This document shows, piece after piece, positions 1 to 64,000 of a DNA stretch of 64,000 nucleotides. This DNA comes from Clostridia bacterium (lineage in GTDB: Bacteria > Bacillota > Peptococcia > DRI-13 > SV3-B141), in assembly GCA_018433015.1 (NCBI GenBank), contig JAHDSB010000027.1:46380-110379 (forward strand), in the 5' to 3' direction. How positions within the stretch are numbered: the stretch's first letter is position 1; each line of letters starts with the position of its first letter. Under the pieces are notes generated by a model that saw nothing but the letters and a program-made list of their open reading frames with translations, ran no database searches and had not been told where the DNA came from. The position numbers and the translations under genes were made by a program.

Positions 1-248
1 GAATTTTGATACCTTATCCCTATGCTACGGAGAATCATCAAGAGTATAATGCCCGTTCTCTGGTGGAACAAGGAGCAGCCCAATTAATATTAGATCGCGA
101 ATTAACAGGGGAAAAGCTTCTGGAATATATTAACAATATACTATTTGATGAAAATAAGAGGAATTTGTCGTCTACCTTGAGCTTGCAGGCAGGAAAACCG
201 GAAGCTATCGAGAAAATATTACAGGTTATAAAAAAAACCTCCCAATAA
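1..248 (+). CDS. murG: MurG glycosyltransferase, C-terminal fragment (gene begins upstream of the window)
   Basis: ORF is open to the window edge. IPYPYATENHQEYNARSLVEQGAAQLI matches the conserved MurG C-terminal HQxxNA region. It lies directly 5' of murC in a dcw-type cluster. Confidence 0.8.
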   Translation, partial: ILIPYPYATENHQEYNARSLVEQGAAQLILDRELTGEKLLEYINNILFDENKRNLSSTLSLQAGKPEAIEKILQVIKKTSQ

Positions 249-426
249 AGTGTTGATAGATTTTGGATTGGTTTAATAGTAAAGTTCGAACCATATAGTA
301 AAGGTCTGTCTACTGTAACACCTTCTGCTGTAAATGCATATATAGTAAATTGCGAAGCGGATATTTTATAATAAATGGGGGAGGTATAATAGCTTACAGA
401 GGAAATGCGGAAGGAGATAATAACAA

Positions 427-1812
427 ATGTCGGAAAAGAAAAGGGTACATTTTATTGGTATTGGTGGTGCGGGAATGAGTGGTATTGCCAAAGTTCTGTT
501 GGAACTTGGTTATCCCATATCTGGATCCGATCTCCATACTTCTGAAACTACAAAACGTCTAGAAAATATGGGTGCTCTAATTAATATAGGTCATCATGAA
601 AATAATATTGATTTACAGATTAGCACTGTTGTCGTATCATCCGCAATACCTGAAGAAAATTCTGAGGTGGTGAAAGCTAATAAGTTAGGTATACCTGTTA
701 TTCAGAGGGCGGAAATGTTAGAAAAATTAATGCAGCGCCAAAAGGGAATTGCTATAGCTGGTGCTCACGGTAAAACGACAACATCTTCAATGATTTCCTT
801 AGTTTTTGAAAAAAATGAATGCGACCCAACTGTAATTGTGGGTGGAGAAATTAATGATATTGGTGGTAATGCTAAACTTGGTTCTGGGGAATACCTGGTA
901 GCTGAAGCCGATGAATCTGATGGTTCATTTTTAAAATTATCACCCTTTATTACTGTTGTAACAAACATAGAAAATGATCATATGGATTACTATGGAACAA
1001 GGGAAAATATAGAAAAGGCATTCTTTCAGTTTATATCTAAAACCTCTTCGGAAGGTTTTGCAGTATTATGCATAGATAATCCTGTTTTAGAAAAATTCAC
1101 TGAACAATTAAAAGGTAAAAAAAGAATCATAACATATGGTACTTCCCTAAAAGCTGATTATTGCATTAAAGATATAAAGCTAAATGGTTTAAGAACTGAA
1201 GGTACTGTTGTAAAGAAAGGTCAAGCGTTAGGGAATATAGTATTGAACGTTCCGGGGCAACATAATATGCTTAATGCATTAGCAACACTAGTTGTTGGAT
1301 TAGAATGTGGGTTGGAATTTACGGACATAGTCTGTAGTCTTAGTAAATTCAGAGGAGCGCAGCGCAGATTCCAAAAAATTGGTGAATCCCAAGGAATTCA
1401 AGTATTTGATGATTATGCTCACCATCCCACAGAGTTGCGGGCAACATTGGCTGCAGCTAAAACTATGAGACCGAAACGTGTAGTAGCGGTTTTTCAACCT
1501 CACCGTTATACGAGAACAAAATTATTAGTAAACGATTTTGCCAGTGCTTTTCAGGATGCAGATATACTTATTGTAAATGAAATATATTCAGCGGGAGAAA
1601 AACCCATTCCCGGAGTAAATGCACAAATGCTTGTAAGGGAAATATCTGCTCGCACCAAGCAACATGTGGAATATTATGAAGATACAAAGGCTATAGTAGC
1701 AAGATTGGCAGAAATCGCGACTGCAGGAGATTTAATTATTACTTTAGGTGCCGGTAATATATGGTCGGTGGGTGTGGAACTCTGCCATAACTTTGCAACA
1801 CTCAATGTTTAA
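427..1812 (+). CDS. murC: UDP-N-acetylmuramate--L-alanine ligase
   Basis: 461 aa. N-terminal HFIGIGGAGMSGIA and the Mur ligase P-loop GAHGKTTTSSM are present. RBS GGAAGGAGA lies upstream of the ATG. Confidence 0.95.
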   Translation: MSEKKRVHFIGIGGAGMSGIAKVLLELGYPISGSDLHTSETTKRLENMGALINIGHHENNIDLQISTVVVSSAIPEENSEVVKANKLGIPVIQRAEMLEKLMQRQKGIAIAGAHGKTTTSSMISLVFEKNECDPTVIVGGEINDIGGNAKLGSGEYLVAEADESDGSFLKLSPFITVVTNIENDHMDYYGTRENIEKAFFQFISKTSSEGFAVLCIDNPVLEKFTEQLKGKKRIITYGTSLKADYCIKDIKLNGLRTEGTVVKKGQALGNIVLNVPGQHNMLNALATLVVGLECGLEFTDIVCSLSKFRGAQRRFQKIGESQGIQVFDDYAHHPTELRATLAAAKTMRPKRVVAVFQPHRYTRTKLLVNDFASAFQDADILIVNEIYSAGEKPIPGVNAQMLVREISARTKQHVEYYEDTKAIVARLAEIATAGDLIITLGAGNIWSVGVELCHNFATLNV

Positions 1813-1815
1813 TAA

Positions 1816-1900
1816 GAGAAACTTCCATCAGGGAATTTTTTTCCCTGATGGTTAGTTGACCCAATCGAGGATTTACTGTCCGCCCTCTTGCACAGTATGC
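1816..1900 (+). repeat. Solo copy of the hairpin-containing repeat family also found upstream of gcvT
   Basis: GAAACTT-CCATCAGGGAA-ttttt-TTCCCTGATGG-TTAGTTGACCCAATCGAGGAT...TTGCACAGT aligns by eye with the 49.2-kb unit GAAACTT-CCATCAG-gtgcttt-CTGATGG-TTAGCTGAACTAATCGGGAT...TTGCACAAGT. Confidence 0.7.
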
Positions 1901-1947
1901 AGAAACATTACGGACAGTTAATGCGCGTGACAAAGGATGATGTGAGG

Positions 1948-2868
1948 ATGGATCTTCATTCCTTTTATGAATGGATCTTACAAGAAAATCTAGGTTATGT
2001 ACTGCAAAGAGAGCTTTTGGCTAAACACACTACTTGGAGAGTTGGAGGCCCCGCAGATATTTTTTATCAGCCTGATAATTGGAAAAAATGTTTACAAGTT
2101 ATAGGTGGTGCTAATAAGCAGGGAATCCCCGTTACTTTTTTAGGAGGGGGTTCCAACGTTCTCATAGCTGATGAGGGTTTAAGAGGAGTAGTCATTAGTA
2201 CTAAAAGGTTGCAAAAGCTTGCTTGGGAGAAAGATCAGGTTATTGTAGGGGCGGGTATGGCTCTACCCCAGTTGAGTTACCAATTTTTCCAAAAAGATAT
2301 TAGGGGATTAGAATTTGCCGCAGGTATTCCCGGAACAGTGGGTGGAGCAGTTATTATGAATGCAGGGGCCCATAATTCTTGTATGGAAGAGCTAGTCCTT
2401 CAGGTTAAGACTATTACTGATGAAGGGCAGAGTAAGGATTATACTAAGAATGAATTGAATTTTGGATATCGAACAAGTGCATTAAAAAACAAGAAAGAGT
2501 TAGTGGTAGAAATTGGACTAAAACTTCAACTCGGAAATAATGAGGAAATAAAGAAATTACGGAAAAAATATCTTGAACAGCGCAGAATTAAACAACCAAT
2601 AAATTTACCTAATGCCGGCAGTGTTTTTAGAAATCCCCCTAATGATGCCGCTGGACGTTTAATTGAAGCGGTAGGGGCAAAAGGATGGCGTATTGGTGAT
2701 GCAAAAGTTTCAGAAAAGCATGCCAACTTTATAGTGAATTTAGGTAAAGCTAAAGCTACAGATATTCTGAGTCTAATTCAGGAGGTGCGTGTAGCTGTTG
2801 CACAACAATTCTCCCTCTCTTTGGAACCAGAAGTTGTTTTGTTGGGTTTTGATAACAACGGGAGGTGA
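1948..2868 (+). CDS. murB: UDP-N-acetylenolpyruvoylglucosamine reductase
   Basis: FAD-binding MurB motifs are present (HTTWRVGGPADIF, GGGSNVL, PNAGSVFRNP). The ORF is open from 1888, but 1816-1900 matches a noncoding repeat, so the start is more likely GTG 1942 or ATG 1948 (AAAGGA at 1931-1936). Confidence 0.88.
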   Translation: MDLHSFYEWILQENLGYVLQRELLAKHTTWRVGGPADIFYQPDNWKKCLQVIGGANKQGIPVTFLGGGSNVLIADEGLRGVVISTKRLQKLAWEKDQVIVGAGMALPQLSYQFFQKDIRGLEFAAGIPGTVGGAVIMNAGAHNSCMEELVLQVKTITDEGQSKDYTKNELNFGYRTSALKNKKELVVEIGLKLQLGNNEEIKKLRKKYLEQRRIKQPINLPNAGSVFRNPPNDAAGRLIEAVGAKGWRIGDAKVSEKHANFIVNLGKAKATDILSLIQEVRVAVAQQFSLSLEPEVVLLGFDNNGR

Positions 2869-4148
2869 AAGTATTGGAAAAATATGTAGTTGTTGGCGGG
2901 AATAGATTGTCAGGAACTGTCCGCATTAGCGGAGGAAAAAATTCAGTCTTGGCCATCTTACCCGCTTGTCTCTTATCTAAAGGGGTTTGTACTATCCATG
3001 AAGTCCCCAGGTTACGAGATGTTTTTGTAATGAAGGAAGTTTTGGAATGTCTTGGTGCTAAAGTGAGCTTTACAGGTAACACCATGAGTGTAGATGCCAC
3101 AATGGTGGATACTGTAGAAGTTCCTGATAGGTTGACGAGAATGATGCGAGCTTCGAATCTAGTTATGGGTCCCCTATTATCGCGGTTTAAAAATGTTAAA
3201 GTTGCTTATCCGGGAGGTTGCTCTATCGGCTCGCGACCTATGGATCAACATCTGCGGGGAATGAAAGATTTAGGAGCAGAGGTTACGGAAAAATATGGTT
3301 TTATTGAAGCAAAAGCAGTAAAACTGAAAGGTGCTGAAATATGCCTTGATTTTCCCAGTGTAGGTGCCACAGAAAATATTATTATGGCAGCATCTTTAGC
3401 TGAAGGAGTAACTATTCTACGTAATGCCGCCAGGGAACCGGAAATTACCGATTTGCAAAATTTTTTGAACAATATGGGAGCAAATATTAAAGGAGCAGGA
3501 ACAGATGTTATTAAAATATCAGGAGTTAAAGAATTAGGGGGGACAGAGCACATAATTAATCCTGACCGAATAGAGGCAGGAACCTTCATAGTTATGACAG
3601 CCATTACTAATGGCGATATTATGATTACAAATGTAATTCCGGAGCATTTAGAAGCAGTTATCGCTAAGTTAAGAGAAGCAGGTGTGGATATTATAGAAGA
3701 TGAAAAGGGGATTCGTGTAAAACGCAAAAGACGGATTAAAGGGGTCGACTTAAAAACCATGCCTTTCCCCGGATTCCCTACAGATATGCAGGCCCAAATT
3801 ATGGTCCTCATGTCTTTAGCCGAAGGAACCAGTGTTATTACGGAAACTATTTTTGAAAATCGCTTCAAACACGTAGATGAATTGCGACGTATGGGAGCAA
3901 ATATAAAATTAGAAGGCCGCGTTGCTATCATAAAAGGAATTAAAAATTTAAGTGGTGCTTATGTAGAAATCTCAGATTTGCGAGCTGGAGCTGCTTTAGT
4001 TGCTGCTGGCCTTGCAGCTGAAGGAGCTACTGTGTTGGAAAACATTAATCATATAGAAAGAGGTTATGAAAATTTCGAGCAAAAGCTACGTAATTTGGGA
4101 GCTCAAATTATTAGGGTGAATGGCTTAAAAAGTAGTTTCAAAAAATAA
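2865..4148 (+). CDS. murA: UDP-N-acetylglucosamine 1-carboxyvinyltransferase
   Basis: 427 aa with typical MurA N-terminus (GGNRLSGTVRISGGKNS) and active-site region (YPGGCSIGSRPMDQH). The start is either GTG 2865, overlapping the murB stop, or TTG 2874, 8 nt after GGAGG. Confidence 0.95.
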   Translation: MKVLEKYVVVGGNRLSGTVRISGGKNSVLAILPACLLSKGVCTIHEVPRLRDVFVMKEVLECLGAKVSFTGNTMSVDATMVDTVEVPDRLTRMMRASNLVMGPLLSRFKNVKVAYPGGCSIGSRPMDQHLRGMKDLGAEVTEKYGFIEAKAVKLKGAEICLDFPSVGATENIIMAASLAEGVTILRNAAREPEITDLQNFLNNMGANIKGAGTDVIKISGVKELGGTEHIINPDRIEAGTFIVMTAITNGDIMITNVIPEHLEAVIAKLREAGVDIIEDEKGIRVKRKRRIKGVDLKTMPFPGFPTDMQAQIMVLMSLAEGTSVITETIFENRFKHVDELRRMGANIKLEGRVAIIKGIKNLSGAYVEISDLRAGAALVAAGLAAEGATVLENINHIERGYENFEQKLRNLGAQIIRVNGLKSSFKK

Positions 4149-4244
4149 ATTTGCCCTTTCTTTTTTAGATGGTATTGGACAAGGTTAGGCATTATGCTAT
4201 AATAGTAATATGTCTGGCATGTAAAAAAAATAGGAGCGAAAAAC

Positions 4245-5009
4245 GTGGATAAAGTTACTCATGTTAGATATATACGAAGAAGAAAAAGGATTGCTGCACC
4301 CGTATTCGGCCTGTGGCTTTTTTTATTATTTGCTTGTCTGTTAGCTTCCTATTATTTTATTCATTCTCCTTATTTTTCTGTGCAGCAAATTAAAGTTTCT
4401 GATAATGTAAATATAACGGAAGAAGAGATAATAAAGCAGAGTGGCTTGAGTAAGGGAAATAATATTTTCAAAGTAAATTTACGAGAAGCAGCAGCTAAAA
4501 TCAATATGTTTTCTTGGATTAAAAAAGTTGAAATTAAAAGAAGACTACCTTCCACATTACTTATTCGGGTATATGAAAGGGTACCTCTAGCCTTAGTTGT
4601 GAATAATGATGAATTTATTGTTGTCGATAAAGAAGGAATATACATAAAAAAAGTGAAATACGTTAATGATATGAATCTTCCTTTGATAAGTGATGTACCT
4701 CTATCGGAAAAAGATATATGTGGTGCGAAAATCGCCGCAGAAGGACTGCATTCTGCTCTAAGTCTAATAGAATTGTTAGATAAGGAGATTTTAGAGGATG
4801 TAGCAGAAATAAGTTCATCTTCTTCTCAGAGTTTAACTTTAAAAACTATAGAAGGAATAGAGATCCGTTTTGGTGAGCCTAATGATTTAGATCGTAAAAT
4901 ACACTTGATAGAAAATTTGTTGGATGAACATAGTGAAATAATTAATAGAGAAACAGTGGAATATATTGATTTACGTTATAATACAACTCCGGTAATTCAA
5001 TTCAGATAA
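4245..5009 (+). CDS. ftsQ: Cell division protein FtsQ/DivIB (single TM plus POTRA domain)
   Basis: N-terminal basic region, then TM (VFGLWLFLLFACLLASYYFI), then a POTRA-like FSVQQIKVSDNVNITEEEI. Position is between the mur genes and ftsZ. Confidence 0.8.
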   Translation: MDKVTHVRYIRRRKRIAAPVFGLWLFLLFACLLASYYFIHSPYFSVQQIKVSDNVNITEEEIIKQSGLSKGNNIFKVNLREAAAKINMFSWIKKVEIKRRLPSTLLIRVYERVPLALVVNNDEFIVVDKEGIYIKKVKYVNDMNLPLISDVPLSEKDICGAKIAAEGLHSALSLIELLDKEILEDVAEISSSSSQSLTLKTIEGIEIRFGEPNDLDRKIHLIENLLDEHSEIINRETVEYIDLRYNTTPVIQFR

Positions 5010-5156
5010 TTAAAAAAGAAAAAAGATAAGTTAAAAAAAGGAAATATGGTATCCCTGTTGAATTAGCAATTATAAACAAAATCACGTTATTAATTGTTCG
5101 TTAATATATGCGAATAAAAGTTGAAGTAGGGATTAGAAAAAGGGGGAAATATTTTA

Positions 5157-6197
5157 ATGCTTGAGTTTGAGAATGATGTTCACCAAACTGCTCAGATAAA
5201 AGTAATAGGAGTAGGCGGGGGGGGCAGCAATGCGGTAAATAGGATGATAGAAGGCGGACTAAAAGGTGTAGATTTTATAGCAGTAAATACTGATTCTCAG
5301 GCTTTGTTTCTTTCTAAAGCGGAGTGTAAAATACAGATCGGTGCTAAGCTTACTCGTGGATTAGGGGCTGGAGCTAATCCGGAAATAGGTATGAAAGCAG
5401 CAGAAGAGAGTCGAGATGAATTAATGGCATCATTAAAAGGTGCAGATATGGTTTTTGTCACAGCAGGAATGGGAGGAGGTACGGGAACAGGTGCAGCGCC
5501 TATAGTAGCAGAAATTGCTAAGGAAGCCGGCGCTTTAACAGTAGGAGTTGTCACTAAGCCTTTCCCTTTTGAAGGGCGCAAACGTTCCAACCAAGCGGAA
5601 AGTGGTGTTGCTAATTTAAAAAGTAAGGTAGATACATTGATAGTAATACCTAATGAAAAATTATTGCAGGTTGTGGACAAACAGACGACAATAAATGATG
5701 CCTTTAAAATTGCTGATGACGTTTTACGACAAGGTGTACAAGGTATTTCTGATCTTGTTGCAGTTCCCGGTCTAATCAACTTGGACTTTGCTGACGTTAA
5801 AACTATTATGCATGAAACGGGAACAGCTTTAATGGGTATTGGTTTAGGAAGTGATGAAAATCGGGCTGCCGTAGCTGCTCGTGCGGCTATTTCTAGTCCA
5901 CTACTAGAGACTTCTATTGAAGGGGCTAGAGGAGTACTATTGAATATTACTGGAGGATCAAATCTAGGATTGTTCGAAGTAAATGAGGCTGCAGAAATTA
6001 TTGCTCAGGCTGCTGATCCTGAGGCTAATATAATCTTTGGAGCAGTTATAGATGACAGTATGGGTGATGATGTAAGGGTAACTGTAATTGCTACCGGATT
6101 TGATCAACAAAAGACAGAGGATAAAAAGGTTGAAATAGATGTTAAAAGTTTCAATACCGATGAGATAGTTATACCGGAATTTTTACGTAAAAAATAA
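5157..6197 (+). CDS. ftsZ: Cell division GTPase FtsZ
   Basis: Tubulin signature [11 protein letters not shown]-terminal [17 protein letters not shown], and a C-terminal peptide ending IPEFLRKK. Confidence 0.97.
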
Positions 6198-6223
6198 TCC
6201 AGATGATAGAACAACGAAATTCT

Positions 6224-6270
6224 AAAGGGAGTTGTAAAACTACTTAAGTAGTTTTACAACTCCCTTTTTT
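6224..6270 (+). terminator. Intrinsic terminator after ftsZ
   Basis: 20-bp perfect stem AAAGGGAGTTGTAAAACTAC / GTAGTTTTACAACTCCCTTT with a 4-nt loop and a T-run. Confidence 0.85.
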
Positions 6271-6279
6271 ATAAAAAAA

Positions 6280-6343
6280 TGTCAAAATATACCGGAAAGA
6301 GCCGCACGATTTGACAAAAATATGGAAAAGATTGGTGTATAAT
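6280..6343 (+). promoter_or_regulatory. Candidate spoIIG-type promoter: TTGACA (6311-6316), 21-nt spacer, TATAAT (6338-6343), with 0A-box-like TGTCAAA (6280-6286)
   Basis: Read directly. The over-long spacer and the near-0A boxes (one also on the opposite strand overlapping the -35) mirror the Spo0A-dependent B. subtilis spoIIG promoter. Confidence 0.45.
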
Positions 6344-6372
6344 GATTAAGGAGTTTTTAAATAAGGCCCGAG

Positions 6373-7311
6373 GTGATTGGCTTGCAGGATAGCGGGCTTT
6401 TAGTAAAAGTATATGTAGATGTAATGTTATTAATAAACTTCATAATGGATTTTTTTATTTTATGGGCAACAGGTAAATTAACGGGGACTAAAGCTAGATG
6501 GTGCAGATTAATAGCAGGGGCATCATGTGGGGCCATCTATTCTCTAGTTATAATTCTGCCTCAAAGCCATATTTTAACTTCGTTAGCTGCTAAAATAATA
6601 TGCTCAATAGTTATGATATTATTTGCTTTTGCCCCTCTCTCGTTCCGGCTTTTTGTTCGTTCTATTGTATATCTATATATCATCTCTTTTGTAATGGGAG
6701 GTGCAGTGATTGCGGCAATATACATGACTGATAAATCTCCTACCGCTATTCAAGCCTGGAATGGTGCAGCCTTACTAACTAATAGCTTTAGCTATAAATG
6801 GCTAACGGTAGGTATTTGTGTAGCCCTTATTGTAGGGTGGGGTGGGATTAGCTACTTACGTAAGAATTGGTTGCATAACAATCTGCTCAGCACCTTAGTT
6901 ATCCATTTGCAAGGTCATGAAGTAACGATGCAGGCTCTGTTAGATACGGGAAACCAGTTGGTAGATCCTTTGACCCAACAGCCTGTTATTGTCGTAGAGA
7001 TACATACTTTAAAACATCTACTACCAGAAAAGATCCTACAGGCAATATCTGAGGAAGAATTGAATATGACAATGTTAAGTGCGCAACTGGATAAAGAGTG
7101 GACCGGGCGTTTACGGCTAATTCCTTTTAACTCTGTAGGCCGTATACACGGCCTGATGCTAGGGGTACGTCCTGATTATATTGAGGTAAAAAGCCGAGGG
7201 GGAATAATTAAAAGAGAAGATGTTATCATCGGAATAATCAATAGAAACCTCACTAAAGAAGGGAAATATCAGGCACTTCTAAATTCTCGAATAATTCAAA
7301 AAACCATGTAA
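6373..7311 (+). CDS. spoIIGA: Sigma-E processing peptidase SpoIIGA
   Basis: Polytopic membrane N-terminal half ([19 protein letters not shown]) and a C-terminal aspartic protease region ([12 protein letters not shown]). It lies immediately upstream of sigE. Confidence 0.87.
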
Positions 7312-7324
7312 GAGGAGGAAAAAC

Positions 7325-8059
7325 ATGCTGCTCCAAGAGAAATTTAATGATTATTATTTGTTATTAAAAGAAATGGTGGTTAGGCTGCTTGTACGTTTGG
7401 GGATAGACGAAGATGTTTTCTATGTAGGCAGCAGTGAGGCTTTGCCGCCGCCTCTTAGTAGTGATGAGGAATATCATTTGTTAAATTGCCTGGAACAGGG
7501 AGATCATGCAGTTAAAGGTGTTTTAATAGAACGGAATCTACGTTTGGTAGTATATATTGCCAGGAAATTTGAAAATACCGGTGTGGGTATCGAAGATTTA
7601 GTATCTATTGGAACTATTGGTTTAATTAAAGCAGTTAATACTTTTAAACCTTCTAAAAAGATTAAATTAGCTACCTATGCTTCCAGGTGCATTGAAAATG
7701 AGATACTTATGCATTTAAGACGTAGTAGTAAAACGCGTTCAGAGGTTTCTTTTGATGAGCCCTTAAATGTAGATTTGGATGGTAATGAATTATTACTATC
7801 CGATGTGATGGGAACTGAAAACGATATTATATACAGGGCTTTAGAGGAAGAAGTTGATAGAAAATTGTTAGTAGTAGCTATGAGCAAACTATCTCCTCGC
7901 GATAAGAAAATAATGGATTTACGCTTTGGACTCAAAGATGGAACAGAAAAAACCCAAAAAGAAGTGGCTGATATGTTAGGGATATCTCAATCTTATATAT
8001 CCCGGTTGGAAAAAAGAATTATTCGCAGATTGCGTAAAGAAATTAAAAGATTGGAATAA
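7325..8059 (+). CDS. sigE: Sporulation sigma factor SigE (pro-sigma-E)
   Basis: Sigma-70 regions 2-4 are present ([27 protein letters not shown]), preceded by a pro-sequence ending near [12 protein letters not shown]. It follows spoIIGA. Confidence 0.9.
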
Positions 8060-8161
8060 GAATAAATAAACTATAAAATGAATAAAAATACAAATTTATT
8101 ATTGTAAATAAGCTAAGAATCTGGTATTATCTTATAAAAGACAATACCAGGGGGAACATAT

Positions 8162-8614
8162 ATGAAAATACGAAGGGCTTCATTGGCCGACACTGAGATA
8201 CTTCATGAGCTAGTGAATAAATATGCAGGGCGAGGTTTAATGTTACCAAGACCGCGCAGCATGTTGTATGAAAATATAAGAGATTTTATAGTAGTAGAAA
8301 CTGAAAAAGGCATAGTTGGAGCTGGTGCACTGCATATCATGTGGAAAGATTTGGCGGAAATTAGGGCGCTGGCCGTTCGTGAGGATATGTTTAAAAAGGG
8401 AGTGGGGCGTAAAATCGTCAATTGTTGTCTTAAGGAAGCTGAAGAACTGGGAATTCCTAAAGTGTTTACTCTAACATATCAACCTGGTTTTTTTCAAAAA
8501 ATGGGTTTTGTAGTAGTTGATAAAGAGAATATGCCCCAAAAGGTATGGAAAGAGTGTATAGATTGTCCTAAATTTCCTAATTGTGATGAAATATGTATGG
8601 AATATAGACTATAG
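8162..8614 (+). CDS. GNAT family N-acetyltransferase (amino-acid N-acetyltransferase-like)
   Basis: 150 aa. Acetyl-CoA binding motif region RALAVREDMFKKGVGRKIV is present. The C-terminal Cys cluster is CIDCPKFPNCDEIC. Confidence 0.75.
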   Translation: MKIRRASLADTEILHELVNKYAGRGLMLPRPRSMLYENIRDFIVVETEKGIVGAGALHIMWKDLAEIRALAVREDMFKKGVGRKIVNCCLKEAEELGIPKVFTLTYQPGFFQKMGFVVVDKENMPQKVWKECIDCPKFPNCDEICMEYRL

Positions 8615-8643
8615 GTTATACTTAGAAAATTTAAATCTTTATT

Positions 8644-8670
8644 AAAACGGCGTAAAGCCGTTTTTTTTTT
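8644..8670 (+). terminator. Intrinsic terminator after the GNAT gene
   Basis: ACGGC-gtaaa-GCCGT hairpin followed by T10. Confidence 0.7.
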
Positions 8671-8701
8671 GTAAGTTACCAAATCCCCACTTTTTTAAAC
8701 G

Positions 8702-8730
8702 GTATATTTGTCTGTTACACAGGTAATAAT
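8702..8730 (+). promoter_or_regulatory. Sigma-F/sigma-G-type promoter upstream of sigG: GTATA, 15 nt, GGTAATAAT
   Basis: GTATA at 8702-8706, a 15-nt spacer, and GGTAATAAT at 8722-8730. This matches the forespore consensus (G/T)(C/T)ATA-N15-GGnrAnAhT. It lies ~40 nt upstream of the sigG start. Confidence 0.5.
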
Positions 8731-8769
8731 GAAGTTAGTTAGTCAGAAAAATACTCGGGGGTTGAGAAG

Positions 8770-9543
8770 GTGATAATAAATAAAGTCGAAATATGTGGAG
8801 TTAATACTTCTAAACTGCCAGTATTAAAAAACTCCGTAATGAGAGAACTTTTTCAAAAAATGTACCAAGGGGACATATCTGCCAGGGAACGGATCATTAA
8901 TGGCAATTTGCGCTTAGTTTTAAGTGTAATTCAACGGTTTACTAACCGCGGTGAGTATGTAGATGACTTATTTCAAGTAGGATGTATTGGTTTGATTAAA
9001 GCAATAGATAATTTTGACTTGGAACAAAACGTTAAGTTTTCTACGTATGCGGTACCGATGATTATTGGCGAAATTAGGCGATATTTGCGAGATAATAATC
9101 CTATTCGTGTCAGTCGTTCCCTTAGAGATGTTGCTTACAAAGCTTTACAAATCAGAGATAACTTAATAAACAAACATTCACGGGAACCATCGATTAATGA
9201 GATTGCTGCAGAGTTAAATATTCCCCGGGAAGAAATTGTTTTTGCGTTAGATGCCATTCAAGAGCCTATTTCTCTTTTTGAACCTATCTATCATGATGGA
9301 GGCGACCCTATCTTTGTTATGGATCAGATAGGGGATGAAAAAAATGCAGATGGTAACTGGTTAGAAACTATTACTGTAAAAGAGGCATTGCGCAAATTGA
9401 GTCAAAGAGAACGTCATATTTTGACATTAAGATTTTTTGAAGGAAAAACGCAAATGGAAGTAGCTGAAGAAATAGGAATATCCCAGGCTCAGGTTTCACG
9501 TTTAGAAAAAGCTGCGCTACATCATATGCGTAAACATATCTAA
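8770..9543 (+). CDS. sigG: Sporulation sigma factor SigG
   Basis: N-terminus NKVEICGVNTSKLPVLKN is typical of SigG, and sigma-70 regions 2-4 are present (GISQAQVSRLEKAAL). A sigma-F/G-type promoter lies upstream. Confidence 0.9.
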   Translation: MIINKVEICGVNTSKLPVLKNSVMRELFQKMYQGDISARERIINGNLRLVLSVIQRFTNRGEYVDDLFQVGCIGLIKAIDNFDLEQNVKFSTYAVPMIIGEIRRYLRDNNPIRVSRSLRDVAYKALQIRDNLINKHSREPSINEIAAELNIPREEIVFALDAIQEPISLFEPIYHDGGDPIFVMDQIGDEKNADGNWLETITVKEALRKLSQRERHILTLRFFEGKTQMEVAEEIGISQAQVSRLEKAALHHMRKHI

Positions 9544-9560
9544 TTATTTGCTAGTAGGAT

Positions 9561-9592
9561 AAAAATTGCCCATGAAGGGCAATTTTTATTTT
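9561..9592 (+). terminator. Intrinsic terminator after sigG
   Basis: AAAAATTGCCC-atgaa-GGGCAATTTTT followed by a T-rich tail. Confidence 0.8.
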
Positions 9593-9660
9593 AGTCATGT
9601 ATCATTTTATAGGTGGATTCATATACATGTATTGTTAAGGACATGAGGGGGGGATTAGGA

Positions 9661-9936
9661 GTGATGATAAAGATTTCTGATTTGCGAGATAGAGAGATTA
9701 TTAACGTTAATGATGGTAGGCGCCTTGGTCCTATCAAAGATATAGACTTAGACTTAGAAAATGGTAGAATTAGAGCTATTATCTTGCCCGAAATTTCAGG
9801 AGGACGTATTCTGGGTATCTTCAGCAGGGGTGAAGATATAGTAATACCCTGGGAGAAAATAGTTCGAATAGGCGTTGACGTAGTTTTGGTGGAAGTAACG
9901 GGACAGCAGCCGGAACTTCCCAACAGCAATGTATAA
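9661..9936 (+). CDS. ylmC: YlmC/YmxH family sporulation protein (PRC-barrel)
   Basis: MIKISDLRDREIINVNDGRRLGPIKDIDLDLENGRIRAIILP matches the YlmC/YmxH pattern. The ORF is open from 9613, but the GTG-ATG at 9661/9664 behind a G-rich RBS fits the family length (~90 aa). Confidence 0.8.
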   Translation: MMIKISDLRDREIINVNDGRRLGPIKDIDLDLENGRIRAIILPEISGGRILGIFSRGEDIVIPWEKIVRIGVDVVLVEVTGQQPELPNSNV

Positions 9937-9985
9937 AGGGCACTCAGAAGGCAGTTCTTCGTAAAACAGTATTGAATAGATTTGG

Positions 9986-10022
9986 AAGAGTGGCATAGCG
10001 TAGAAGCTATGCCACTCTTTCG
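9986..10022 (+). terminator. Hairpin terminator after ylmC
   Basis: 14-bp stem AAGAGTGGCATAGC / GCTATGCCACTCTT with a 6-nt loop and a short T tail. Confidence 0.6.
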
Positions 10023-10323
10023 TCTACGGGACCAGTAGCCCTATACTGAACATAGAAAGTATGACCAGTAAGTACGTACCTAAAAATTGTAGCCATGAGC
10101 CGTATAATTGGTAGCCGAAGAATACCGTTGCAGTCATATAAACAAGGCTCTGGTGTTAAAGTGTAAGGATGAATTCCAATGCTGTGTGCTATTTCTGCCT
10201 TTTATACGGTTCATTCAATCCGAGCATCTCTATTCTCCTGCATTGTATCATCGTCGTAAAAGTCTGGTGGTATAATGGAGGGTTTTAATTGTAGCTGATA
10301 GGAAAAGAAGACGCAAGTGTGTG

Positions 10324-10365
10324 AAGATACCGGATTGCCTGAAGGGTATCTTTTATTATTTTTTT
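10324..10365 (+). terminator. Intrinsic terminator with no annotated upstream gene
   Basis: AAGATACC-13 nt-GGTATCTT followed by TTATTATTTTTTT. It lies ~50 nt downstream of an extended -10 (TGGTATAAT, 10268-10276). Confidence 0.5.
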
Positions 10366-10423
10366 GATATATAAAAATAATGTCCTATGACAAATTTACT
10401 AGAAAATTATTCCCTTTTGTTTA

Positions 10424-10476
10424 TTGACACACTACATATAGTTATGTATTATAGTAATGCACACTATATATAGTAA
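10424..10476 (+). promoter_or_regulatory. nrdR-nrdDG promoter (TTGACA 10424-10429, 17 nt, TATTAT 10447-10452) overlapped by two NrdR boxes (10429-10444 and 10461-10476)
   Basis: ACACTACATATAGTTA and ACACTATATATAGTAA resemble the 16-bp NrdR palindrome acaCwAtATaTwGtgt. The box starts are 32 bp apart, as is typical for tandem NrdR boxes. Confidence 0.65.
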
Positions 10477-10505
10477 AAAATTGTAGGGAAGGGTATGTGG
10501 TTGCC

Positions 10506-10964
10506 ATGCGTTGCCCTGTATGTGGTAAGTTAGATTCAAAGGTTTTAGAAACAAGATTGGCAGAAGATGGTTATTCTGTGCGTCGCCGTAGAGAATGTTT
10601 GGAGTGTCAAACTAGATTCACAACATATGAAAAATATGATGATCTACCTCTTTTAGTTGTAAAAAAAGATGGAAGACGTGAAGCCTTCAGTCAACATAAG
10701 ATCTTGGATGGAATGATCAGAGCCTGTCAAAAACGTCCTGTGCCTTTGGACAAGCTGGAAAGCATAGCAGCTGAAATTGAACGGGTGCTTAAAAATAACT
10801 CTCTGAAACGTGAAGTATCTACAACAGAAATCGGTGAAATGGTTATGGAGGGATTAAAGGAATTAGATGCTGTAGCATACGTTCGCTTTGCCAGTGTTTA
10901 CAGGGAGTTTAAAGATATAAACACCTTCATGGATGAAATTGAAATATTGTTGAGAAAAAGGTAG
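10506..10964 (+). CDS. nrdR: Transcriptional repressor NrdR (zinc ribbon plus ATP-cone)
   Basis: MRCPVCG...CLECQTRFTTYE zinc ribbon followed by an ATP-cone. The ORF is open from GTG 10497, but the family N-terminus MxCPxC fits ATG 10506. Confidence 0.93.
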   Translation: MRCPVCGKLDSKVLETRLAEDGYSVRRRRECLECQTRFTTYEKYDDLPLLVVKKDGRREAFSQHKILDGMIRACQKRPVPLDKLESIAAEIERVLKNNSLKREVSTTEIGEMVMEGLKELDAVAYVRFASVYREFKDINTFMDEIEILLRKR

Positions 10965-10975
10965 GAGGGGTTTTT

Positions 10976-13096
10976 GTGTTTACGAAGATAAAAAAGAGGG
11001 ACGATAGAGTTGTACCATTCAAAGAAACTAAAATAACGGATGCTATATTTGCTGCTGCTAAAGCGGTAGGCGGTGAAGATAGACAAACTGCTATGGAATT
11101 AACTCTAGAAGTAATGAAGGAACTTAAAGAAAAATTTAATGGTGATGTATTCTCCGTTGAAGATGTTCAAGATGCCGTAGAAAAGGTATTGATTGAAAAA
11201 GGACATGCTAAGACAGCAAAAGCCTATATTATATATAGAGAAAAGCGGTCCCAAATAAGGGAAGCCCGTTCAGAATTAATGGATGCAGTAGCTGAAATAG
11301 TGAGAGAAACTAACCGTGAGAATGCTAATGTGGGTAATTCTCCTTCTGCTAAGATCCTTCAGATTGCTGAGGTTGCTTCCAAGAACTTTTATTTAAAACG
11401 TGTTATTCCTGAGGATGAAGCTATAGCCCATACGGAGGGCGATATTTACATACATGATTTAGGGTGGTATGGAAAAACCGTTACTTGCTTACAAATTCCT
11501 TTGGATCGGTTATTAAAAGAAGGCTTTAATAACGGTCATGGATATATTAGACCTCCCAAGGGCGTAAAGACTGCTGCTGCATTAGCTGCTATCATTCTGC
11601 AGAGCAATCAGAATGATATGCATGGTGGACAATCCTTTGCTTATTTTGATCGGGATATGGCTCCTTATGTAGAAATCGAATATCAACGGCAAGAAAAGAT
11701 ACTGCGGGAAAATTTAGAAGAATTAGGAGTTAGTTGTAGCGAAGAAGAAATAGAGAAGGTCGCTATGGAACGGACAGAAAATGAAGTGTTTCAGGCGATG
11801 GAAGGATTTATATATAATTTAAACACCATGCATTCTCGGGCAGGAGCACAGGTGCCTTTTTCCAGCATTAATTTTGGGACAGACACTTCATGGTCCGGAC
11901 GTATGATAACTAAAAATGTATTGTTGGCTTTTGAAAAAGGGTTAGGTAAAGGAGAGGCTCCTATATTCCCTAATGCTATCTTTAAAATTAAAGAAGACGT
12001 AAATTATGATCCCGATGATCCTAACTATGATTTGTTTAAATTAAGTTTGCAAGTGGCTTGTAAACGACTACAGCCCAATTATTCTTTTCAGGATGCTAGT
12101 TTCAATGCACCTTACAGAGATGAAGAAGTAGCTTATATGGGCTGTAGGACCAGAGTTATGGCTAATGTGAACGGGCCAGAGGTAACTAATGGACGTGGCA
12201 ATCTATCTTTTACTACTATAAACCTACCCCGTCTTGGTCTAATTGCTAAAGGAGATCTTACTCTATTTTGGCAAAAGCTTGATGCAGTGTTGGATTTAAC
12301 AATTAAGCAGTTATTAACCAGATATAACATCCAGAAAGCCTTAAAAGTTAGAGATTTTCCATTTTTAATGGGACAGAAGCTTTATATAAACAGCGAAAGT
12401 TTAAAAGCGGAAGATCCCGTGGAAGAGGCTATTAAGAATGGTACACTAAGTGTTGGTTTTATAGGATTAGCTGAATGTTTGATTGCGTTAACAGGCAAAC
12501 ACCACGGAGAAAGCCAAGATGCTCAAGCTTTAGGTTTGTCAATTGTAAGTTATATGCGTCGTCGTTGTGATGAAGCTACGAAGAAATATCATCTCAACTT
12601 TACATTACTTGCTACTCCAGCGGAAGGCTTAAGCGGCAAATTTACTAAATTAGATCTGGAACGTTTTGGAGTTATTCCTCAAATCACTGATAAGGAATGG
12701 TATACTAACTCTTTCCATGTTCCTGTAGAATATGAGATAACGGCTATGGATAAGATTGCTATCGAGGGATCTTATCACAAATATTGTAATGCTGGTCACA
12801 TTTCGTATGTGGAATTACCCTCTGCACCTAATCACAATCTAGATGCTTTTGAATCTATTATTAGAGCAATGTATGAAGCCGATATGGGTTATGCAGCAGT
12901 TAATTTCCCTGTAGATATTTGTAAAGAATGTGGATTTAACGGAATTATAGAAACTGAAACATGCCCCAAATGTAAGACGGAAGGAAACATAAGTAGAGTA
13001 CGACGGATTACAGGATATCTTTCTACTTTAGATATGTTTAATGAGAGTAAACTGGCAGAGGAAAGAAACAGAAAGGTACACATGAAATTTTCTTGA
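10976..13096 (+). CDS. nrdD: Anaerobic ribonucleoside-triphosphate reductase (class III)
   Basis: 706 aa. N-terminal ATP-cone, C-terminal Zn-Cys cluster (CKECGF...CPKC) and glycyl-radical motif RVRRITGYLS. Confidence 0.93.
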   Translation: MFTKIKKRDDRVVPFKETKITDAIFAAAKAVGGEDRQTAMELTLEVMKELKEKFNGDVFSVEDVQDAVEKVLIEKGHAKTAKAYIIYREKRSQIREARSELMDAVAEIVRETNRENANVGNSPSAKILQIAEVASKNFYLKRVIPEDEAIAHTEGDIYIHDLGWYGKTVTCLQIPLDRLLKEGFNNGHGYIRPPKGVKTAAALAAIILQSNQNDMHGGQSFAYFDRDMAPYVEIEYQRQEKILRENLEELGVSCSEEEIEKVAMERTENEVFQAMEGFIYNLNTMHSRAGAQVPFSSINFGTDTSWSGRMITKNVLLAFEKGLGKGEAPIFPNAIFKIKEDVNYDPDDPNYDLFKLSLQVACKRLQPNYSFQDASFNAPYRDEEVAYMGCRTRVMANVNGPEVTNGRGNLSFTTINLPRLGLIAKGDLTLFWQKLDAVLDLTIKQLLTRYNIQKALKVRDFPFLMGQKLYINSESLKAEDPVEEAIKNGTLSVGFIGLAECLIALTGKHHGESQDAQALGLSIVSYMRRRCDEATKKYHLNFTLLATPAEGLSGKFTKLDLERFGVIPQITDKEWYTNSFHVPVEYEITAMDKIAIEGSYHKYCNAGHISYVELPSAPNHNLDAFESIIRAMYEADMGYAAVNFPVDICKECGFNGIIETETCPKCKTEGNISRVRRITGYLSTLDMFNESKLAEERNRKVHMKFS

Positions 13097-13122
13097 GTAA
13101 TATGTACGGGAAGTGATATAAA

Positions 13123-13620
13123 GTGCGGATGGCAGGAATAGTACCGGAAAGTGTTGTGGATGGTCCGGGAGTACGCTTTGTTGTATTTGTACAGGGATGT
13201 CCCCATCACTGTACGGGCTGTCACAATCCTGAAACCTGGGATCCCCAGGGAGGAAAAGAAATGACAGTTAAAGAAGTTTTAAAGATGCTGAGAAAAAAGG
13301 TTAAACTTCACCATATTAAAGGTCTTACTCTATCGGGAGGCGAACCTTTTTTGCAGGCTGAGGAACTTGTCCAGTTAGCAAAAGAAGCAAGGAAAATGGG
13401 TTTGGATGTAGTTACTTATACGGGGTATACTTTGGAACAGCTCCAAACCTTAGATTTACCTGGAGTAAAAGAATTGCTAGCTGTAACAGATGTTTTAGTA
13501 GATGGTCCTTTTATTCAGGAATTAAGAGATATCAGTCTGGCCTTTAGAGGTTCTAAGAATCAGCGGGTAATTAATCTAGCTGCTACTAGAGAACAGGGAC
13601 AAGTGATATTAATAGCATAA
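13123..13620 (+). CDS. nrdG: Anaerobic RNR activating protein (radical SAM)
   Basis: ESVVDGPGVRFVVFVQGCPHHCTGCHNPETW matches the NrdG CxxxCxxC-type cluster. It is adjacent to nrdD. Confidence 0.88.
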   Translation: MRMAGIVPESVVDGPGVRFVVFVQGCPHHCTGCHNPETWDPQGGKEMTVKEVLKMLRKKVKLHHIKGLTLSGGEPFLQAEELVQLAKEARKMGLDVVTYTGYTLEQLQTLDLPGVKELLAVTDVLVDGPFIQELRDISLAFRGSKNQRVINLAATREQGQVILIA

Positions 13621-13631
13621 AATATAGGGAG

Positions 13632-13670
13632 AAGCAAACAAGTCTTTGAGAGGGCTTGTTTGCTTTTTTA
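13632..13670 (+). terminator. Intrinsic terminator after nrdG
   Basis: AAGCAAACAAG ... CTTGTTTGCTT stem followed by TTTTT. Confidence 0.8.
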
Positions 13671-13775
13671 TTTACCCAGATAATACAAATTACGCTAGCT
13701 ATGTTATAATGAGGTTCAAAAGAATTATATATGTGTATTGCAGACTAACTTTATAGATAAGGGGCTGTAAAAATA

Positions 13776-15110
13776 ATGAAATGTAAATTAAAGCTGTTAA
13801 GCTTTTTAATGATTATTATCACAGGATTGATAGCAATAGGTTGTCAGGAGAAAAAGACGGGGGGAGAAGAGCTGATGCAAAAATATACCCCCGGCTATAA
13901 ACGGGCTGAAAAGTTAGGTCTTGTGACAGAACCCCAGATTAAGAGAGAGATTAAAGAAGCAAATACTACTTTGACTATTGAAAAGATTTGGTATAGCAGC
14001 AGGCAGGTATACGTATTTTATTCCCTAGAACCATATGTACCTAATACATATCTTAATTTTGGGCATCTGGAGCATCCTGAATACGAAAACGCAAAAACCG
14101 GGAATTATCGAAGCGACGGATATACTGCTAATTTTCCGGAAAGATCTGATGTACCCGTTATTGATGGAAAATATTATGGTAGGATAACGTATAATCCTTT
14201 GCGTGATGAAAAGGATCAGCTGCTGGCAAAAGTTAAAGACGTATATTTAACGAACATTAGTTTAAGGGAAAAGAATAAAACTTATGAAGTGACCCCCATA
14301 AAGATACCAGTTAAGTTCGATATCTCTAAAGAGAAGGCAGATCTTTTTAAACTCAATAAAGAAGTAGATTTATTAGGGAGAAAACTTTATTTACATGAGT
14401 TGGAAGTTGGTCCCGCGGAAAATAGCATAAAGTGTACTTTTAAGGGAAAAGAAAATGAACAGTTTTATTCGTTAGATTTAAGACTCATTACAGATAAGGG
14501 AGAGGAAAGAAGAATCAGTTCCATTAAAAGTAATAAAGATTATTATGGAGAAGGCTATGGATTAGTATTTACTTTTCCTCCTTTTGATGAACTTCCTCAA
14601 GAAATTGAGCTAAATATTAGCAATGTAGATATGATTGGTTCTGAAAAGGTGTCATTTGAATTAGATACGGATTTGTATAAGCAGTATTTAACAAGAGAAA
14701 TGGGACAGGGCCATGAATTTAACGTTAAAAAGCTAATTGGTTTAAAAGGAAACAGTCAAACATATTTAGAACATGTTTATGCGGACAAAAGAGGTATAGA
14801 TATAGAAATCGAACATAAAAATAAAGAAAATATAGAGAAGCCATATGAGGCTTTATTTGCAGCATCACCGCTAAATGATTCCTGTTATCGCACAGACCAG
14901 AAATATAAAATGGCTAATGTTGCCACAATAATTAATGAAAAAGGGGAACAAGGGGCCTTGGGTAATAGAGGAAAAGGTCCTGGGAATAGGATGAGTGGAT
15001 TTATAGAAGCTGATTATGTAAAGGGATCACAAAAAATTAAAGTTATTGTAGAAAATCTTACTTTTCGTATTTTCGGGGAATGGAAGATACCTATCAAACT
15101 TGAAAAGTAA
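13776..15110 (+). CDS. Putative lipoprotein, function unknown (beta-rich; resembles DUF4179/DUF5643-type domains that accompany anti-sigma factors)
   Basis: Lipobox LIAIGC at residues 18-23 and a good RBS (AAGGGG). There are no catalytic motifs. The domain resemblance is by eye only. Confidence 0.6.
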   Translation: MKCKLKLLSFLMIIITGLIAIGCQEKKTGGEELMQKYTPGYKRAEKLGLVTEPQIKREIKEANTTLTIEKIWYSSRQVYVFYSLEPYVPNTYLNFGHLEHPEYENAKTGNYRSDGYTANFPERSDVPVIDGKYYGRITYNPLRDEKDQLLAKVKDVYLTNISLREKNKTYEVTPIKIPVKFDISKEKADLFKLNKEVDLLGRKLYLHELEVGPAENSIKCTFKGKENEQFYSLDLRLITDKGEERRISSIKSNKDYYGEGYGLVFTFPPFDELPQEIELNISNVDMIGSEKVSFELDTDLYKQYLTREMGQGHEFNVKKLIGLKGNSQTYLEHVYADKRGIDIEIEHKNKENIEKPYEALFAASPLNDSCYRTDQKYKMANVATIINEKGEQGALGNRGKGPGNRMSGFIEADYVKGSQKIKVIVENLTFRIFGEWKIPIKLEK

Positions 15111-15145
15111 CGGTATAATCAAGCACTAAGGAGATGGGGGTGTAT

Positions 15146-16708
15146 ATGAAAAAGTATTTATCTGTTGTATGTCTTGCCCTTGTACTTTTCTTATGGACGG
15201 GATGCAGCAAAGTAGAAGAGTTGAAAGAGGCCTATCAAAAGGGAGATTTGGAGAAGGTCTTGCAGATAGCACAGGAGCTAAGCGAAGAACAACCCCATAA
15301 CCCGGATTTACATTTTTACATAGGTCAGGCTTACGAGAATCTGGGAAGGTTAAGAGAAGCTCTCAAAGAATATGAGCTGGTGCTTATTTTAAGGCCACAT
15401 TATGATAGCAAGTATGGTAATAAAGAAGAGGTTCAAAAAAGGATAAGTAAAATCAAAGAGCAGCTAGCTCAAGAGGAAGAAAAACGTAAAGAAAAAGAGA
15501 AACTAGTTGCTTTTAAAAGGCTTGCAGAAATACCAGTGGAGAAAGAAAATGCTAAGGAACTAAGCCAAGCTTATACAGAGGCACTATCTTTCAAACAGGA
15601 TACGGCTATTTTATTACAAGGTATATATGATTTAGCAGGAATAGGTAAGGTTGATTTAGCTTATAACCTTTATGAAAGATTTAAGGATAAGGCAGAAGAT
15701 ATAGATGAGGTAATAAATCCTAAAAAAGAAAATTACTTTGCAGAAGCTAAGAAAAAAATCCCCCAGATTCAAGCCCAAAAAATCGGGCAGGGGGCCAATA
15801 TTGAGGGCCTGGTAACGTTATATTATCTTGCTGACGATTCAGGTTTACTATATATGATTAATACTGGACAGAGTTCCAATAATATGTACTTGTATCATTT
15901 TGCTATTCAGACTAAGAAAAATGAACAGATTTTATGTGGTAGTTGGAAACAAGAGGAAGGCCAATTCAAAACCTTACTAGATGGAAGGATTCTCTATTGT
16001 GACGGAAGCAAAATTATTATATTAAATGGGGAAACTTTTAAAATAGAAAAAGAAGTTACATTGCCTGATGATGTAAAATACGTAGATGTTTCTTACGATG
16101 GGAGAAAAGTAGTTTATACTAAAGGTAACAGTGGTTTATGGGTTGATACTTTGGATTTCCAAGAGCCCCAGCGTATACTTGCTAGGGACGAAGAAACTAC
16201 ACAAGGGTTCGAACCTAGATGGTCCCGGTGGAATAGGGATAGTACTAAAATTGCATATATTGAATATAGTGGGAAATCTCCTGCAGGTGTAGGTGTTATC
16301 TACGAAGATGGAAGCAACAAGGTTTTTAAAGAAATGGCTAATGTATATGAGCCCATCTGGTTTCCAGATGGTGAAAAAATTGCAGTAGCAACTAATTCAG
16401 ATGGAGCAGAATCTGGAGAAAGTTGGATTTGGTATATAACTAAAAATTCTGTTAAACAAATTAGTAAGATGAAGGGTATTAATGCGGTAGCAATATCACA
16501 TAAAGGTGAAAGAGTTTCTTTTTTAAAGTTTTGTGGCATAGGTTATAATTTATGGATAAAAGATCTTATTACAGAGAAAGAAAGTCTGATCGGAGGCAAT
16601 ATAGGAGTAATTGATTATGCTTGGTCTGCTGATGATAAAAAAGTAGTTTATGCAGTTAAGTCCGGGAAGGGAAAGCCCTATACATTCTGGCTAAGTAATA
16701 TAAAGTAA
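15146..16708 (+). CDS. Putative lipoprotein with N-terminal TPR region and C-terminal TolB-like beta-propeller
   Basis: Signal peptide plus lipobox LWTGC. TPR-like segment YIGQAYENLGRLREALKEYELVL. The C-terminal half has repeated YSxDGxKxxY / WxPDGxKIA motifs typical of WD40-like/TolB propellers. The ORF is open from 15134. Confidence 0.65.
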   Translation: MKKYLSVVCLALVLFLWTGCSKVEELKEAYQKGDLEKVLQIAQELSEEQPHNPDLHFYIGQAYENLGRLREALKEYELVLILRPHYDSKYGNKEEVQKRISKIKEQLAQEEEKRKEKEKLVAFKRLAEIPVEKENAKELSQAYTEALSFKQDTAILLQGIYDLAGIGKVDLAYNLYERFKDKAEDIDEVINPKKENYFAEAKKKIPQIQAQKIGQGANIEGLVTLYYLADDSGLLYMINTGQSSNNMYLYHFAIQTKKNEQILCGSWKQEEGQFKTLLDGRILYCDGSKIIILNGETFKIEKEVTLPDDVKYVDVSYDGRKVVYTKGNSGLWVDTLDFQEPQRILARDEETTQGFEPRWSRWNRDSTKIAYIEYSGKSPAGVGVIYEDGSNKVFKEMANVYEPIWFPDGEKIAVATNSDGAESGESWIWYITKNSVKQISKMKGINAVAISHKGERVSFLKFCGIGYNLWIKDLITEKESLIGGNIGVIDYAWSADDKKVVYAVKSGKGKPYTFWLSNIK

Positions 16709-16720
16709 AGACTATGAAAT

Positions 16721-16757
16721 AAAAAACTGTTGAAAAATGAATTCAACAGTTTTATTA
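16721..16757 (+). terminator. Intrinsic terminator after the TPR/propeller lipoprotein gene
   Basis: AAAACTGTTGAA-aaatgaa-TTCAACAGTTTT followed by a T-rich tail. Confidence 0.75.
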
Positions 16758-16915
16758 TTCAGCAGTGCTAGTAATGCTTATGGTGACAAAAATGTAAGAT
16801 TGGAGATAAGTTTTGTAAGAGAGAAAACTGGTGGGTTTTATATTGTTATATTAGTATTAATATAGGATGCTGTTGGATATTTTTAAAGGGTATTTAAATG
16901 TGGAGGAAACTAAAG

Positions 16916-17362
16916 ATGAAGTTTCAAGATCTGCTAGATACTGAAAAAGATTGTATAAAGATTATATATAATTTTACTTATAGACTAAGTTACAATAGAA
17001 AATTAGCGGAAAAGCTGACTAAAAGGACAATAATTAATTATCTACAACAAAAAGTTATGTTTCCTAGTCCCCAAGCCAAGCCTATATTGATAATGCTGAA
17101 AGAAGCCTGGCATATATTTGAAAGAGAGTATGGGTTTACTAACCATGATAGTAGCAATTCCATAGAAAATGCTATTTTGCAGTTAAAACCCGAGATACGT
17201 TGCGCTATTGTTCTAAGGGATATCCAAGGTTTTACTATTGAGGAAATTGCCTTAGTGTTATCAAAAAATATTTTTGAAGTAAATTCATTAATAGCTACAG
17301 GAAGAAACTACTTATCTAGATACACTTATCCCTCGATGAAAAGAACGAGGGATAAGTGTTAA
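16916..17362 (+). CDS. Divergent ECF-like sigma-70 family protein
   Basis: Region-4 HTH-like segment AIVLRDIQGFTIEEIALVLSKNIFEVNSLIATGRNYL and a region-2-like N-terminus (YNFTYRLSYNRKLAEKLTKRTIINY). GGAGG lies 9 nt before ATG 16916. The ORF is open from 16898. Confidence 0.5.
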   Translation: MKFQDLLDTEKDCIKIIYNFTYRLSYNRKLAEKLTKRTIINYLQQKVMFPSPQAKPILIMLKEAWHIFEREYGFTNHDSSNSIENAILQLKPEIRCAIVLRDIQGFTIEEIALVLSKNIFEVNSLIATGRNYLSRYTYPSMKRTRDKC

Positions 17363-17367
17363 AGAAC

Positions 17368-17706
17368 TCATGTTATATTTGTCCGATTATAGTAGCGCTT
17401 AATAAAATCATGGACAAAATTAGAACCTCTACTAGCAATGATCCCTGTAGCGATAATACCTATATAAGGAATTCTAGAAGGAAACCCCAGAAGTTCAAAA
17501 ATATCCAGGTTCATATTATAAGCATAAGCAATAGCTATAACGGCAGAAATGCAGCGGAGGGTAAAAGGAGAAAAATCGGGGGTAAATTCTGTATTTTTTA
17601 CCACAGCACTTACAAAGGCGGGTGTATCCATAATAAAAAATTGGATTGTGGCCTCAGTAAGAATAGCTAATGCTATTAAGGCGCCTAGGGAACTAAAGTC
17701 AGGCAT
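17368..17706 (-). CDS. Small three-TM membrane protein, holin-like
   Basis: Strong RBS (AAGGAGG, 7-nt spacing). Three hydrophobic helices and a polar C-terminal tail, with GIIASRGSNFVHDFIKR resembling the last TM and tail of Hol118-type phage holins (by eye). The overlapping + strand ORF 17356..17670 has no such support. Confidence 0.55.
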   Translation of the reverse strand: MPDFSSLGALIALAILTEATIQFFIMDTPAFVSAVVKNTEFTPDFSPFTLRCISAVIAIAYAYNMNLDIFELLGFPSRIPYIGIIATGIIASRGSNFVHDFIKRYYNRTNIT

Positions 17707-17767
17707 TGCTAGACCTCCTTATTAAACTTAATAGACCAATGAAAATTTAATGAGAGAATGTTGACAA

Positions 17768-17804
17768 GGAAAAGCACACTGATTTTATTGCAGTGTGCTT
17801 TTGA
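17768..17804 (-). terminator. Hairpin terminator after the Cys-rich gene 17834..18448
   Basis: 12-bp stem AAAAGCACACTG / CAGTGTGCTTTT with a 9-nt loop. It has U-runs in both orientations. Confidence 0.7.
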
Positions 17805-17833
17805 TAAGTTTGCAAGAATTGACTTAGTGGGGG

Positions 17834-18448
17834 TTAGAAGCATTGAGCAGGTGGTGTTGGTGGACATACGCCCGGTAATGTAACACATGGTGCAGGTACG
17901 CAGAAGCCGTAGCTAGGAACAAGAAGCTGTACTTCCAGAATGCATTTTACAACAACGCAAACTTGTAAAGTACATGTAACAGTTATAGTAGGATCATAGC
18001 CAGAAGGAACGTTAGTTACAATACAACTACAGAATATAACTGTACTTTCGCTACAATCAGGGTTAACACCAGGTGGGCAACATAATGTCACAGTTTTTGT
18101 GAAGGTGAAAGTTCTTTGAACGGTTTCAGTTGTATCTTTAGGGTTTGTTAGTGTGACAGGGACGGATATTAAGAGGGTGATTGTAAAGAATCCTCCACCG
18201 GCATCTACACGACCTACCTCTTGACATGTGATATCACCTGTTTGTGCACAAGGGATTATATCACCCTCAACAAAAGTATCAGTAAATTCTGTTGCGGTAG
18301 AAATGGTAGTGTCCCTTGAAATATCATGGACCTGGAAGCAGCTGTCATATACTTTATCAACTACAATACATTCTATTCTAGTTGGAGGTGGACAGCCTTC
18401 TGGCGGACATACGCCTGGAGAGATTTGAGCAACCTTAGCATCTGACAT
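17834..18448 (-). CDS. Cysteine-rich (18 Cys in 204 aa), Thr/Val/Pro-rich beta-type protein; putative spore-surface structural protein
   Basis: RBS AAAGGAGG upstream and a hairpin terminator downstream (17770-17802). PGVCPP motifs occur at both termini. There is no signal peptide. Confidence 0.6.
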   Translation of the reverse strand: MSDAKVAQISPGVCPPEGCPPPTRIECIVVDKVYDSCFQVHDISRDTTISTATEFTDTFVEGDIIPCAQTGDITCQEVGRVDAGGGFFTITLLISVPVTLTNPKDTTETVQRTFTFTKTVTLCCPPGVNPDCSESTVIFCSCIVTNVPSGYDPTITVTCTLQVCVVVKCILEVQLLVPSYGFCVPAPCVTLPGVCPPTPPAQCF

Positions 18449-18631
18449 TTATTTTTACCTCCTTTTTATGTCAAGTTCAATTTGTTTTATTCTATTGTAT
18501 TGTATTAAGCTCACAATCCTTTTGTTACAGTATGACCAAAAAAAGATGAATAACTAAGCATAGATTCTGTAGTAGTAGTATATTATTTTAGTTAACAGGA
18601 GTTGAAAAGTTATATAGAGTGGAGATTTTAA

Positions 18632-19621
18632 ATGAAAAAGTTATTACTTTCAGGGGAAAATGATATTTGGTATTTTAAAACAACTTCTACAGAAATGATG
18701 TTTTATTTATTAATAAATTCCCAAAAGGTTAAAGACGTAAATTCTTTTGATACTATTATTGATAAAGACTATAATCCCCATATAATTTTGGAAAGGAAAG
18801 GGAAGCTTTTATATTATCACTGGAGTGGAAGGCAATGGGAAAAAGGGCCTCACCCTAATGTAACGGATTATTCGAAGTTTTTTTTGACTTTAAGTAAAGA
18901 ATTAGGTTCTGTTTTAGTGATGTGTAAGGAAATTGGTCCTGGAATAGAAATAAGATTATTAACTTTACAGCAAAATACTTGGAAAGAGTTGGCGAGGGAT
19001 ATTATATCTGATCCTATTAGAGTTAAAGCTGTATTTTATGATGATGAATGCTTTCTTATTTATACTAAAGATGAACTTACTAAAACAACAGTAGGAATTG
19101 CAAATTTATCTGATAATAGATGGAAGATAATCTATGAGTCTGAAATACTAAACGGAAAACTGTTAAACTGGGCAGTAAAGGATGGTTTAATATATTTATT
19201 AATGGGTCAAGTAATAGGAAGTGACAGTATTTTTCACATGTGTAGTGGATATTATCAAAAGGGTTTTTTTAGTAAATCTCTTTTAGGTTCCATAGATGGA
19301 TGGGAGGGAAATCCTGGCATATATTCATGTGAAAATAATAACATGAAAATCATCTGGAGTTATTTAAACAATATATATCTAGGAGAAGTTGATACTAAAA
19401 AGCAGGAATTTGCAAAAATAATTAAATCAGATATCTTTTACCCCTCAGAACTGAAGGTTATGACAAACTCCTATAATTTGGGTCAGAAAGTTATGTTTTT
19501 AAATATTTTTGGTACAAAGCTGGATTTCCCTTTGATTTTGACTTGGGAAGAATTAGAGCTAATGATAAGGGGAAAGGAGTTTTCCCAAAAAAAATTTAAT
19601 AGACCTACCAGGTCTAACTAA
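18632..19621 (+). CDS. Hypothetical protein (329 aa, no signal peptide, repeated beta-strand-like segments)
   Basis: Long ORF with RBS GGAG, transcribed divergently from the Cys-rich gene. No motif recognised. Confidence 0.5.
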   Translation: MKKLLLSGENDIWYFKTTSTEMMFYLLINSQKVKDVNSFDTIIDKDYNPHIILERKGKLLYYHWSGRQWEKGPHPNVTDYSKFFLTLSKELGSVLVMCKEIGPGIEIRLLTLQQNTWKELARDIISDPIRVKAVFYDDECFLIYTKDELTKTTVGIANLSDNRWKIIYESEILNGKLLNWAVKDGLIYLLMGQVIGSDSIFHMCSGYYQKGFFSKSLLGSIDGWEGNPGIYSCENNNMKIIWSYLNNIYLGEVDTKKQEFAKIIKSDIFYPSELKVMTNSYNLGQKVMFLNIFGTKLDFPLILTWEELELMIRGKEFSQKKFNRPTRSN

Positions 19622-19629
19622 CAGCTTCT

Positions 19630-19953
19630 TCAGCCGCGTTTAATGTAGTTATAACCTAATTTGGATATTGTGTAAGCAACCATTTGCAGGCTGGTTTTAG
19701 AGGTATCAATGTATACCTTTAATTTTTTTCGGTTAAGGAAAGGTTTTACTTGTGTTATTCCTTCCAAAGAAAGAAGTGAAGATGTTATAGTTTCCACGTC
19801 TTCATCACTGTTCATATCTGTAATTGTAATCATTATGGGAATATTCCTTTTACGCAGTATATAAAGATCTTCTTGTTGTTTTTTTGATGCATTATAGTAA
19901 TTATTATTTTTGAGAGTTTTATTCTCTTTCACTTTATCTTGATACCAGCTCAT
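19630..19953 (-). CDS. Hypothetical protein with HMA-like (ferredoxin-fold) C-terminal domain lacking the metal-binding cysteines
   Basis: IMITITDMNSDEDVETITSSLLSLEGITQVKPFLNRKKLKVYID...VAYTISKLGYNY follows the beta-alpha-beta-beta-alpha-beta HMA pattern, but GMTCxxC is replaced by DMNSDED. RBS AGGAGG. Confidence 0.45.
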   Translation of the reverse strand: MSWYQDKVKENKTLKNNNYYNASKKQQEDLYILRKRNIPIMITITDMNSDEDVETITSSLLSLEGITQVKPFLNRKKLKVYIDTSKTSLQMVAYTISKLGYNYIKRG

Positions 19954-19996
19954 ACTAGTCCTCCTTATTTAGGCAACTGCCTCAAAAGTATGATAA

Positions 19997-20272
19997 TCAT
20001 TTTTCAGTTCTCTCAAAACTAACATTCTTTTGTTGCATTAAATATTCAATAAAGCCTCTACTGATGAAATCAGGATTATAACAGATAGCAACAGTATCGG
20101 GCTTTTCTAGGACACGGATCTCTTTTACTATAGGATAAAGAGTTTCAACCATTTTAGTTTTTATATGCTCATCCTCAAGATTATCAATTATATATTCACA
20201 AGTTTTTTCTTTATGTAGCTCCAGGGTTTCTCCGCGAGCATCTATCCAAAAGCGTGTTTGTGGTTTTCTCAT
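19997..20272 (-). CDS. Hypothetical protein (91 aa)
   Basis: ORF with RBS AAGGAGG, apparently co-transcribed with 19630..19953. No motif recognised. Confidence 0.45.
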   Translation of the reverse strand: MRKPQTRFWIDARGETLELHKEKTCEYIIDNLEDEHIKTKMVETLYPIVKEIRVLEKPDTVAICYNPDFISRGFIEYLMQQKNVSFERTEK

Positions 20273-20521
20273 TTAAATCCTCCTTTGCTGTGGCTTTATG
20301 TTATACTATTCATTTCAAATATAGTTTGTTCTTGAGAAGTATATTCTTTCCTAAAAATATACAGCTAGCACTGATACAACAAAATAGTAGGCATATAACC
20401 TTATAAGTGACAAAAATTCAATAAATTAACTCCCAACTTCATTTCTGGCAATTGTTTTTGGTAATATCTTTAGATATATTTAACTTACTACTAAATTAAT
20501 GATAGTAAAGGGAGGGCATTT

Positions 20522-21196
20522 ATGGACAAAAAAATCTTAATTAAATCATGTGCAGTCTTGGGATTATCAGTTTTCTTAATGACGCAATTTTCAATTGGAC
20601 AAGCCCATGCTTCCTGGGGAGCTGCTCGTTTAGTAGAGTTAAGGGCCCAACAAAACGCAACTCCTCCTGTTCCTACTAATCCCCCAGTTATACCAGAACC
20701 CGAACCAGAACCGGAATTAGAAAAGCCTCCCGTAACACAGCCTGATCCTCAACCACAGCCACCAGAAATTTCTGAGCCAACGCAACCTGACGAAGAACAA
20801 GAACAGCCCACGGGAATGTCTCAAGAAGAACTGTTAATGTTGCAAATGGTTAATGAAGCTCGAGAAAAGCAGGGGTTAAAGCCTTTACAACCCATGGCGA
20901 AGTTGAATGAACTTGCTAGATTAAAGAGTCAGGATATTATTGATAACAACTACTTTTCCCACACTTCCCCCACTTACGGATCTTTTGCTAATATGGTATA
21001 CGATGCTGGCATTAGGTTTTACTCCGTAGGTGAAAATTTAGCGAAAGCTAGAAATGCAAAACATGCTTACTATTTATTCATGGCCAGCTCGGGACATAAA
21101 GCCAATATTTTAAGTACAAACTTTACCCACGTAGGCATAGGTGTAGTTCCCTATAAATATGGTGTTGTTGTTACTCAATTATTTGTTATGCAGTAG
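20522..21196 (+). CDS. Secreted CAP/SCP (YkwD-family) domain protein with Pro/Glu-rich linker
   Basis: Signal peptide, PEPEPEPE/PQPQPP linker, and a C-terminal CAP domain with [21 protein letters not shown]...GHKANIL...HVGIGV, typical of the YkwD family. Confidence 0.8.
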   Translation: MDKKILIKSCAVLGLSVFLMTQFSIGQAHASWGAARLVELRAQQNATPPVPTNPPVIPEPEPEPELEKPPVTQPDPQPQPPEISEPTQPDEEQEQPTGMSQEELLMLQMVNEAREKQGLKPLQPMAKLNELARLKSQDIIDNNYFSHTSPTYGSFANMVYDAGIRFYSVGENLAKARNAKHAYYLFMASSGHKANILSTNFTHVGIGVVPYKYGVVVTQLFVMQ

Positions 21197-21215
21197 TAGA
21201 AAATTATTTCATAAT

Positions 21216-21270
21216 AAAGAGGCCTCAATTAAAGGTATTTCATTACTTTAATTGAGGCCTCTTTATTTTA
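21216..21270 (+). terminator. Intrinsic terminator after CAP-domain gene 20522..21196
   Basis: 19-bp stem AAAGAGGCCTCAATTAAAG / CTTTAATTGAGGCCTCTTT followed by ATTTTA. Confidence 0.8.
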
Positions 21271-21291
21271 TTTGCAAGGACTTAAGTTATA

Positions 21292-21319
21292 ACCATTTAC
21301 TATACCTGCACATATAGTG
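21292..21319 (+). promoter_or_regulatory. Sigma-K-like promoter candidate: AC, 17 nt, CATATAGTG
   Basis: AC at 21292-21293, a 17-nt spacer, and CATAtagTG at 21311-21319. There is one mismatch to CATAnnnTA. It lies ~35 nt upstream of the 21354 start. Confidence 0.35.
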
Positions 21320-21353
21320 ATAGTAGTGCAAAGCTAAAGTGGGGTGATATTAA

Positions 21354-22571
21354 ATGTTTAATGTTTATGTGGGTGAAAACTACGTTATTAGCTACGATAA
21401 GAGTAAAGAGACAACATTTCAGGTAGTTTGCTCATCTCATAATGTCCCTTATCTAAAAAAGGATGAGGAGAACTATATTCTTTTTCCTTCTTTAAGGGGT
21501 GTTAATCTACTCGTTACTAATCTCAGCAAGGAAGATCAAAAAATAGATGAACTAGTGCAAAATCTTATTAATCAATTATTAAGTAGGGGAGCTCAAGTAT
21601 TATCAGGAGTTTCCAATAAGTCATTTAGTACTTTTGCTAACATTATGAATGCCCAGATGTTGCTAGGATTTTATAGTAAAGATTGTAGTAATGACAGCGA
21701 ATACCTGCGCATTTTTTATTCTTTAAAGAATAAGACTAAGAGTTTAAGTCTGGTTTCTGCCATAGCAAATAACTTGCAGAAACAACAACAACCGTTACCG
21801 TATAAAATAGCTAATATCTTTGAAGTATTAGGAAATTTGAAATATTTGAAGGTTTATTTATGTGAGGTTCCTACGGTGTTGTTAGAAATCAACACATCAA
21901 TATTAGAAAAGTATGATATAGAATCAGTGGTGATAAATGGTCTCATAGATATTTTTCAAAACCGCCCCGAGGAAAACGAACTTTTAAGTTTATGTGATAT
22001 TATGAAATATTTAGAAACAGAAGAGACCTGTACATATGAGAAAGACAGTGAAAATCAAGAAGAAGAGGTTAATAACATAGAGATCATAAGTGTAGAGAGT
22101 TTACAAGAAAGTGAGGAAGAAAGTGGTATAAAAGAAGTTAAAGTAACGGAAGAAGATAAAGCGCCGGATTTATTAGCTAATTGTACTAAAGAAGAGATCG
22201 ATAATAAACCCCAACAATTAAAAACTGCTTCCATATCTAAGAAAAAGAAGGCACTTGACAATAAAAAGCAAGATAATAAGTTAGCTAACAAGCAAAAACC
22301 CAGAAGAAATTATTTATCATGGATACCTCCTTTTGAAGAAAATATATATCAGTTTAGAGCACATTCTTATGAGGAAGACAATGCTTTTATCCCTATGCAA
22401 CCTAAAAAAGAACCTAAAAGTAAACCTGTTAATTATCAACCATATCAAAAGGAAAAAAGCAGGGAAAGAATATATCCCGTATATAAAGAACCTGTTAATC
22501 TTTTAGATGAATTGAAGACTCTGGGAACCCTGGTAGAACAGAATGATGAAAAAAATAATATGTATGTTTAA
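21354..22571 (+). CDS. Hypothetical bipartite protein (globular N-terminal ~215 aa plus highly charged Glu/Lys-rich C-terminal half)
   Basis: 405-aa ORF with RBS GTGGGGTG. A 29-nt gap to the next glycosyltransferase suggests co-transcription. A sigma-K-like promoter match lies upstream. Confidence 0.55.
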   Translation: MFNVYVGENYVISYDKSKETTFQVVCSSHNVPYLKKDEENYILFPSLRGVNLLVTNLSKEDQKIDELVQNLINQLLSRGAQVLSGVSNKSFSTFANIMNAQMLLGFYSKDCSNDSEYLRIFYSLKNKTKSLSLVSAIANNLQKQQQPLPYKIANIFEVLGNLKYLKVYLCEVPTVLLEINTSILEKYDIESVVINGLIDIFQNRPEENELLSLCDIMKYLETEETCTYEKDSENQEEEVNNIEIISVESLQESEEESGIKEVKVTEEDKAPDLLANCTKEEIDNKPQQLKTASISKKKKALDNKKQDNKLANKQKPRRNYLSWIPPFEENIYQFRAHSYEEDNAFIPMQPKKEPKSKPVNYQPYQKEKSRERIYPVYKEPVNLLDELKTLGTLVEQNDEKNNMYV

Positions 22572-22600
22572 TAGAAGGTTTTTTAGTTGAGGAGGCTGCT

Positions 22601-23731
22601 ATGAAAGTTTTGCAAGAGCTACTGCTTTTAGGACCTGTTGACGAAGTTACTGGTTATGGTGAAATATCACGCCAAATTGCCTTTGGTTTAAATAGGATAG
22701 GAATAAAAGTAGGTATTGAAGCACAAAACTGGAGCAGGTGTCAGATAAACTTGAATGATAATGATAGGAAACGTTTAAAAGTAATGAAGAATCAACAGGA
22801 TAACTACTCACATTATTTATATGTCAATGTGCCCCAGTTTTTTAGAACTAGTAAGGGGAAATTAATAGCAGGATATACGATGTCTGAGGCCAGTGGTATT
22901 CCGGGTTATTGGGTGAAAAGTTGTAATTGTGTTGATTTGTTATTCGTGCCTACATCATTTAATTATGAAACATTTCAGGAAAGTGGTGTGCAGCAAGATA
23001 AGCTTAGAATAGTACCTTTAGGAGTTGATCATCAAATCTATACGCCGGAAGGCAAGAAATACCCTTTGCGGAGATCTGAGGCTTTGTTTACTTTTCTTTC
23101 AGTAGGGGAATGGGTAGAGCGCAAAGGCTTTGATCTTTTGATACAGGCCTTCGTTGAGGAATTCAGCAGAGCGGACGATGTTTGTCTTGTCCTCAAATGT
23201 CATAGTAGTGGTAGTGATTATGATCCCACGGGCGATAAAATATTAAAGGAAATCAAGAAAATTACTGCAGGTATAAAAAATACAGATGTACCTCCCATCA
23301 GGCTAATACCGTATACTTTACCGAGTTCAGAAATGCCATCTTTGTATAGAACAGCCCATTGCTTTGTGTCGCCTACCCGGGGTGAAGGTTGGAATATGCC
23401 AGTATATGAAGCTATAGCTTGTGGTGTACCTGTTATCACAACTAAATTGTCGGCACATTTAGATTATTTAAACCAGGAGAATTCTTATTTGCTTGAGATA
23501 GAAGAGTTAGAGAAAATCCCTTCCTTTAACAACCCAAATGATAAAATTTATCATGGGTTTTCATGGGCAAAACCTAGTAAAGAACATCTAAAATATTTAA
23601 TGAGAGAGGTATACGAGAAACATGAATCTGAAGCTAAGGGCAAAGCAAAAAAAGCTTTGAACATGGTTAGGAATTGTTTAGGATGGAATTTATGTGCACA
23701 ACGCATTATAGAATATATTAGCAACTGCTAA
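22601..23731 (+). CDS. Glycosyltransferase family 4 (GT-B, group 1)
   Basis: C-terminal GT1 motif SPTRGEGWNMPVYEAIACGVPVITT. It is a paralog of 26802..27953. Confidence 0.85.
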   Translation: MKVLQELLLLGPVDEVTGYGEISRQIAFGLNRIGIKVGIEAQNWSRCQINLNDNDRKRLKVMKNQQDNYSHYLYVNVPQFFRTSKGKLIAGYTMSEASGIPGYWVKSCNCVDLLFVPTSFNYETFQESGVQQDKLRIVPLGVDHQIYTPEGKKYPLRRSEALFTFLSVGEWVERKGFDLLIQAFVEEFSRADDVCLVLKCHSSGSDYDPTGDKILKEIKKITAGIKNTDVPPIRLIPYTLPSSEMPSLYRTAHCFVSPTRGEGWNMPVYEAIACGVPVITTKLSAHLDYLNQENSYLLEIEELEKIPSFNNPNDKIYHGFSWAKPSKEHLKYLMREVYEKHESEAKGKAKKALNMVRNCLGWNLCAQRIIEYISNC

Positions 23732-23751
23732 ATATAGACAGTTGCTTTTTT
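23720..23751 (+). terminator. Intrinsic terminator overlapping the stop of GT4 gene 22601..23731
   Basis: AGCAACTG-11 nt-CAGTTGCT followed by TTTTT. Confidence 0.7.
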
Positions 23752-23837
23752 ACATTTGAGTTTAGTAGATCTTAAGTAACCATCTAAGTGGACAATGAAT
23801 AAAATAGGATAAAGCCAAAGTTCATTGGAGGACGTAT

Positions 23838-25268
23838 ATGAAAAAAATTGCTTTAATATTAGCGGGAGGAAAGGGAAACCGTTTTTGGCCCAAAAGTTCC
23901 CTGGAAATGCCTAAACAATTTATTAATATAATCGGAGATTCAACTTTATTTCAAGAGACGGTAAAAAGAGCTGCATTAATCACTGCTGAGGAAGATATTT
24001 ATATTGTTTCAAGTTCTAGCTGTGTTAGTTTCATAAAAAATCAGGCACCCCAGATTCCCCAAGAAAATATAATATTAGAACCTTGTGGTAGAGACACAGC
24101 CCCAGCCTTAGGCTACTCCCTAGTTTGGCTTCAGGAAAAATATTCTGAAGCAGCTCTTTTTATATTGCCTTCCGATCACTATGTAGCAGAGATGGATAAA
24201 TGGAAAGAAACATTAATAAAGGCTTGCGATTTAGCAGAAAGTAAATCGCCGGTTGTAATAGGTATAAGCCCTAACAGACCTGAAACAGGCTATGGTTATA
24301 TTAAGAAAGGAAATAAATGTTTCGAAAAAAATCAGGTGTATTGGAAAGTAACAGAATTTATTGAAAAACCCGATTTTAATAAAGCTTTAAAGTTTTTGGA
24401 GGCACAAGATTATTTGTGGAATAGCGGCATGTTTATTTGGAAACTATCAGATCTTATTAAACAATATAAAAAAAATTTGCCCTGTACATTTGAACAAATA
24501 TCTGAAATATATACAATCATGAAAAATAATAATTGGAACTACTGGTTAAAGGAAGATGTAGTTGAGGTAAAAGAAGAATATAAAGCTATTAACCCCATTT
24601 CCATTGATTATGGAATCATGGAACATCTCCACAACATATACTTATTGCCGGGTATTTTTCTTTGGGATGATGTGGGGGGATGGCAAGCTTTAGAGAGACT
24701 GCATCCAAAAGATTCCAATAATAATATAAATCTAGGTAATGCTGCCTTAATAAAATCAGATAACTGCATCGTAGACTGCTATGATGGCACTGCTTTAATA
24801 GCAGGTATAAAAGATACCGTAGTAGCACATCAAGACAGTAAGTTATTAGTTTGTCATAAGGATTATTTGCCCCAACTTAAAGAGCTATTAAAAGAAGCAA
24901 TTTTTTTCAAACGAGAAGAAAGTGAGGAACATGAAGGAATAAAAAAAGTAGAAAAACCATGGGGGCAAGAGATCTGGTGGGCAGTAACTAATAAATATGC
25001 TGCTAAGATTTTAGAAATAGAAAAAGGGTCTTCTACTAGTTTTCATTATCATCAAAAAAAATTGGAAACTTTTTATATCACTAAAGGAAGGGGAACTATT
25101 AAACTTCAGGAAAGAACAGAGGAGTTATATCCCGGCAAAGTAATTGAAATATATCCCGGGGAGCCTCACCGCTTAAATGCTTTGAGTAATCTTCAAATAA
25201 TTGAAGTTTCAACACCGGAACTTGATGATGTTGTTAGAATTTCTGATTATTATGGACGTTCGGATTAA
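23838..25268 (+). CDS. manC: Mannose-1-phosphate guanylyltransferase / mannose-6-phosphate isomerase (bifunctional type)
   Basis: N-terminal nucleotidyltransferase LILAGGKGNRFWPKS...MPKQF and a C-terminal type-II PMI cupin (KPWGQEIWW...SFHYHQKKLETFYITKGRG). Confidence 0.88.
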   Translation: MKKIALILAGGKGNRFWPKSSLEMPKQFINIIGDSTLFQETVKRAALITAEEDIYIVSSSSCVSFIKNQAPQIPQENIILEPCGRDTAPALGYSLVWLQEKYSEAALFILPSDHYVAEMDKWKETLIKACDLAESKSPVVIGISPNRPETGYGYIKKGNKCFEKNQVYWKVTEFIEKPDFNKALKFLEAQDYLWNSGMFIWKLSDLIKQYKKNLPCTFEQISEIYTIMKNNNWNYWLKEDVVEVKEEYKAINPISIDYGIMEHLHNIYLLPGIFLWDDVGGWQALERLHPKDSNNNINLGNAALIKSDNCIVDCYDGTALIAGIKDTVVAHQDSKLLVCHKDYLPQLKELLKEAIFFKREESEEHEGIKKVEKPWGQEIWWAVTNKYAAKILEIEKGSSTSFHYHQKKLETFYITKGRGTIKLQERTEELYPGKVIEIYPGEPHRLNALSNLQIIEVSTPELDDVVRISDYYGRSD

Positions 25269-25292
25269 ATTTGAAAGGGAAGGATTGATATT

Positions 25293-26285
25293 ATGAGGAT
25301 ATTAATAACAGGCATTAGCGGTTTCGCCGGCAGTCATTTGGCTGAGTATGCTTTGCAACTGGGAGAAGTAGAAGTCTACGGTACTATTCGTAATAGGAGT
25401 CGTTTAGATAATATTAAGCATCTGTTGCATAAAATTAAGTTAGTGGAATGTGATTTGCGGGACCCATTTTCTGTAAGGAAAATAATCAGTGATGTAAAAC
25501 CTGAGAGAATATTTCATTTAGCCGCTCAAAGTTTTGTGCCCACCTCTTGGAAAGCACCGGAAGAGACCTTAACCACTAATATTGTAAGTGAATTAAATAT
25601 ATTTGAAGCACTGAGATTAGAAAAAGTAGATGCTCGAGTGCAAATTGCTTGTTCTTCTGAGGAGTATGGTCAAGTCTACCCGATAGAAACGCCTATTAAA
25701 GAAGATAATCCTTTAAGACCTCTTAGTCCCTATGGAGTAAGCAAAGTTGCACAGGATTTATTGGCCTATCAATATCATGCTTCTTATGGATTATACACAG
25801 TGCGAACACGTGCCTTTAATCATACGGGACCACGGAGAGGGGAAATATTTGCTACCTCTAATTTTGCAAAACAGATAGCTGAGATAGAAAAAGGACTTAA
25901 AGAACCTGTTATTTATACAGGAAACTTAGAAGCTTTACGAGATTTTACAGATGTGCGGGATATGGTTAGAGGATATTGGCTAGCGTTAGAAAAAGGTACA
26001 CCAGGAGATGTTTATGTGTTAGCCTCTGGAGAAGCTTATTCTATTGGCCGAATGTTAGATGTGTTGCTTTCTTTTTCAACAAGTAAAGTAACTATAGAGC
26101 AGGACTCTTCCAGAATGAGACCTTCGGATGTTCCTATTCTATTAGGAGATGCTACTAAATTTCAGCAGCAATGTGGATGGAAGCCGGAGATTAGTTTTGA
26201 AAAAACCATGGAAGATTTACTTAACTATTGGCGTGACAGAATAAGAATTAATATACAGAGTGGTGAGGTAAATGAGCAAGATTAG
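25293..26285 (+). CDS. GDP-mannose 4,6-dehydratase family SDR (Gmd/Rmd-like)
   Basis: Rossmann motif ITGISGFAGSHL, catalytic YGVSKVAQD, and NHTGPRRGE typical of the Gmd/Rmd extended SDR family. It is adjacent to manC. Confidence 0.8.
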   Translation: MRILITGISGFAGSHLAEYALQLGEVEVYGTIRNRSRLDNIKHLLHKIKLVECDLRDPFSVRKIISDVKPERIFHLAAQSFVPTSWKAPEETLTTNIVSELNIFEALRLEKVDARVQIACSSEEYGQVYPIETPIKEDNPLRPLSPYGVSKVAQDLLAYQYHASYGLYTVRTRAFNHTGPRRGEIFATSNFAKQIAEIEKGLKEPVIYTGNLEALRDFTDVRDMVRGYWLALEKGTPGDVYVLASGEAYSIGRMLDVLLSFSTSKVTIEQDSSRMRPSDVPILLGDATKFQQQCGWKPEISFEKTMEDLLNYWRDRIRINIQSGEVNEQD

Positions 26286-26781
26286 GGGTAAGAACTTATT
26301 ATTCAATGGTGCTTTTGATATTGAAGATCCTGAGATAGTTTTTCCTATGGGCTGGCTTCCTTGCAATGAAAATATAGGAACTGTTTTACAATGGTCTGGA
26401 GAAAAAGCCGTATATGGTGATCATACCATAATAATAGATAATCATAACTACACCGAGAATATGACAGGTATTATGTTGGAAGATAAATATTATTTTGATG
26501 TTAGACAAGGGGAAGAATATGAAATATCGGCGTGGATGGCAACAGAGCGGAGAGGAGTACCTTTACGTTTAATTGTTGTTATGAGAAAGCCTGATTATTC
26601 CTACCTTTGTGAAGAACACTTTAAATTTTTATCTACCCAGGAAATGTCTCGCTATGAAGGAACATTTACTATACCTGCTAAAGCAGCTCTGCTAAATGTG
26701 AGTGTAGGAGTGCATGATACTGAAGAAACATTGCCAAGCAAAACCTGGATATCATGGGTAGCTTTGCGTAAATTAATGTAG
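26272..26781 (+). CDS. Hypothetical protein, CBM4/9-like jelly-roll (no signal peptide)
   Basis: N-terminus KNLLFNGAFDIEDPEIVFPMGW resembles the NLxxNGxFExxxxxW opening of CBM_4_9 modules. The start overlaps the preceding SDR gene by 14 nt, suggesting translational coupling. Confidence 0.45.
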   Translation: MSKIRGKNLLFNGAFDIEDPEIVFPMGWLPCNENIGTVLQWSGEKAVYGDHTIIIDNHNYTENMTGIMLEDKYYFDVRQGEEYEISAWMATERRGVPLRLIVVMRKPDYSYLCEEHFKFLSTQEMSRYEGTFTIPAKAALLNVSVGVHDTEETLPSKTWISWVALRKLM

Positions 26782-26801
26782 ATAGTAGAGGGAGAAGAGC
26801 T

Positions 26802-27953
26802 ATGCTAAGAATTAGAATTCATGGCCCTTTTGATGATGTGACAGGTTATGCTGAAACTGTGCGGCAAATAGCAATGAGCTTATTTGATATAGGAATAGAA
26901 GTTTCCATGGAAGTATTTAACTGGGGAACTACGCGGATAGATTTGTCTAGGGACCAATTAAAGAAGGCGGAGATAATCAAACAAAAAAATAATAAATATG
27001 ATGTAATTCTTAATATCAGTATTCCTATTTTTTTTAATATAGTACAAAACAAACCGTGCCTAGGTATAACTATGTTGGAGGTAGATGGTATTCCTGAAAA
27101 GTGGTCTTATATATGTAATAAGCTGGATAGTATCATAGTACCTTCAGAATTCAATAGAAACACGTTTTGTAATAGCGGTGTTTTGTTAGAAAAATTAAAA
27201 GTTGTACCTTTAGGTGTAGACTCCCAGTTTTTTGTTGATGATGGGGCGTGTCTATTCCCCTGTTTAAATAACTATGACTTTATTTTTTTATCTATAGGAG
27301 AATGGATACCTCGCAAGGGTTTTGATTTTTTGATAAAAGCTTTCTTACAGGAGTTTACTAGTGCAGACAATGTATGCCTTGTTATAAAAAGTCATTCTAA
27401 CGGGAAAGATTATGATCCTTGTGGTTTAGCAATAAAATTTGAAATTAAAAAACTTATTAAACAAGTTAAAAGAAAGAAGGGGGTTAAATACCAACCTCCC
27501 ACTATAACTGTTATTCCATATACCTTACCGGCTCAAAACATGCCGGCCTTGTACCGCCAGGCCCATTGTTTTGTTTTAGCAACCAGAGGAGAAGGGTGGA
27601 ATATGCCGGCTTTTGAAGCTTTAGCATCGCGGGTTCCTGTTATAACTACAAAATGGTCTGCTCATTTAGACCATTTAGATGAAACCAATTCATATTTAAT
27701 TGAGCTGGAAGGATTAGAACAGGTACCTTCTTATGGATTGAGTACAGATGAGATTTATAGGGGATTTAAATGGGCAAAGCCTAGTATGGAACATCTACAA
27801 TATCTATTAAGATATGTTTATGAAAATTATGAAGAAGCTAAGGGTAAAGCAGAAGCAGGGGCTAATTATGTAAAAAACGAACTTAGTTGGAATAAATGTG
27901 CCCAAAAGATAGAAAATATTTGTTTGAATAGTAAAAATGTTAATAAGAATTAA
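26802..27953 (+). CDS. Glycosyltransferase family 4 (paralog of 22601..23731)
   Basis: Colinear similarity to 22601..23731 along the whole length, e.g. GEWIPRKGFDFLIKAFLQEFTSADNVCLVIKSHSNGKDYDP versus GEWVERKGFDLLIQAFVEEFSRADDVCLVLKCHSSGSDYDP, and ATRGEGWNMPAFEA. Confidence 0.85.
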   Translation: MLRIRIHGPFDDVTGYAETVRQIAMSLFDIGIEVSMEVFNWGTTRIDLSRDQLKKAEIIKQKNNKYDVILNISIPIFFNIVQNKPCLGITMLEVDGIPEKWSYICNKLDSIIVPSEFNRNTFCNSGVLLEKLKVVPLGVDSQFFVDDGACLFPCLNNYDFIFLSIGEWIPRKGFDFLIKAFLQEFTSADNVCLVIKSHSNGKDYDPCGLAIKFEIKKLIKQVKRKKGVKYQPPTITVIPYTLPAQNMPALYRQAHCFVLATRGEGWNMPAFEALASRVPVITTKWSAHLDHLDETNSYLIELEGLEQVPSYGLSTDEIYRGFKWAKPSMEHLQYLLRYVYENYEEAKGKAEAGANYVKNELSWNKCAQKIENICLNSKNVNKN

Positions 27954-27967
27954 AGGATGAGCGGATT

Positions 27968-29035
27968 ATGGTACGTAGTGTTTTATTTACAAGTAAGAGA
28001 CCGCAAATTATTATGGTGTTACCTTCATGGCAACAGCGATGTGGAATTTCTGAATATACTAGGTCCTTAACAGATGCCTTAAAAAATGAGGGCTGTAATG
28101 TTGAAGTAGTTAAAGATATTTTATTACTATTGGGAAAAGGAGATATTACAGAAGAAAAAATAATACATTTACAGTATGAATACAGCTTGTTTACTTACCC
28201 AGTCATCCAGAAGATAATCACTCATTTGCATAGTAAAAACATTCCTTTTCTGATAACAGCTCATTCATATACCCAGGAACTAGCAGTATATAATAATTTA
28301 TTAAAAGAAATAAAGCCTTTAATAGTTCATAATACACACATAGCTAAAAAGATGAGTTGTGATGGTTGGAATTCTAAAAATTTAAGAGTGATACCAATGG
28401 GAGTAGATGATATCTATCAACATAGCAATAGTAGTAAAGGGAGGCAAGAGTTAAAAATAAGTGGAGATCCCTGTATCGGTTTTTTTGGCTTTATGCATTG
28501 GTATAAGGGCATCCTTCACTTGCTGGAAGCAGTAGATATAATTAAAAAGCATAAACCTCTGGTGAAATGTTTTATGTTTTCTAGTCTTTCTGAAAACGAA
28601 GGTTCGCAAAAGTTTTATAAATTATTTCAGACGAAATTAAAGAAGCTTAAAATAAATAATAATATTTATTTAAATACAAAGTATCTTCCCAAAGAAGAAC
28701 TAATCAAGCATTTATCATTAATGGATGTAAATATATTACCTTATGTAGATTCTAACTACTATGCCTCCTCGGCAGCTGTTAGAATGCTTTTAAGTGCAGG
28801 TAAACCAATAATAACGAGCAATAGCAATTTTTTTGCAGATTTACAAGAGGGAGTATATAAAATTAATGAAGTAAGTAGCCAATGTATAGCTGATGCTATA
28901 TGTTACGTGCATAATAATCTTGAACTACAGGAGAGTTTATTAAAAAAGGGAGAGAATTATGTGAAATCCCATCCTTGGAAAGTTTGTGCACAACAACATA
29001 TAGGAATATATGAAGAAGTTTTTAAACAAAAATAA
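27968..29035 (+). CDS. Glycosyltransferase family 4
   Basis: N-terminal WQQRCGISEYTRSL motif is shared with 30539..31594. GT-B architecture; no TM segment. Confidence 0.75.
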   Translation: MVRSVLFTSKRPQIIMVLPSWQQRCGISEYTRSLTDALKNEGCNVEVVKDILLLLGKGDITEEKIIHLQYEYSLFTYPVIQKIITHLHSKNIPFLITAHSYTQELAVYNNLLKEIKPLIVHNTHIAKKMSCDGWNSKNLRVIPMGVDDIYQHSNSSKGRQELKISGDPCIGFFGFMHWYKGILHLLEAVDIIKKHKPLVKCFMFSSLSENEGSQKFYKLFQTKLKKLKINNNIYLNTKYLPKEELIKHLSLMDVNILPYVDSNYYASSAAVRMLLSAGKPIITSNSNFFADLQEGVYKINEVSSQCIADAICYVHNNLELQESLLKKGENYVKSHPWKVCAQQHIGIYEEVFKQK

Positions 29036-29060
29036 AAGAAGAGAGTCTTAGGCTGGTTCA

Positions 29061-29099
29061 ACACCCCAAATGTTAGTTTTTTACTAATACTTGGGGTGT
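29061..29099. terminator. Bidirectional hairpin between convergent genes (GT4 on + and cupin on -)
   Basis: ACACCCCAA ... TTGGGGTGT outer stem with an inner GTTAGT/ACTAAT extension. Confidence 0.6.
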
Positions 29100-29140
29100 A
29101 CTTCAGTTCTAGGACCCTTCTTCATTTCTTTAGACCGAAT

Positions 29141-29530
29141 CTATACATTAAAAGTATCGGTTTCAGTAAGAGAATCGCATTTATCAAAAAAACCCAGGAT
29201 ATATACATCCTCTTTACTTATGTTGACAAAGCGGTGAGCGATATAAGGTGGTACAACAATTATTTGAGTATCGTTTTCTGAAAGATGTAATGTTTCGGAT
29301 TCTTGAGTTAATACATTAGTAAGAGTCAAAAGGCAATGACCTTTTATGATGAAAAAATATTCTGTTTTTTGTTCATGATAATGATTTGCTTTACTAACCC
29401 CCGGTTTTACAGTTGTTAGATATAATAGTCCCTGGGAACAGAGTTTTGCTTGATCTCCTCGGAAGATTTCAACATGCCAACCCCGCTGGTCTTCTTTTTT
29501 TACTAGGTCAATAATACTAACTGAGTCCAA
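29141..29530 (-). CDS. Cupin-fold sugar-nucleotide epimerase/isomerase-like protein
   Basis: KEDQRGWHVEIFR...KANHYHEQKTEYFFIIKGHCLL matches the cupin His motif seen in WxcM/CapF/RmlC-like proteins. The ORF is open to 29560, but AAGGAGG lies 8 nt before TTG 29530. Confidence 0.65.
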   Translation of the reverse strand: MDSVSIIDLVKKEDQRGWHVEIFRGDQAKLCSQGLLYLTTVKPGVSKANHYHEQKTEYFFIIKGHCLLTLTNVLTQESETLHLSENDTQIIVVPPYIAHRFVNISKEDVYILGFFDKCDSLTETDTFNV

Positions 29531-29762
29531 GGTTAATACCTCCTTTATCCAGTGCAACACATCTGGATATTTTTTGACTATAAGGAGAAAAAAGAAAAGA
29601 ATTTTGACAAAATTTGCTGACGTATTAGTTCATATTTTATATTATGAACTTGTCAAAAGGATTGTGCAGATAGGAATTTTTAGAGGTATAACAAAACAGG
29701 GAAGTTATGAATAAAATATAGGAGCTTGCTTAATAAAATTGATTTAGTCACGAGGTGATGAC

Positions 29763-30542
29763 ATGCCTAATAGTAGAAGAAATTCAATTACAGCAGTATA
29801 TATTGTTAAAAATGAAGAAGAATACTTACCCTTTTCTATCAAATCAATATATAATGCGGTGGATAAAATAATAGTATTAGATAATGGTTCAACGGATCAG
29901 ACCCCATTGATTGCAAAAGAGTTTGCTAAAGTACAGCTATTATTTGATGAAAGAGAAAATTTTAGCTATTTACGAAATAAAGCTTTGCAAAAGGTGGATA
30001 CAGAATGGTTCCTTTGGGTTGATGCTGATGAGGTATATTACAGGGATATTGAAGAAAAATTACCTGTACTGCTGCAAAACAAAAAAGTAGACTGTTATTA
30101 TTGCTGGTTTTACCATCTGATGCGGAGTTATTATTATATGCAAAATATTAGTGATAAAGATGGACGTTATAAGCGAATATCTATTGTTCGCAATTCACCT
30201 AACATCAGATTTAAAGGTGCTGTGCATGAAAGATTAACAGGCTGCGGAAAAAATCAAGCAGATTCTGATTTGTTTTTTGTCCATTATAGCTATACAAAAC
30301 CTCCGGAAGTAATTCTAGAACATTGGAAACAATACGATAGACTTGGTGGGACCAATACTGTTGATGAAAATACTGACCCACAAAAGTTGTTAGTAGATAG
30401 GCCACTGTATCCTTTTCGCAGAGAACATCCAGAAGTCATCAGAGATTATGTTCATAAAAAGGCAGAAATTTTAGCTAGCCAGGGCAATAAATTATATCAA
30501 AAGTTACCACCAGAAGTAGAAGCAGAAGGAATAAAGTTATGA
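29763..30542 (+). CDS. Glycosyltransferase family 2
   Basis: ITAVYIVKNEEEYLPFSIKSIYNAVDKIIVLDNGSTDQT and a DxD motif (VDADE). Confidence 0.8.
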   Translation: MPNSRRNSITAVYIVKNEEEYLPFSIKSIYNAVDKIIVLDNGSTDQTPLIAKEFAKVQLLFDERENFSYLRNKALQKVDTEWFLWVDADEVYYRDIEEKLPVLLQNKKVDCYYCWFYHLMRSYYYMQNISDKDGRYKRISIVRNSPNIRFKGAVHERLTGCGKNQADSDLFFVHYSYTKPPEVILEHWKQYDRLGGTNTVDENTDPQKLLVDRPLYPFRREHPEVIRDYVHKKAEILASQGNKLYQKLPPEVEAEGIKL

Positions 30543-31594
30543 GGATAGCTTTTATTTCTAGTTGGCGGGCAAAATGTGGAATTGCCGAACATACCAGGTT
30601 TTTAGCAGAAACATTGCAACAACTGGGGCATGAGGTAATAATCTTATGTAATTACCCCCTAGATGATTTGCCGGATAGGGAATCATCTATCGAATATTAT
30701 CCCTTTTTTTATACAAGTTGGCATAAAGAAAGGGGTGTCGATATATCTGGAGCTTTAGAAATATTACAGAAAAAAAAGATTGATATTATTCACTGGCAAT
30801 ATCAAAACTTTCTTTATCCTGATCCTTTTTTAAAACAGATATTGAAAGTAGCACTCCGGATCCCACTAATAGTAACTTTTCATGATCCCCTTCTTCCTCG
30901 TGAATTTCCTCGGGATATATGTGAGGGGGCAGTCTTTCACTGTGAAGATACCTTAAATTTAATTGGGTGGAATAGACCATATTTAATAGCGCCTATCGGT
31001 ATACATTTATGGGAGGACCGGCCTAAAAAATTACTGCGAAATAAACTGAAAATATCTTCCCGCCATGTTCTTTGCTCTTTGGGTTTAGGTCGAACTGACT
31101 ACCAGAAAGTGATGCAAGCGTTAGCAAATTTAAAGGATAAATATCCCGATATTCTCTATATTGCCATAGGGCCACAACCAAGTATTGAGAATATAAAAAA
31201 ATTTGCTGAAGAGAAGGGGCTTTTGCAAAACCTCATTATCGATAATTCGTTTCCTGACATAGAAAAAATTAAAGATTATCTCCAAGCAGCTGATATGATA
31301 GTTTTTTATTATCCCAACTTTGCAGTGGAGGGGGTTTGTTCTGCTGCTGTGAGATTGGGAATTGCAGCTCAACGACCGGTAATAATTACAGATGTAAACT
31401 TGATGAAGGATCTTCCTCAAAAGCTAAAAATTACTTACGATAAAAGAGATGAATTAAAACATCGTATTGAAGAATTATTTAATAATAAAAATTTGTATCG
31501 CCAGGTTTTAACTATACAAAAGGATCTGATAAATCACTATAACTGGACTAATGTTGCTGAAAAACATGTAGATTTTTATAGAAAGTTTATCTAG
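30539..31594 (+). CDS. Glycosyltransferase family 4
   Basis: MRIAFISSWRAKCGIAEHTRFL is the same N-terminal motif as 27968..29035. The start overlaps the previous stop by 4 nt (ATGA). Confidence 0.78.
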   Translation: MRIAFISSWRAKCGIAEHTRFLAETLQQLGHEVIILCNYPLDDLPDRESSIEYYPFFYTSWHKERGVDISGALEILQKKKIDIIHWQYQNFLYPDPFLKQILKVALRIPLIVTFHDPLLPREFPRDICEGAVFHCEDTLNLIGWNRPYLIAPIGIHLWEDRPKKLLRNKLKISSRHVLCSLGLGRTDYQKVMQALANLKDKYPDILYIAIGPQPSIENIKKFAEEKGLLQNLIIDNSFPDIEKIKDYLQAADMIVFYYPNFAVEGVCSAAVRLGIAAQRPVIITDVNLMKDLPQKLKITYDKRDELKHRIEELFNNKNLYRQVLTIQKDLINHYNWTNVAEKHVDFYRKFI

Positions 31595-31665
31595 CTTAAA
31601 CCCTAAAGCCTTAAAAGAGAAAGAGTCCCCAAGTTATCTCAAAATACTTCAGGGACTCCTTCTTT

Positions 31666-32370
31666 TTATATACTTTTTAATGAACCCCACTTTTTTGCAT
31701 AGTATGCAGCATTATGGCGGCTGGCTTTGCTTTGTTCTATATATTTGCGTGTACCCATGGCTTCATGCCAAACGACGCTAGCTTTAGTTATCATTACTTG
31801 ATAACCTTTAGCAGAAATACGGTTATTATAATCCCAATCTTCATATCCACCACACCGCTTATAATATTTATCAAAAAAACCAACTTCTTCTATCACATGA
31901 CGTGGCATTATCCAAGGGCAGCCATTGCCTGGAAAGAGAATATTTTGGTTATTTCTCATAAAAGCTTCTGCATTTTTAAAATCATCTTGTTGGGAGTTAT
32001 CCCACCAATTATAAGGGCTAAGCTTACCTATACTCTTATTATTTTGTAAAACATTAAGCAAAGCTTCTAGCCATCCTGAGAAAAACAGCATATCATTATG
32101 GATCCAGCCAATATAAGAAATAACAGGTTTATTCAAATAGTATTTTAATCCTTGATTTAAGGCAATAGCTAATGAAGTATCTTTTTTGTTAGTAATAATT
32201 GGTATATGCATTGCATGTAAATAATTAAGGGTGCCATCCGTAGAGTTATTATCAACTACTAATAATTCAAAAGGATGATGCGTTGATCGATAGAGCCTTT
32301 CTAAGGCTTGTTTAGTTTTATCAAGTTGATTAAAGGTTGTTAAAATCAAACCAACATTTACCTTTTGCAT
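31666..32370 (-). CDS. Glycosyltransferase family 2
   Basis: VGLILTTFNQLDKTKQALERL...LLVVDNNSTDGT. A perfect sigma-K-type promoter match lies upstream on the - strand. Confidence 0.8.
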   Translation of the reverse strand: MQKVNVGLILTTFNQLDKTKQALERLYRSTHHPFELLVVDNNSTDGTLNYLHAMHIPIITNKKDTSLAIALNQGLKYYLNKPVISYIGWIHNDMLFFSGWLEALLNVLQNNKSIGKLSPYNWWDNSQQDDFKNAEAFMRNNQNILFPGNGCPWIMPRHVIEEVGFFDKYYKRCGGYEDWDYNNRISAKGYQVMITKASVVWHEAMGTRKYIEQSKASRHNAAYYAKKWGSLKSI

Positions 32371-32400
32371 TCAATTACCACCTTTTTCTCATGTCACTAT

Positions 32401-32428
32401 TAATATATGGGATATAATATAACTTTGT
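32401..32428 (-). promoter_or_regulatory. Sigma-K-type promoter candidate: AC, 17 nt, CATATATTA (read on the - strand)
   Basis: The - strand reads aACaaagttatattatatccCATAtatTA. This is a full match to AC-N17-CATAnnnTA, ~30 nt upstream of the GT2 gene start at 32370. Confidence 0.45.
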
Positions 32429-32537
32429 TATTGTGTTGTTGTAGTGTGGAATATTTATTCCTCAATTTACCGGGTGACTTTCACTTTGACCCATGTTATC
32501 CTGTTAAGTACGGTTCCAAAATAACAATATTTTAGAA

Positions 32538-33551
32538 ATGAGGGATAAAATGGATTTAAAGAAAGTCAGAATTATGTTAGGATTCGCATTACTTTTCCTT
32601 TTCTCTTTTTCACTTTTAGCCCCCGTTGCAAATGCCTCACTACAGCCTTCTGATCAGCAGACAGTCATGGCTAAACCTGGTGATAATAATGCGACTGTAA
32701 AAGAAATAAAGTCTATGCTTAAAGAGCAGGGCTATTTATATTTTTATGGAAATACTAATGGGTACTATTCTAGAGCAACCAAGATTGCTGTATATTTATT
32801 TCAAAGAGCCAATAGGTTACCTGCTACCGGAATAGTTGACTCTTTGACTTATCAAGTACTGAAGGATAAATGTACTTCCGCGGAACCTCAGCCAGAGCCA
32901 CAACCGACTCCTGATCCAGAACCACAACCTACACCAGAGCCAACACCTGAGCCTCAGCCAGAACCCCAACCTACACCAGAACCAACACCTGAGCCTCAGC
33001 CGGAACCCCAGCCTACACCAGAACCAACACCTGAGCCTCAGCCGGAACCCCAGCCTACACCAGAACCAACACCTGAGCCTCAGCCGGAACCCCAACCTAT
33101 TCCTGAACCAACACCTGAGCCTCAACCAGAACCTCAACCGGCTCCTGATGTGGCAGGATTATCTGCAGATGAACAGCAAATGCTAAATCTCATTAATGAA
33201 GAAAGGGCAAAGGCTGGTGTTGCACCCTTACAGGCAGATATGCGGCTGGTGCAAAGTGCTCGTAAAAAGAGTCAGGATATGATCGACAATAATTATTTCA
33301 GCCATACTTCACCTACTTTAGGTAGTTTTGCTGAGCTAATTCGCAGTACTACCGGAGGAGATTACGGATATATTGGAGAAAACTTAGCAGGTGCACCGTC
33401 TGTTGAAATAGCTCATAAAAACTTAATGAACAGTGAGGGACATCGTAAGAATATTCTTAATCCAAATTACACTCATATTGGGATAGGAGTAATTGATGGT
33501 GGACCGTACGGTAAAATGTTTACTCAACATTTTGGCGGCTTAATTAAATAA
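32538..33551 (+). CDS. Secreted protein: PG_binding_1 domain, tandem [14 protein letters not shown] repeats, CAP/SCP (YkwD-family) domain
   Basis: Signal peptide. PG-binding motif [15 protein letters not shown]...[21 protein letters not shown]. About 4.9 copies of a 14-aa Pro-rich repeat. CAP domain [21 protein letters not shown]...GHRKNIL...HIGIGV. Confidence 0.85.
32934..33140 (+). repeat. In-frame 42-nt tandem repeat (~4.9 copies) encoding [14 protein letters not shown]
   Basis: Units start at 32934, 32976, 33018, 33060 and 33102, with only synonymous or near-synonymous differences. It lies inside CDS 32538..33551. Confidence 0.9.
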
Positions 33552-33574
33552 AGTGGTTTTAATTTGGCATATTA

Positions 33575-33617
33575 AAGGTTGGAGGATACTATGTATTCTC
33601 CAACCTTCTATATTTTA
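33575..33617 (+). terminator. Intrinsic terminator after CAP-domain gene 32538..33551
   Basis: AAGGTTGGAG-13 nt-CTCCAACCTT followed by CTATATTTT. Confidence 0.65.
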
Positions 33618-33716
33618 GGTAGTAATGATTGAATTTATATTGTAAAGAAAAGGACAAAAGAGAAGTATTAGCGAATAATTAATAATGTTTGTTAGAAAAC
33701 ACAGAACAAAAGGGAG

Positions 33717-34130
33717 TTGATATCCTTGATTATTGCAGTTGTTGATGGATTAGGAGGAGGAATAGGAGCTCAATTAATACAAAAATTAAGTAAAGAAATA
33801 ACGGATAAAAACATACAAATATGGGCCTTGGGTACTAATGCTAATGCTACTTCCGTGATGGTTAAAGCAGGAGCTAATAGAGGAGCTACAGGGGAAAATG
33901 CTTTAAAAGTTTGCATAGCAGAAGTAGATGTGGTTGTAGGTCCTTTTGGAATAATTATGCCCAATGCAATGATGGGTGAAATAACTCCTGCTATTGCAGA
34001 ATGCATATCCACAAGCAAATGTCGTAAAGTGTTGCTTCCTGTAAATCAATTACATGTAGAGTTAGTTGGTTTTGAAAATAAACCTCTAAACGATGTAATT
34101 AAAGAAGCGATTTTACTTTTGCTTAAATAA
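33717..34130 (+). CDS. DUF3842-like protein
   Basis: IIAVVDGLGGGIGAQLIQKL N-terminus and ~135 aa length match my recollection of DUF3842. Function unknown. Confidence 0.55.
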   Translation: MISLIIAVVDGLGGGIGAQLIQKLSKEITDKNIQIWALGTNANATSVMVKAGANRGATGENALKVCIAEVDVVVGPFGIIMPNAMMGEITPAIAECISTSKCRKVLLPVNQLHVELVGFENKPLNDVIKEAILLLLK

Positions 34131-34136
34131 ATAAGA

Positions 34137-34164
34137 ACCCCTCCTTGTACCTCTTCATATTATA
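34137..34164 (+). promoter_or_regulatory. Sigma-K-type promoter candidate: AC, 17 nt, CATATTATA
   Basis: AC at 34137-34138, a 17-nt spacer, and CATAttaTA at 34156-34164. This is a full match, ~48 nt upstream of the Cys-rich gene start. Confidence 0.45.
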
Positions 34165-34211
34165 GGGTAGATAAAAATAACTATGTTATTTTATGAAAAG
34201 GAGGGATTATA

Positions 34212-34991
34212 TTGCTAGATATGGAGTTAGCTGCGCAAGTCAAAGAATTATGGAAAAACCCTGAAATACAAGCAATGGCTCGTCGTTGTTTCCACAAAAA
34301 ATTTAAATGTACGCCAGTGATTATGGAAAAAATTTGTGCTTCCGGTACAAGATGTTTCCATGATGTTCATTATCTCTTTGAATCTGAAAGCGGGCGTCCT
34401 ATACCTGCCGATGCATGTCCCATTAATTGTGTAGTAAGCAACTTTGCTATATGTGGTGTTGGAAATGAGCCACTCCGAGATGCCCAGCAGCCTCCCAGAA
34501 GAATAGGGGATTGTGTAATCTTTACAGTAGTATACAAAGTACGTGTTTGGTTTGAGTTTTTTGATACTTGTTCAAACAGTGTTGAAGTTGGGATGGCCAG
34601 CAAAGTCTTTGAACGGGAACTGGCTGTACCCGTAGAAGATATTGACGGGGGATGTATACTTTGTCAGCCAGAAGCTGTGGATCTCTGCATAAGAAGAATT
34701 AACTTAGATTGCATCAGGGCTGTAGTTGTTCCTCGTCCCGAGGGATTCCCGTGTACTTACCCACCATATGCTATAGAGGTTACTGTGGAGAAAGAATTTT
34801 TTGCTCTAGAATCAGGACGTTCAATTGTATGTATTCCTACTTGTGTAGAAGAATGTATTGATCTACCGTTCCCAATATTCCCAGGAGAATGTGTTCCCTT
34901 TGAGCGTGAGCCAAAATGCGATGAGTATTGTGAGGAAACCGACTTAGATCCAGGACATTGCGCAGAATGTCCACCCCTTGATGATGAATAA
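34212..34991 (+). CDS. Cysteine-rich protein (22 Cys in 259 aa), putative spore coat/exosporium structural protein
   Basis: RBS AAAGGAGGG. A perfect sigma-K-type promoter lies upstream (AC-17 nt-CATATTATA at 34137-34164) and an intrinsic terminator downstream. No signal peptide; acidic Cys-rich C-terminus. Confidence 0.6.
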   Translation: MLDMELAAQVKELWKNPEIQAMARRCFHKKFKCTPVIMEKICASGTRCFHDVHYLFESESGRPIPADACPINCVVSNFAICGVGNEPLRDAQQPPRRIGDCVIFTVVYKVRVWFEFFDTCSNSVEVGMASKVFERELAVPVEDIDGGCILCQPEAVDLCIRRINLDCIRAVVVPRPEGFPCTYPPYAIEVTVEKEFFALESGRSIVCIPTCVEECIDLPFPIFPGECVPFEREPKCDEYCEETDLDPGHCAECPPLDDE

Positions 34992-35026
34992 TCACAACAG
35001 AATATAATGTAAATACTTTTAAATTA

Positions 35027-35052
35027 CGCCACTTTATAGTGGTGTTTTTTTT
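35027..35052 (+). terminator. Intrinsic terminator after Cys-rich gene 34212..34991
   Basis: CGCCACT-ttat-AGTGGTG followed by T8. Confidence 0.75.
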
Positions 35053-35166
35053 ATCTACCCTCCCCATTGCTATATTGCTTTTTGTGACTTAAAAAAGGTA
35101 AAATGAGTACAATCGCAAATATAGTAATAAAGATATAGTTTAAATTTAGGTAGGAGGGAGATAGAC

Positions 35167-35988
35167 TTGAATAAGTCTTTTTTGGAATACAACAAAAATG
35201 GTATGGTATTTTATACAATACCTTCTTTTGATAGGACAGGCTTGGTTACTCATGCTTTTAGTGGTAGGAAAGGAGGTGTCAGTGAAGATTCTTTCGCTAG
35301 TTTAAATTTAAGTATTTTAACAAAAGAGCCTTTAGAACGAGTATGGGAAAACAGAAATAAATTTTTAAATTTGTTTAATATCAAAACTGAGAATTTGGTG
35401 GGGTCATATCAAGTTCATAAGGATAGAATATATAAAGTAACAAAAGAAGATAGAGGGAGGGGAGCCTTTGATCCTGCTACAGTTATACCTGCTACAGATG
35501 CATTAATGACTAATGAAAAAGAGGTTCCCTTGATTGCCTTCTTTGCTGATTGTGTACCCGTATTTTTTTTAGACCCGATAAATAAAGCTGTAGCCTTAGC
35601 TCATGCAGGATGGAAAGGAACTGTTGCAAAAATAGCTGCTAAGACTGCCGGAGCTATGAAAGATGCTTATGGGACAGAAAGTAAGGATCTACTTGTGGCT
35701 ATTGGTCCCAGTATTGGACCCTGTCATTATCAGGTTGACGAACCTGTAATCGAAAAAGTAAAGGAAGCATTTCCTTTAGAATGGGAGAGTTTATTAACTA
35801 ATTGCACTGATGATGGACATGGACAATTAAATCTATGGGAGGCAAATCGCCTGCAATTGTTAGAAGTCGGAATTCCTAATGATAACATCACTATAGCAGG
35901 TCTTTGTACTTATTGTCATCAAGATAAGTTATTTTCCCATCGTGCCAGCATGGCTGGCAGACAAGCAGCTATAATAATGTTAAAGTAG
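35167..35988 (+). CDS. pgeF: YfiH/PgeF (YlmD) family purine nucleoside phosphorylase / peptidoglycan editing factor
   Basis: LIAFFADCVPVFF...ALAHAGWKGT...IGPCHYQV...CTYC...FSHR are the conserved His/Cys motifs of the DUF152/YlmD family. Confidence 0.85.
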   Translation: MNKSFLEYNKNGMVFYTIPSFDRTGLVTHAFSGRKGGVSEDSFASLNLSILTKEPLERVWENRNKFLNLFNIKTENLVGSYQVHKDRIYKVTKEDRGRGAFDPATVIPATDALMTNEKEVPLIAFFADCVPVFFLDPINKAVALAHAGWKGTVAKIAAKTAGAMKDAYGTESKDLLVAIGPSIGPCHYQVDEPVIEKVKEAFPLEWESLLTNCTDDGHGQLNLWEANRLQLLEVGIPNDNITIAGLCTYCHQDKLFSHRASMAGRQAAIIMLK

Positions 35989-35998
35989 GGGTGAATTT

Positions 35999-36697
35999 AT
36001 GACGAAGCTATTAGTAGTAGATGATGAGTATTCTATTCGAGAACTTGTTAAGTTTAATCTAGAAAAAGCAGGGTATTCCGTAGAATGTTTAGATGATGGA
36101 TTAAAGGCTATACAACATATAATGGAAAACCCCCCGGATTTATTAATACTTGATCTAATGCTACCGGGTATGGATGGGTTAGAAGTGTGTAATTATTTGC
36201 GCCGTCAGGAAGCTACACGTTTATTACCAATTATTATGCTTACGGCAAAAGGAGAAGAAATAGATAGAGTTGTAGGTTTAGAATTAGGTGCTGACGATTA
36301 TATGACTAAGCCCTTTAGCCCAAGGGAATTAGTAGCTAGAGTAAAATCTTTACTAAGAAGGAGTCAGGTTGCTCCCCAGTTAAATGAACCTGCTGGAAAT
36401 GCTATTGTACAGGGTGACATGAAAATATATCCGGATAGATATGAGGCCTTTTTAAAGGATGAATTATTGGAGCTGACTCCTAAGGAATTTCAGTTATTAG
36501 TACAATTGGCCTCTAATCCTGGAAAAGTATATACCCGAGAATTTTTACTGGAAAATATCTGGGGCTATGAATTTGCAGGAGATACCAGAACTGTTGATGT
36601 TCATATACGACATTTAAGGAAAAAATTAGAAATAGATCCGAGCCAGCCTGAGTTAATAGAAACTATCAGAGGTATTGGCTATCGGTTTAAAGGATAG
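35999..36697 (+). CDS. phoP: OmpR-family response regulator (PhoP-like)
   Basis: Receiver domain (LLVVDDE...DLLILDLMLPGMDG) plus winged-helix C-terminus (IETIRGIGYRF). It is followed by a PhoR-like kinase, pstB and phoU. Confidence 0.8.
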   Translation: MTKLLVVDDEYSIRELVKFNLEKAGYSVECLDDGLKAIQHIMENPPDLLILDLMLPGMDGLEVCNYLRRQEATRLLPIIMLTAKGEEIDRVVGLELGADDYMTKPFSPRELVARVKSLLRRSQVAPQLNEPAGNAIVQGDMKIYPDRYEAFLKDELLELTPKEFQLLVQLASNPGKVYTREFLLENIWGYEFAGDTRTVDVHIRHLRKKLEIDPSQPELIETIRGIGYRFKG

Positions 36698-36699
36698 TT

Positions 36700-38064
36700 A
36701 TGAGAAAAATAACGTCCAGATCGGCTCTAATATATATCGTTTTAACATCCTTAACTTTTTTGGTTTTATATGAACTTACAGTTCGGTTCTCGCATAAATG
36801 GTATTATTGGCCTGTATGTATAGGTATATATGTTTTTAGTGTTTTGGTGTTTATTTTTTGGATAGATTATCAGACTAAGCTAATAGTAAAGCTTAGTGAA
36901 ATGGCTAGGACTTTTGCGAAAGGTCATATAACTCCCATACCTTTTATCGCCAATGATGATGAAATTGGGGAATTGAGTGAGTCTATGCAAATTATGGCGG
37001 AAAACTTAAACAAACATTTGCAACAAACTCTGGAAGAAAGGGATAGAATTGAAACTATCCTGGCTAGCATGGCCGAAGGTGTCCTAGCTTTTGATGGTGA
37101 AGGTAAACTTATAATGATGAATAAAACTGCTGCAGAAATGCTTAAAGTTACTTGGGAAGAAGTTGCTCAGCGTTATTTTTTAGAAGTCCTGAGAAATCAC
37201 AATTTAGCAGGTTTACTAAAAACGGGGTTGACTGACACAAAAAAGCAAGTAATGGAAATTAAACTGTTTCCTACAAGCCAGGAGTTTTATCGCGTTTACA
37301 TTACTCCTATTATTAGTAAAGATAGCGATATACACGGGGTGGTAATGGTTTTAAGAAACATAACAAAAATGAGGCTTTTGGAACAGATGCGCAGTGAATT
37401 TGTCTCTAATGTTTCCCATGAATTGCGGACTCCTCTTACTTCGATAAAAGGTTATGTAGAAACTCTTTTAGATGGGGCTATGGAAAATAAAGAACTTTCT
37501 TTGAAATTTTTAGAAATCATAAACAATGAAGCGGACCGTTTGAACAGGCTTATCAGCGATTTACTATATTTATCTTCTTTAGAAACGGGACGAATGGAAG
37601 TTGCCAAAAAGAAATTTAATGCTCAACAATTTGTAGAAAAAGTTGTTAATATAATAGAACCGGTTGCCAAGAAGAAAAATGTTACAATTGAAACAAAACT
37701 TCATCCATCTATTACTGAAATATGTGGCAATCAGGATATGTTAGAACAAGTCCTGATTAATTTGTTGGATAATGCTGTAAAATATTCCCACGCAAGGGGA
37801 AAGATCAAGTTAGAAATGGGTATGCATGAACAAGGAGTTTTTCTTAAAGTTAGCGATAATGGTATCGGTATTCCAGCTGAAAGTTTACCCCGTCTTTTTG
37901 AGCGTTTTTATCGTGTAGATAAAGCACGCTCCCGACAAGTAGGAGGCACGGGCTTAGGTTTATCTATTGTCAAGCATATTGTGGAGAGACATAGAGGGCA
38001 GATTCAAGTAGAATCTGAAGAACAACAAGGTACAACATTTACAGTAATTTTACCGAACTCCTAG
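36700..38064 (+). CDS. phoR: Sensor histidine kinase (PhoR-like: TM-HAMP-PAS-HisKA-HATPase)
   Basis: H-box FVSNVSHELRTPLTSIKGY, N box LLDNAVKYS, G boxes DNGIGIP and GGTGLGLSIVKHIV. Confidence 0.8.
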   Translation: MRKITSRSALIYIVLTSLTFLVLYELTVRFSHKWYYWPVCIGIYVFSVLVFIFWIDYQTKLIVKLSEMARTFAKGHITPIPFIANDDEIGELSESMQIMAENLNKHLQQTLEERDRIETILASMAEGVLAFDGEGKLIMMNKTAAEMLKVTWEEVAQRYFLEVLRNHNLAGLLKTGLTDTKKQVMEIKLFPTSQEFYRVYITPIISKDSDIHGVVMVLRNITKMRLLEQMRSEFVSNVSHELRTPLTSIKGYVETLLDGAMENKELSLKFLEIINNEADRLNRLISDLLYLSSLETGRMEVAKKKFNAQQFVEKVVNIIEPVAKKKNVTIETKLHPSITEICGNQDMLEQVLINLLDNAVKYSHARGKIKLEMGMHEQGVFLKVSDNGIGIPAESLPRLFERFYRVDKARSRQVGGTGLGLSIVKHIVERHRGQIQVESEEQQGTTFTVILPNS

Positions 38065-38068
38065 ATAA

Positions 38069-38122
38069 TTAACGATAAATTTACTTGGAATTAAAGTAGA
38101 AAAGTAGTTATATCGTTATAAT
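38069..38122 (+). promoter_or_regulatory. Pho-box-like direct repeats (TTAACG, TTTACT, TTAAAG at 11-bp phasing) followed by TATAAT (38117-38122)
   Basis: Hexamers at 38069, 38080 and 38091 are separated by 5-nt spacers and resemble the PhoP TT(A/T/C)ACA repeat consensus. They occupy the place of a -35 element upstream of pstB. Confidence 0.45.
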
Positions 38123-38157
38123 TAAAAGAGTACAAAGAAGGGAGTGGAATTAAGATA

Positions 38158-38919
38158 ATGAAGGCTGGAAACAAGGTGGAAGTTAAGAATTTAAACCTTT
38201 ATTATGGCGATCATCATGCTTTGAAAGATATAAAATTAAAAATAAAATCTCATAGTGTAACTGCATTTATAGGACCTTCCGGCTGTGGTAAGTCCACTTT
38301 TTTACGTACTCTTAATAGAATGAATGATCTCATCGAAGGAGTTAAAATAACGGGTGAAGTTTGTATTGATGAGAAAAATATCTATGACGATTCCCTGGAT
38401 GTAGTAGCTTTGCGCAAGCGAGTAGGTATGGTATTTCAACGACCTAACCCTTTTCCAATGTCCATATATGACAATATTGCATATGGTCCACGGGTACATG
38501 GAATAAAGAAAAAAAATATTCTTGATGGTATTGTAGAGAAAAGTTTGTGCCAATCAGCTCTGTGGGAAGAGGTAAAGGATCGACTCCATAAGCCGGCCTT
38601 AGGGCTTTCAGGGGGACAACAACAGCGCTTGTGTATAGCACGCGTCTTAGCAGTAGAGCCGGATATATTATTAATGGATGAGCCAACTTCCGCTCTTGAT
38701 CCCATCTCTACGCTAAAAATTGAAGAACTAGTCCAAGAACTTAAAAAATATTTTACAATTGCTATTGTTACCCATAATATGCAACAAGCGGCCCGGATTT
38801 CTGATGATACTGCTTATTTCTTAAATGGAGAAATAATTGAGCATAATGATACAGAGGTGATTTTCACAAATCCCCAAGATAAAAGGACGGAAGATTACAT
38901 TACAGGAAGATTTGGCTAA
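38158..38919 (+). CDS. pstB: Phosphate ABC transporter ATP-binding protein PstB
   Basis: Walker [10 protein letters not shown], signature LSGGQQQRL, Walker [12 protein letters not shown]. The full-length pattern is typical of PstB (LNLYYG...[20 protein letters not shown]). Confidence 0.9.
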
Positions 38920-38952
38920 AAATTCAAATGGGGGGACATAGGAGGTGGTTTT

Positions 38953-39606
38953 ATGAGAGAGAGTTTCGAAGAAGAGTTGAAAAGCTTACAGCAGGATATT
39001 TTACAGATGGGAAGTCTGGTAGAAAGTATGCTGGCTAAAGCTGTAGAATCTTTAAAAAATCAAGATAGTAAGCTGGCACAAGAAGTAATTAAAATGGAAG
39101 AAGATATCGATAGGCAAGAAAAACTAATAGAACAAAACTGCTTACGTCTAATTGCAACCCAACAGCCCTTGGCTAAGGATCTAAGAAAGATAGTCGCAGG
39201 ATTTAAGATTATAACTGATTTGGAAAGAATGGCTGACTATTGTGAAGATATTGCTAACATTACCTTGCGGTTAGCGGATAAACCGCTAATAAAACCTTTA
39301 ATTGACCTTCCCCGGATGAGTGCCATAACTCAGAAGATGGTTAAATCAGCTTTAGATTCTTATGTATATGAGGATGTTGAATTAGCTTATAAAATGTGTA
39401 AAAATGATGATACAGTAGATCATATCTATGCCCAGATTTTTCGAGAACTATTAACTTATATGATGGAAGATCCTAAAACAATTAGCCAGGCTACCAGCCT
39501 TTTATTTACAGGGCGCTACATTGAAAGGATAGCCGATCATGCCACTAATATTGGGGAGCGAGTAATTTATTTAGTAACAGGGGAAAAAAAGGAATTAAAT
39601 GATTAA
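38953..39606 (+). CDS. phoU: Phosphate signalling complex protein PhoU
   Basis: 217 aa with two PhoU repeats (DLERMADYCEDIA and YIERIADHATNIGE). Confidence 0.9.
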   Translation: MRESFEEELKSLQQDILQMGSLVESMLAKAVESLKNQDSKLAQEVIKMEEDIDRQEKLIEQNCLRLIATQQPLAKDLRKIVAGFKIITDLERMADYCEDIANITLRLADKPLIKPLIDLPRMSAITQKMVKSALDSYVYEDVELAYKMCKNDDTVDHIYAQIFRELLTYMMEDPKTISQATSLLFTGRYIERIADHATNIGERVIYLVTGEKKELND

Positions 39607-39636
39607 AGCAGGTAACTGGACACCTGCTTTTTTTTT
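39605..39636 (+). terminator. Intrinsic terminator after phoU
   Basis: AAAGCAGGT-8 nt-ACCTGCTTT followed by a T-run. Confidence 0.8.
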
Positions 39637-39747
39637 GTAATAAATTCCTTATTGATTAAAAAAATAATGAGAATGCAGGATTCGTTTATACAATGTAGAA
39701 ATAATGAACGTTAAGGCTTAAAATGAAGGACATAGGCGTGGTAATAA

Positions 39748-40794
39748 ATGAGAAAACAAATTAATGACTTTCCCCCCTATAGCAATAATACAATTGACCT
39801 TAATGAAGCACGGAAACGATCTAAGGGTAATGTGAAAAGGAAAAATAGGCAAAACTTAGTATATAGAAGAATTTTACTGCTTATATTCTTAGTTTTTGTA
39901 GCTTTTATTGGCTGGAAAACTATACATAGCTTGATTTGCCGTCTTTTTGTGGAAGTTATTCCTGTTCAGCATAAGATTGTGGAAGATGTATTAAATACTG
40001 ACTTTCTTGTACTTAGGGATGAAACTTTAATAACGGCACCGGCTTCAGGTCGCTTGGAAATGAATTATAGTGAAGGTGAGAGAGTAGGGAAAAATGCTGT
40101 TGTAGGTTATATTATTAAGACTACCGGTACAAGCCTTCAGAAAGAAGAAAAAATTCCTATTAGAGTACACCAAACAGGGATATTATCTTTCCATGTGGAT
40201 GGCTTTGAAAACCTCTGCCATCCTGAAACATGGGCTCAGGTAGACGTCAGTTTATTTGCGGATTTAGAGAAAAATTTGGCTAAAAAAACAAATAATGTAG
40301 AGAATAACAGCATTGTAAATAAGGGAGATAGTTTATTTAAGATAACAGATAATTTAAGTCCATGTTATTTATATAGTAAAGTAACAGGAATTTACCCTGA
40401 AGAGTGGAAAGAAGATATATTACTATCAATTAAATTGCAGGAGTTTAATAATGAGAAAATCACAGGCAGAATTATAGAATTCGCAAAAAATGATGATGCA
40501 GTCAATATGCTGATAAAAATATCCGGTAGTAAAGGAATAGAAAAATATCGTAGATTACGCGGCGAAATAGTTGTTGAAAAGAATAAAGGTACAATGCTAG
40601 AAAAAAGTGTATTAGTATTGCAACAAGGAGTTCCAGGTGTTTATCTGGTAGAAAAAGGCCGGGCTACTTGGAAAAAGGTGTCTATAATCGAATACTTGGG
40701 AGATAATGTTTTAGTTGATGGATTACAACTAGGGCAGCAGTTAATTCTAACTCCGAGTTTGGTTAAGGAGGGACAAAGGATACTTGCATATTAA
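39748..40794 (+). CDS. Membrane-anchored HlyD/efflux-adaptor-like protein
   Basis: Basic N-terminus, one TM (ILLLIFLVFVAFIGW), a barrel-sandwich-like segment LITAPASGRLEMNYSEGERVGKNAVVGYI, and a C-terminal beta-barrel-like VPGVYLVEKGRATWKKVSI...GLQLGQQLI. Confidence 0.5.
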   Translation: MRKQINDFPPYSNNTIDLNEARKRSKGNVKRKNRQNLVYRRILLLIFLVFVAFIGWKTIHSLICRLFVEVIPVQHKIVEDVLNTDFLVLRDETLITAPASGRLEMNYSEGERVGKNAVVGYIIKTTGTSLQKEEKIPIRVHQTGILSFHVDGFENLCHPETWAQVDVSLFADLEKNLAKKTNNVENNSIVNKGDSLFKITDNLSPCYLYSKVTGIYPEEWKEDILLSIKLQEFNNEKITGRIIEFAKNDDAVNMLIKISGSKGIEKYRRLRGEIVVEKNKGTMLEKSVLVLQQGVPGVYLVEKGRATWKKVSIIEYLGDNVLVDGLQLGQQLILTPSLVKEGQRILAY

Positions 40795-40839
40795 TAACAT
40801 CTATATAATTAGTATTTAGATTCCACGAGGAGGTCAATC

Positions 40840-41529
40840 ATGAATACCATAGCTTTAAATTTACAAGATATAAATGAAGAAATAAAAAAGTGTTGTGATA
40901 AGGTTAAAAGAGATCCGGCTGAGGTCAAGCTTATAGCTGTATCGAAATTTAAACCCGTTGAAGTTATTGAAGATGCTTATAAATTAGGGCATAGAAACTT
41001 TGGGGAGAATAGAGTACAAGAGTTAGTTGATAAAGTACCAGCCTTACCACATGATATTAAATGGCATTTAATTGGCACATTACAGCGTAATAAAGTAAAA
41101 TATATTGTCGATAGTGTTGAATTAATCCATTCAGTACACTCCTTAGCTTTAGCTCGGGAAATTAGCAAACAGGCCAAGAAAAAGAATGTGGATGTTAATA
41201 TTTTGCTACAGGTAAACATTGCTGAGGAAGAGAGTAAACATGGATTTCAAGAAGATCAACTGTTACCAGAGTTAAAAGAGATTGCCAGTCTTGAAGGAAT
41301 TAAAGTAAAAGGATTAATGACGATGGCACCAATAGCAGATGATCCTGAAAAGGTTCGCCCCGTATTCAGAGGTTTAAGATTGCTAGCAGAAAAGATCAAG
41401 GAGTTCAATTACCCTAACGTGGATATGAAAGAGCTCTCTATGGGTATGAGTGATGATTTTAAAGTAGCGATAGAAGAGGGAGCAACCTATGTTAGAATTG
41501 GTAGCCGCATCTTTGGTCCCAGAAATTAA
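40840..41529 (+). CDS. ylmE: YggS/YlmE family pyridoxal-phosphate homeostasis protein
   Basis: VKLIAVSKFKP...FGENRVQE...WHLIGTLQRNK...SMGMSDDF motifs of the YggS family. Confidence 0.9.
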   Translation: MNTIALNLQDINEEIKKCCDKVKRDPAEVKLIAVSKFKPVEVIEDAYKLGHRNFGENRVQELVDKVPALPHDIKWHLIGTLQRNKVKYIVDSVELIHSVHSLALAREISKQAKKKNVDVNILLQVNIAEEESKHGFQEDQLLPELKEIASLEGIKVKGLMTMAPIADDPEKVRPVFRGLRLLAEKIKEFNYPNVDMKELSMGMSDDFKVAIEEGATYVRIGSRIFGPRN

Positions 41530-41544
41530 AAAGGAGGCGAAAAG

Positions 41545-41991
41545 GTGAAGGTTATTGAAAGGTTTTTAGACATTATGGGATTTATTGAAGAAGAAGAAGA
41601 CCTTGATGCAGAAGAAAATATGGATATGGAGATACCCGAGTGGAAAAACCGGAAACCCCGAGGACAGGTAGTACCCTTTGCAAATAAAGGGCAGAATAAA
41701 GTTATTTTAATTGAACCGGAGATCTTTGATGATTGTCAGCATATAGCTGATAATTTGAAAAGCATGCGTACTGTTATAATCAACCTGGAAAACCTTGATG
41801 TTGGTTTAGCTCGACGGATTATAGATTTTGTTGGTGGATCGGCTTATGCTTTAGGAGGGACACTACAAAAAATAGGTACGGGCATAATCATAGCTGTTCC
41901 TAGCAATGTAGATATTTCTGGAGATATTAGTCATATGACCCAACCCAAAGAAGTGTTGGCGTGGATAAAAAAAATTAACGACAATGATTAA
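41545..41991 (+). CDS. sepF: Cell division protein SepF
   Basis: N-terminal amphipathic MKVIERFLDIMGF and a C-terminal DUF552 core (VILIEPEIFDDCQHIADNLKSMRTVIINL). Confidence 0.88.
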   Translation: MKVIERFLDIMGFIEEEEDLDAEENMDMEIPEWKNRKPRGQVVPFANKGQNKVILIEPEIFDDCQHIADNLKSMRTVIINLENLDVGLARRIIDFVGGSAYALGGTLQKIGTGIIIAVPSNVDISGDISHMTQPKEVLAWIKKINDND

Positions 41992-42008
41992 AGGAGGTTG
42001 TTCATGTT

Positions 42009-42806
42009 TTGAAGGTTATAGGATTTATCGGCGGAGGAGCTATGGCAGAAGCAATTATAAAAGGGCTTATCAAAGTTGGGCATGAATCGGATAAAATAAT
42101 TGTTAGTGATAAGTCTGCCCAAAGGCTAAATTATTTACATGATAAATTAGGTGTAACTATAACGGAAAAGAAAGATGAAATATTTACGAAAGCTGAAGTT
42201 ATTATATTGGCTGTTAAACCACAAAATCTCCCGGAAGTAGCAAAAGAAGTGAGTAATGTAATGACCAGTGATCGGCTTATAATATCCATATTAGCAGGAG
42301 TTTCTACGGCTACATTAGAAAAACAACTTCCTTTAGGTGCTAGGATTATCAGAGTCATGCCTAATACACCGGCTCTTGTTGGAGCGGGAACAACAGTATT
42401 AACAGCTGGTACAAAGGCTACAAAAAATGATCTAGAGATAGCTGAAAAGATTTTTCAAGCCGTAGGACATGTTACTGTTTTGCCGGAAAATATGTTAAAT
42501 GCAGTGACTGGTTTGAGCGGTAGTGGACCGGCTTATATCTATCTAGTAATAGAAGCTTTAGCAGATGGAGGTGTTATGGCCGGGCTCACAAGGGATGTGG
42601 CTATGAAGCTGGCAGTAGATACAGTCAAAGGTGCAGCAGAAATGGTAGAAAAACTTGAAATTCATCCCGGGCGTTTGAAGGATATGGTTACTTCGCCTGC
42701 TGGTACTACAATTTACGGAATGATGCAATTAGAGAAAGCCGGTGTCAGAGGAAGCTTCATGGAAGCAGTAGTCAAAGCAGCTGAACGAGCGGAAAACTTG
42801 GCTTAG
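42009..42806 (+). CDS. proC: Pyrroline-5-carboxylate reductase
   Basis: IGFIGGGAMAEAII Rossmann motif and C-terminal TSPAGTT motif. Confidence 0.9.
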   Translation: MKVIGFIGGGAMAEAIIKGLIKVGHESDKIIVSDKSAQRLNYLHDKLGVTITEKKDEIFTKAEVIILAVKPQNLPEVAKEVSNVMTSDRLIISILAGVSTATLEKQLPLGARIIRVMPNTPALVGAGTTVLTAGTKATKNDLEIAEKIFQAVGHVTVLPENMLNAVTGLSGSGPAYIYLVIEALADGGVMAGLTRDVAMKLAVDTVKGAAEMVEKLEIHPGRLKDMVTSPAGTTIYGMMQLEKAGVRGSFMEAVVKAAERAENLA

Positions 42807-42821
42807 GAATTTTAAATAGGA

Positions 42822-43091
42822 GTGTGGAAATTGTATAGAATAATTCCTTATATAAATATGGCTTTTGAAGTATATAACTGGCTGATAATTGTGCGCGTTT
42901 TCTTATCATGGATTCCCCACGATCCTTATCGCCCAGTTTTTCGCTTCATTTATGAAATAACCGAACCGGTTTTAGCTCCCTTTCGTCGCTTAATGGGAGG
43001 ACGAATGATGATTGACTTCTCTCCCATAATTGCTATTATAGTTTTGCAATTTGTAGAAAGACTTATAATTGATATATTAAGGTATTTATAA
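42822..43091 (+). CDS. yggT: YggT family membrane protein
   Basis: 89 aa, two TM helices. YNWLIIVRVFLSW...DPYRPVFRFIYEITEPVLAPFRR is typical of YggT/YlmG. Confidence 0.85.
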   Translation: MWKLYRIIPYINMAFEVYNWLIIVRVFLSWIPHDPYRPVFRFIYEITEPVLAPFRRLMGGRMMIDFSPIIAIIVLQFVERLIIDILRYL

Positions 43092-43094
43092 TAA

Positions 43095-43898
43095 ATGAGT
43101 AAAAGAAAGAGGATTGGATAAAAGCCTTTGAAATCCAGGAGGAAAGAGAATTCGCTGGGAAGTTTTTAGATAAATTGGAAGTAGTAAAAAAGAGGCATAT
43201 AACAGCAATTACTGATTTCCTTACACCGCCTTACCAAGAAATTGCAAAAATTATACTGCAACAATATAGGGAGATAACAAGTTATATATCGGGTGGGAAT
43301 GAATTGGCTGAAAGAAAACGTATCGTCTTAGCCCCTGATTATATCCCATTAAATGAGGAAGATATCAAGATAGATTTGCTAGCGTGTAAAGGTGATTTTA
43401 ATAAAAAAGTGCTGGAAAATCTGAAAATAACTCATCGTGATTTCCTGGGAGCAATATTAGCTTTAGGTATAAAGAGAGAAAAAATCGGAGATATATGGGT
43501 TAATGAGGAAGGATGCGTAGTAGCAGTTGCTGCGGAGCTTAGTAAATACATCTGGTTAGAACCATTAAAGATAAAAGGAGTAACTTGTTCCACAGAAGCC
43601 CTGGCGGGGTGCTTTTAGCCCCCCTGTGAAGCCGGGAAAGATGATTGATACAACGGTATCTTCTTTGCGTTTAGATGCCATAGCAGCCGCGGGGTTTGGT
43701 ACATCTAGATCGGGTATTACAAAAGATATTACGGCGGGTAAGATTAAGGTTAATTGGAGGAGTATTACAAAAATTGATCATATTTTAAAAAAGGGTGATG
43801 TCCTTTCCGGAAAAGGGAGAGGCCGCGTTATATTATGTGATGTTTTTGATAAAACAAGAAAGGGTAGGATTAAAGTTAGCATTCAAAGATTTATTTAA
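43095..43898 (+). pseudogene. ylmH: YlmH-like S4-domain RNA-binding protein, reading frame disrupted
   Basis: The N-terminal and central part (43103-43618, frame 2) and the S4-domain C-terminus (43584-43898, frame 0; TVSSLRLDAIAAAGFGTSRSGITKDITAGKIKVNW) are in different frames that overlap at a G4/T4/C6 homopolymer region. The only ATG (43095) is also out of frame with the central part, near an A-run. Confidence 0.7.
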
Positions 43899-43912
43899 AT
43901 GAGGTGATAATA

Positions 43913-44470
43913 ATGTTAACCCCTTTAGATATACACAACAAAGAATTTAAAAAAAGCTTGCGCGGTTATGAGATGGATGATGTTGACGGTTTTTTGGACC
44001 AGGTAATTAAAGATTTTGAAAATTTATATAAAGAAAACCTAGAATTAAAGGAACAGCTAGAAAAGCAACAAGATACTGTTTTTCAGTATAAAGAGATGGA
44101 AACTACTTTACAAAATACCATGGTCTTAGCGCAAAAAATGGCTGATGAGGCTAAGCACAATGCTAATAAAGAAGCAGAATTAATTATCAGAGAAGCCAAA
44201 CATAAAGCTGACCAGGTAGTGGAAAAGGCCCAAGAAGAAGTTTTAGAGGTTTCCAAAAGGATAGAGAATTTATATACTTTTGAAAAACAATTAATGCTCA
44301 AGTTATCAAATTATTTAAAAACTCAATTAGATTTTATTGATAATTGGCATGGTGAATTTAAACAGCAGGACGAGGGAATAAAATATAGTAACCAGGAAAA
44401 AGAAAAGGAGAAAATTGATGACATCGTGGAATGTGACGGAGACCAAGGACGGTGTTCAATTCAAGGTTAA
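43913..44470 (+). CDS. divIVA: Cell division / polarity protein DivIVA
   Basis: MLTPLDIHNKEFKKSLRGYEMDDVDGFLDQV is the canonical DivIVA N-terminus, followed by a coiled-coil remainder. The ORF is open from 43904. Confidence 0.9.
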   Translation: MLTPLDIHNKEFKKSLRGYEMDDVDGFLDQVIKDFENLYKENLELKEQLEKQQDTVFQYKEMETTLQNTMVLAQKMADEAKHNANKEAELIIREAKHKADQVVEKAQEEVLEVSKRIENLYTFEKQLMLKLSNYLKTQLDFIDNWHGEFKQQDEGIKYSNQEKEKEKIDDIVECDGDQGRCSIQG

Positions 44471-44723
44471 ACTACAGCCAAGAGCCAAAAAAAATGAAAT
44501 ATGTGGCGTTCAGGGTGAAGAAATGAAAGTGAGGTTAACCTCTCCTCCGGTAGAAGGAGAAGCTAATGACGCATTTATTAAATTTTTATCTAAGCGCTTA
44601 AAAATCCCCCGTGCTCATATTAAAATAGTTTCAGGACATACAAATCCTCACAAAATAATTCATATAGAGGGTATAGATAAAACAACACTTATGAAAAATT
44701 TTGATATTATGCTAAATAAATAG
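44418..44723 (+). CDS. DUF167 (YggU) family protein
   Basis: DGVQFKVKLQPRAKKNEICG...VRLTSPPVEGEANDAFIKFLSKRL matches the YggU pattern. AAGGAG lies 7 nt upstream. The start overlaps the divIVA 3' end by 53 nt. Confidence 0.8.
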   Translation: MTSWNVTETKDGVQFKVKLQPRAKKNEICGVQGEEMKVRLTSPPVEGEANDAFIKFLSKRLKIPRAHIKIVSGHTNPHKIIHIEGIDKTTLMKNFDIMLNK

Positions 44724-44731
44724 TAATAATT

Positions 44732-44766
44732 AAAGCTGTTGATAGATGCTATCGACAGCTTTTTTA
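44732..44766 (+). terminator. Intrinsic terminator after the DUF167 gene (end of the ylm/divIVA operon)
   Basis: AAAGCTGTTGATAG-atg-CTATCGACAGCTTT followed by TTT. Confidence 0.8.
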
Positions 44767-44822
44767 CAGGATTTGCATTTCGACTTATGTTTATTTTAAC
44801 TAGAAAAATGGAGGTGGTTTTA

Positions 44823-45593
44823 ATGAAGATTTATGTATTAGCAGATAATCATGCTAGTACTAAATGCAAAGCAGAGTGGGGACTTTCTTTATTTATTGAA
44901 AGCAGTAAAAAAATTCTTTTCGATTTTGGAGCATCTGATCTTTTTTTGCAGAATGCGGAAAAACTTAAACTTAATGTAAATGATGCTGATTATTTTGTAT
45001 TGAGTCACGGACATTGGGACCATGGCAACGGTTTAGCATACTTATCAGATAAAAAGTTAGTTTGTCATCCGGAGGTTTTTCTCAAAAGATATAGCGGTTC
45101 ACGCTATATAGGTCTTCCCTTTTCTTATGATAAGGCTCAGGAGAACTTTGAACTAATTACAAGTACAATCCCTGTTAAAATTGATGAAAATATTACTTAT
45201 TTAGGAGAAATACCTCGCATTACAGAGTTTGAAGGAAAGAATAGTGTATTTAAAAAAGAAGATGGAAGCGTTGATAACATCAGGGATGACTCGGCCTTAG
45301 CAATAACCACGGAGCAAGGCTTAGTTATTATAACAGGTTGTGCCCATGCTGGGATTTGTAACACTATAGAATACGCCAAAACAATAAGCGGAGTTCAAAA
45401 AGTATATGCAGTTATGGGAGGATTTCATTTACAAGGGCAAGATGAAGTAACTAGTAAAACTATTGAGTACTTGAAAGGACAGAAAATACAAAAAATTATG
45501 CCCAGCCATTGTACGGAATTCCCGGCTCTAGCAGAGTTTTATTTGAAGCTGGGAAGTAGTCCTTATAAAGCTGGACAAATAATTGAATTGTAA
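44823..45593 (+). CDS. MBL-fold metallo-hydrolase
   Basis: HxHxDH motif (LSHGHWDHGNG). The ORF is open from 44739, but 44732-44766 is the terminator of the preceding gene and GGAGGTGG precedes ATG 44823. Confidence 0.8.
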   Translation: MKIYVLADNHASTKCKAEWGLSLFIESSKKILFDFGASDLFLQNAEKLKLNVNDADYFVLSHGHWDHGNGLAYLSDKKLVCHPEVFLKRYSGSRYIGLPFSYDKAQENFELITSTIPVKIDENITYLGEIPRITEFEGKNSVFKKEDGSVDNIRDDSALAITTEQGLVIITGCAHAGICNTIEYAKTISGVQKVYAVMGGFHLQGQDEVTSKTIEYLKGQKIQKIMPSHCTEFPALAEFYLKLGSSPYKAGQIIEL

Positions 45594-45596
45594 TTG

Positions 45597-46583
45597 TTAT
45601 CGTCTAAAATTAATTTTTACTTCAGTGCTGTTAGGGTGAGCAAAGGTCTTACGCGGTCGATATATGGGTTGAGGTGGTGTACTCAGTTCCATTTCTAATT
45701 TTGATTCTGCAATAAGTTGTGTTTCTTCTTTAGTTTCAGTTTCTTCCGGTTCTAAATAATAATTGGAACCCATAAAGCCGGGACAGGGAGTACCCGGAGA
45801 TGGACAAGGCGTTTTCATATTTAGATATTTCAGATCTCGTTCAATATCTTTAGTAAAGCGTTCGGCTTCTCTGTATACGTGATCAGCCAAAAGGGGATTA
45901 ATAATACTCAGAACTTTACATTCTTTAATGAGGTTAGCAGCTTTAGCTTTAAAGTTTAGCAGGTCTTTTCCTGCCCTAACTGTGTCATCAGCGAAGCGTA
46001 GCAAAGAAGGTACAGGACGAGGAGTTATTTCTAGCATAGAGTCAAAATCAACTGCTTGACAGCGTAGCTTAGACATTTTTTGTTGTAACATGTGTATTTG
46101 TGACATGAATTGGCGTTCGCTGGGGTCTAATAAATGTCCGATAAAATGAGTATGATCTACCATGATTCTGAGCCAAAAGACTTCATCCCGCAGAAGCTCT
46201 TCTGTGGGTAACATTGTTTTATTGCGAGAGAAACGCATAATATTTACAGCAAAATAAATAGCTTCTCTACGTATATGGTCTACTAACAAGGGAAAATTAA
46301 AACCGCCTAGTTTACATTCTAAAATTTGATCTAAAACTTTAGTTTTAAATTGTATAAATCTAAGGGTAGCAGTGAGGGACTCTTGGGCCAATTTCTCAAG
46401 CTCATGATGTTTATAACAAGTGGCCTTTTTTTCTAATTCATTAAAAAGGTTCTCAAATTCTTTTGCCTTATTGATAAGTTCTTTTTCATCACAAGGAAAA
46501 GCCGAACCTAAAAAAATTGCATGCTCTTTCATTATTCTTAACCAGAACTGAAGCTCATCAATAAGTCGGTCATTACAGTTCAT
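45597..46583 (-). CDS. DUF2935 family protein (two tandem helical domains)
   Basis: Two copies of the F/LWLRIMxxH motif (LQFWLRIMKEHAIFL; VFWLRIMVDHTHFIGHLL). There is a Pro/Glu-rich C-terminal tail. Confidence 0.65.
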   Translation of the reverse strand: MNCNDRLIDELQFWLRIMKEHAIFLGSAFPCDEKELINKAKEFENLFNELEKKATCYKHHELEKLAQESLTATLRFIQFKTKVLDQILECKLGGFNFPLLVDHIRREAIYFAVNIMRFSRNKTMLPTEELLRDEVFWLRIMVDHTHFIGHLLDPSERQFMSQIHMLQQKMSKLRCQAVDFDSMLEITPRPVPSLLRFADDTVRAGKDLLNFKAKAANLIKECKVLSIINPLLADHVYREAERFTKDIERDLKYLNMKTPCPSPGTPCPGFMGSNYYLEPEETETKEETQLIAESKLEMELSTPPQPIYRPRKTFAHPNSTEVKINFRR

Positions 46584-46759
46584 CCGAAAATACCTCCATT
46601 TTCAGTAAGATATCCTTGTACATACATTATATGTACTGCTTAGCAAGATGTGAGTAAGAGCATACCCATCAGAATCTTTTTCCTGGATGGTGACCGGGGA
46701 TAAGATGTGATAGTATAAGAAATAGTTATTTATATATAGTAATTTAGTGAGGAGAAACC

Positions 46760-48016
46760 ATGATAAAACAACCAATAATTATAGTAGGTGCCGGTCCGGC
46801 AGGATTATTAGCTGCCGGTAGAGCCGGAAGTTTAGGAGCACCAGTAGTTCTTCTAGAGAAAAACAATAATGCGGGAAAAAAGCTTTTAATTACGGGTAAA
46901 GGCCGCTGTAATGTCACAAATAATGAAGATATTAGTGGTTTCATAGATAAATTTTCTAAGAATGGACAATTTCTGTTTAGTGCTTTTCGCAAGTTTTCTA
47001 ATCTTGATTTGCAAGATCTTTTAACATCTTTAGGTGTACCTTTGAAGGTAGAGCGGGGAGATAGGGTTTTCCCTGAATCAGATAAAGCCTTAGACATACT
47101 GAAGGCCCTTTTTGCTTATATTAAACAAGGAAATGTAGACGTCCGTTATAATCAAGAAATAACAGATCTTGTAGAGGAAGCCGGTAAAATTAAAGGTGTA
47201 AGAATAGGACAAGAAGTTTTAGCTGCTTCTACCGTGATTGTTACTACAGGAGGAAAATCCTATCCTGCCACAGGGTCTACAGGAGAAGGATATGAATGGG
47301 CAAAAGAAATGGGACATACTATCACTCCTCTGAAGCCAGCCTTAGTTCCCTTGAATATTAAAGAAAATTGGGTTAAAGAGCTTCAGGGATTAAGCCTTAA
47401 AAATGTGGAAGTGGAGTTATATCAGGGGCAAAAATTGCTAGATAAAGAATTCGGAGAAATGTTATTCACTCATTTTGGGGTTTCAGGTCCTATTATTTTA
47501 ACGCTAAGTCGCAAGGTTACAGAAAAAGACTTCCAACCTAATGAATTAAGCTTAAAGATTAATCTTAAACCTGCTCTAAATGAACAGCAATTGGATCAGC
47601 GTATACAAAGGGATTTTCATAAGTATCAAAGGAAACAGCTGCAGAATTCTTTAAAAGATTTACTACCCAGCCGATTAATCCCTGTGGTAATAAAATTAAG
47701 TGATATAGATGAAGAAAAATACGTTCATCAGATTACAAAAGAAGAAAGGCATAACCTATTAAAAGTTTTAACAGGTATGCCTATGAGTATAACGGGCCCT
47801 CGTTCCTTAGCAGAAGCCATTGTAACTAAGGGAGGAATATCTTTGAAAGAGATAAATCCAAAAACGATGGAGTCTAAGCTAATAGAAGGGCTGTATTTTG
47901 CGGGAGAAATTTTAGATATTGACGGTGTGACTGGTGGTTATAATCTGCAAGCAGCCTTTTCTACAGGTTATACTGCCGGAGAGAGTGCAGCTTATCAGTA
48001 TTTGAGTGAAGATTGA
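46760..48016 (+). CDS. HI0933/YhiN (BaiN-like) family NAD(P)/FAD-dependent flavoprotein
   Basis: IIVGAGPAGLLAA...LLEKNNNAGKKLLITGKGRCNVTN...FAGEILDIDGVTGGYNLQ are family-typical motifs. Confidence 0.85.
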   Translation: MIKQPIIIVGAGPAGLLAAGRAGSLGAPVVLLEKNNNAGKKLLITGKGRCNVTNNEDISGFIDKFSKNGQFLFSAFRKFSNLDLQDLLTSLGVPLKVERGDRVFPESDKALDILKALFAYIKQGNVDVRYNQEITDLVEEAGKIKGVRIGQEVLAASTVIVTTGGKSYPATGSTGEGYEWAKEMGHTITPLKPALVPLNIKENWVKELQGLSLKNVEVELYQGQKLLDKEFGEMLFTHFGVSGPIILTLSRKVTEKDFQPNELSLKINLKPALNEQQLDQRIQRDFHKYQRKQLQNSLKDLLPSRLIPVVIKLSDIDEEKYVHQITKEERHNLLKVLTGMPMSITGPRSLAEAIVTKGGISLKEINPKTMESKLIEGLYFAGEILDIDGVTGGYNLQAAFSTGYTAGESAAYQYLSED

Positions 48017-48071
48017 AAGGAGATGTTATGAATAGAAAGTTAGAATATACAAGAGATGATTAAGAATTTAC

Positions 48072-49058
48072 TTAATCATCCAGGAGAACATTTTCTTTAT
48101 TAACGAGAAAAATGTCTCCTTTTTTATTCATTACTTGATATTGCTCTTTATTTTTGACCATGCTTTCTAGATAGTTTTCCATATCTTTTAGAATAGCCAC
48201 ATCTTCTAGCTGATTTGTTCCTGACTGTTTAAGCTTACCCGTAGCTAAAACGAAGCTTTGCCATTTATCTTGCCAGTAGTAGCTTGCTGTGATGCTTCGT
48301 TCTTTTTGTAAAATAAAGTCACTACTTTTGGGTAGTCTAACTTGTGTACTGCCAGGAGCTTCATAGTGGCTTTGTTTTCCCGTTACTTCAATTGTTTGAG
48401 AAGCACTATAGCATGCTACAGTAAGATTTTGTAATAATTTATGCCATTTGATAGGTTGGGCTTGAGGGTTTTCCCAGGTATTAAGCCAATTTATCTCCCA
48501 GTAGGAGTTTTCCGCCCATACAGCTTTTAAATTATTGTTCTGCCAGCCCCATATTTTAAGCATATGGGTTTCACAAAAAGCCCCTGTAAGCTCGTTATGG
48601 CATTCATGAGTTAAGAGGAACTCTTTACCGGAAGTAAGCTTCAGTTTTTGCAAGTTAGTTATAGGTAATAGATTATCTAAATAATATAAAAGAATATAAT
48701 GATCGTTTTGTTTTTGTAATATGGTTATTATCCCGGTGTCAGGAGACAAAGTTAGAGTCACCACAACTTCCGGTTCCTCATCAGCTAATAAGTCTGCAAA
48801 AACAAATTTAGTTTCCCAAGCCTCATCTTGAAGTGTGGGTCTAAGATATTTGAGCAATATTTTTTCCGTTTCCTTTAAAGCATCATTGACCATATCTTCA
48901 TTGTTTAGTTTTAACATGTTAATCTGGAGTTGGGGAAATACAGGTAAGGGATTACAAATAAGACCGTTGGTCTCAACAGTTTTAAAAGATTGTAAGTGCA
49001 TGTATGTAAGGAAAAGCAGAAAAAATATAAATAATTGCGTTAAAATTTTTCTAAGCAT
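48072..49058 (-). CDS. Hypothetical secreted or membrane-anchored protein
   Basis: 328-aa ORF with an N-terminal hydrophobic signal/anchor (ILTQLFIFFLLFLTY). No motif recognised. Confidence 0.5.
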   Translation of the reverse strand: MLRKILTQLFIFFLLFLTYMHLQSFKTVETNGLICNPLPVFPQLQINMLKLNNEDMVNDALKETEKILLKYLRPTLQDEAWETKFVFADLLADEEPEVVVTLTLSPDTGIITILQKQNDHYILLYYLDNLLPITNLQKLKLTSGKEFLLTHECHNELTGAFCETHMLKIWGWQNNNLKAVWAENSYWEINWLNTWENPQAQPIKWHKLLQNLTVACYSASQTIEVTGKQSHYEAPGSTQVRLPKSSDFILQKERSITASYYWQDKWQSFVLATGKLKQSGTNQLEDVAILKDMENYLESMVKNKEQYQVMNKKGDIFLVNKENVLLDD

Positions 49059-49120
49059 GATCGACCCCCATAAGAATAAAACCTTAATATATCTTATTCC
49101 AAAAGAAAATGAATATTGCT

Positions 49121-49158
49121 AACAAGATAGTCAAAGGAAACTATCTTGTTATTTTTTT
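49121..49158 (+). terminator. Canonical + strand intrinsic terminator with no + strand gene ending nearby
   Basis: AACAAGATAG-10 nt-CTATCTTGTT followed by ATTTTTTT. It lies in the 5' region of the - strand gene 48072..49058 and upstream of the gcvT repeat array. Confidence 0.55.
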
Positions 49159-49196
49159 GGGGTTATCGCATGTTAATCCCTCAAAAGGGATATATA

Positions 49197-49461
49197 TATA
49201 GTGAAACTTCCATCAGGTGCTTTCTGATGGTTAGCTGAACTAATCGGGATGTTAGCGTACGTTGCACAAGTGTTTACTTGAAAATTACGTACGAATTGCA
49301 ACGCGGTATAGTGAAACTTCCATCAGGTACTTTCTGATGGCTAGCTGAACTAATCGGGATGTTAGCGTACGTTGCACAAGTGTTTGCTTAAAAAGTACGT
49401 ACGCTTGCAACGCGGTATAGTGAAACTTCCATCAGGGTGTTTTCTGATGGTTAGCTGAACC
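49197..49461 (+). repeat. Tandem direct repeat, period 110/109 nt, 2.4 copies, each starting with a CCATCAG-N7/8-CTGATGG hairpin
   Basis: Copies start at 49201, 49311 and 49420 (GTGAAACTTCCATCAG...). Copies 1 and 2 differ at roughly 8-9 positions. Copy 3 is truncated after ~41 nt, just before the gcvT RBS and start. Confidence 0.9.
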
Positions 49462-49470
49462 AAAAGCGAG

Positions 49471-50583
49471 GTGATTTCTCTGTATAAACCCCAAAAAACA
49501 GCTTTATATGAAGAACATCTCAAGCTTGAGGCTAGTATGACGGAATTTGCCGGGTGGTATATGCCCACAAAATATCAAGGTATTGTAGATGAACATTTGG
49601 CAGTTCGTAGGGCAGCAGGGCTTTTTGATGTTTCTCACATGGGGCAAATAAAAATAGCAGGTCCGGTAGCGTTCAATTTTATTCAAAGAGTAACAACTAA
49701 TAATATCAGTAAATTGCAAGTGGGTAAGGCTCAATATAGCCTGTTATGCAACGTACAAGGAGGTATCATTGATGACATAATAATTTATCAGCTGGGTTTG
49801 GAGGAGTATATGTTTGTCGTCAATGCGGCTAATAAAGATAAAGTTTTGCAGTGGTTGCAAGATCAAAAAAATAAGGAAGAAAAGGCTGATTTACTTAACA
49901 TACAAGATGTTTCTAAAGAATTCTGTTTGTTAGCTATACAGGGACCCAGGGCGGAAGAGATTATAGCGCAGCTTACTAAGCTTGAATTAGCTAAAATTAA
50001 ATTTTTCCACTTCGCTACTGGTGAGCTGGCAGGAGTACATGTAATTTTATCGCGGACCGGTTACACGGGAGAGGATGGCTTTGAAATATTTGTAGATACT
50101 GCTAATGCTGTGCTGGTTTGGAGAAAAATATTAGAGTTTGGTAAAGGAGCAGGTCTCGTACCGGCAGGCTTGGGAGCTAGAGATACCTTGCGTTTTGAAG
50201 CAGGTCTTCCTCTCTACGGTCAGGAATTAAGGGAAGACACAACTCCTTTTGAAGCTGGTTTAACTAAATTTGTAGATATGACGAAAGCAAATTTTATAGG
50301 ACGCCCCGTTCTAGAAATGACAAGAGAACAAGGTATAAAACGTAAATTAGTAGGTTTCAGAATGGTAGATCGTGGTATACCTCGACCTGGGTATCAATTA
50401 CAATCTAAGGGAGAAATATTAGGAAAGGTGACCTCGGGAACTTTTTGCCCTTATTTAAAATATAATGCAGGAATGGGATATGTGAGGGCAGATTATGCAT
50501 ATACTGAAAATGAAATAGACGTGTTAATTCGGGGGAAAGAACTTAAGGCTACCATCATTAAAAAGCCTTTTTACAACCGTTAA
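49471..50583 (+). CDS. gcvT: Glycine cleavage system aminomethyltransferase T
   Basis: KTALYEEHLKLEASMTEFAGWYMP...FDVSHMGQI... are typical of GcvT. The GTG start abuts GAGG, so the exact start is uncertain. Confidence 0.92.
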   Translation: MISLYKPQKTALYEEHLKLEASMTEFAGWYMPTKYQGIVDEHLAVRRAAGLFDVSHMGQIKIAGPVAFNFIQRVTTNNISKLQVGKAQYSLLCNVQGGIIDDIIIYQLGLEEYMFVVNAANKDKVLQWLQDQKNKEEKADLLNIQDVSKEFCLLAIQGPRAEEIIAQLTKLELAKIKFFHFATGELAGVHVILSRTGYTGEDGFEIFVDTANAVLVWRKILEFGKGAGLVPAGLGARDTLRFEAGLPLYGQELREDTTPFEAGLTKFVDMTKANFIGRPVLEMTREQGIKRKLVGFRMVDRGIPRPGYQLQSKGEILGKVTSGTFCPYLKYNAGMGYVRADYAYTENEIDVLIRGKELKATIIKKPFYNR

Positions 50584-50654
50584 CCTTCCCCGATGTTTGC
50601 CGTTTAGTTAAGTCAATAAGTTGGCACGATCCACTTATAAAAGGAGGAATAAAA

Positions 50655-51032
50655 GTGATTCCTAAAGATTTGCTGTATACTGAAGAACATGAGTGGCTGA
50701 GATTACAAGAAAATAAAGTAATTATCGGTATTACCGATTTTGCGCAAAAAGAACTGGGAGATGTAGTATTTGTAGATTTACCTGAGGTTAATTTAGTTTT
50801 AGAAGCTAATGACGTTTTAGGGGGAGTAGAATCTGTAAAGGCAGTTTCTGATATTTATGCCCCTTGTCCAGGTCGCATTGCGGCCGTCAATGAAGCCTTA
50901 ACAGATACTCCAGATTTAATTAATGAAGATCCGTATGGAGAAGGCTGGATAGTGGAACTGGAAATAGAAGAAGCACCGAAAAACTTATTATCTGCTGCTG
51001 AATATGAAGAATTTCTGAACAAAGGGGAGTGA
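50655..51032 (+). CDS. gcvH: Glycine cleavage system protein H
   Basis: YTEEHEWL...ESVKAVSDIYAP lipoyl-lysine motif. Confidence 0.93.
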   Translation: MIPKDLLYTEEHEWLRLQENKVIIGITDFAQKELGDVVFVDLPEVNLVLEANDVLGGVESVKAVSDIYAPCPGRIAAVNEALTDTPDLINEDPYGEGWIVELEIEEAPKNLLSAAEYEEFLNKGE

Positions 51033-51036
51033 TAAG

Positions 51037-52377
51037 TTGCCGTATATACCCCATACTGCTGAAGAAATTCAAAAGATGCTCCGAACAATAGGTGTAAATT
51101 CTACGGATGATTTGTTTAGTGATATTGCCGAGGAGATTCGCCTTAAAAGAGCGCTGAATCTTCCCCGTGGTTTATCAGAAAAGGAGACCTGGGATAAAAT
51201 AAACGGCTTAGCAAGTAAAAATAAACACATGGGTAAGCACATCTGCTTTCTAGGTGCAGGTGCTTACCAACACTATTGTCCCAAAGCAGTTAAACATATA
51301 TTATCTCGCTCAGAATTTTATACTGCCTATACACCATATCAGCCTGAGATAAGTCAGGGTACTCTTCAAACAATTTTTGAATATCAGACCATGATCTGTG
51401 AGCTGACAGGCATGGATGCTGCTAATGCTTCCCACTATGATGGGGCTACGGCCTTAGCTGAAGGTGTTTCCTTGGCAATTGATGTAACGAAGCGCAAACA
51501 TGTTTTAATCAGCTCTTTAGTTCATCCCGAATATCGCCAGACTGTAGCTACATATTTGGAGGGAAAAAATATTACTTTAGATCAAATTCCTTACCAGGAT
51601 GGTTTAACTAGTAAAAAAGAGTTAGAGCAAAGAATGAACAAAAATACAGCAGCCGTGGTAATGCAAACGCCTAATTTTTTTGGTGCTATTGAAGAGCTTA
51701 GTTATGCTGCTCAAGTTGCTCAACAAACAGGCGCATTGCTGATAGTATGTGTTGATCCCATTTCTTTAGGGATATTGGAGGCACCGGGAAATTTACAAGC
51801 TGATGTGGTCGTAGGTGAAGGCCAAAGTTTAGGCTTACCGTTAAATTTCGGAGGACCTTATTTAGGGTTTATGGCTGTCAAAAATAAGTATGTACGCCGA
51901 CTACCGGGAAGAATCGTAGGAAAAACTCAAGACCGCTTAGGAAATGAAGGCTATGTCCTCACTTTACAAGCCAGAGAACAACATATACGTAGGGAAAGAG
52001 CCAGCTCTAATATTTGTTCCAATCAAGCTCTATGTGCTTTAGGTGCTGCAGTTTACTTGTCGTTAATGGGACCTGAAGGAATACGGGAAGTGGGAAGGCA
52101 GTGCATCCAAAAAGGTATCTATACAAAAAAACTCCTTAGCAAGATTCCCGGTATCAAAATACCTTTTCCAGCAACTACTTTTAAAGAATTCATTGTGGAA
52201 ACAACAGAAGAGCCGCAAAGAATTAATGAGCATCTGTGGAAAGCGGGCATTATGGGAGGCTTAGATGTCAGCGGCTTTTATCCTGAATTAAAAAATCATA
52301 TTTTGCTTTGCGTTACAGAAATGAGAACGCGGGAAGACATAGAAAAGCTTGCTTCGGTCTGGGGGGATATGAGCTAA
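51037..52377 (+). CDS. gcvPA: Glycine dehydrogenase (decarboxylating) subunit 1
   Basis: 446 aa. [13 protein letters not shown]...[10 protein letters not shown]...[14 protein letters not shown]. Confidence 0.92.
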
Positions 52378-53819
52378 TGGAGCAAATAATATTTGAAAAG
52401 AGTGTACCGGGCAGAGGAGAAAAATATTTACCCCAGCTAGATGTGCCGGAAGAAGATTATAATATCTCTGAAAAAAGGGAGGTACCCCCAACATTACCTC
52501 AAATCTCTGAGTTAGACTGTATGCGCCACTATACAAGGTTATCCCATTTAAATTATGGAGTTGACACCGGTTTTTACCCTTTAGGTAGTTGTACAATGAA
52601 ATATAATCCTAAAATAAATGAAGAAGTAGCAAACTTGCCAGGTTTTACAGATATTCATCCTTATCAAGGGGAAGAAACTGTTCAGGGAGCCTTGCAATTA
52701 ATGAGTGAATTGCAAAGTTACTTGAAGGATATTGCTGGTATGGATGGCGTTACTTTACAGCCAGCCGCGGGAGCTCAGGGAGAATTGACAGGTCTTTTAT
52801 TGATAAAAGCTTATCATCAAGCGAAAGGAGAAGAGAGGCGCGATAAAATAATAGTACCTGATACATCCCATGGAACTAATCCGGCTTCTGCAGCTTTATG
52901 TGGCTTGAAAATTATTCAAATTCCTTCTGATGATAAAGGAACTGTAGATATTGAGGCCTTAAAACAAGCAGTAGGTCATGATACGGCAGCTTTAATGTTG
53001 ACAAATCCCAATACCTTAGGTTTATTTGAGGAGAATATTACAGAAATTGCTGATATAGTCCATGACGCCGGAGGATTATTGTATTACGATGGTGCCAATA
53101 TGAATGCCATCATGGGGTATGCTCGTCCCGGAGATATGGGCTTTGATGTAGTCCATTTTAATTTACATAAAACCTTTGCTGCTCCTCACGGTGGTGGGGG
53201 ACCTGGAGCAGGTCCGGTGGGGGTTAAAGATTTTTTATCTCCTTTTTTACCGGTCCCGATTATTAGATTTGATAGTTCTAAGGAAAAGTATTATTTTGAT
53301 TATAATAGGCCCCAGTCCATAGGACGGGTTAAAGCATTTTATGGGCAATTCAGCGTTTTAGTGAAAGCCTATACATATATGGTTAGAATGGGCTGGGACG
53401 GCTTGAAGAAAGCTAGTGAAATAGCAGTACTTAATGCTAATTATTTAATGCAGCTCTTATCGGCTAGCTATTATCAGCCTTTTAGGGGACCTTGTAAACA
53501 TGAATTTGTCCTATCCCCTAAGAATTTGAAGTCTTTAGGTATTCATACCCTTGATATAGCTAAACGTCTGATGGATTATGGTTTTCATCCTCCTACCATC
53601 TATTTTCCGCTGATAGTAGAGGAAGCAATAATGATTGAACCCACTGAAACGGAAAGTAAAGAAACTTTGGACACCTTTAGTGAGGCTCTGAAAATGATTG
53701 CCACAGAAGCACAAGAGAATCCTGAGGTGCTTAAAACAGCTCCCCATTCAACGCCTGTGGGCCGTCTCGATGAAGTAATGGCTGCCCGTAAACAAATATT
53801 ACGCTGGCTAACTAGTTAA
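52377..53819 (+). CDS. gcvPB: Glycine dehydrogenase (decarboxylating) subunit 2
   Basis: MEQIIFEKS...GSCTMKYNP...HFNLHKTF (PLP lysine). ATG 52377 overlaps the gcvPA stop (TAATG). The ORF-track extension to 52308 lies inside gcvPA. Confidence 0.92.
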
Positions 53820-53891
53820 TTTTTATAAGTACTTATGCACCATCCCTTTTTACTGAACATATAGTAAAGGGACGGGGGTGGGATAAGTACT

Positions 53892-54377
53892 ATGAAAAAA
53901 GCTATCTTTTTTTCTGGAGACGGGACAGCCTATAAATGTTCCGATTCTTGTTTTAGTGAAAAAGAAATATATCCTGAGACTCTTCCTGCCTTAAGGTTCC
54001 TGGCACGAAGGGGTTTTATGCTTGTGCTGGTAACCCCTGACCGTCAGGAATATAAATGGTTTAAAAGGTATTTAAGAAATAAAACTTTAAATCTAATGCA
54101 TTGTTCTACGGAAATTAAAAACTTGTTAGCATTTATTGAAGAATATTCTATCTGCCTGGATAAAAGCTATTATATCAGTGATGGTTTGTATCTAAAGAAA
54201 TTTCAGGATATATTTCAGGATATTAAGTGTAATAAAATACTAGTGCTTTCAGGAAGAGGGGTTAAAACCCTTGGTCAAACTAATGCTGATAGTTTAAGGG
54301 AATTTGCTGATATATGTCGCGATATCTATTCGGCGGCATACAGTATAGCTTTAAATAATAGTAGCTTTATGGTTTAG
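53892..54377 (+). CDS. GmhB-like HAD-fold protein with degenerate catalytic motif I
   Basis: KAIFFSGDGTAYK aligns by eye with the HAD motif I xAxFLDRDGT, but the nucleophile Asp position reads Ser. LVLVTPDRQ aligns with motif II (vvTNQ). Confidence 0.45.
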   Translation: MKKAIFFSGDGTAYKCSDSCFSEKEIYPETLPALRFLARRGFMLVLVTPDRQEYKWFKRYLRNKTLNLMHCSTEIKNLLAFIEEYSICLDKSYYISDGLYLKKFQDIFQDIKCNKILVLSGRGVKTLGQTNADSLREFADICRDIYSAAYSIALNNSSFMV

Positions 54378-54416
54378 CAAAAAAACACTATTATATCCTC
54401 GCTAAAGCCCATATGT

Positions 54417-54450
54417 GACCCCCTCTTCCCTTGAGGAAGAGGGGGTCAAT
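54417..54450 (+). terminator. GC-rich hairpin after 53892..54377
   Basis: 13-bp stem GACCCCCTCTTCC / GGAAGAGGGGGTC with a 5-nt loop and a weak T tail. Confidence 0.55.
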
Positions 54451-54629
54451 TTACATTAAAAGTTCAAATTTGTTTAACTATGAAGTAAGGGGGATATGGT
54501 TATTAAGAATAACATCAACTAAGGTAAGTTTCACTTTATGTAAGGAACTGTGATATAATATCTAATTATGGTAACTTTCTTTAATATAACTTAAAGTAAA
54601 ATATAAAAAAGCTTAGGAGGTAAAGGAAC

Positions 54630-54938
54630 GTGGATACATGGAAAGAAAATAATAATGCTTCTACTGTTCAGCGCGTGATAGTAACAGTTGTAGGTAGAGA
54701 TAGAGTCGGAATTATAGCAAGTGTCTCCAACCTATTGGCTGAGAGTAATGTAAATGTTTTAGATATAAGTCAGACTATACTTCAAGATTTCTTTACAATG
54801 ATCATGGTAGTGGATATAAGCAAAGCTAAAGTAAGTTTGCAGGAGCTACAGCTTCTTTTAAAAAGTAAAGGCGAAGAAATAGGTGTGCAGATAAAAGCTC
54901 AACACGAAGATATATTTAGGTATATGCACAGAATTTAG
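54630..54938 (+). CDS. ACT domain protein (UPF0237 family)
   Basis: [34 protein letters not shown] is an ACT fold. It forms the conserved pair with the downstream UPF0210 gene. Confidence 0.85.
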
Positions 54939-54952
54939 GAGGGAAGAGCAAA

Positions 54953-56320
54953 ATGCCAATAGCATTTACACCGGCAGAAATAAGCGAAACCATTCGCATG
55001 ATTGAAACAGAGAATCTAGATATTCGAACAATTACCATGGGTATAAGTTTACGCGATTGTGCTCACAACGATGTTAACATAACGGCTCGGAAGATCTATG
55101 ATAAGATAACAAAAAAAGCGGAAAAGTTAGTTAATATTGGTGAAGATATTTCTAAAGAATTAGGTATTCCCATTATAAATAAAAGAATCTCAGTGACTCC
55201 TATCTCCATGGTGGGAGAAAGCTGTGATGATTTGAATTACTTTTTGTTGGCAGAGACGCTAGATAAAGCTGCTAAAGAAGTAGGTGTTAACTTTATTGGG
55301 GGTTTTTCTGCCCTGGTGCATAAGGGTTTTACTCGTGGAGATGAAGAACTAATAAAAGCTATACCGGAAAGTTTAAAGGCTACGGAAAGAGTATGTTCTT
55401 CTGTTAATATCGGTACAACAAAAGCGGGCATAAATATGGATGCCGTTAAACTAATGGGTAAAGTAGTTAAAGAAACAGCGGAGTTGACTAAAGATAAAGA
55501 TGCTTTAGGTTGTGCTAAGCTAGTAGTATTTTGTAACGTACCGGAAGACAATCCTTTTATGGCAGGAGCTTTTCACGGTGTTGGCGAGCCCGAGTGTGTT
55601 ATTAATGTAGGTGTCAGTGGCCCTGGGGTAGTATTAAACGCAATTAAAAACCATCCTGAACTAGATTTTGGTGGCTTGGCTAATATTATCAAGAAAACAG
55701 CCTTTAAAATCACCAGAATGGGTGAACTTGTAGGCCGTGAAGCAGGTAAAAGACTGGGTGTACCTTTTGGAATCGTGGACTTGTCCTTAGCACCTACTCC
55801 AGCTATTGGTGATAGTGTGGCTGATATATTAGAGGCCATGGGTTTGGAGAGTGTAGGTACTCATGGTACTACTGCGGCCCTGGCTATGCTGAATGATGCC
55901 GTGAAGAAAGGTGGTTCCATGGCTTCTTCATATGTAGGAGGTTTAAGTGGAGCTTTTATCCCTGTTAGTGAAGATGCTGGAATGATTAGAGGCGTGGAAG
56001 AAGGTAGTTTAAAAATTGACAAACTAGAAGCTATGACATGTGTTTGTTCCGTTGGTTTAGATATGATTGCTGTACCGGGTGAAACTACAGCCGAAACTAT
56101 TTCGGCAATCATCGCCGATGAAGCTGCTATAGGAATGATTAATAAGAAAACTACAGCGGTGCGCATTATTCCCGTGCCCGGCAAACAGGTAGGTGACAGA
56201 GTAGAATTTGGCGGCCTTTTAGGCTCTGCTCCCATTATGCCCTTACATCCCTATAGTTCTGCGGCCTTTATTAAAAGAGGTGGACGGATACCTGCCCCCA
56301 TTTGTGCTCTCACAAATTAA
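54953..56320 (+). CDS. UPF0210 (DUF711/PFL-like) family protein
   Basis: 455 aa. [20 protein letters not shown]...[13 protein letters not shown] are typical of UPF0210. Confidence 0.85.
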
Positions 56321-56335
56321 TTAAAATTGATAATG

Positions 56336-56373
56336 AAAAAAGATGTTGAGATTTTTCTCAACATCTTTTTTTT
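56336..56373 (+). terminator. Intrinsic terminator after the UPF0210 gene
   Basis: AGATGTTGAGA-tttt-TCTCAACATCT flanked by an A-run and a T-run. Confidence 0.8.
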
Positions 56374-56428
56374 ATGGGTTAACCTGCTTAAAAATGGATA
56401 AATTAAAGTTAGTTATGGAGGGATTATT

Positions 56429-56728
56429 GTGCCAGAAAAAGATTATAAACATAGATTAGAAGCAAAGGTAGATGAATTAGCCACTGCTATGGAAAAAATG
56501 AAGTTAGCTGAATATGTTGAGTATCTACATAATACACGGAGAATGTTGCTGATAAATTTCATGGCAGGTTTAGCACGAGGGTTAGGTATGGCGGTAGGAT
56601 TTACCATACTTGGGGCTTTAGTAGTTTATATGTTACGGAAAATAGTACTTTTAAATTTACCTTTGATAGGTGATTTTATTGCGGATTTAGTAAGATTAGT
56701 AGATTATAGCATGAAAAAATCATTATAA
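56429..56728 (+). CDS. Small membrane protein (DUF5665-like)
   Basis: 99 aa with two TM helices (LLINFMAGLARGLGMAVGFTILGALVVYML). The family assignment is from memory. Confidence 0.55.
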   Translation: MPEKDYKHRLEAKVDELATAMEKMKLAEYVEYLHNTRRMLLINFMAGLARGLGMAVGFTILGALVVYMLRKIVLLNLPLIGDFIADLVRLVDYSMKKSL

Positions 56729-56800
56729 ATTGCGGCGGTAGGTGACTTGTGTTAGAATAATAGCGATAAGTTTAGAGATAAATAATAGGCGGAATGTATA

Positions 56801-57244
56801 ATGATCTTTTGGATAACAGCATTATTAGCATTATTACTAGATAGAATTAGCAAAATAATTGTGTTAAGGAACATGGTTGTAGGCCAAACTATTCCAGTAA
56901 TTCATGACTTCTTTCACTTTACTTATGTAAGAAATCCTGGAGCTGCTTTTGGAATATTGGCTGAAAAAAAATGGCTATTTATTGTAGCTACCTTCGCTAT
57001 TCTAATTGTACTGTTCTATTTCGTACATACTACAGAGAGTAAAGGCATTCTTATGTCCGTTTCTTTGGGAATGATAGCGGGTGGTGCCGTAGGCAACCTT
57101 TGGGATAGGTTACAAATAGGCATGGTCATTGATTTCCTTGATTTTAGGGGTGTTTGGCCCTATATTTTTAATATTGCTGATTCTTTTATTGTTGTTGGCG
57201 TACTGGTTTTAATTTGCAAAATTTTATTGTCTGAACAGATTTAA
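56801..57244 (+). CDS. lspA: Lipoprotein signal peptidase II
   Basis: FHFTYVRNPGAAFG and NLWDR...VIDFLDF...FNIADS motifs. Confidence 0.92.
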   Translation: MIFWITALLALLLDRISKIIVLRNMVVGQTIPVIHDFFHFTYVRNPGAAFGILAEKKWLFIVATFAILIVLFYFVHTTESKGILMSVSLGMIAGGAVGNLWDRLQIGMVIDFLDFRGVWPYIFNIADSFIVVGVLVLICKILLSEQI

Positions 57245-57275
57245 CAAAATACTAAGATATTATTGTAGGTAAATT

Positions 57276-58764
<1,489 letters not shown>

Positions 58765-58790
58765 ACAAATTAATTAAAATAGGGTGATAA

Positions 58791-59672
58791 ATGTTGGATA
58801 ATAAAAATACTTATGATCTAATAATAGTGGGCTGCGGACCCGCGGGTTTATCAGCAGCCATTAATGCCCAAATAAGGAATAAAAAATTCCTACTTATAGG
58901 TGGAGAATATTGTCTGGAAAAAATCTACAAAGCTCCGCGTGTTGACAATTATTTAGGTTTTTTTGCCATACAAGGCTCTGAGCTTAAAAATAAGTTTTTA
59001 GAGCATGTACAGAAAATGGGGATAGAGATACAGAATAAACGAGTCGATGCCATTTATCCTTTAGGGAAAATAATTCAAGTTATGGTTCAAGGAGAAGTAT
59101 ATAGCACAACTGCACTTATTATAGGTACAGGGTTGTCAACACCTAAATATATTAAGGGAGAAAAGGATCTTCTGGGTAAGGGAGTAGGTTATTGTGCTAC
59201 TTGTGATGGCCCCCTTTATAAAGGGAAGAGGGTTATTGTCCTGGGAGAGACGGAAGAAGCACAGGAAGAAGCTAATTACCTGGCTGATATTTGTGATAGT
59301 GTAATATATCTCAGTTTACACGGACATCCGGAAAATCTTAAGGAAAATATTAAAATTGGAGAGGGTAAACCTCTGGCAGTTCAAGGGGAGCAAGTATTTA
59401 AAGCCCTGGAAACTGATAAAGCTGTATATGAGGCTGATGGCCTGTTTATAATTCGTAAAGAAACTCCCGTTCAAGATATATTACCGGGTCTCAATGTGGA
59501 AAAAGGATACATTGAAGTTGATCGGACTATGCAAACCAATATACCGGGTGTCTTTGCAGCAGGGGACTGTACAGGACCTCCTTATCAGATTGCTAAAGCT
59601 GTGGGAGAGGGGCTGACAGCGGCCCTGAATGCTGTTAAATATATTGACTCCAAAGGGGAAGGGAGTAAATGA
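58791..59672 (+). CDS. Thioredoxin-reductase-like flavoprotein lacking NAD(P)H-binding motifs
   Basis: FAD motif VGCGPAGLSAA, redox-active CATCDG and C-terminal GVFAAGDC are present. The NADPH GxGxxA motif reads VLGETEEAQEEA and no HRRxxxR motif is present. Confidence 0.75.
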   Translation: MLDNKNTYDLIIVGCGPAGLSAAINAQIRNKKFLLIGGEYCLEKIYKAPRVDNYLGFFAIQGSELKNKFLEHVQKMGIEIQNKRVDAIYPLGKIIQVMVQGEVYSTTALIIGTGLSTPKYIKGEKDLLGKGVGYCATCDGPLYKGKRVIVLGETEEAQEEANYLADICDSVIYLSLHGHPENLKENIKIGEGKPLAVQGEQVFKALETDKAVYEADGLFIIRKETPVQDILPGLNVEKGYIEVDRTMQTNIPGVFAAGDCTGPPYQIAKAVGEGLTAALNAVKYIDSKGEGSK

Positions 59673-60160
59673 AGCAAATCTTCCTTTCACTAACGTGGAT
59701 ATGTTTCTTGCTAGAATTTGTGTTCATTTTATTTGCCTTTAGATATCTTTTTCTTAGCGACCCTTGCAAAAAATACAGTAAATACTATAGGAGAAGTGTT
59801 TATCTTTTAATGGCTGTAGTATATTTAGTAGCAGTGATAGTCACGGAATATAAGGTTACTGGTTTTAAAGATTTAGTAGTTAATAAAAATGTACTGCTGC
59901 AGTCTTTGTATATATTTCCTTATAAATTGGGAGGATTTACAGTTTGTTCTGTAGCAGAAGGAATTAAAAAATTAATGATGGGATATGAAATTAATGCTTC
60001 TCTGTACGTAGGTTATATCTACATTTTTCTAACAGCACTGCAATTAGGCACTATATCTTTGTTTTTTAGTAGACGATACAGAGAAAGAAAGCAGATATTA
60101 GATCCTATTGTAGTTAGTATATTTACTATATTTTTAACAAATTCATTTTTTGGAATCTAA
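59669..60160 (+). CDS. Hypothetical polytopic membrane protein
   Basis: 163 aa with about 4 hydrophobic helices. The start overlaps the upstream stop by 4 nt. Confidence 0.5.
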   Translation: MKQIFLSLTWICFLLEFVFILFAFRYLFLSDPCKKYSKYYRRSVYLLMAVVYLVAVIVTEYKVTGFKDLVVNKNVLLQSLYIFPYKLGGFTVCSVAEGIKKLMMGYEINASLYVGYIYIFLTALQLGTISLFFSRRYRERKQILDPIVVSIFTIFLTNSFFGI

Positions 60161-60161
60161 G

Positions 60162-60207
60162 AAAGGCGTTACCCTAAGTGATGATGAGGGTTAACGCCTT
60201 TTTTTTG
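60162..60207. terminator. Bidirectional terminator between convergent genes (membrane protein on +, rqcH on -)
   Basis: AAAGGCGTTACCCT ... AGGGTTAACGCCTTT stem (one bulge) flanked by A-rich and T-rich runs. Confidence 0.75.
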
Positions 60208-60208
60208 T

Positions 60209-61987
60209 TTATATAGTGCCTTCTTTTAATTGCTCTATTTTATCTAGATCTGGAGTAACATAAATTGTACGTTGATTTTCGTAATGAACCATTCCTGGTT
60301 TAGCTCCTTTGATTTTCCACACATGTTTTTTGTAGGTATAGTCTACAGGCACGTTGGTAGAAAGATGAGCTTTAGAATGATAGGCTGCTAACATGGCTCC
60401 CCATTCCAGGATATTTTCAGGTACTGTTTGGTTATGGGGATTCTTAATAATAACGTGGGAGCCGGGTATATCTTTTGTATGAAACCAAAGATCTTGAGGC
60501 TTAGCCATTTTCATAGTTAATAAATCATTTTGTTTATTGTTTTTTCCCCAATAAATTTCCCAGGAATCTATTACTATGTGATCAGGTGTACTCTGATCCT
60601 TTACAGCTTTTTTCTGCTTAGACTTTTTCTTAACGGGGGCTGGTTTTAAATAATTGGCTTCAATTAGCTCATCCTTAATTTCATTTACTTCTGGTAATTT
60701 AGTAACACTTTCTATCGAACTAGCTATACTGTATAAATATTCAAGCTCAGCCTCAGTTGATTCCAGCTGAATAGCTGCTTGTTGGGCTGCATGCTTAGAT
60801 TTTTGATATTTTTTAAAATATTTTTGAGCATTTGCAACAGGAGATAAGTTTTGGTCCAGAGGAATTTTAACTTTTTTTTGCTCAGGATGAAAATAATCGA
60901 TGGCTTCTGCTTCTTTGCCTTGCTTGATCAGATGGAGATTAGCCGTTAAAAGTTCTCCCCAAACCTTATATTTTTCTGCATTCCGGGAGTCCTGGATAGT
61001 TTGCAATTGTAACCCTTTTTTCTTTTCACAGCGCTCGATCTCTTTTTTTACAACTTGTTGGAGGTTATGTTTCTTTTGTTGCAAGATGTCTACTGTTTTT
61101 TTATGGATATAATAAAAATCTAAGGCTTGATTCATGCTAGCCATGGCGTGCCTTAATTTAGGAGGGTACTGGGTTAAGGCTATAGCGGAAAAGGAGATGG
61201 GAGCTTTCTTCTGGACAATGATTTCCGGTTGAAATTTATTGTTATAAATATTTTGTGCTATTTGCAGAAAACTTTGCCAGAGTTTACTGAACTCGTATTC
61301 TCCACAGTATTCAATAGATAAAGTTGGATTTAGATCTGCTCTGATAATTATTTCGCCAACGGATTGGGGGCCAAGTCCGCTAAAACTTTTTAGAATAGCC
61401 TTATTAAGAGTTTGAGTAAGAGAAAAGGACAATAATTTATTATAAAATTGTGTTTCATCTGTTTCCCAAGGAATGATTTTTTCTTGGGGTGGGGGTACTT
61501 GATAAGGAAGACCCGGTAAAACTTGACGGTATCTGCTGATGGAGGAAGGTATACGGTGGATTGAATCTAAAATTTTATTATTTTGGGGATCCAGCAATAT
61601 TATATTACTGTGTTTTCCCATAATCTCGATGATTATTGTCCGCTTAACTTTATCACCTAACTCATCAATTACTTCACATTGTATCTTCATAATTCGTTCC
61701 ATATTTACTTGTTCAAAAGAAAGGATTTTGCCTCCTTCTAAGTGTTTGCGCAGTACCATGCAAAAAAGAGGAGGTTCTGTGGGATTAGGTCTTGCCTGCT
61801 CTGTAAGATAAACACCGGCTTCTTGAGCATTAGCGGAGAGTAAAAGTTTGTGGGTATGGCCAGGCTGCCGAATGTGCAGGATGACTTCTTTTTTTCCTGG
61901 TTGATATATCTTGTCAATACGAGCTTCTTTAAGATTATTATTTAATTCAAAGGTAACAGCCCGCATTACTATTCCATCGTATGACAT
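60209..61987 (-). CDS. rqcH: Ribosome quality control NFACT protein RqcH (fibronectin-binding protein A family)
   Basis: MSYDGIVMRAV...IDKIYQP N-terminus, a coiled-coil middle, and a C-terminal NFACT-R domain (WFHTKDIPGSHVII). GGGAGGA RBS precedes ATG 61987. The ORF is open to 62032. Confidence 0.88.
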   Translation of the reverse strand: MSYDGIVMRAVTFELNNNLKEARIDKIYQPGKKEVILHIRQPGHTHKLLLSANAQEAGVYLTEQARPNPTEPPLFCMVLRKHLEGGKILSFEQVNMERIMKIQCEVIDELGDKVKRTIIIEIMGKHSNIILLDPQNNKILDSIHRIPSSISRYRQVLPGLPYQVPPPQEKIIPWETDETQFYNKLLSFSLTQTLNKAILKSFSGLGPQSVGEIIIRADLNPTLSIEYCGEYEFSKLWQSFLQIAQNIYNNKFQPEIIVQKKAPISFSAIALTQYPPKLRHAMASMNQALDFYYIHKKTVDILQQKKHNLQQVVKKEIERCEKKKGLQLQTIQDSRNAEKYKVWGELLTANLHLIKQGKEAEAIDYFHPEQKKVKIPLDQNLSPVANAQKYFKKYQKSKHAAQQAAIQLESTEAELEYLYSIASSIESVTKLPEVNEIKDELIEANYLKPAPVKKKSKQKKAVKDQSTPDHIVIDSWEIYWGKNNKQNDLLTMKMAKPQDLWFHTKDIPGSHVIIKNPHNQTVPENILEWGAMLAAYHSKAHLSTNVPVDYTYKKHVWKIKGAKPGMVHYENQRTIYVTPDLDKIEQLKEGTI

Positions 61988-62153
61988 TAAAAATCCTCCC
62001 ATATTTCTCATAATTAAAGTTACTGATAACAATATTATTAATCATACCATTTTAGGCCTGCAAGTGAAACTTCTATCATAGAAGTCATAAGTCATTTTTA
62101 GCCAGGAAGGGGAATAAATATTTTAATAAAACTTGTAGCGGGAGGCTTACTTA

Positions 62154-64000
62154 ATGGACAAAAACACCTGGCATGAAATGGCGAGTGAAGAGATATTAGC
62201 ATATATGAAGGTTGATGAACAGAAAGGATTAGACTCTAAAGAAGCGGAGCGGAGATTAACTTTAGTTGGTGCTAATACTTTACAAGAACAGCAAAAGGTA
62301 GCACCTATTAAATTATTTCTTGCTCAATTTTCTGATTTCATGGTTTTAGTTTTAATAGGGGCAGCCTTAATATCTCTTGTACTAGAAGAATATGCTGATG
62401 CCATAACAATACTAGCCATTGTTATCTTAAATTCATTTTTAGGATTTATCCAAGAATATAAAGCAGAAAAGTCTTTGCAAGCTTTACGGAAGATTATTGC
62501 CCCAGAGGCTAAAGTAAGGAGAGAAGGTAAGCACTGCAAAATAGCTGCAGATAAAATAGTCCCGGGAGATATTGTAATCCTGGAAACTGGTGATATAGTA
62601 CCTGCCGATGCTCGCTTATTGACAACAAGCCAATTAGAAGTTAATGAAGCTACCTTGACGGGAGAGTCACTACCTGTCAAAAAGAATGTAGCGGACCTTT
62701 ATCCTGCAGAAACAGCCTTAGGAGATAGAAAAAACATGGTCTATATGGGTACGGTTGTATCCCGGGGTAAAGGTATGGGGGTAGTCGCAGATACGGGCAT
62801 GTGTACAGAAATGGGACAGATCGCCCAGTACATTCAACAAGTTAAAGAACAAGTCACACCACTACAAAAACGTTTAGCTCAGTTAGGAAAATGGCTAGTC
62901 CTTTTATGTTTAGCAATTGTAGGTGCTGTTGTAGCTACGGGTATTTTACGGGGAGAACCTGCTTATAATATGTTTTTGACAGGTGTGAGTTTGGCCGTGG
63001 CGGCGATTCCCGAAGGATTGCCGGCTATAGTAACTGTGGCTCTAGCTATCGGGGTACAAAAAATGGTAAAAGTTGAAGCCATAGTAAGATCTTTACCTGC
63101 CGTGGAAACATTGGGTTGTGCTACAGTAATTTGTTCAGATAAAACAGGAACATTGACCCAAAATGAGATGACTACCAGGCAATTATATCTGGCCGGTGAT
63201 TATGTATATTTTAGCGGAGAAGGCTATAATCCCCAAGGAAACCTCCAATATCCTGAGGATGAAGGGTGGGAGATTAAAAATAAGCAGGGCTTAGAAAAAG
63301 CCTTAATGATAGCGGCTTTATGTAATAATGCCATTTTACAAAAAGATGATATACAGATCAGGGGATTATTGCGCAAAAACAAAGATAATATCTGGAATAT
63401 AATAGGAGATCCCACAGAAGGAGCTTTATTAGTTGCGGCAGCTAAAGGAAATAGCTGGAGGGAAACTTTGGAACAAGCACAACAGCGAATATATGAGATA
63501 CCTTTTGATTCTGAGAGAAAAAGAATGAGTACTATTTATCAGGAAAATAGTACAGGTGATCTAACCTTATATTGCAAAGGTGCTCCAGATTTTATTTTGG
63601 ATTCCTGTACCCACATCTGGTGGAATGGAAAAATAGTATCTTTAACAAAAGATCTTAAAGAGCAAGTGGTGCAAGCTAATGCACATATGGCATCTAAAGC
63701 CTTACGTGTATTGGGCTTAGCTTTTCGTCAGATGCCTAAGTCTCAGAGTTTAGAGGATGAAAAGAAATTAGAAGAGGAACTTATCTTTATTGCTCTGGCA
63801 GGAATAAACGATCCGCCTCGGGCCACCGCTAAAGAGGCCGTTAAGCTGTGTAAAAGAGCGGGGATTAAAACTGTAATGATCACAGGTGACCACAAGAATA
63901 CAGCTGAAGCCGTTGCTAAAGAATTAAATATAATAGCTCATAAAGAACAGCAAGTTATAACAGGACAGGAGTTAGATGAACTCAATGATTACCGTTTACA
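62154..64000 (+). CDS. P-type Ca2+/cation-transporting ATPase (P2 type), N-terminal ~615 aa; continues beyond the window
   Basis: I translated this by hand, as it is not in the ORF track (no stop in the window). N-terminus MDKNTWHEMASEEILAYMKVDEQKGL, then TGES, the phosphorylation motif ICSDKTGTLTQNEMT, and KGAP. Confidence 0.88.
   Translation, partial: MDKNTWHEMASEEILAYMKVDEQKGLDSKEAERRLTLVGANTLQEQQKVAPIKLFLAQFSDFMVLVLIGAALISLVLEEYADAITILAIVILNSFLGFIQEYKAEKSLQALRKIIAPEAKVRREGKHCKIAADKIVPGDIVILETGDIVPADARLLTTSQLEVNEATLTGESLPVKKNVADLYPAETALGDRKNMVYMGTVVSRGKGMGVVADTGMCTEMGQIAQYIQQVKEQVTPLQKRLAQLGKWLVLLCLAIVGAVVATGILRGEPAYNMFLTGVSLAVAAIPEGLPAIVTVALAIGVQKMVKVEAIVRSLPAVETLGCATVICSDKTGTLTQNEMTTRQLYLAGDYVYFSGEGYNPQGNLQYPEDEGWEIKNKQGLEKALMIAALCNNAILQKDDIQIRGLLRKNKDNIWNIIGDPTEGALLVAAAKGNSWRETLEQAQQRIYEIPFDSERKRMSTIYQENSTGDLTLYCKGAPDFILDSCTHIWWNGKIVSLTKDLKEQVVQANAHMASKALRVLGLAFRQMPKSQSLEDEKKLEEELIFIALAGINDPPRATAKEAVKLCKRAGIKTVMITGDHKNTAEAVAKELNIIAHKEQQVITGQELDELNDYRL

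Follow-up and report, generated by a model that had tools for sequence, protein, structure and literature searches.

The window, meaning the whole 64-kb stretch of DNA that was analysed, belongs to an uncultured, spore-forming member of the Clostridia represented by a MAG. Ten contiguous open reading frames at positions 22601–32370 (10/10 present, in agreement with the original prediction of a soluble ten-gene cluster) encode, in order, GT4a1, ManC, an SDR, a CBM_4_9-like protein, GT4a2, GT4b1, a cupin, GT2a, GT4b2 and GT2b (Table 1). Families were assigned by Pfam and NCBIfam profile searches, which bore out the two GT2s, ManC, Gmd/Rmd-type SDR, cupin and CBM-like protein that had been predicted. 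All ten proteins are soluble: in a Kyte–Doolittle scan no 19-residue window reached 1.6 (maximum, 1.39). In the 64-kb window three or more hydrophobic segments were found only in SpoIIGA, LspA, a P-type ATPase fragment and a protein of 163 aa, and the whole 64 kb yielded no flippase (Wzx), polymerase (Wzy), ABC exporter (ABC-2) or priming polyprenyl-phosphate transferase, as had been noted for the cluster. The absence of membrane components was the sole earlier argument for a spore glycan; the promoter, coat-protein and GT2a sequence evidence described below is independent of it.

The genes form a glycosylation island, a variable cassette between conserved spore-envelope-type genes (upstream, Cys204–unk329–HMA–unk91–CAP–X; downstream, CAP337, Cys259 and ylmD) in the sigE/sigG...ylmD–sepF–divIVA region. 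As read from the sequence, the ten proteins are distributed over five transcription units. The functional unit extends beyond the ten genes: X405 lies 29 nt 5′ of GT4a1 and is probably co-transcribed with it, given this gap, the lack of an intervening terminator or hairpin and the terminator that follows GT4a1.

Table 1 Genes, promoter-like motifs and hairpins of the island and its borders
Feature	Position	Strand	Description
Cys204	17834–18448	−	Cys/Pro-rich, 204 aa; NF052457 E 4.5e-5, profile positions 2–193 of 199
unk329	18632–19621	+	Uncharacterised conserved-block protein; syntenic homologues in L090, L091
HMA-like small protein	19630–19953	−	Weak HMA/CopZ matches
unk91	19997–20272	−	Small conserved-block protein; homologues in L091, L092
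CAP224	20522–21196	+	Secreted CAP/YkwD-like; PF00188 3.2e-15; N-terminal signal-like segment
Hairpin after CAP224	21213–21266	+	Terminator; −32.3 kcal/mol, z −9.15
sigK-type motif ACCATTTACTATACCTGCACATATAGT	21292–21318	+	5′ of X405; form AC-N16/17-CATATAGT
X405	21354–22571	+	N-terminal pseudo-amidase_3 domain, ~220 aa
GT4a1	22601–23731	+	GT4, Glycos_transf_1/Glyco_trans_1_4; retaining GT-B, EX7E motif
Hairpin after GT4a1	23720–23752	+	Terminator-like, with T-run; −12.6 kcal/mol, z −3.25, then UUUUUU
Near-consensus motif AC-N17-AATAAAATA	23779–23806	+	5′ of ManC; mother-cell promoter-like, read from sequence
ManC	23838–25268	+	Mannose-1-phosphate guanylyltransferase/mannose-6-phosphate isomerase, type II PMI-GMP
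SDR	25293–26285	+	GDP_Man_Dehyd, 2.7e-88 (Pfam); RMD/GMD hybrid
CBM_4_9-like protein	26272–26781	+	PF02018 8.4e-6, slightly over gathering score; no signal peptide
GT4a2	26802–27953	+	GT4, Glycos_transf_1/Glyco_trans_1_4; GT4a1 paralogue
GT4b1	27968–29035	+	GT4 (Pfam); divergent GT-B without EX7E
Hairpin, convergent GT4b1/cupin	29038–29123		Bidirectional terminator; −42 kcal/mol, z −7.09
Cupin	29141–29560	−	Polysacc_synt_C, PF14667 2e-20 (Pfam)
sigK-type motif ACAATCCTTTTGACAAGTTCATAATAT	29639–29665	−	5′ of cupin
Near-consensus motif AC-N17-AATAAAATA	29691–29718	+	5′ of GT2a
GT2a	29763–30542	+	GT2; GmaR/SunS-like GT-A with DAD motif; TIGR04195 9e-16
GT4b2	30539–31594	+	GT4 (Pfam); divergent GT-B
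Hairpin, convergent GT4b2/GT2b	31616–31665		Bidirectional terminator; −18.1 kcal/mol, z −3.55
GT2b	31666–32370	−	GT2, GT-A; PF00535 9.5e-17 (Pfam)
sigK-type motif ACAAAGTTATATTATATCCCATATATT	32402–32428	−	5′ of GT2b
CAP337	32538–33551	+	Secreted; PG_binding_1, PEPQPT-repeat linker, CAP/YkwD-like domain
sigK-type motif ACCCCTCCTTGTACCTCTTCATATTAT	34137–34163	+	5′ of Cys259
Cys259	34212–34991	+	Highly conserved, Cys-rich; last island gene before ylmD

Sugar-nucleotide enzymes and glycosyltransferases

ManC matched TIGR01479 over its full length (1.2e-91; 308 bits, below the 373-bit NCBIfam cut-off) and combines an NTP_transferase domain with a C-terminal cupin/PMI domain (Pfam). The top PDB match of the SDR was RMD of A. 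thermoaerophilus (2pk3; 1.9e-84), its closest solved relative and a member of an S-layer glycan pathway. The SDR has mixed motifs (SSEEYG, RMD-type; FNHTGPRRGE, GMD-type), and in several relatives this type is the only SDR beside ManC. It probably acts on a GDP-sugar as a 4,6-dehydratase and/or 4-reductase and, given that a lone SDR carries motifs of both types, GDP-mannose and/or GDP-D-rhamnose is the probable donor; the earlier guess of GDP-mannose or a GDP-6-deoxyhexose gains support from the 2pk3 match and from the pairing of ManC with a sole SDR in relatives. The cupin resembles the C-terminal domain of Cap5F/CapF (PDB Cap5F, 6.7e-7) and is possibly a 4-keto-sugar epimerase. The CBM_4_9-like gene shares 14 nt with the end of the SDR gene and accompanies the cluster in Moorella (L011, L012 and L013).

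GT4a1 and GT4a2 share 52% identity over 364 aa (E = 5e-135), matching the half identity estimated previously. Residues E262 and E270 of GT4a1 are invariant in alignment A4, and the GT4a2 orthologues of L011, L013 and L024 are fused with additional GT4 and GT2 domains. GT4b1 and GT4b2 do have in common the N-terminal motif SW-x2-(K/R)CGI(S/A)E(Y/H)TR by which they had been paired, though they are just 23% identical (E = 2e-11). GT2b and GT4a are found together in 33 loci.

The GT2a gene, whose stop overlaps the GT4b2 start (ATGA), encodes a GT-A domain (residues 6–178) with a DxD (DAD) motif that aligns with the Listeria flagellin O-GlcNAc transferase GmaR. Its nearest solved relatives in the PDB are GmaR (7.9e-19) and the peptide S-glycosyltransferases SunS/ThuS (~1e-11), all of them cytoplasmic enzymes that transfer sugar straight onto proteins or peptides (for GmaR, PMC3150276). 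GT2a has just 259 aa, however, and lacks the TPR and C-terminal domains used by GmaR/SunS for substrate binding or regulation. The likeness supports direct protein glycosylation and makes GT2a a candidate protein-priming glycosyltransferase.

Promoter motifs and neighbouring genes

Promoter assignment was motif-based: elements of the form AC-N16/17-CATAnnnT match the sigK-type consensus (−35 AC, −10 CATATAAT-like) reported in C. difficile and B. subtilis (PMC3789822). Such elements head at least the X405–GT4a1, cupin and GT2b units and the adjoining Cys259, those of the two minus-strand genes being good matches; the ManC and GT2a units have near-consensus boxes only, and the box ATGAATAAAATA is common to their upstream regions. 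The −10 box CATATAGT of the X promoter, with AC 16–17 nt before it, is kept in 6 of 8 loci, and AC-N16/17-CATA precedes X in 7 of the 8, the X proteins being mutually only 20–35% identical. Four Cys259-type genes (in the window, in L005 and two in L008) are preceded by AC-N16/17-CATAnnAT(A/G). Among the relatives, a sigK-type motif lay 5′ of glycosylation genes in 20/122 Bacillota cases versus 0/28 non-Bacillota cases; enrichment over neighbouring genes within the Bacillota loci alone was weak (p = 0.06), and sigma-70-type sites were not enriched. The hairpins once thought to insulate the two minus-strand genes are real, but insulation on both sides does not hold, because they are 3′ terminators common to convergent genes; at their 5′ ends the two minus-strand genes border divergent promoter regions.

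In X405 the amidase_3 domain is followed by a disordered linker rich in acidic and basic residues, then by a PPxxxxxYQF motif and finally by a helix at the C terminus. Foldseek placed the AF2 model (pLDDT 91.8) closest to Amidase_3 enzymes (probability 1.0), and the family (73 representative clusters) has no conserved His/Glu metal ligands; the modelled amidase_3 fold is predicted to be catalytically dead. X heads the X–ManC–SDR–GT4a core in L005, L007 and L008, and X405 is part of a conserved gene block lacking a characterised function.

Cys204 is distantly related to the BMQ_0737 family of morphogenetic outer spore-coat proteins, named for an outermost-layer spore protein of B. megaterium (PMC4656864). 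Cys204 and 24 of its 27 relatives align over nearly the whole 199-position model (best, 5.5e-11) with scores under the curated cut-off (for Cys204, 23.7 bits versus 71). In contrast to BMQ_0737, this putative coat protein represents a Clostridia-specific, very Cys-rich subfamily, with 161 homologues in Moorella, Alkaliphilus, Zhaonella and Desulfitobacteriia; L015 has two copies immediately 5′ of ManC–GT4a. Cys259 shares 64–75% identity with its syntenic homologues, and profile searches returned no family match for either Cys259 or unk329. The HMA-like gene is syntenic by homology in L015 and L090–L092, and HMA-annotated genes occupy the same position in L094–L096. By size and position, a 328-aa gene of L095 resembles unk329, and unannotated 91–92-aa genes of L094–L096 resemble unk91. 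CAP224 scored 138 bits against TIGR02909 spore_YkwD (cut-off, 171). The 42-bp repeat of CAP337 is present in 5.3 copies.

Proposed spore-surface glycosylation and its alternatives

The GT4a/GT4b/GT2a/GT2b/ManC/SDR set is shared by numerous spore-forming Bacillota, among them Moorella, Priestia, Peribacillus, Fictibacillus, Brevibacillus and Effusibacillus. Genes with at least three TM segments make up 3.4% of related Bacillota loci versus 9.8% of non-Bacillota loci, and most Bacillota relatives have no exporter or priming gene within ~20-kb neighbourhoods. On balance, these sequence data point to a late-sporulation mother-cell glycosylation island that probably serves the outer spore layers without a lipid carrier. 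Given the spore-coat-like neighbours, the two YkwD-like CAP proteins and the late-sporulation promoter motifs, the cluster most likely glycosylates the spore surface from within the mother cell, as originally proposed; the GT2a relatives and the membrane-poor related loci lend this further support. In the proposed mechanism, ManC would form GDP-mannose, which the hybrid SDR would dehydrate and probably then reduce to GDP-D-rhamnose, and the Cap5F-like cupin may act on the 4-keto intermediate as an epimerase. Transfer of the first sugar by GT2a would be direct, to a protein of the coat or exosporium, with the disordered linker of X405 and the Cys-rich proteins as candidate acceptors; GT4a1, GT4a2, GT4b1, GT4b2 and GT2b would extend the chain, and the cytoplasmic CBM-like protein would bind the product. 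As the mother-cell cytoplasm faces the developing spore surface, a lipid carrier, flippase, polymerase and exporter would be unnecessary.

Several observations count against a spore glycan: the GT4a family occurs at 33–38% identity in non-spore-formers (Gemmatimonas, Acidobacteriota and Chloroflexota); the SDR has its S-layer-pathway relative; L007 carries, ~2.4–5.6 kb from its core module and on the opposite strand, a WecA/MraY-like gene (~2.4 kb) and a MurJ/Wzx-like gene with CsaB (from ~4 kb); and the coat-family match of Cys204 is sub-cut-off. The first three would also fit a vegetative envelope glycan (an S-layer glycoprotein glycan, secondary cell-wall polymer or exopolysaccharide). Its synthesis would use the D-rhamnan/mannan route, which depends on an ABC transporter, and other parts of the genome would supply the priming transferase, Wzm/Wzt and the ligase or oligosaccharyltransferase. 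A ManC-type enzyme, a GMD/RMD-family SDR and multiple GT4s are likewise the enzyme content of GDP-D-rhamnose/mannose homopolymer pathways (P. aeruginosa common polysaccharide antigen, A. thermoaerophilus S-layer glycan and E. coli O9a), the GT4–GT4–GT2 fusions of the cluster's relatives look like polymerising O-polysaccharide transferases, and L095 has a Wzy_C–TPR protein close to its X block. Such homopolymer pathways depend on a priming transferase that acts on a lipid carrier, on export by Wzm/Wzt and on a ligase or oligosaccharyltransferase, and their Gmd and Rmd are usually separate enzymes; here, however, the membrane parts are absent at the locus and a single hybrid SDR is present. The lack of exporter and priming genes in the 64 kb and near most Bacillota relatives, the conserved sigK-type promoters without enrichment of sigma-70-type sites, the coat-like neighbours and a GT2a that resembles direct protein glycosyltransferases rather than lipid-linked ones make a vegetative glycan unlikely.

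Somewhat less probable still is cytoplasmic glycosylation of a non-spore target, which could be a protein exported later, such as flagellin or CAP337 with its Pro/Thr-rich linker, or else a glycolipid or small molecule. Flagellin is modified by GmaR and a secreted peptide by SunS, the PEPQPT linker of CAP337 is long, CAP337 homologues recur 5′ of GT4a in 17 loci, and weak NCBIfam matches allow for glycolipid synthesis by soluble GT4s. Yet the CAP proteins bear Sec-type signal peptides, CAP337 is transcribed divergently from the cluster, neither an accessory secretion system nor flagellar genes lie nearby, and YkwD-type CAP proteins are, to our knowledge, restricted to endospore formers; the mother-cell promoter motifs and coat-like neighbours better suit a spore target. 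GT4a1 and GT4a2 also matched the PF20706 GT4-conflict family (34 bits), but generic GT4 families scored higher and the setting is one of sugar-nucleotide biosynthesis with six glycosyltransferases. PADLOC models matched none of the cluster proteins, and a phage-defence role is effectively refuted.

The proposed spore-surface glycosylation has close parallels. In B. subtilis, spsA–L, spsM, cge, cotSA, ytc and yfn comprise soluble nucleotide-sugar enzymes with GT2/GT4 transferases, have no flippase or exporter and are genetically linked to outer-layer structural proteins, as the cluster probably is; mother-cell transcription of the sps genes starts from sigK promoters, and what these genes make is deposited on the spore surface (PMC7439481). 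In contrast, no orthology to sps-type loci was detected beyond generic glycosyltransferase matches (NCBIfam and Pfam), the predicted donor is GDP-mannose or a GDP-6-deoxyhexose instead of dTDP-rhamnose or CMP-legionaminic acid, and the neighbours in this Clostridia lineage are X405 and Cys204/Cys259 rather than Cge/CotVWXYZ. In C. difficile, SgtA glycosylates BclA3 directly (PMC7157674), and SgtA–BclA3 and BclA of the B. cereus group pair a soluble cytoplasmic glycosyltransferase with the adjacent gene of its exosporium-protein substrate under mother-cell sigma factors (PMC7157674, PMC3789822); the cluster differs in having no collagen-like BclA gene, many more transferases and a dedicated GDP-sugar pathway. 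The island most likely represents a known spore-surface strategy, here with a different enzyme set.

Gene content and setting of the glycosylation cluster

The window opens with murC-murB-murA-ftsQ-ftsZ-spoIIGA-sigE-sigG-ylmC-nrdR-nrdD-nrdG and continues, after the island, with ylmD(pgeF)-phoPR-pstB-phoU...ylmE-sepF-proC-ylmH-divIVA, a gene content that identifies the host as an anaerobic endospore former. The region at ~17.8–35 kb sits between these housekeeping blocks and has a slightly lower G+C content (0.32–0.35). The genes between nrdG and the island (13776–17362) code for a lipoprotein-like protein with DUF5643, a TPR/PD40 protein and a protein of 154 aa whose only recognised domain is sigma-70 region 4. 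Proteins identical to those of the window were found on a contig of MAG GCA_018434615.1 and in several sequencing runs, and the closest relatives are labelled Clostridia or Peptococcaceae MAGs. No window protein carries a name in any source record, and no Rfam family reached its gathering score across the window, including 49100–49470 upstream of gcvT, a place where Firmicutes commonly carry a glycine riboswitch. A search for defence systems gave no PADLOC matches, and this assignment was rejected.

All ten ORFs predicted at 22601–32370 were recovered in the ORF list with exact coordinates. The GT4a1/GT4a2 pair, said to be roughly half identical, shares 52% identity, and GT4b1 and GT4b2 do have the described N-terminal motif in common, at an identity of just 23% (E = 2e-11). 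As had been claimed for the cluster, the proteins are devoid of hydrophobic segments (Kyte–Doolittle values below 1.6 in every 19-residue window of all ten) and no priming transferase, flippase, polymerase or exporter is encoded there; none is encoded elsewhere in the 64-kb window either. The hairpins proposed to insulate the two minus-strand genes are real—a simple terminator scan overlooked long-loop hairpins, and folding confirmed them—but they are 3′ terminators common to convergent gene pairs. Searches of the PDB returned a single weak match for GT4a1 (5i45, E = 5.6e-6) and no solved-structure relatives of GT2b, GT4b2 or the CBM-like protein. The GT4b family (both window copies and 25 homologues) lacks the GT4 EX7E motif and has a conserved Arg/Lys in place of the second Glu (G-[TIV]-S-[SA]-A-[VA]-[RK]); several relatives have GT4b domains next to, or fused with, the EX7E-bearing GT4a. 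As a GT-B partner, GT4b might be non-canonical or accessory.

Genes of the glycosylation cluster and selected neighbours (window coordinates; assignments by profile match where given)
Feature	Position	Strand	Assignment
Cys204	17834–18448	-	Cys-rich protein
X405	21354–22571	+	X family
GT4a1	22601–23731		GT4 (Pfam, NCBIfam)
ManC	23838–25268		Type II PMI/GMP; TIGR01479 1.2e-91, full length, 308 bits vs 373-bit cut-off
SDR	25293–26285		GDP_Man_Dehyd 2.7e-88
CBM	26272–26781		CBM_4_9-like, 8.4e-6
GT4a2	26802–27953		GT4
GT4b1	27968–29035		GT4
Cupin	29141–29560	-	Polysacc_synt_C 2e-20
GT2a	29763–30542		GT2
GT4b2	30539–31594		GT4
GT2b	31666–32370	-	GT2
CAP337	32538–33551		CAP protein
Cys259	34212–34991		Cys-rich protein
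DUF2935 gene	45597–46583	-	DUF2935, 2.5e-59

Conserved flanks, coat-like neighbours and promoter motifs

GT4a is uncommon in close relatives, with just 27 clusters at E ≤ 1e-10, and a scan of species-representative genomes yielded 79 loci with GT4a relatives. Mapping of the window proteins on these loci showed that many genomes have GT4a, GT4b, GT2a, GT2b, ManC and SDR as a set. Moorella sp. UBA4076 comes close to the full gene content, with both the CBM-like protein and the cupin, and the set is also present in Priestia abyssalis, Peribacillus, Fictibacillus, Brevibacillus, Effusibacillus, Cohnella and Paenibacillus cymbidii, as well as in many Bacillota MAGs, frequently right after a CAP337-like gene. 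GT4a is fused with further GT4 and GT2 domains in several relatives (765–1036 aa), which argues that the transferases act on one product. Remoter GT4a relatives (33–38% identity) occur in Gemmatimonas, Acidobacteriota and Chloroflexota, so the enzyme family is not spore-specific.

A four-gene unit, X-ManC-SDR-GT4a with GT4a last, was found in L005 (a Peptococcaceae MAG), L008 (a Clostridia MAG) and a further locus, L007. In L005, a Cys-rich gene (67% identity to Cys259) comes next after GT4a, ahead of ylmD; in L008, GT4a is separated by five genes (among them three glycan genes and one CAP337-like gene) from two Cys259 copies, 64% and 75% identical, that precede ylmD. The number of glycan genes from X to Cys259/ylmD is thus ~4 in L005, 7 in L008 and 10 in the window, and the content of this interval differs by lineage between conserved flanks. 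Conserved flanks with a variable interior are the usual signature of a surface-glycan diversity locus. The Cys259 family is more conserved (64–75% identity) than the neighbouring enzymes, and the tandem duplicates of L008 (11507–13207) have a sigK-type motif at each copy.

The cluster is linked to Cys204, Cys259, YkwD-like CAP proteins and a conserved block. This block—Cys204(-), unk329(+), HMA(-), unk91(-), CAP(+) and X(+), at 17834–22571 in the window—recurs by homology in L090, L091 and L092, and L095 and L096 match it in the size and order of their genes. Among 11 X loci, gathered by exact look-ups, a GDP-sugar module directly follows X in six and lies within 5.5 kb in one more; it is absent in two, and the remaining two contigs are too short to judge. 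Given that the block recurs with or without the module, X is foremost a block member, and the glycan cassette is a frequent neighbour. A metagenome scan for X gave one 1.8-kb contig.

Cys204 aligned over nearly the full profile with NF052457, the BMQ_0737 spore-coat model, at 23.7 bits (cut-off, 71). The same model was matched by 24 of 27 Cys204-family members (best, 5.5e-11), and by the homologue in L015 at 4.2e-8. BMQ_0737 is a protein of the outermost layers of the Bacillus megaterium spore and is required for the integrity of those layers (PMC4656864). We detected 161 Cys204 homologues in spore-forming Clostridia, and in L015 two copies lie directly 5′ of ManC-GT4a. Two UniRef names in the family read ‘SipL SPOCS’ or ‘DUF3794’, which is a lead only; Pfam gave no SPOCS/DUF3794 match in the 27 family members. 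Pairwise similarity between Cys204 and Cys259 was not significant. The two CAP proteins scored 138 and 152 bits on the spore_YkwD model (cut-off, 171). CAP337 contains a 42-bp tandem repeat (5.3 copies at 32916–33139, 93% matches) that encodes a linker of 14-residue units, and its orthologues in near-identical contigs differ in length (337 aa in the window, 333 aa in L001 and 309 aa in L002), suggesting that the repeat number varies between strains.

The N-terminal 220 residues of X define a family of 73 representative clusters with no sequence match in Pfam, NCBIfam or PDB, and a search of the PDB with an X-family profile found nothing meaningful. An AlphaFold model from 47 sequences (pLDDT 91.8; an earlier three-sequence model, at 51.9, was unusable) was matched by Foldseek to Amidase_3 cell-wall amidases (probability 1.0, E = 8e-7 to 1e-5, TM 0.5–0.6). 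The invariant and near-invariant columns of the 47 X sequences contain no His or Glu that could supply the Zn-binding His/Glu/His and the catalytic Glu, and X is therefore a pseudo-enzyme. In X405, after the domain come a disordered stretch, first acidic and then basic, a conserved PPxDGPxxxF-like motif and a C-terminal helix; a signal peptide is absent. We infer that X may have a structural or scaffolding part in the outer spore layers and might itself accept the glycan.

Promoters of sigE and sigK have the -10 box in common (CATATTAT, CATATAAT) and are told apart by the -35 element, ATA for sigE and AC for sigK (Saujet et al.; PMC3789822). The motif upstream of X405 is ACCATTTACTATACCTGCACATATAGT (21292–21318); its -10 box, CATATAGT, is shared without change by the window, L005, L007, L008, L089 and L090, with the variants CATATGCT in L091 and CATATTAT in L092. 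AC-N16/17-CATA precedes X at seven of eight loci, at which the X proteins are 20–35% identical and the other upstream DNA is unalignable. The Cys259 genes (in the window, L005 and the two copies in L008) all have AC-N16/17-CATA(T/A)(T/G/A)AT(A/G). Within the window, the strict motif AC-N16/17-CATAnnnT precedes X405-GT4a1, Cys259 and both minus-strand cluster genes, cupin and GT2b; ManC and GT2a have only the near-consensus AC-N17-AATAAAATA. A near-identical box, (A)AC-N17-ATGAATAAAATA-GGA, is found upstream of ManC (23779–23806) and GT2a (29691–29718), suggesting joint regulation of both units. Sigma-70-type sites were not enriched (73 observed versus 75 expected). The 29-nt gap between X405 and GT4a1 is free of hairpins and a terminator follows GT4a1, so at least one transferase appears to be co-transcribed from the conserved X promoter. 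Across Bacillota loci, the motif stands at 20 of 122 operon-leading glycosylation genes versus 33 of 317 other genes (p = 0.06), and at 0 of 28 in non-Bacillota loci; these counts back mother-cell promoters, although weakly when taken alone. The DUF2935 gene, which has a good sigK-type motif (ACATCTTGCTAAGCAGTACATATAAT) at -68, may be a further late mother-cell gene.

Candidate priming enzyme and sugar donor

Membrane proteins are scarce in the Bacillota loci. In the window, at least three hydrophobic segments were found only in SpoIIGA, LspA, a 163-aa protein and a P-type ATPase fragment; such proteins make up 3.4% of genes in 47 Bacillota GT4a loci (818 kb) versus 9.8% in 32 non-Bacillota loci, and 20-kb stretches, for example in Priestia abyssalis, have none. 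Most of the related Bacillota loci are likewise without a priming enzyme, flippase, polymerase or exporter, and the 64-kb window encodes no Wzm/Wzt, polyprenyl-phosphate priming transferase or ligase/O-oligosaccharyltransferase. The best solved relative of GT2a is GmaR (7.9e-19), the flagellin glycosyltransferase of Listeria (PMC3150276), followed by the S-glycosyltransferases SunS and ThuS (~1e-11), and its top NCBIfam match is a SunS-family model. The DxD motif of GT2a is DAD, in FLWVDADEV; the protein (259 aa) has no TPR match in Pfam and no C-terminal substrate-recognition domain. GmaR/SunS-type enzymes modify proteins or peptides directly and within the cytoplasm, as a carrier-free pathway would require, and GT2a is the candidate priming enzyme on these homologies.

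The SDR is closest to the RMD of A. thermoaerophilus (2pk3, 1.9e-84, end-to-end alignment), followed by GDP-heptose 4,6-dehydratase and then GMDs, and falls below the Gmd cut-off (TIGR01472, 200.9 bits versus 415). It combines the RMD-type SSEEYG with the GMD-type FNHTGPRRGE, a site at which A. thermoaerophilus RMD has GPGQSLG, and also has SPYGVSK. The features tested for GMD function, the Ser/Thr-Glu...Tyr-x3-Lys catalytic residues and the NH-x-x-P-x-RGE motif, are present; the Arg of this motif (Arg185 in Pseudomonas aeruginosa GMD) was reportedly proposed by King et al. in 2009 to be important for GMD function. An SDR of this hybrid type is the sole SDR beside ManC in the Bacillota loci L007, L008, L011, L035, L040 and L048. 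Priestia instead has two distinct proteins, one a GMD (337 aa, FNHESPRRG) and the other an SDR of RMD type (308 aa), and Peribacillus also has a GMD/RMD pair (337 and 309 aa), the RMD with FNHIGPGQRLG. Certain GMDs are bifunctional (PMC3584063). The hybrid SDR can probably dehydrate GDP-mannose and yield GDP-D-rhamnose. The cupin resembles the C-terminal domain of Cap5F and may modify a 4-keto intermediate.

A mother-cell model and its alternatives

The original prediction of a mother-cell spore glycan is supported in silico by the promoters, the neighbours and GT2a, and the best-supported model, which we consider reasonably probable, is sigK-type, carrier-free glycosylation of coat or exosporium proteins in the mother cell. 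A vegetative envelope glycan with unlinked membrane machinery is unlikely; those same three lines of evidence speak against it, whereas the enzymology—ManC, a GMD/RMD-family enzyme and GT4s, as in the ABC-transporter-dependent GDP-D-rhamnan/mannan pathway—would suit it, as would the contexts of two loci. In L007 (8596–14785, minus strand), the X-ManC-SDR-GT4a core occupies another chromosomal site, ~2.4 kb from a WecA/MraY-like transferase and ~4–6.7 kb from a MurJ/Wzx-like protein, CsaB pyruvyl transferase and DUF5693, secondary-cell-wall-polymer genes on the opposite strand. In L095, a gene for an 809-aa Wzy_C (O-antigen-ligase-like) and TPR protein (4016–6445, minus strand) lies ~2.5 kb from the X/Cys204 block with no GDP-sugar module nearby; it could be unrelated or hint at another glycosylation route in that lineage. 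That the enzymes instead act in the cytoplasm on a target unrelated to the spore, for example CAP337 or a lipid, is in our view improbable.

A more far-reaching version of the spore-coat model is, we think, unlikely in its entirety. Here the region would be an unrecognised outer-spore-layer assembly locus of Peptococcaceae/Moorella-type Clostridia, comprising X405, Cys204, Cys259, HMA/unk91 and YkwD-like CAPs, with a hypervariable GDP-sugar cassette between the structural genes as the spore equivalent of an O-antigen locus; the GmaR/SunS-type GT2 would start the glycan on a coat protein, possibly S-linked to cysteine, and a single bifunctional GMD/RMD would supply D-rhamnose.

The proposed carrier-free mode of working is like that of sps/cge in B. 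subtilis (PMC7439481) and of SgtA-BclA3 in C. difficile (PMC7157674). Profile searches of Pfam and NCBIfam revealed no orthologues in common with either: they gave generic GT/SDR families only, and none that would mark Sps, Cge, CotSA, Ytc or Yfn proteins. The predicted GDP-sugar chemistry of the locus is otherwise known from lipid-carrier pathways.

Spore-surface glycans govern adhesion, hydrophobicity, dispersal and immune recognition; to our knowledge, their synthesis is understood only in the B. subtilis and B. cereus groups and in C. difficile. Of the new leads, we regard the conserved promoter, the GmaR/SunS-like GT2, the hybrid SDR and the X/Cys-rich block as the most useful. The hypothesis is open to direct testing, since cultured species with the transferase set include Priestia abyssalis DSM 25875, Brevibacillus borstelensis, Effusibacillus consociatus and Cohnella luojiensis; for the Cys204 family, Moorella thermoacetica is available in culture. 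Judging from this locus, a large group of anaerobic Clostridia, together with several Bacilli that have the same transferases, may rely on a different toolkit, based on GDP-mannose or D-rhamnose, with three new players—the candidate primer GT2a, the hybrid GMD/RMD and a pseudo-amidase family, X, beside Cys-rich coat-like proteins.

Follow-up and report, generated by a model that had tools for sequence, protein, structure and literature searches.

A strain-variable tandem repeat in a gcvT leader resembles the bcr1 family of interspersed repeats

The leader of gcvT is the classic position of the tandem glycine riboswitch (RF00504). In the stretch of DNA analyzed here (64,000 nucleotides in all, hereafter the window), this position is occupied by a structured tandem repeat with a unit of about 110 nt, which raises the question of what the repeat is and whether it has anything to do with glycine. 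An earlier note, made from the sequence alone, had suggested that the array was a new cis-regulatory RNA, a set of protein-binding hairpins or, last in its list, a recently amplified repeat that had replaced the riboswitch. We report that the array is very probably composed of an interspersed repeat of the bcr1 family (bcr1, Bacillus cereus repeat 1) that is non-coding and non-autonomous and is present here in two complete copies and one that is reduced to a hairpin; amplification of a repeat was thus essentially the correct explanation, while the replacement of a riboswitch is not supported.

The array and the missing riboswitch

Tandem Repeats Finder (TRF) identified one strong array in the window (49197 to 49460; period 110; 2.4 copies; 92% matches; score 461), and inspection of the sequence placed GTGAAAC once in each copy, beginning at 49201, 49311, and 49420; the period, copy number, and starts are those that had been noted earlier. 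A blastn comparison of units 1 and 2 gives 93.6% identity, with differences at about 7 positions, and copy 2 carries CTGATGGCTAG in place of TTAG. The order of parts within a unit is a TATAGT junction, GAAACTT, a first hairpin (P1), TTAGCTGAAC, CTAATCGGG, a second hairpin (P2), and a tail, TTGCAACGCGG, and the units are bounded on both sides by TATAGT. In general form, a unit can be written as [TA(A/T)AGT]-GAAAC-P1-TTAGYTGAAC-CYAATCGRG-P2-tail. P1 has a 7-bp stem, CCATCAG/CTGATGG, which is identical in the three copies, and loops that differ among them (gtgcttt, gtacttt, and ggtgtttt in copies 1 to 3), as first described. P2, (A)GCGTACGT/ACGTACG(CT), lies within the minimum-free-energy fold. 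Folded singly, the units form P1 and P2 (z-scores, -2.8 and -3.4), and the expected number of occurrences of the P1 hairpin pattern in shuffles of the window was 0.00.

The third copy is truncated near the gcvT ribosome-binding site and GTG start (49471), as the earlier note had said: it consists of P1 only, about 17 nt upstream of GAGGTG, and ends after P1 and TTAGCTGAACC, some 5 nt short of the Shine-Dalgarno/start region with GAGGTG. The genes downstream of the array are gcvT, gcvH, gcvPA, and gcvPB (Pfam). No terminator-like site was found within the array, although a terminator-like hairpin is present on the + strand at 49120 to 49158, and a promoter scan found no sigma-70-like site on the + strand of the gcvT leader. 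A CRISPR-like array was considered and ruled out, as the 110-nt period is made up of homologous units with no unique spacers and the members are dispersed. Mutually exclusive pairings had also been proposed for the unit. The CGTTGCA/TGCAACG pairing is indeed present in the gcvT-type units, but it is found only there and is conserved in no other family member; it reflects the self-complementary ACGT/TGCA motifs and is therefore no evidence of a switch.

Table 1. Repeat copies, their internal parts, and the adjoining gene in the window (family profile, profile of 54 Bacillaceae copies)
Feature	Position	Strand	Parts	Evidence
Full repeat unit 1	49197..49306	+	TATAGT junction, GAAAC, P1 49210-49230, linker TTAGCTGAACTAATCGGG, P2 49255-49293, tail TTGCAACGCGG	TRF, sequence, fold; family profile E=8e-14
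Full repeat unit 2	49307..49416	+	P1 49320-49340; P2 49364-49405, 9 bp, AGCGTACGT/ACGTACGCT	Sequence, TRF, fold; family profile E=7e-13
Terminal partial unit	49417..49463	+	TATAGT, P1 (49429-49450), TTAGCTGAACC	Family profile E=4e-9
gcvT, first gene of gcvT-gcvH-gcvPA-gcvPB (context, outside the element)	49471..50583	+		Pfam GCV_T 9.8e-96
Solo full-length member between murC and murB	1813..1935	+	P1 1825-1851; P2 1875-1918, ACTGTCCG/CGGACAGT	Family profile E=2.6e-15, model positions 5-152 of 159
Decayed member	54418..54540	-	5' end ATAAAGTGAAACTT intact, P1 eroded	nhmmer E=0.006
Possible remnant of element 5' end (weak)	62062..62079	+	AAGTGAAACTTCTATCAT	nhmmer E=0.06-0.5; blastn-short E=0.13-0.3

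The window holds three credible family loci, namely the array (49197 to 49463), a solo copy between murC and murB, and a decayed copy on the opposite strand (Table 1). The solo copy 5' of murB, which the earlier note had pointed to, is real: it was recovered with a gcvT unit as the query (nhmmer, 1814 to 1927, E of about 1e-6) and again with the family profile. Its bounding sequences are AATAAGA and GACAAAGG, one at each end, its 3' end, GTTAATGCGCGTGACAAAGG, adjoins the murB ribosome-binding site, and it is identical in all six strain contigs examined and hence fixed among them. The two intact window copies have the same orientation as the gene that follows them, and the decayed copy is antisense to both of its flanking + strand genes. 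An orthologous decayed copy lies at the syntenic position in the sister species L124 (6281 to 6380, minus strand, E=1.6e-4), the GcvT of which is 75% identical to that of the window.

Rfam covariance models gave 0 matches at gathering score in the whole window, and at E<=10 no glycine aptamer was found between 48950 and 49600, where the only matches were weak and spurious (StyR-143, ctRNA, and similar); the earlier failure to find riboswitch cores in this leader was thereby confirmed. As a positive control, the syntenic gcvT leader of Thermanaerosceptrum fracticalcis (L125) yielded a tandem glycine riboswitch scoring 53.8 and 41.8 bits. The GcvT of this organism is 54% identical to that of the window, which is the upper limit of identity between the host GcvT and that of any named organism. 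The gene order is kept in relatives, comprising an HI0933-like gene, an unknown gene of 330 aa on the opposite strand, and gcvT-H-PA-PB. The N terminus of the divergent neighbor of gcvT resembles a signal peptide, as judged from the translation by eye and not by a predictor.

A comparison of gcvT leaders among relatives, which the earlier note had proposed, showed that riboswitch control of gcvT is patchy in this syntenic group. Besides the riboswitch in Thermanaerosceptrum, no glycine riboswitch was found in two relatives with short leaders (L126 and L128), in the sister species L124, or in two near-identical strains that have only the terminal hairpin of the array (L121 and L131). Because these strains and L124 are without a riboswitch although they do not have the array, nothing supports the replacement that had been suggested earlier. 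The absence of the riboswitch here is independent of the array and is probably older than it.

Relationship to bcr1

When one genome per species was scanned for exact matches to a P1 signature, GAAACTTCCATCAG-N(4-24)-CTGATGG, at least 120 genomic stretches were found to contain it, with many copies per genome and on both strands. Among the matches listed, the hosts are about 20 Bacillaceae genera and one uncultured Clostridium metagenome-assembled genome (MAG); they include the B. cereus group, B. pseudomycoides, B. cytotoxicus, B. rhizoplanae, Cytobacillus, Peribacillus, Metabacillus, Niallia, Neobacillus, Salinibacillus, Terrilactibacillus, Priestia, and others. The flanks of the matches revealed a common element of about 155 bp, and copies of 120 to 130 bp are also present. 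The Bacillaceae consensus reads ATAAAGT-GAAACTTCCATCAG(stem extension and loop)CTGATGG-TTAGTTGAACCAATCGGGCTTTTAC-GGGCAG..CCCCCACC..loop..GGTGGGGG..CTGCCC-GTTAATGCGGGATAAAGT. Plasmid copies are intergenic and lie in replicons of the B. cereus group, the annotation of which was uninformative. The P1 pattern had 0 matches in 2.9 million viral contigs, and a search of literature text for the P1 string returned no match.

This architecture is that of bcr1, which was described by Okstad 2004, Klevan 2007, and Kristoffersen 2011, as summarized in PMC3184786, PMC6542083, and PMC3446304. According to these papers, bcr1 is a MITE-like repeat of about 155 bp with 11 to 130 copies per genome, contains two independent stem-loops with compensatory changes, is flanked by TTTAT, and is transcribed, often inside untranslated regions (UTRs); a "site-specific recombination-like" mechanism acting at TTTAT has been suggested for its movement (PMC3184786, PMC6542083, PMC3446304). 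It is described there as specific to the B. cereus group (PMC3184786, PMC6542083). Published B. anthracis Bcr1 members read ATAAAGTGAAACTTTAATCAG... and ACTGATTATTAGTTGAACCAATCGGACTTTTATGGGCAG...GGTGGGGGTCTTACTGCCCATTAAAGCGGGATAAAA (supplement of PMC2267715). They have the same architecture as the P1-signature loci, with P1 pairs CC/GG changed to TA/TA, and a profile of 12 of these sequences gave 167 matches in 99 of the P1-signature loci listed.

Searched directly against the window, the profile of published B. anthracis fragments, which are without the 5' arm of P1, was marginal (E=0.01-0.14), and the homology is therefore transitive and rests on intermediate Bacillaceae copies. A profile of 54 Bacillaceae copies matched the solo copy, both full units, and the terminal hairpin, with the E values given in Table 1. 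Compared with the Bacillaceae consensus, the window copies show 72 to 80% identity in the part that comprises the 5' end, P1, and the linker, and 42 to 53% identity in P2 and the tail. Taken through these intermediates, the sequence evidence for homology between the window copies and bcr1 is strong.

The window element shares with bcr1 a 5' terminus, (A)TAAAGTGAAAC, P1, a linker, TTAGTTGAACCAATCGG, and a tail, GTTAATGCGGGATAAA, and, like bcr1, it is non-coding and is often found in UTRs or operon intergenic regions; the many dispersed copies lie on chromosomes and plasmids. Copies are multiple, dispersed, and strain-variable in both, as is seen here from the three window loci, the alleles at gcvT, and the copies in L124. 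The two differ in that the host of the window element is a deep-branching Clostridia-like Firmicute and the window units form head-to-tail arrays that end in a P1-only module. The window units are also shorter (110 bp, and about 123 bp for the solo copy, versus about 155 bp for canonical bcr1), the difference in length being located in the apex of P2, which is short and divergent, and the junction motif is TATAG(T) in the window versus ATAAAG(T) in the Bacillaceae consensus. The sequences that bound the window copies are related to the published pentamer, TTTAT (ATAAA on the strand of the element), without being identical to it, and a copy that lies beside TTTAT itself is seen in the sister species (see below). 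The ends of the element, ATAAAGTGAAAC... and ...GCGGGATAAAGT, are direct repeats and not the inverted repeats of a classical MITE.

Since the host lies outside the B. cereus group, and since the family signature also occurs in a Clostridium MAG and in about 20 further genera of Bacillaceae, we refer to the window element as bcr1-like rather than as bcr1 proper. The window elements are divergent, shorter relatives of bcr1 within a superfamily wider than bcr1 in the strict sense. Bcr1 has been published as restricted to the B. cereus group, but its family is much broader and extends to many genera of Bacillaceae and to lineages that are Clostridia-like. No Rfam family matched five canonical Bacillaceae loci (L039, L047, L009, L065, and L078), and Rfam models thus cover no member of the bcr1-like family tested, whether in the window or at these loci. 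For annotation, the result removes a tempting false positive, in that a structured tandem repeat at the classic riboswitch position is a mobile repeat.

Hairpin conservation, insertion sites, and strain alleles

The two-hairpin structure is maintained by compensatory changes, as in bcr1. RNAalifold, applied to an alignment of 74 non-redundant copies, recovered only P1, because the apex of P2 aligns poorly; P1 and the two stems of P2, outer and inner, were therefore specified by hand and covariation was counted. In the 74 copies, 87% of cells were paired, versus 34 to 48% when the partners were slid by 1 to 3 columns. Both sides were altered in 26 of 32 pairs, and none of 500 shuffles matched the observed values. 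Relative to the consensus, the window copies alter three P2 pairs on both sides, such that ACGGGCAG/CTGCCCGT becomes ACTGTCCG/CGGACAGT in the murC-murB solo copy and AGCGTACG/CGTACGCT in the gcvT units, and both P1 and P2 are present in the minimum-free-energy folds of the window units and the solo copy. The single-stranded flanks of P1 (AAGTGAAACTT, TTAGTTGAAC, and CAATCGG) are near-invariant across genera and more conserved than the stems. Mismatches in the family copies were G-U in 107 cases and A-C in 131, and since these are about equal, nothing points to selection on one transcribed RNA strand.

Dispersal in both orientations is a property of the family as a whole. Among 255 profile matches in the P1-signature loci, the orientations of copies to the nearest ORFs were 53 sense/sense, 50 antisense/antisense, 52 divergent, and 36 convergent, and there was no orientation bias relative to flanking ORFs. 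The earlier note had stated that scattering of the unit at many unrelated loci in both orientations would mark it as a generic repeat; this is what we observed, including the antisense copy in the window and two copies in L124. These two lie on the minus strand in the gcvT-gcvH and DUF711-DUF5665 spacers, and both sites are empty in the window. The empty window site reads ...CATCTTTTTTTTAT/GGGTTAACC..., versus ...TTTTTTTAT/CCTGGTGCAAC...GTTTCAC/TTTTT... for the filled site in L124 (slashes mark the boundaries). From this comparison, insertion occurred immediately after TTTAT, which is the published target of bcr1.

Contigs that encode GcvT proteins of the same 90% cluster revealed three alleles of the gcvT leader, and the flanks are identical between alleles. 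Allele A, which consists of two full units and the terminal P1, is found in the window and in L122 and L130 (GCA_022838045.1 and GCA_018434615.1). Allele B, in L121 and L131 (ERR14940445 and ERR14940450), has the terminal P1 only, and allele C, in L133 (SRR32481345), has one full unit of a different subtype and a terminal P1 with a different loop. The P2 of allele C is ACTGTCCG/CGGACAGT, as in the murB copy. The terminal P1 is the sole part of the array that is common to all three alleles, and the gcvT leader of the sister species L124 retains only a decayed remnant, ATAAAGTAAAACTAACCATTAG. Unequal recombination between P1 modules could connect alleles A and B. Allele C is not derivable in this way; it implies that a unit was inserted independently, or that a unit was replaced, at precisely the same junction (TATAGT). 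Two subtypes inserted independently at one junction make up a natural experiment that could help to identify the mobilizing enzyme and its target rule.

We found no recurring protein family beside the copies when 782 ORFs from 120 loci were clustered all against all, the only clusters being ABC-transporter paralogs, and no related insertion sequence (IS) was found in the 120 loci. Some copies are split, with 5' and 3' halves 2 to 4 kb apart that enclose ordinary host genes (PspA, DUF350, chromate transporter, and histidine kinase); split copies with shorter gaps contain nested non-coding modules.

Possible roles and mode of spread

The possibility that the array is an artifact of assembly, through collapse or expansion of repeats, is extremely unlikely. 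Short-read Logan contigs (L123, L132, L134, and L135) do break inside the array, but its 2.4-copy sequence is identical in two independent NCBI MAGs (GCA_022838045.1 and GCA_018434615.1), which excludes such an origin, and its units differ from one another. Alleles B and C also contain k-mers that are missing from allele A; allele B in particular has a combination of loop and tail that allele A does not have, and it is therefore not a k-mer collapse. Scarcely more probable, and by now largely refuted, is the hypothesis that the unit is a ligand-responsive cis-regulatory RNA that functionally replaces the tandem glycine riboswitch, with the alternative pairings acting as the switch. The array resembles that riboswitch in its position in the gcvT leader, where it lies in sense orientation, and in its tandem structured units, its hairpins are stable and conserved with covariation, and a riboswitch missing here is present in the syntenic leader of Thermanaerosceptrum fracticalcis. 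However, the units are repeats with 92% identity that belong to a mobile family and have no covariance-model match at E<=10, and this family occurs at 120 or more unrelated loci without orientation bias, among them the murC-murB spacer and the antisense site at 54418 to 54540. Near-identical strains hold zero, one (of a different subtype), or two full units, and leaders in L121, L124, L126, and L128 are without both riboswitch and array. Other members do not share the proposed alternative pairing, and there is no asymmetry between G-U and A-C mismatches. The suggestion of a new regulatory RNA specific to gcvT does not survive the dispersal and the polymorphism.

Dispersal, polymorphism between strains, and the absence of a preferred orientation likewise speak against an operator specific to gcvT, and we consider it very unlikely that the hairpins are DNA or RNA binding sites for a host protein, such as a nucleoid or recombination protein, serving as an operator or insulator for gcvT. 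The protein-binding hairpin array of the earlier note, as something specific to gcvT, is not supported. The near-invariant P1 flanks do suggest recognition by a protein, but the mobilizing enzyme of the element itself is a more economical candidate, no regulator gene is linked, and the divergent neighbor is without a Pfam domain. An alternative hypothesis, unlikely in our view, is that the terminal P1, possibly together with the rest of the array, has been exapted as an element of the 5' UTR that tunes the stability or translation of gcvT mRNA with no ligand sensing. It would account for the retention of the terminal P1 in each of the three alleles, at a distance of 17 nt from the GAGGTG region downstream, and for the fixed, sense copy that adjoins the murB ribosome-binding site in six strain contigs; an array without a terminator-like site makes read-through possible, and other bacterial intergenic repeats provide a precedent for residence in UTRs, as do Bcr repeats, which in B. 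cereus are frequently transcribed as part of UTRs (PMC3446304). It sits poorly with the decayed remnant that is all L124 retains at the gcvT site, with the free variation in unit number and type among strains, and with the report that in B. cereus only bcr3, and not the presence of bcr1, is correlated with the rate of mRNA decay (PMC3446304). We favor the reading of the gcvT array as bcr1-family copies that would be passive passengers of the 5' UTR with no part in glycine sensing; given that the terminal P1 is 17 nt from the GAGGTG region, the array may at most alter mRNA stability or translation.

The repeat invites comparison with other families of small elements. BOX elements of Streptococcus pneumoniae and the BIME/REP sequences of enterobacteria are modular hairpin repeats of intergenic regions in which the tandem copy number varies between strains; they occur in UTRs and may alter the expression of neighboring genes as a side effect. 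REPs are 20 to 40 bp in length, and REP-associated tyrosine transposases (RAYTs) are their proposed mobilizing enzymes. The window repeat is like these families in its modular tandem hairpins but has no sequence relationship to them. We take its layout to resemble that of single-strand, HUH-transposed elements of the IS200/IS605 type, in architecture only. As in IS200/IS605-derived PATEs, the opposite strand of the element shows no terminal inverted repeats and carries a subterminal hairpin at about 10 nt from either end, and the element would lie 3' of a fixed pentamer, TTTAT, which would also end the element. It differs from IS200/IS605 in that no Y1 transposase or TnpB gene was found beside or inside any copy examined. 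The BOX elements of S. pneumoniae are also cited in PMC3184786.

As for the spread of the bcr1-like repeats, we regard the site just 5' of the resident P1, before the gcvT ribosome-binding site, as a hot spot of insertion and recombination. New units would enter at a TA(A/T)AG(T) motif, which is TATAGT at gcvT; because this motif precedes every P1, a resident P1 would constitute a new target, and P1-cassette-P1 arrays would accumulate. Unequal recombination between P1 modules of about 50 bp would then add or remove units and produce the pattern P1-cassette-P1-cassette-P1, with the mobilizing enzyme presumably acting in trans. A more general form of this idea, which we offer tentatively as possible rather than probable, is that bcr1-like elements are hairpin-guided cassettes with site-specific insertion that occur across the Firmicutes, from Bacillaceae to Clostridia, that P1 and TA(A/T)AG serve as the recombination site, and that a putative trans-acting enzyme, possibly an HUH/Y1 single-strand transposase or a site-specific recombinase, moves cassettes with a preference for sites by a resident P1. 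If this were true, the gcvT leader with its three alleles would be a tractable landing pad for finding the enzyme. The residual interest of the locus lies in the unexpected breadth of hosts, the insertion hot spot with its three alleles, and the mechanism of mobilization.

Head-to-tail arrays, often composed of a full unit and a terminal P1-only module, occur at about 12 loci besides those of the window strains. One of them, in the Clostridium MAG (L078), is a seven-unit array with a 117-bp period that lies upstream of a phosphatidyltransferase-like ORF.

Riboswitch distribution and a terminator-like hairpin 5' of gcvT

Riboswitch control of gcvT is patchy within this clade. The syntenic gcvT operon of Thermanaerosceptrum fracticalcis (CP045798.1) is preceded, at positions 2616 to 2803 of the retrieved locus (L125), by a canonical tandem glycine riboswitch, which scores 53.8 and 41.8 bits against RF00504. 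The glycine riboswitch is absent from other syntenic relatives, namely, the sister-species contig (L124) and two loci with short gcvT leaders (L126 and L128). The window (1 to 64000) contains many operons, yet an Rfam search across its full length returned no family at the gathering score: neither a tRNA nor a riboswitch or leader.

Within the divergent spacer, 5' of the repeat array, lies a perfect hairpin, with no plus-strand gene before it. Its counterpart is kept in the sister species (L124, about 1084 to 1125), where the stem differs by one compensatory pair and one wobble. The hairpin and the T run that follows look like an intrinsic terminator. It could serve as an attenuator or leader of gcvT; alternatively, it could mark the end of a small RNA.

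Arrays, nested modules, and an insertion site of bcr1-like elements

The largest array that we saw belongs to a host outside the Bacillaceae, an uncultured Clostridium MAG (CAZVBE010000017.1; L078, 919 to 1745), in which seven near-identical bcr1-like units are arranged head to tail with a 117-bp period, 5' of an ORF resembling CDP-alcohol phosphatidyltransferase. Many bcr1 copies in Bacillaceae hold nested short noncoding modules of 70 to 360 bp, and two nesting positions are preferred: directly after the first hairpin, P1 (positions ~57 to 65 of the family profile), and at the apex of the second, P2 (~105). Because other modules are nested at these preferred positions, the repeats are mosaic and modular. 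An orthologous pair of sites is empty in the window (56340 to 56400) and filled in the sister species (L124, 8190 to 8385); the filled site carries a minus-strand copy directly 3' of the TTTAT that ends the terminator T run of a DUF711 gene.

Coordinates of hairpin, repeat, and nested-module features
Feature	Location	Strand	Details
Hairpin TAACAAGATAGT-loop-ACTATCTTGTTA, then T7	window 49120-49158	+	12-bp perfect stem
AAGTGAAACTTCTATCAT	window 62062-62079	+	5' of ORF starting near 62155
42-bp tandem repeat	window 32916-33139	+	5.3 copies, 93% matches
bcr1 copy with nested module (example)	L001 (Bacillaceae) 3171-3450		
bcr1 copy with nested module (example)	L003 (Bacillaceae) 2614-2821		
bcr1 copy with nested module (example)	L045 (Bacillaceae) 4542-4930		
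bcr1 copy with nested module (example)	L093 (Bacillaceae) 3096-3418		

Other repeats and gene calls

AAGTGAAACTTCTATCAT agrees with the first 12 nt of the 5' end of the bcr1-like element (E = 0.06 to 0.5); on this similarity, it may be a remnant of the element or a chance match. By eye, the N terminus encoded by the ORF downstream may be P-type ATPase-like, and we take the 42-bp tandem repeat to be a putative coding repeat rich in proline and glutamate.

The start of gcvT is ambiguous (window 49468 to 49483): the GTG called as the start, at 49471, shares bases with a strong Shine-Dalgarno sequence (GAGGTGA), and the codon at ideal spacing from that sequence is CTG in the window versus TTG in the sister species. 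With some gene callers, the start falls 22 codons farther downstream and the product is 348 aa long. On the sister-species contig, gcvPB (L124, 4214 to 5649) is called as two pieces of 157 and 272 aa; either the gene is frameshifted or a pseudogene, or short-read assembly introduced an error.
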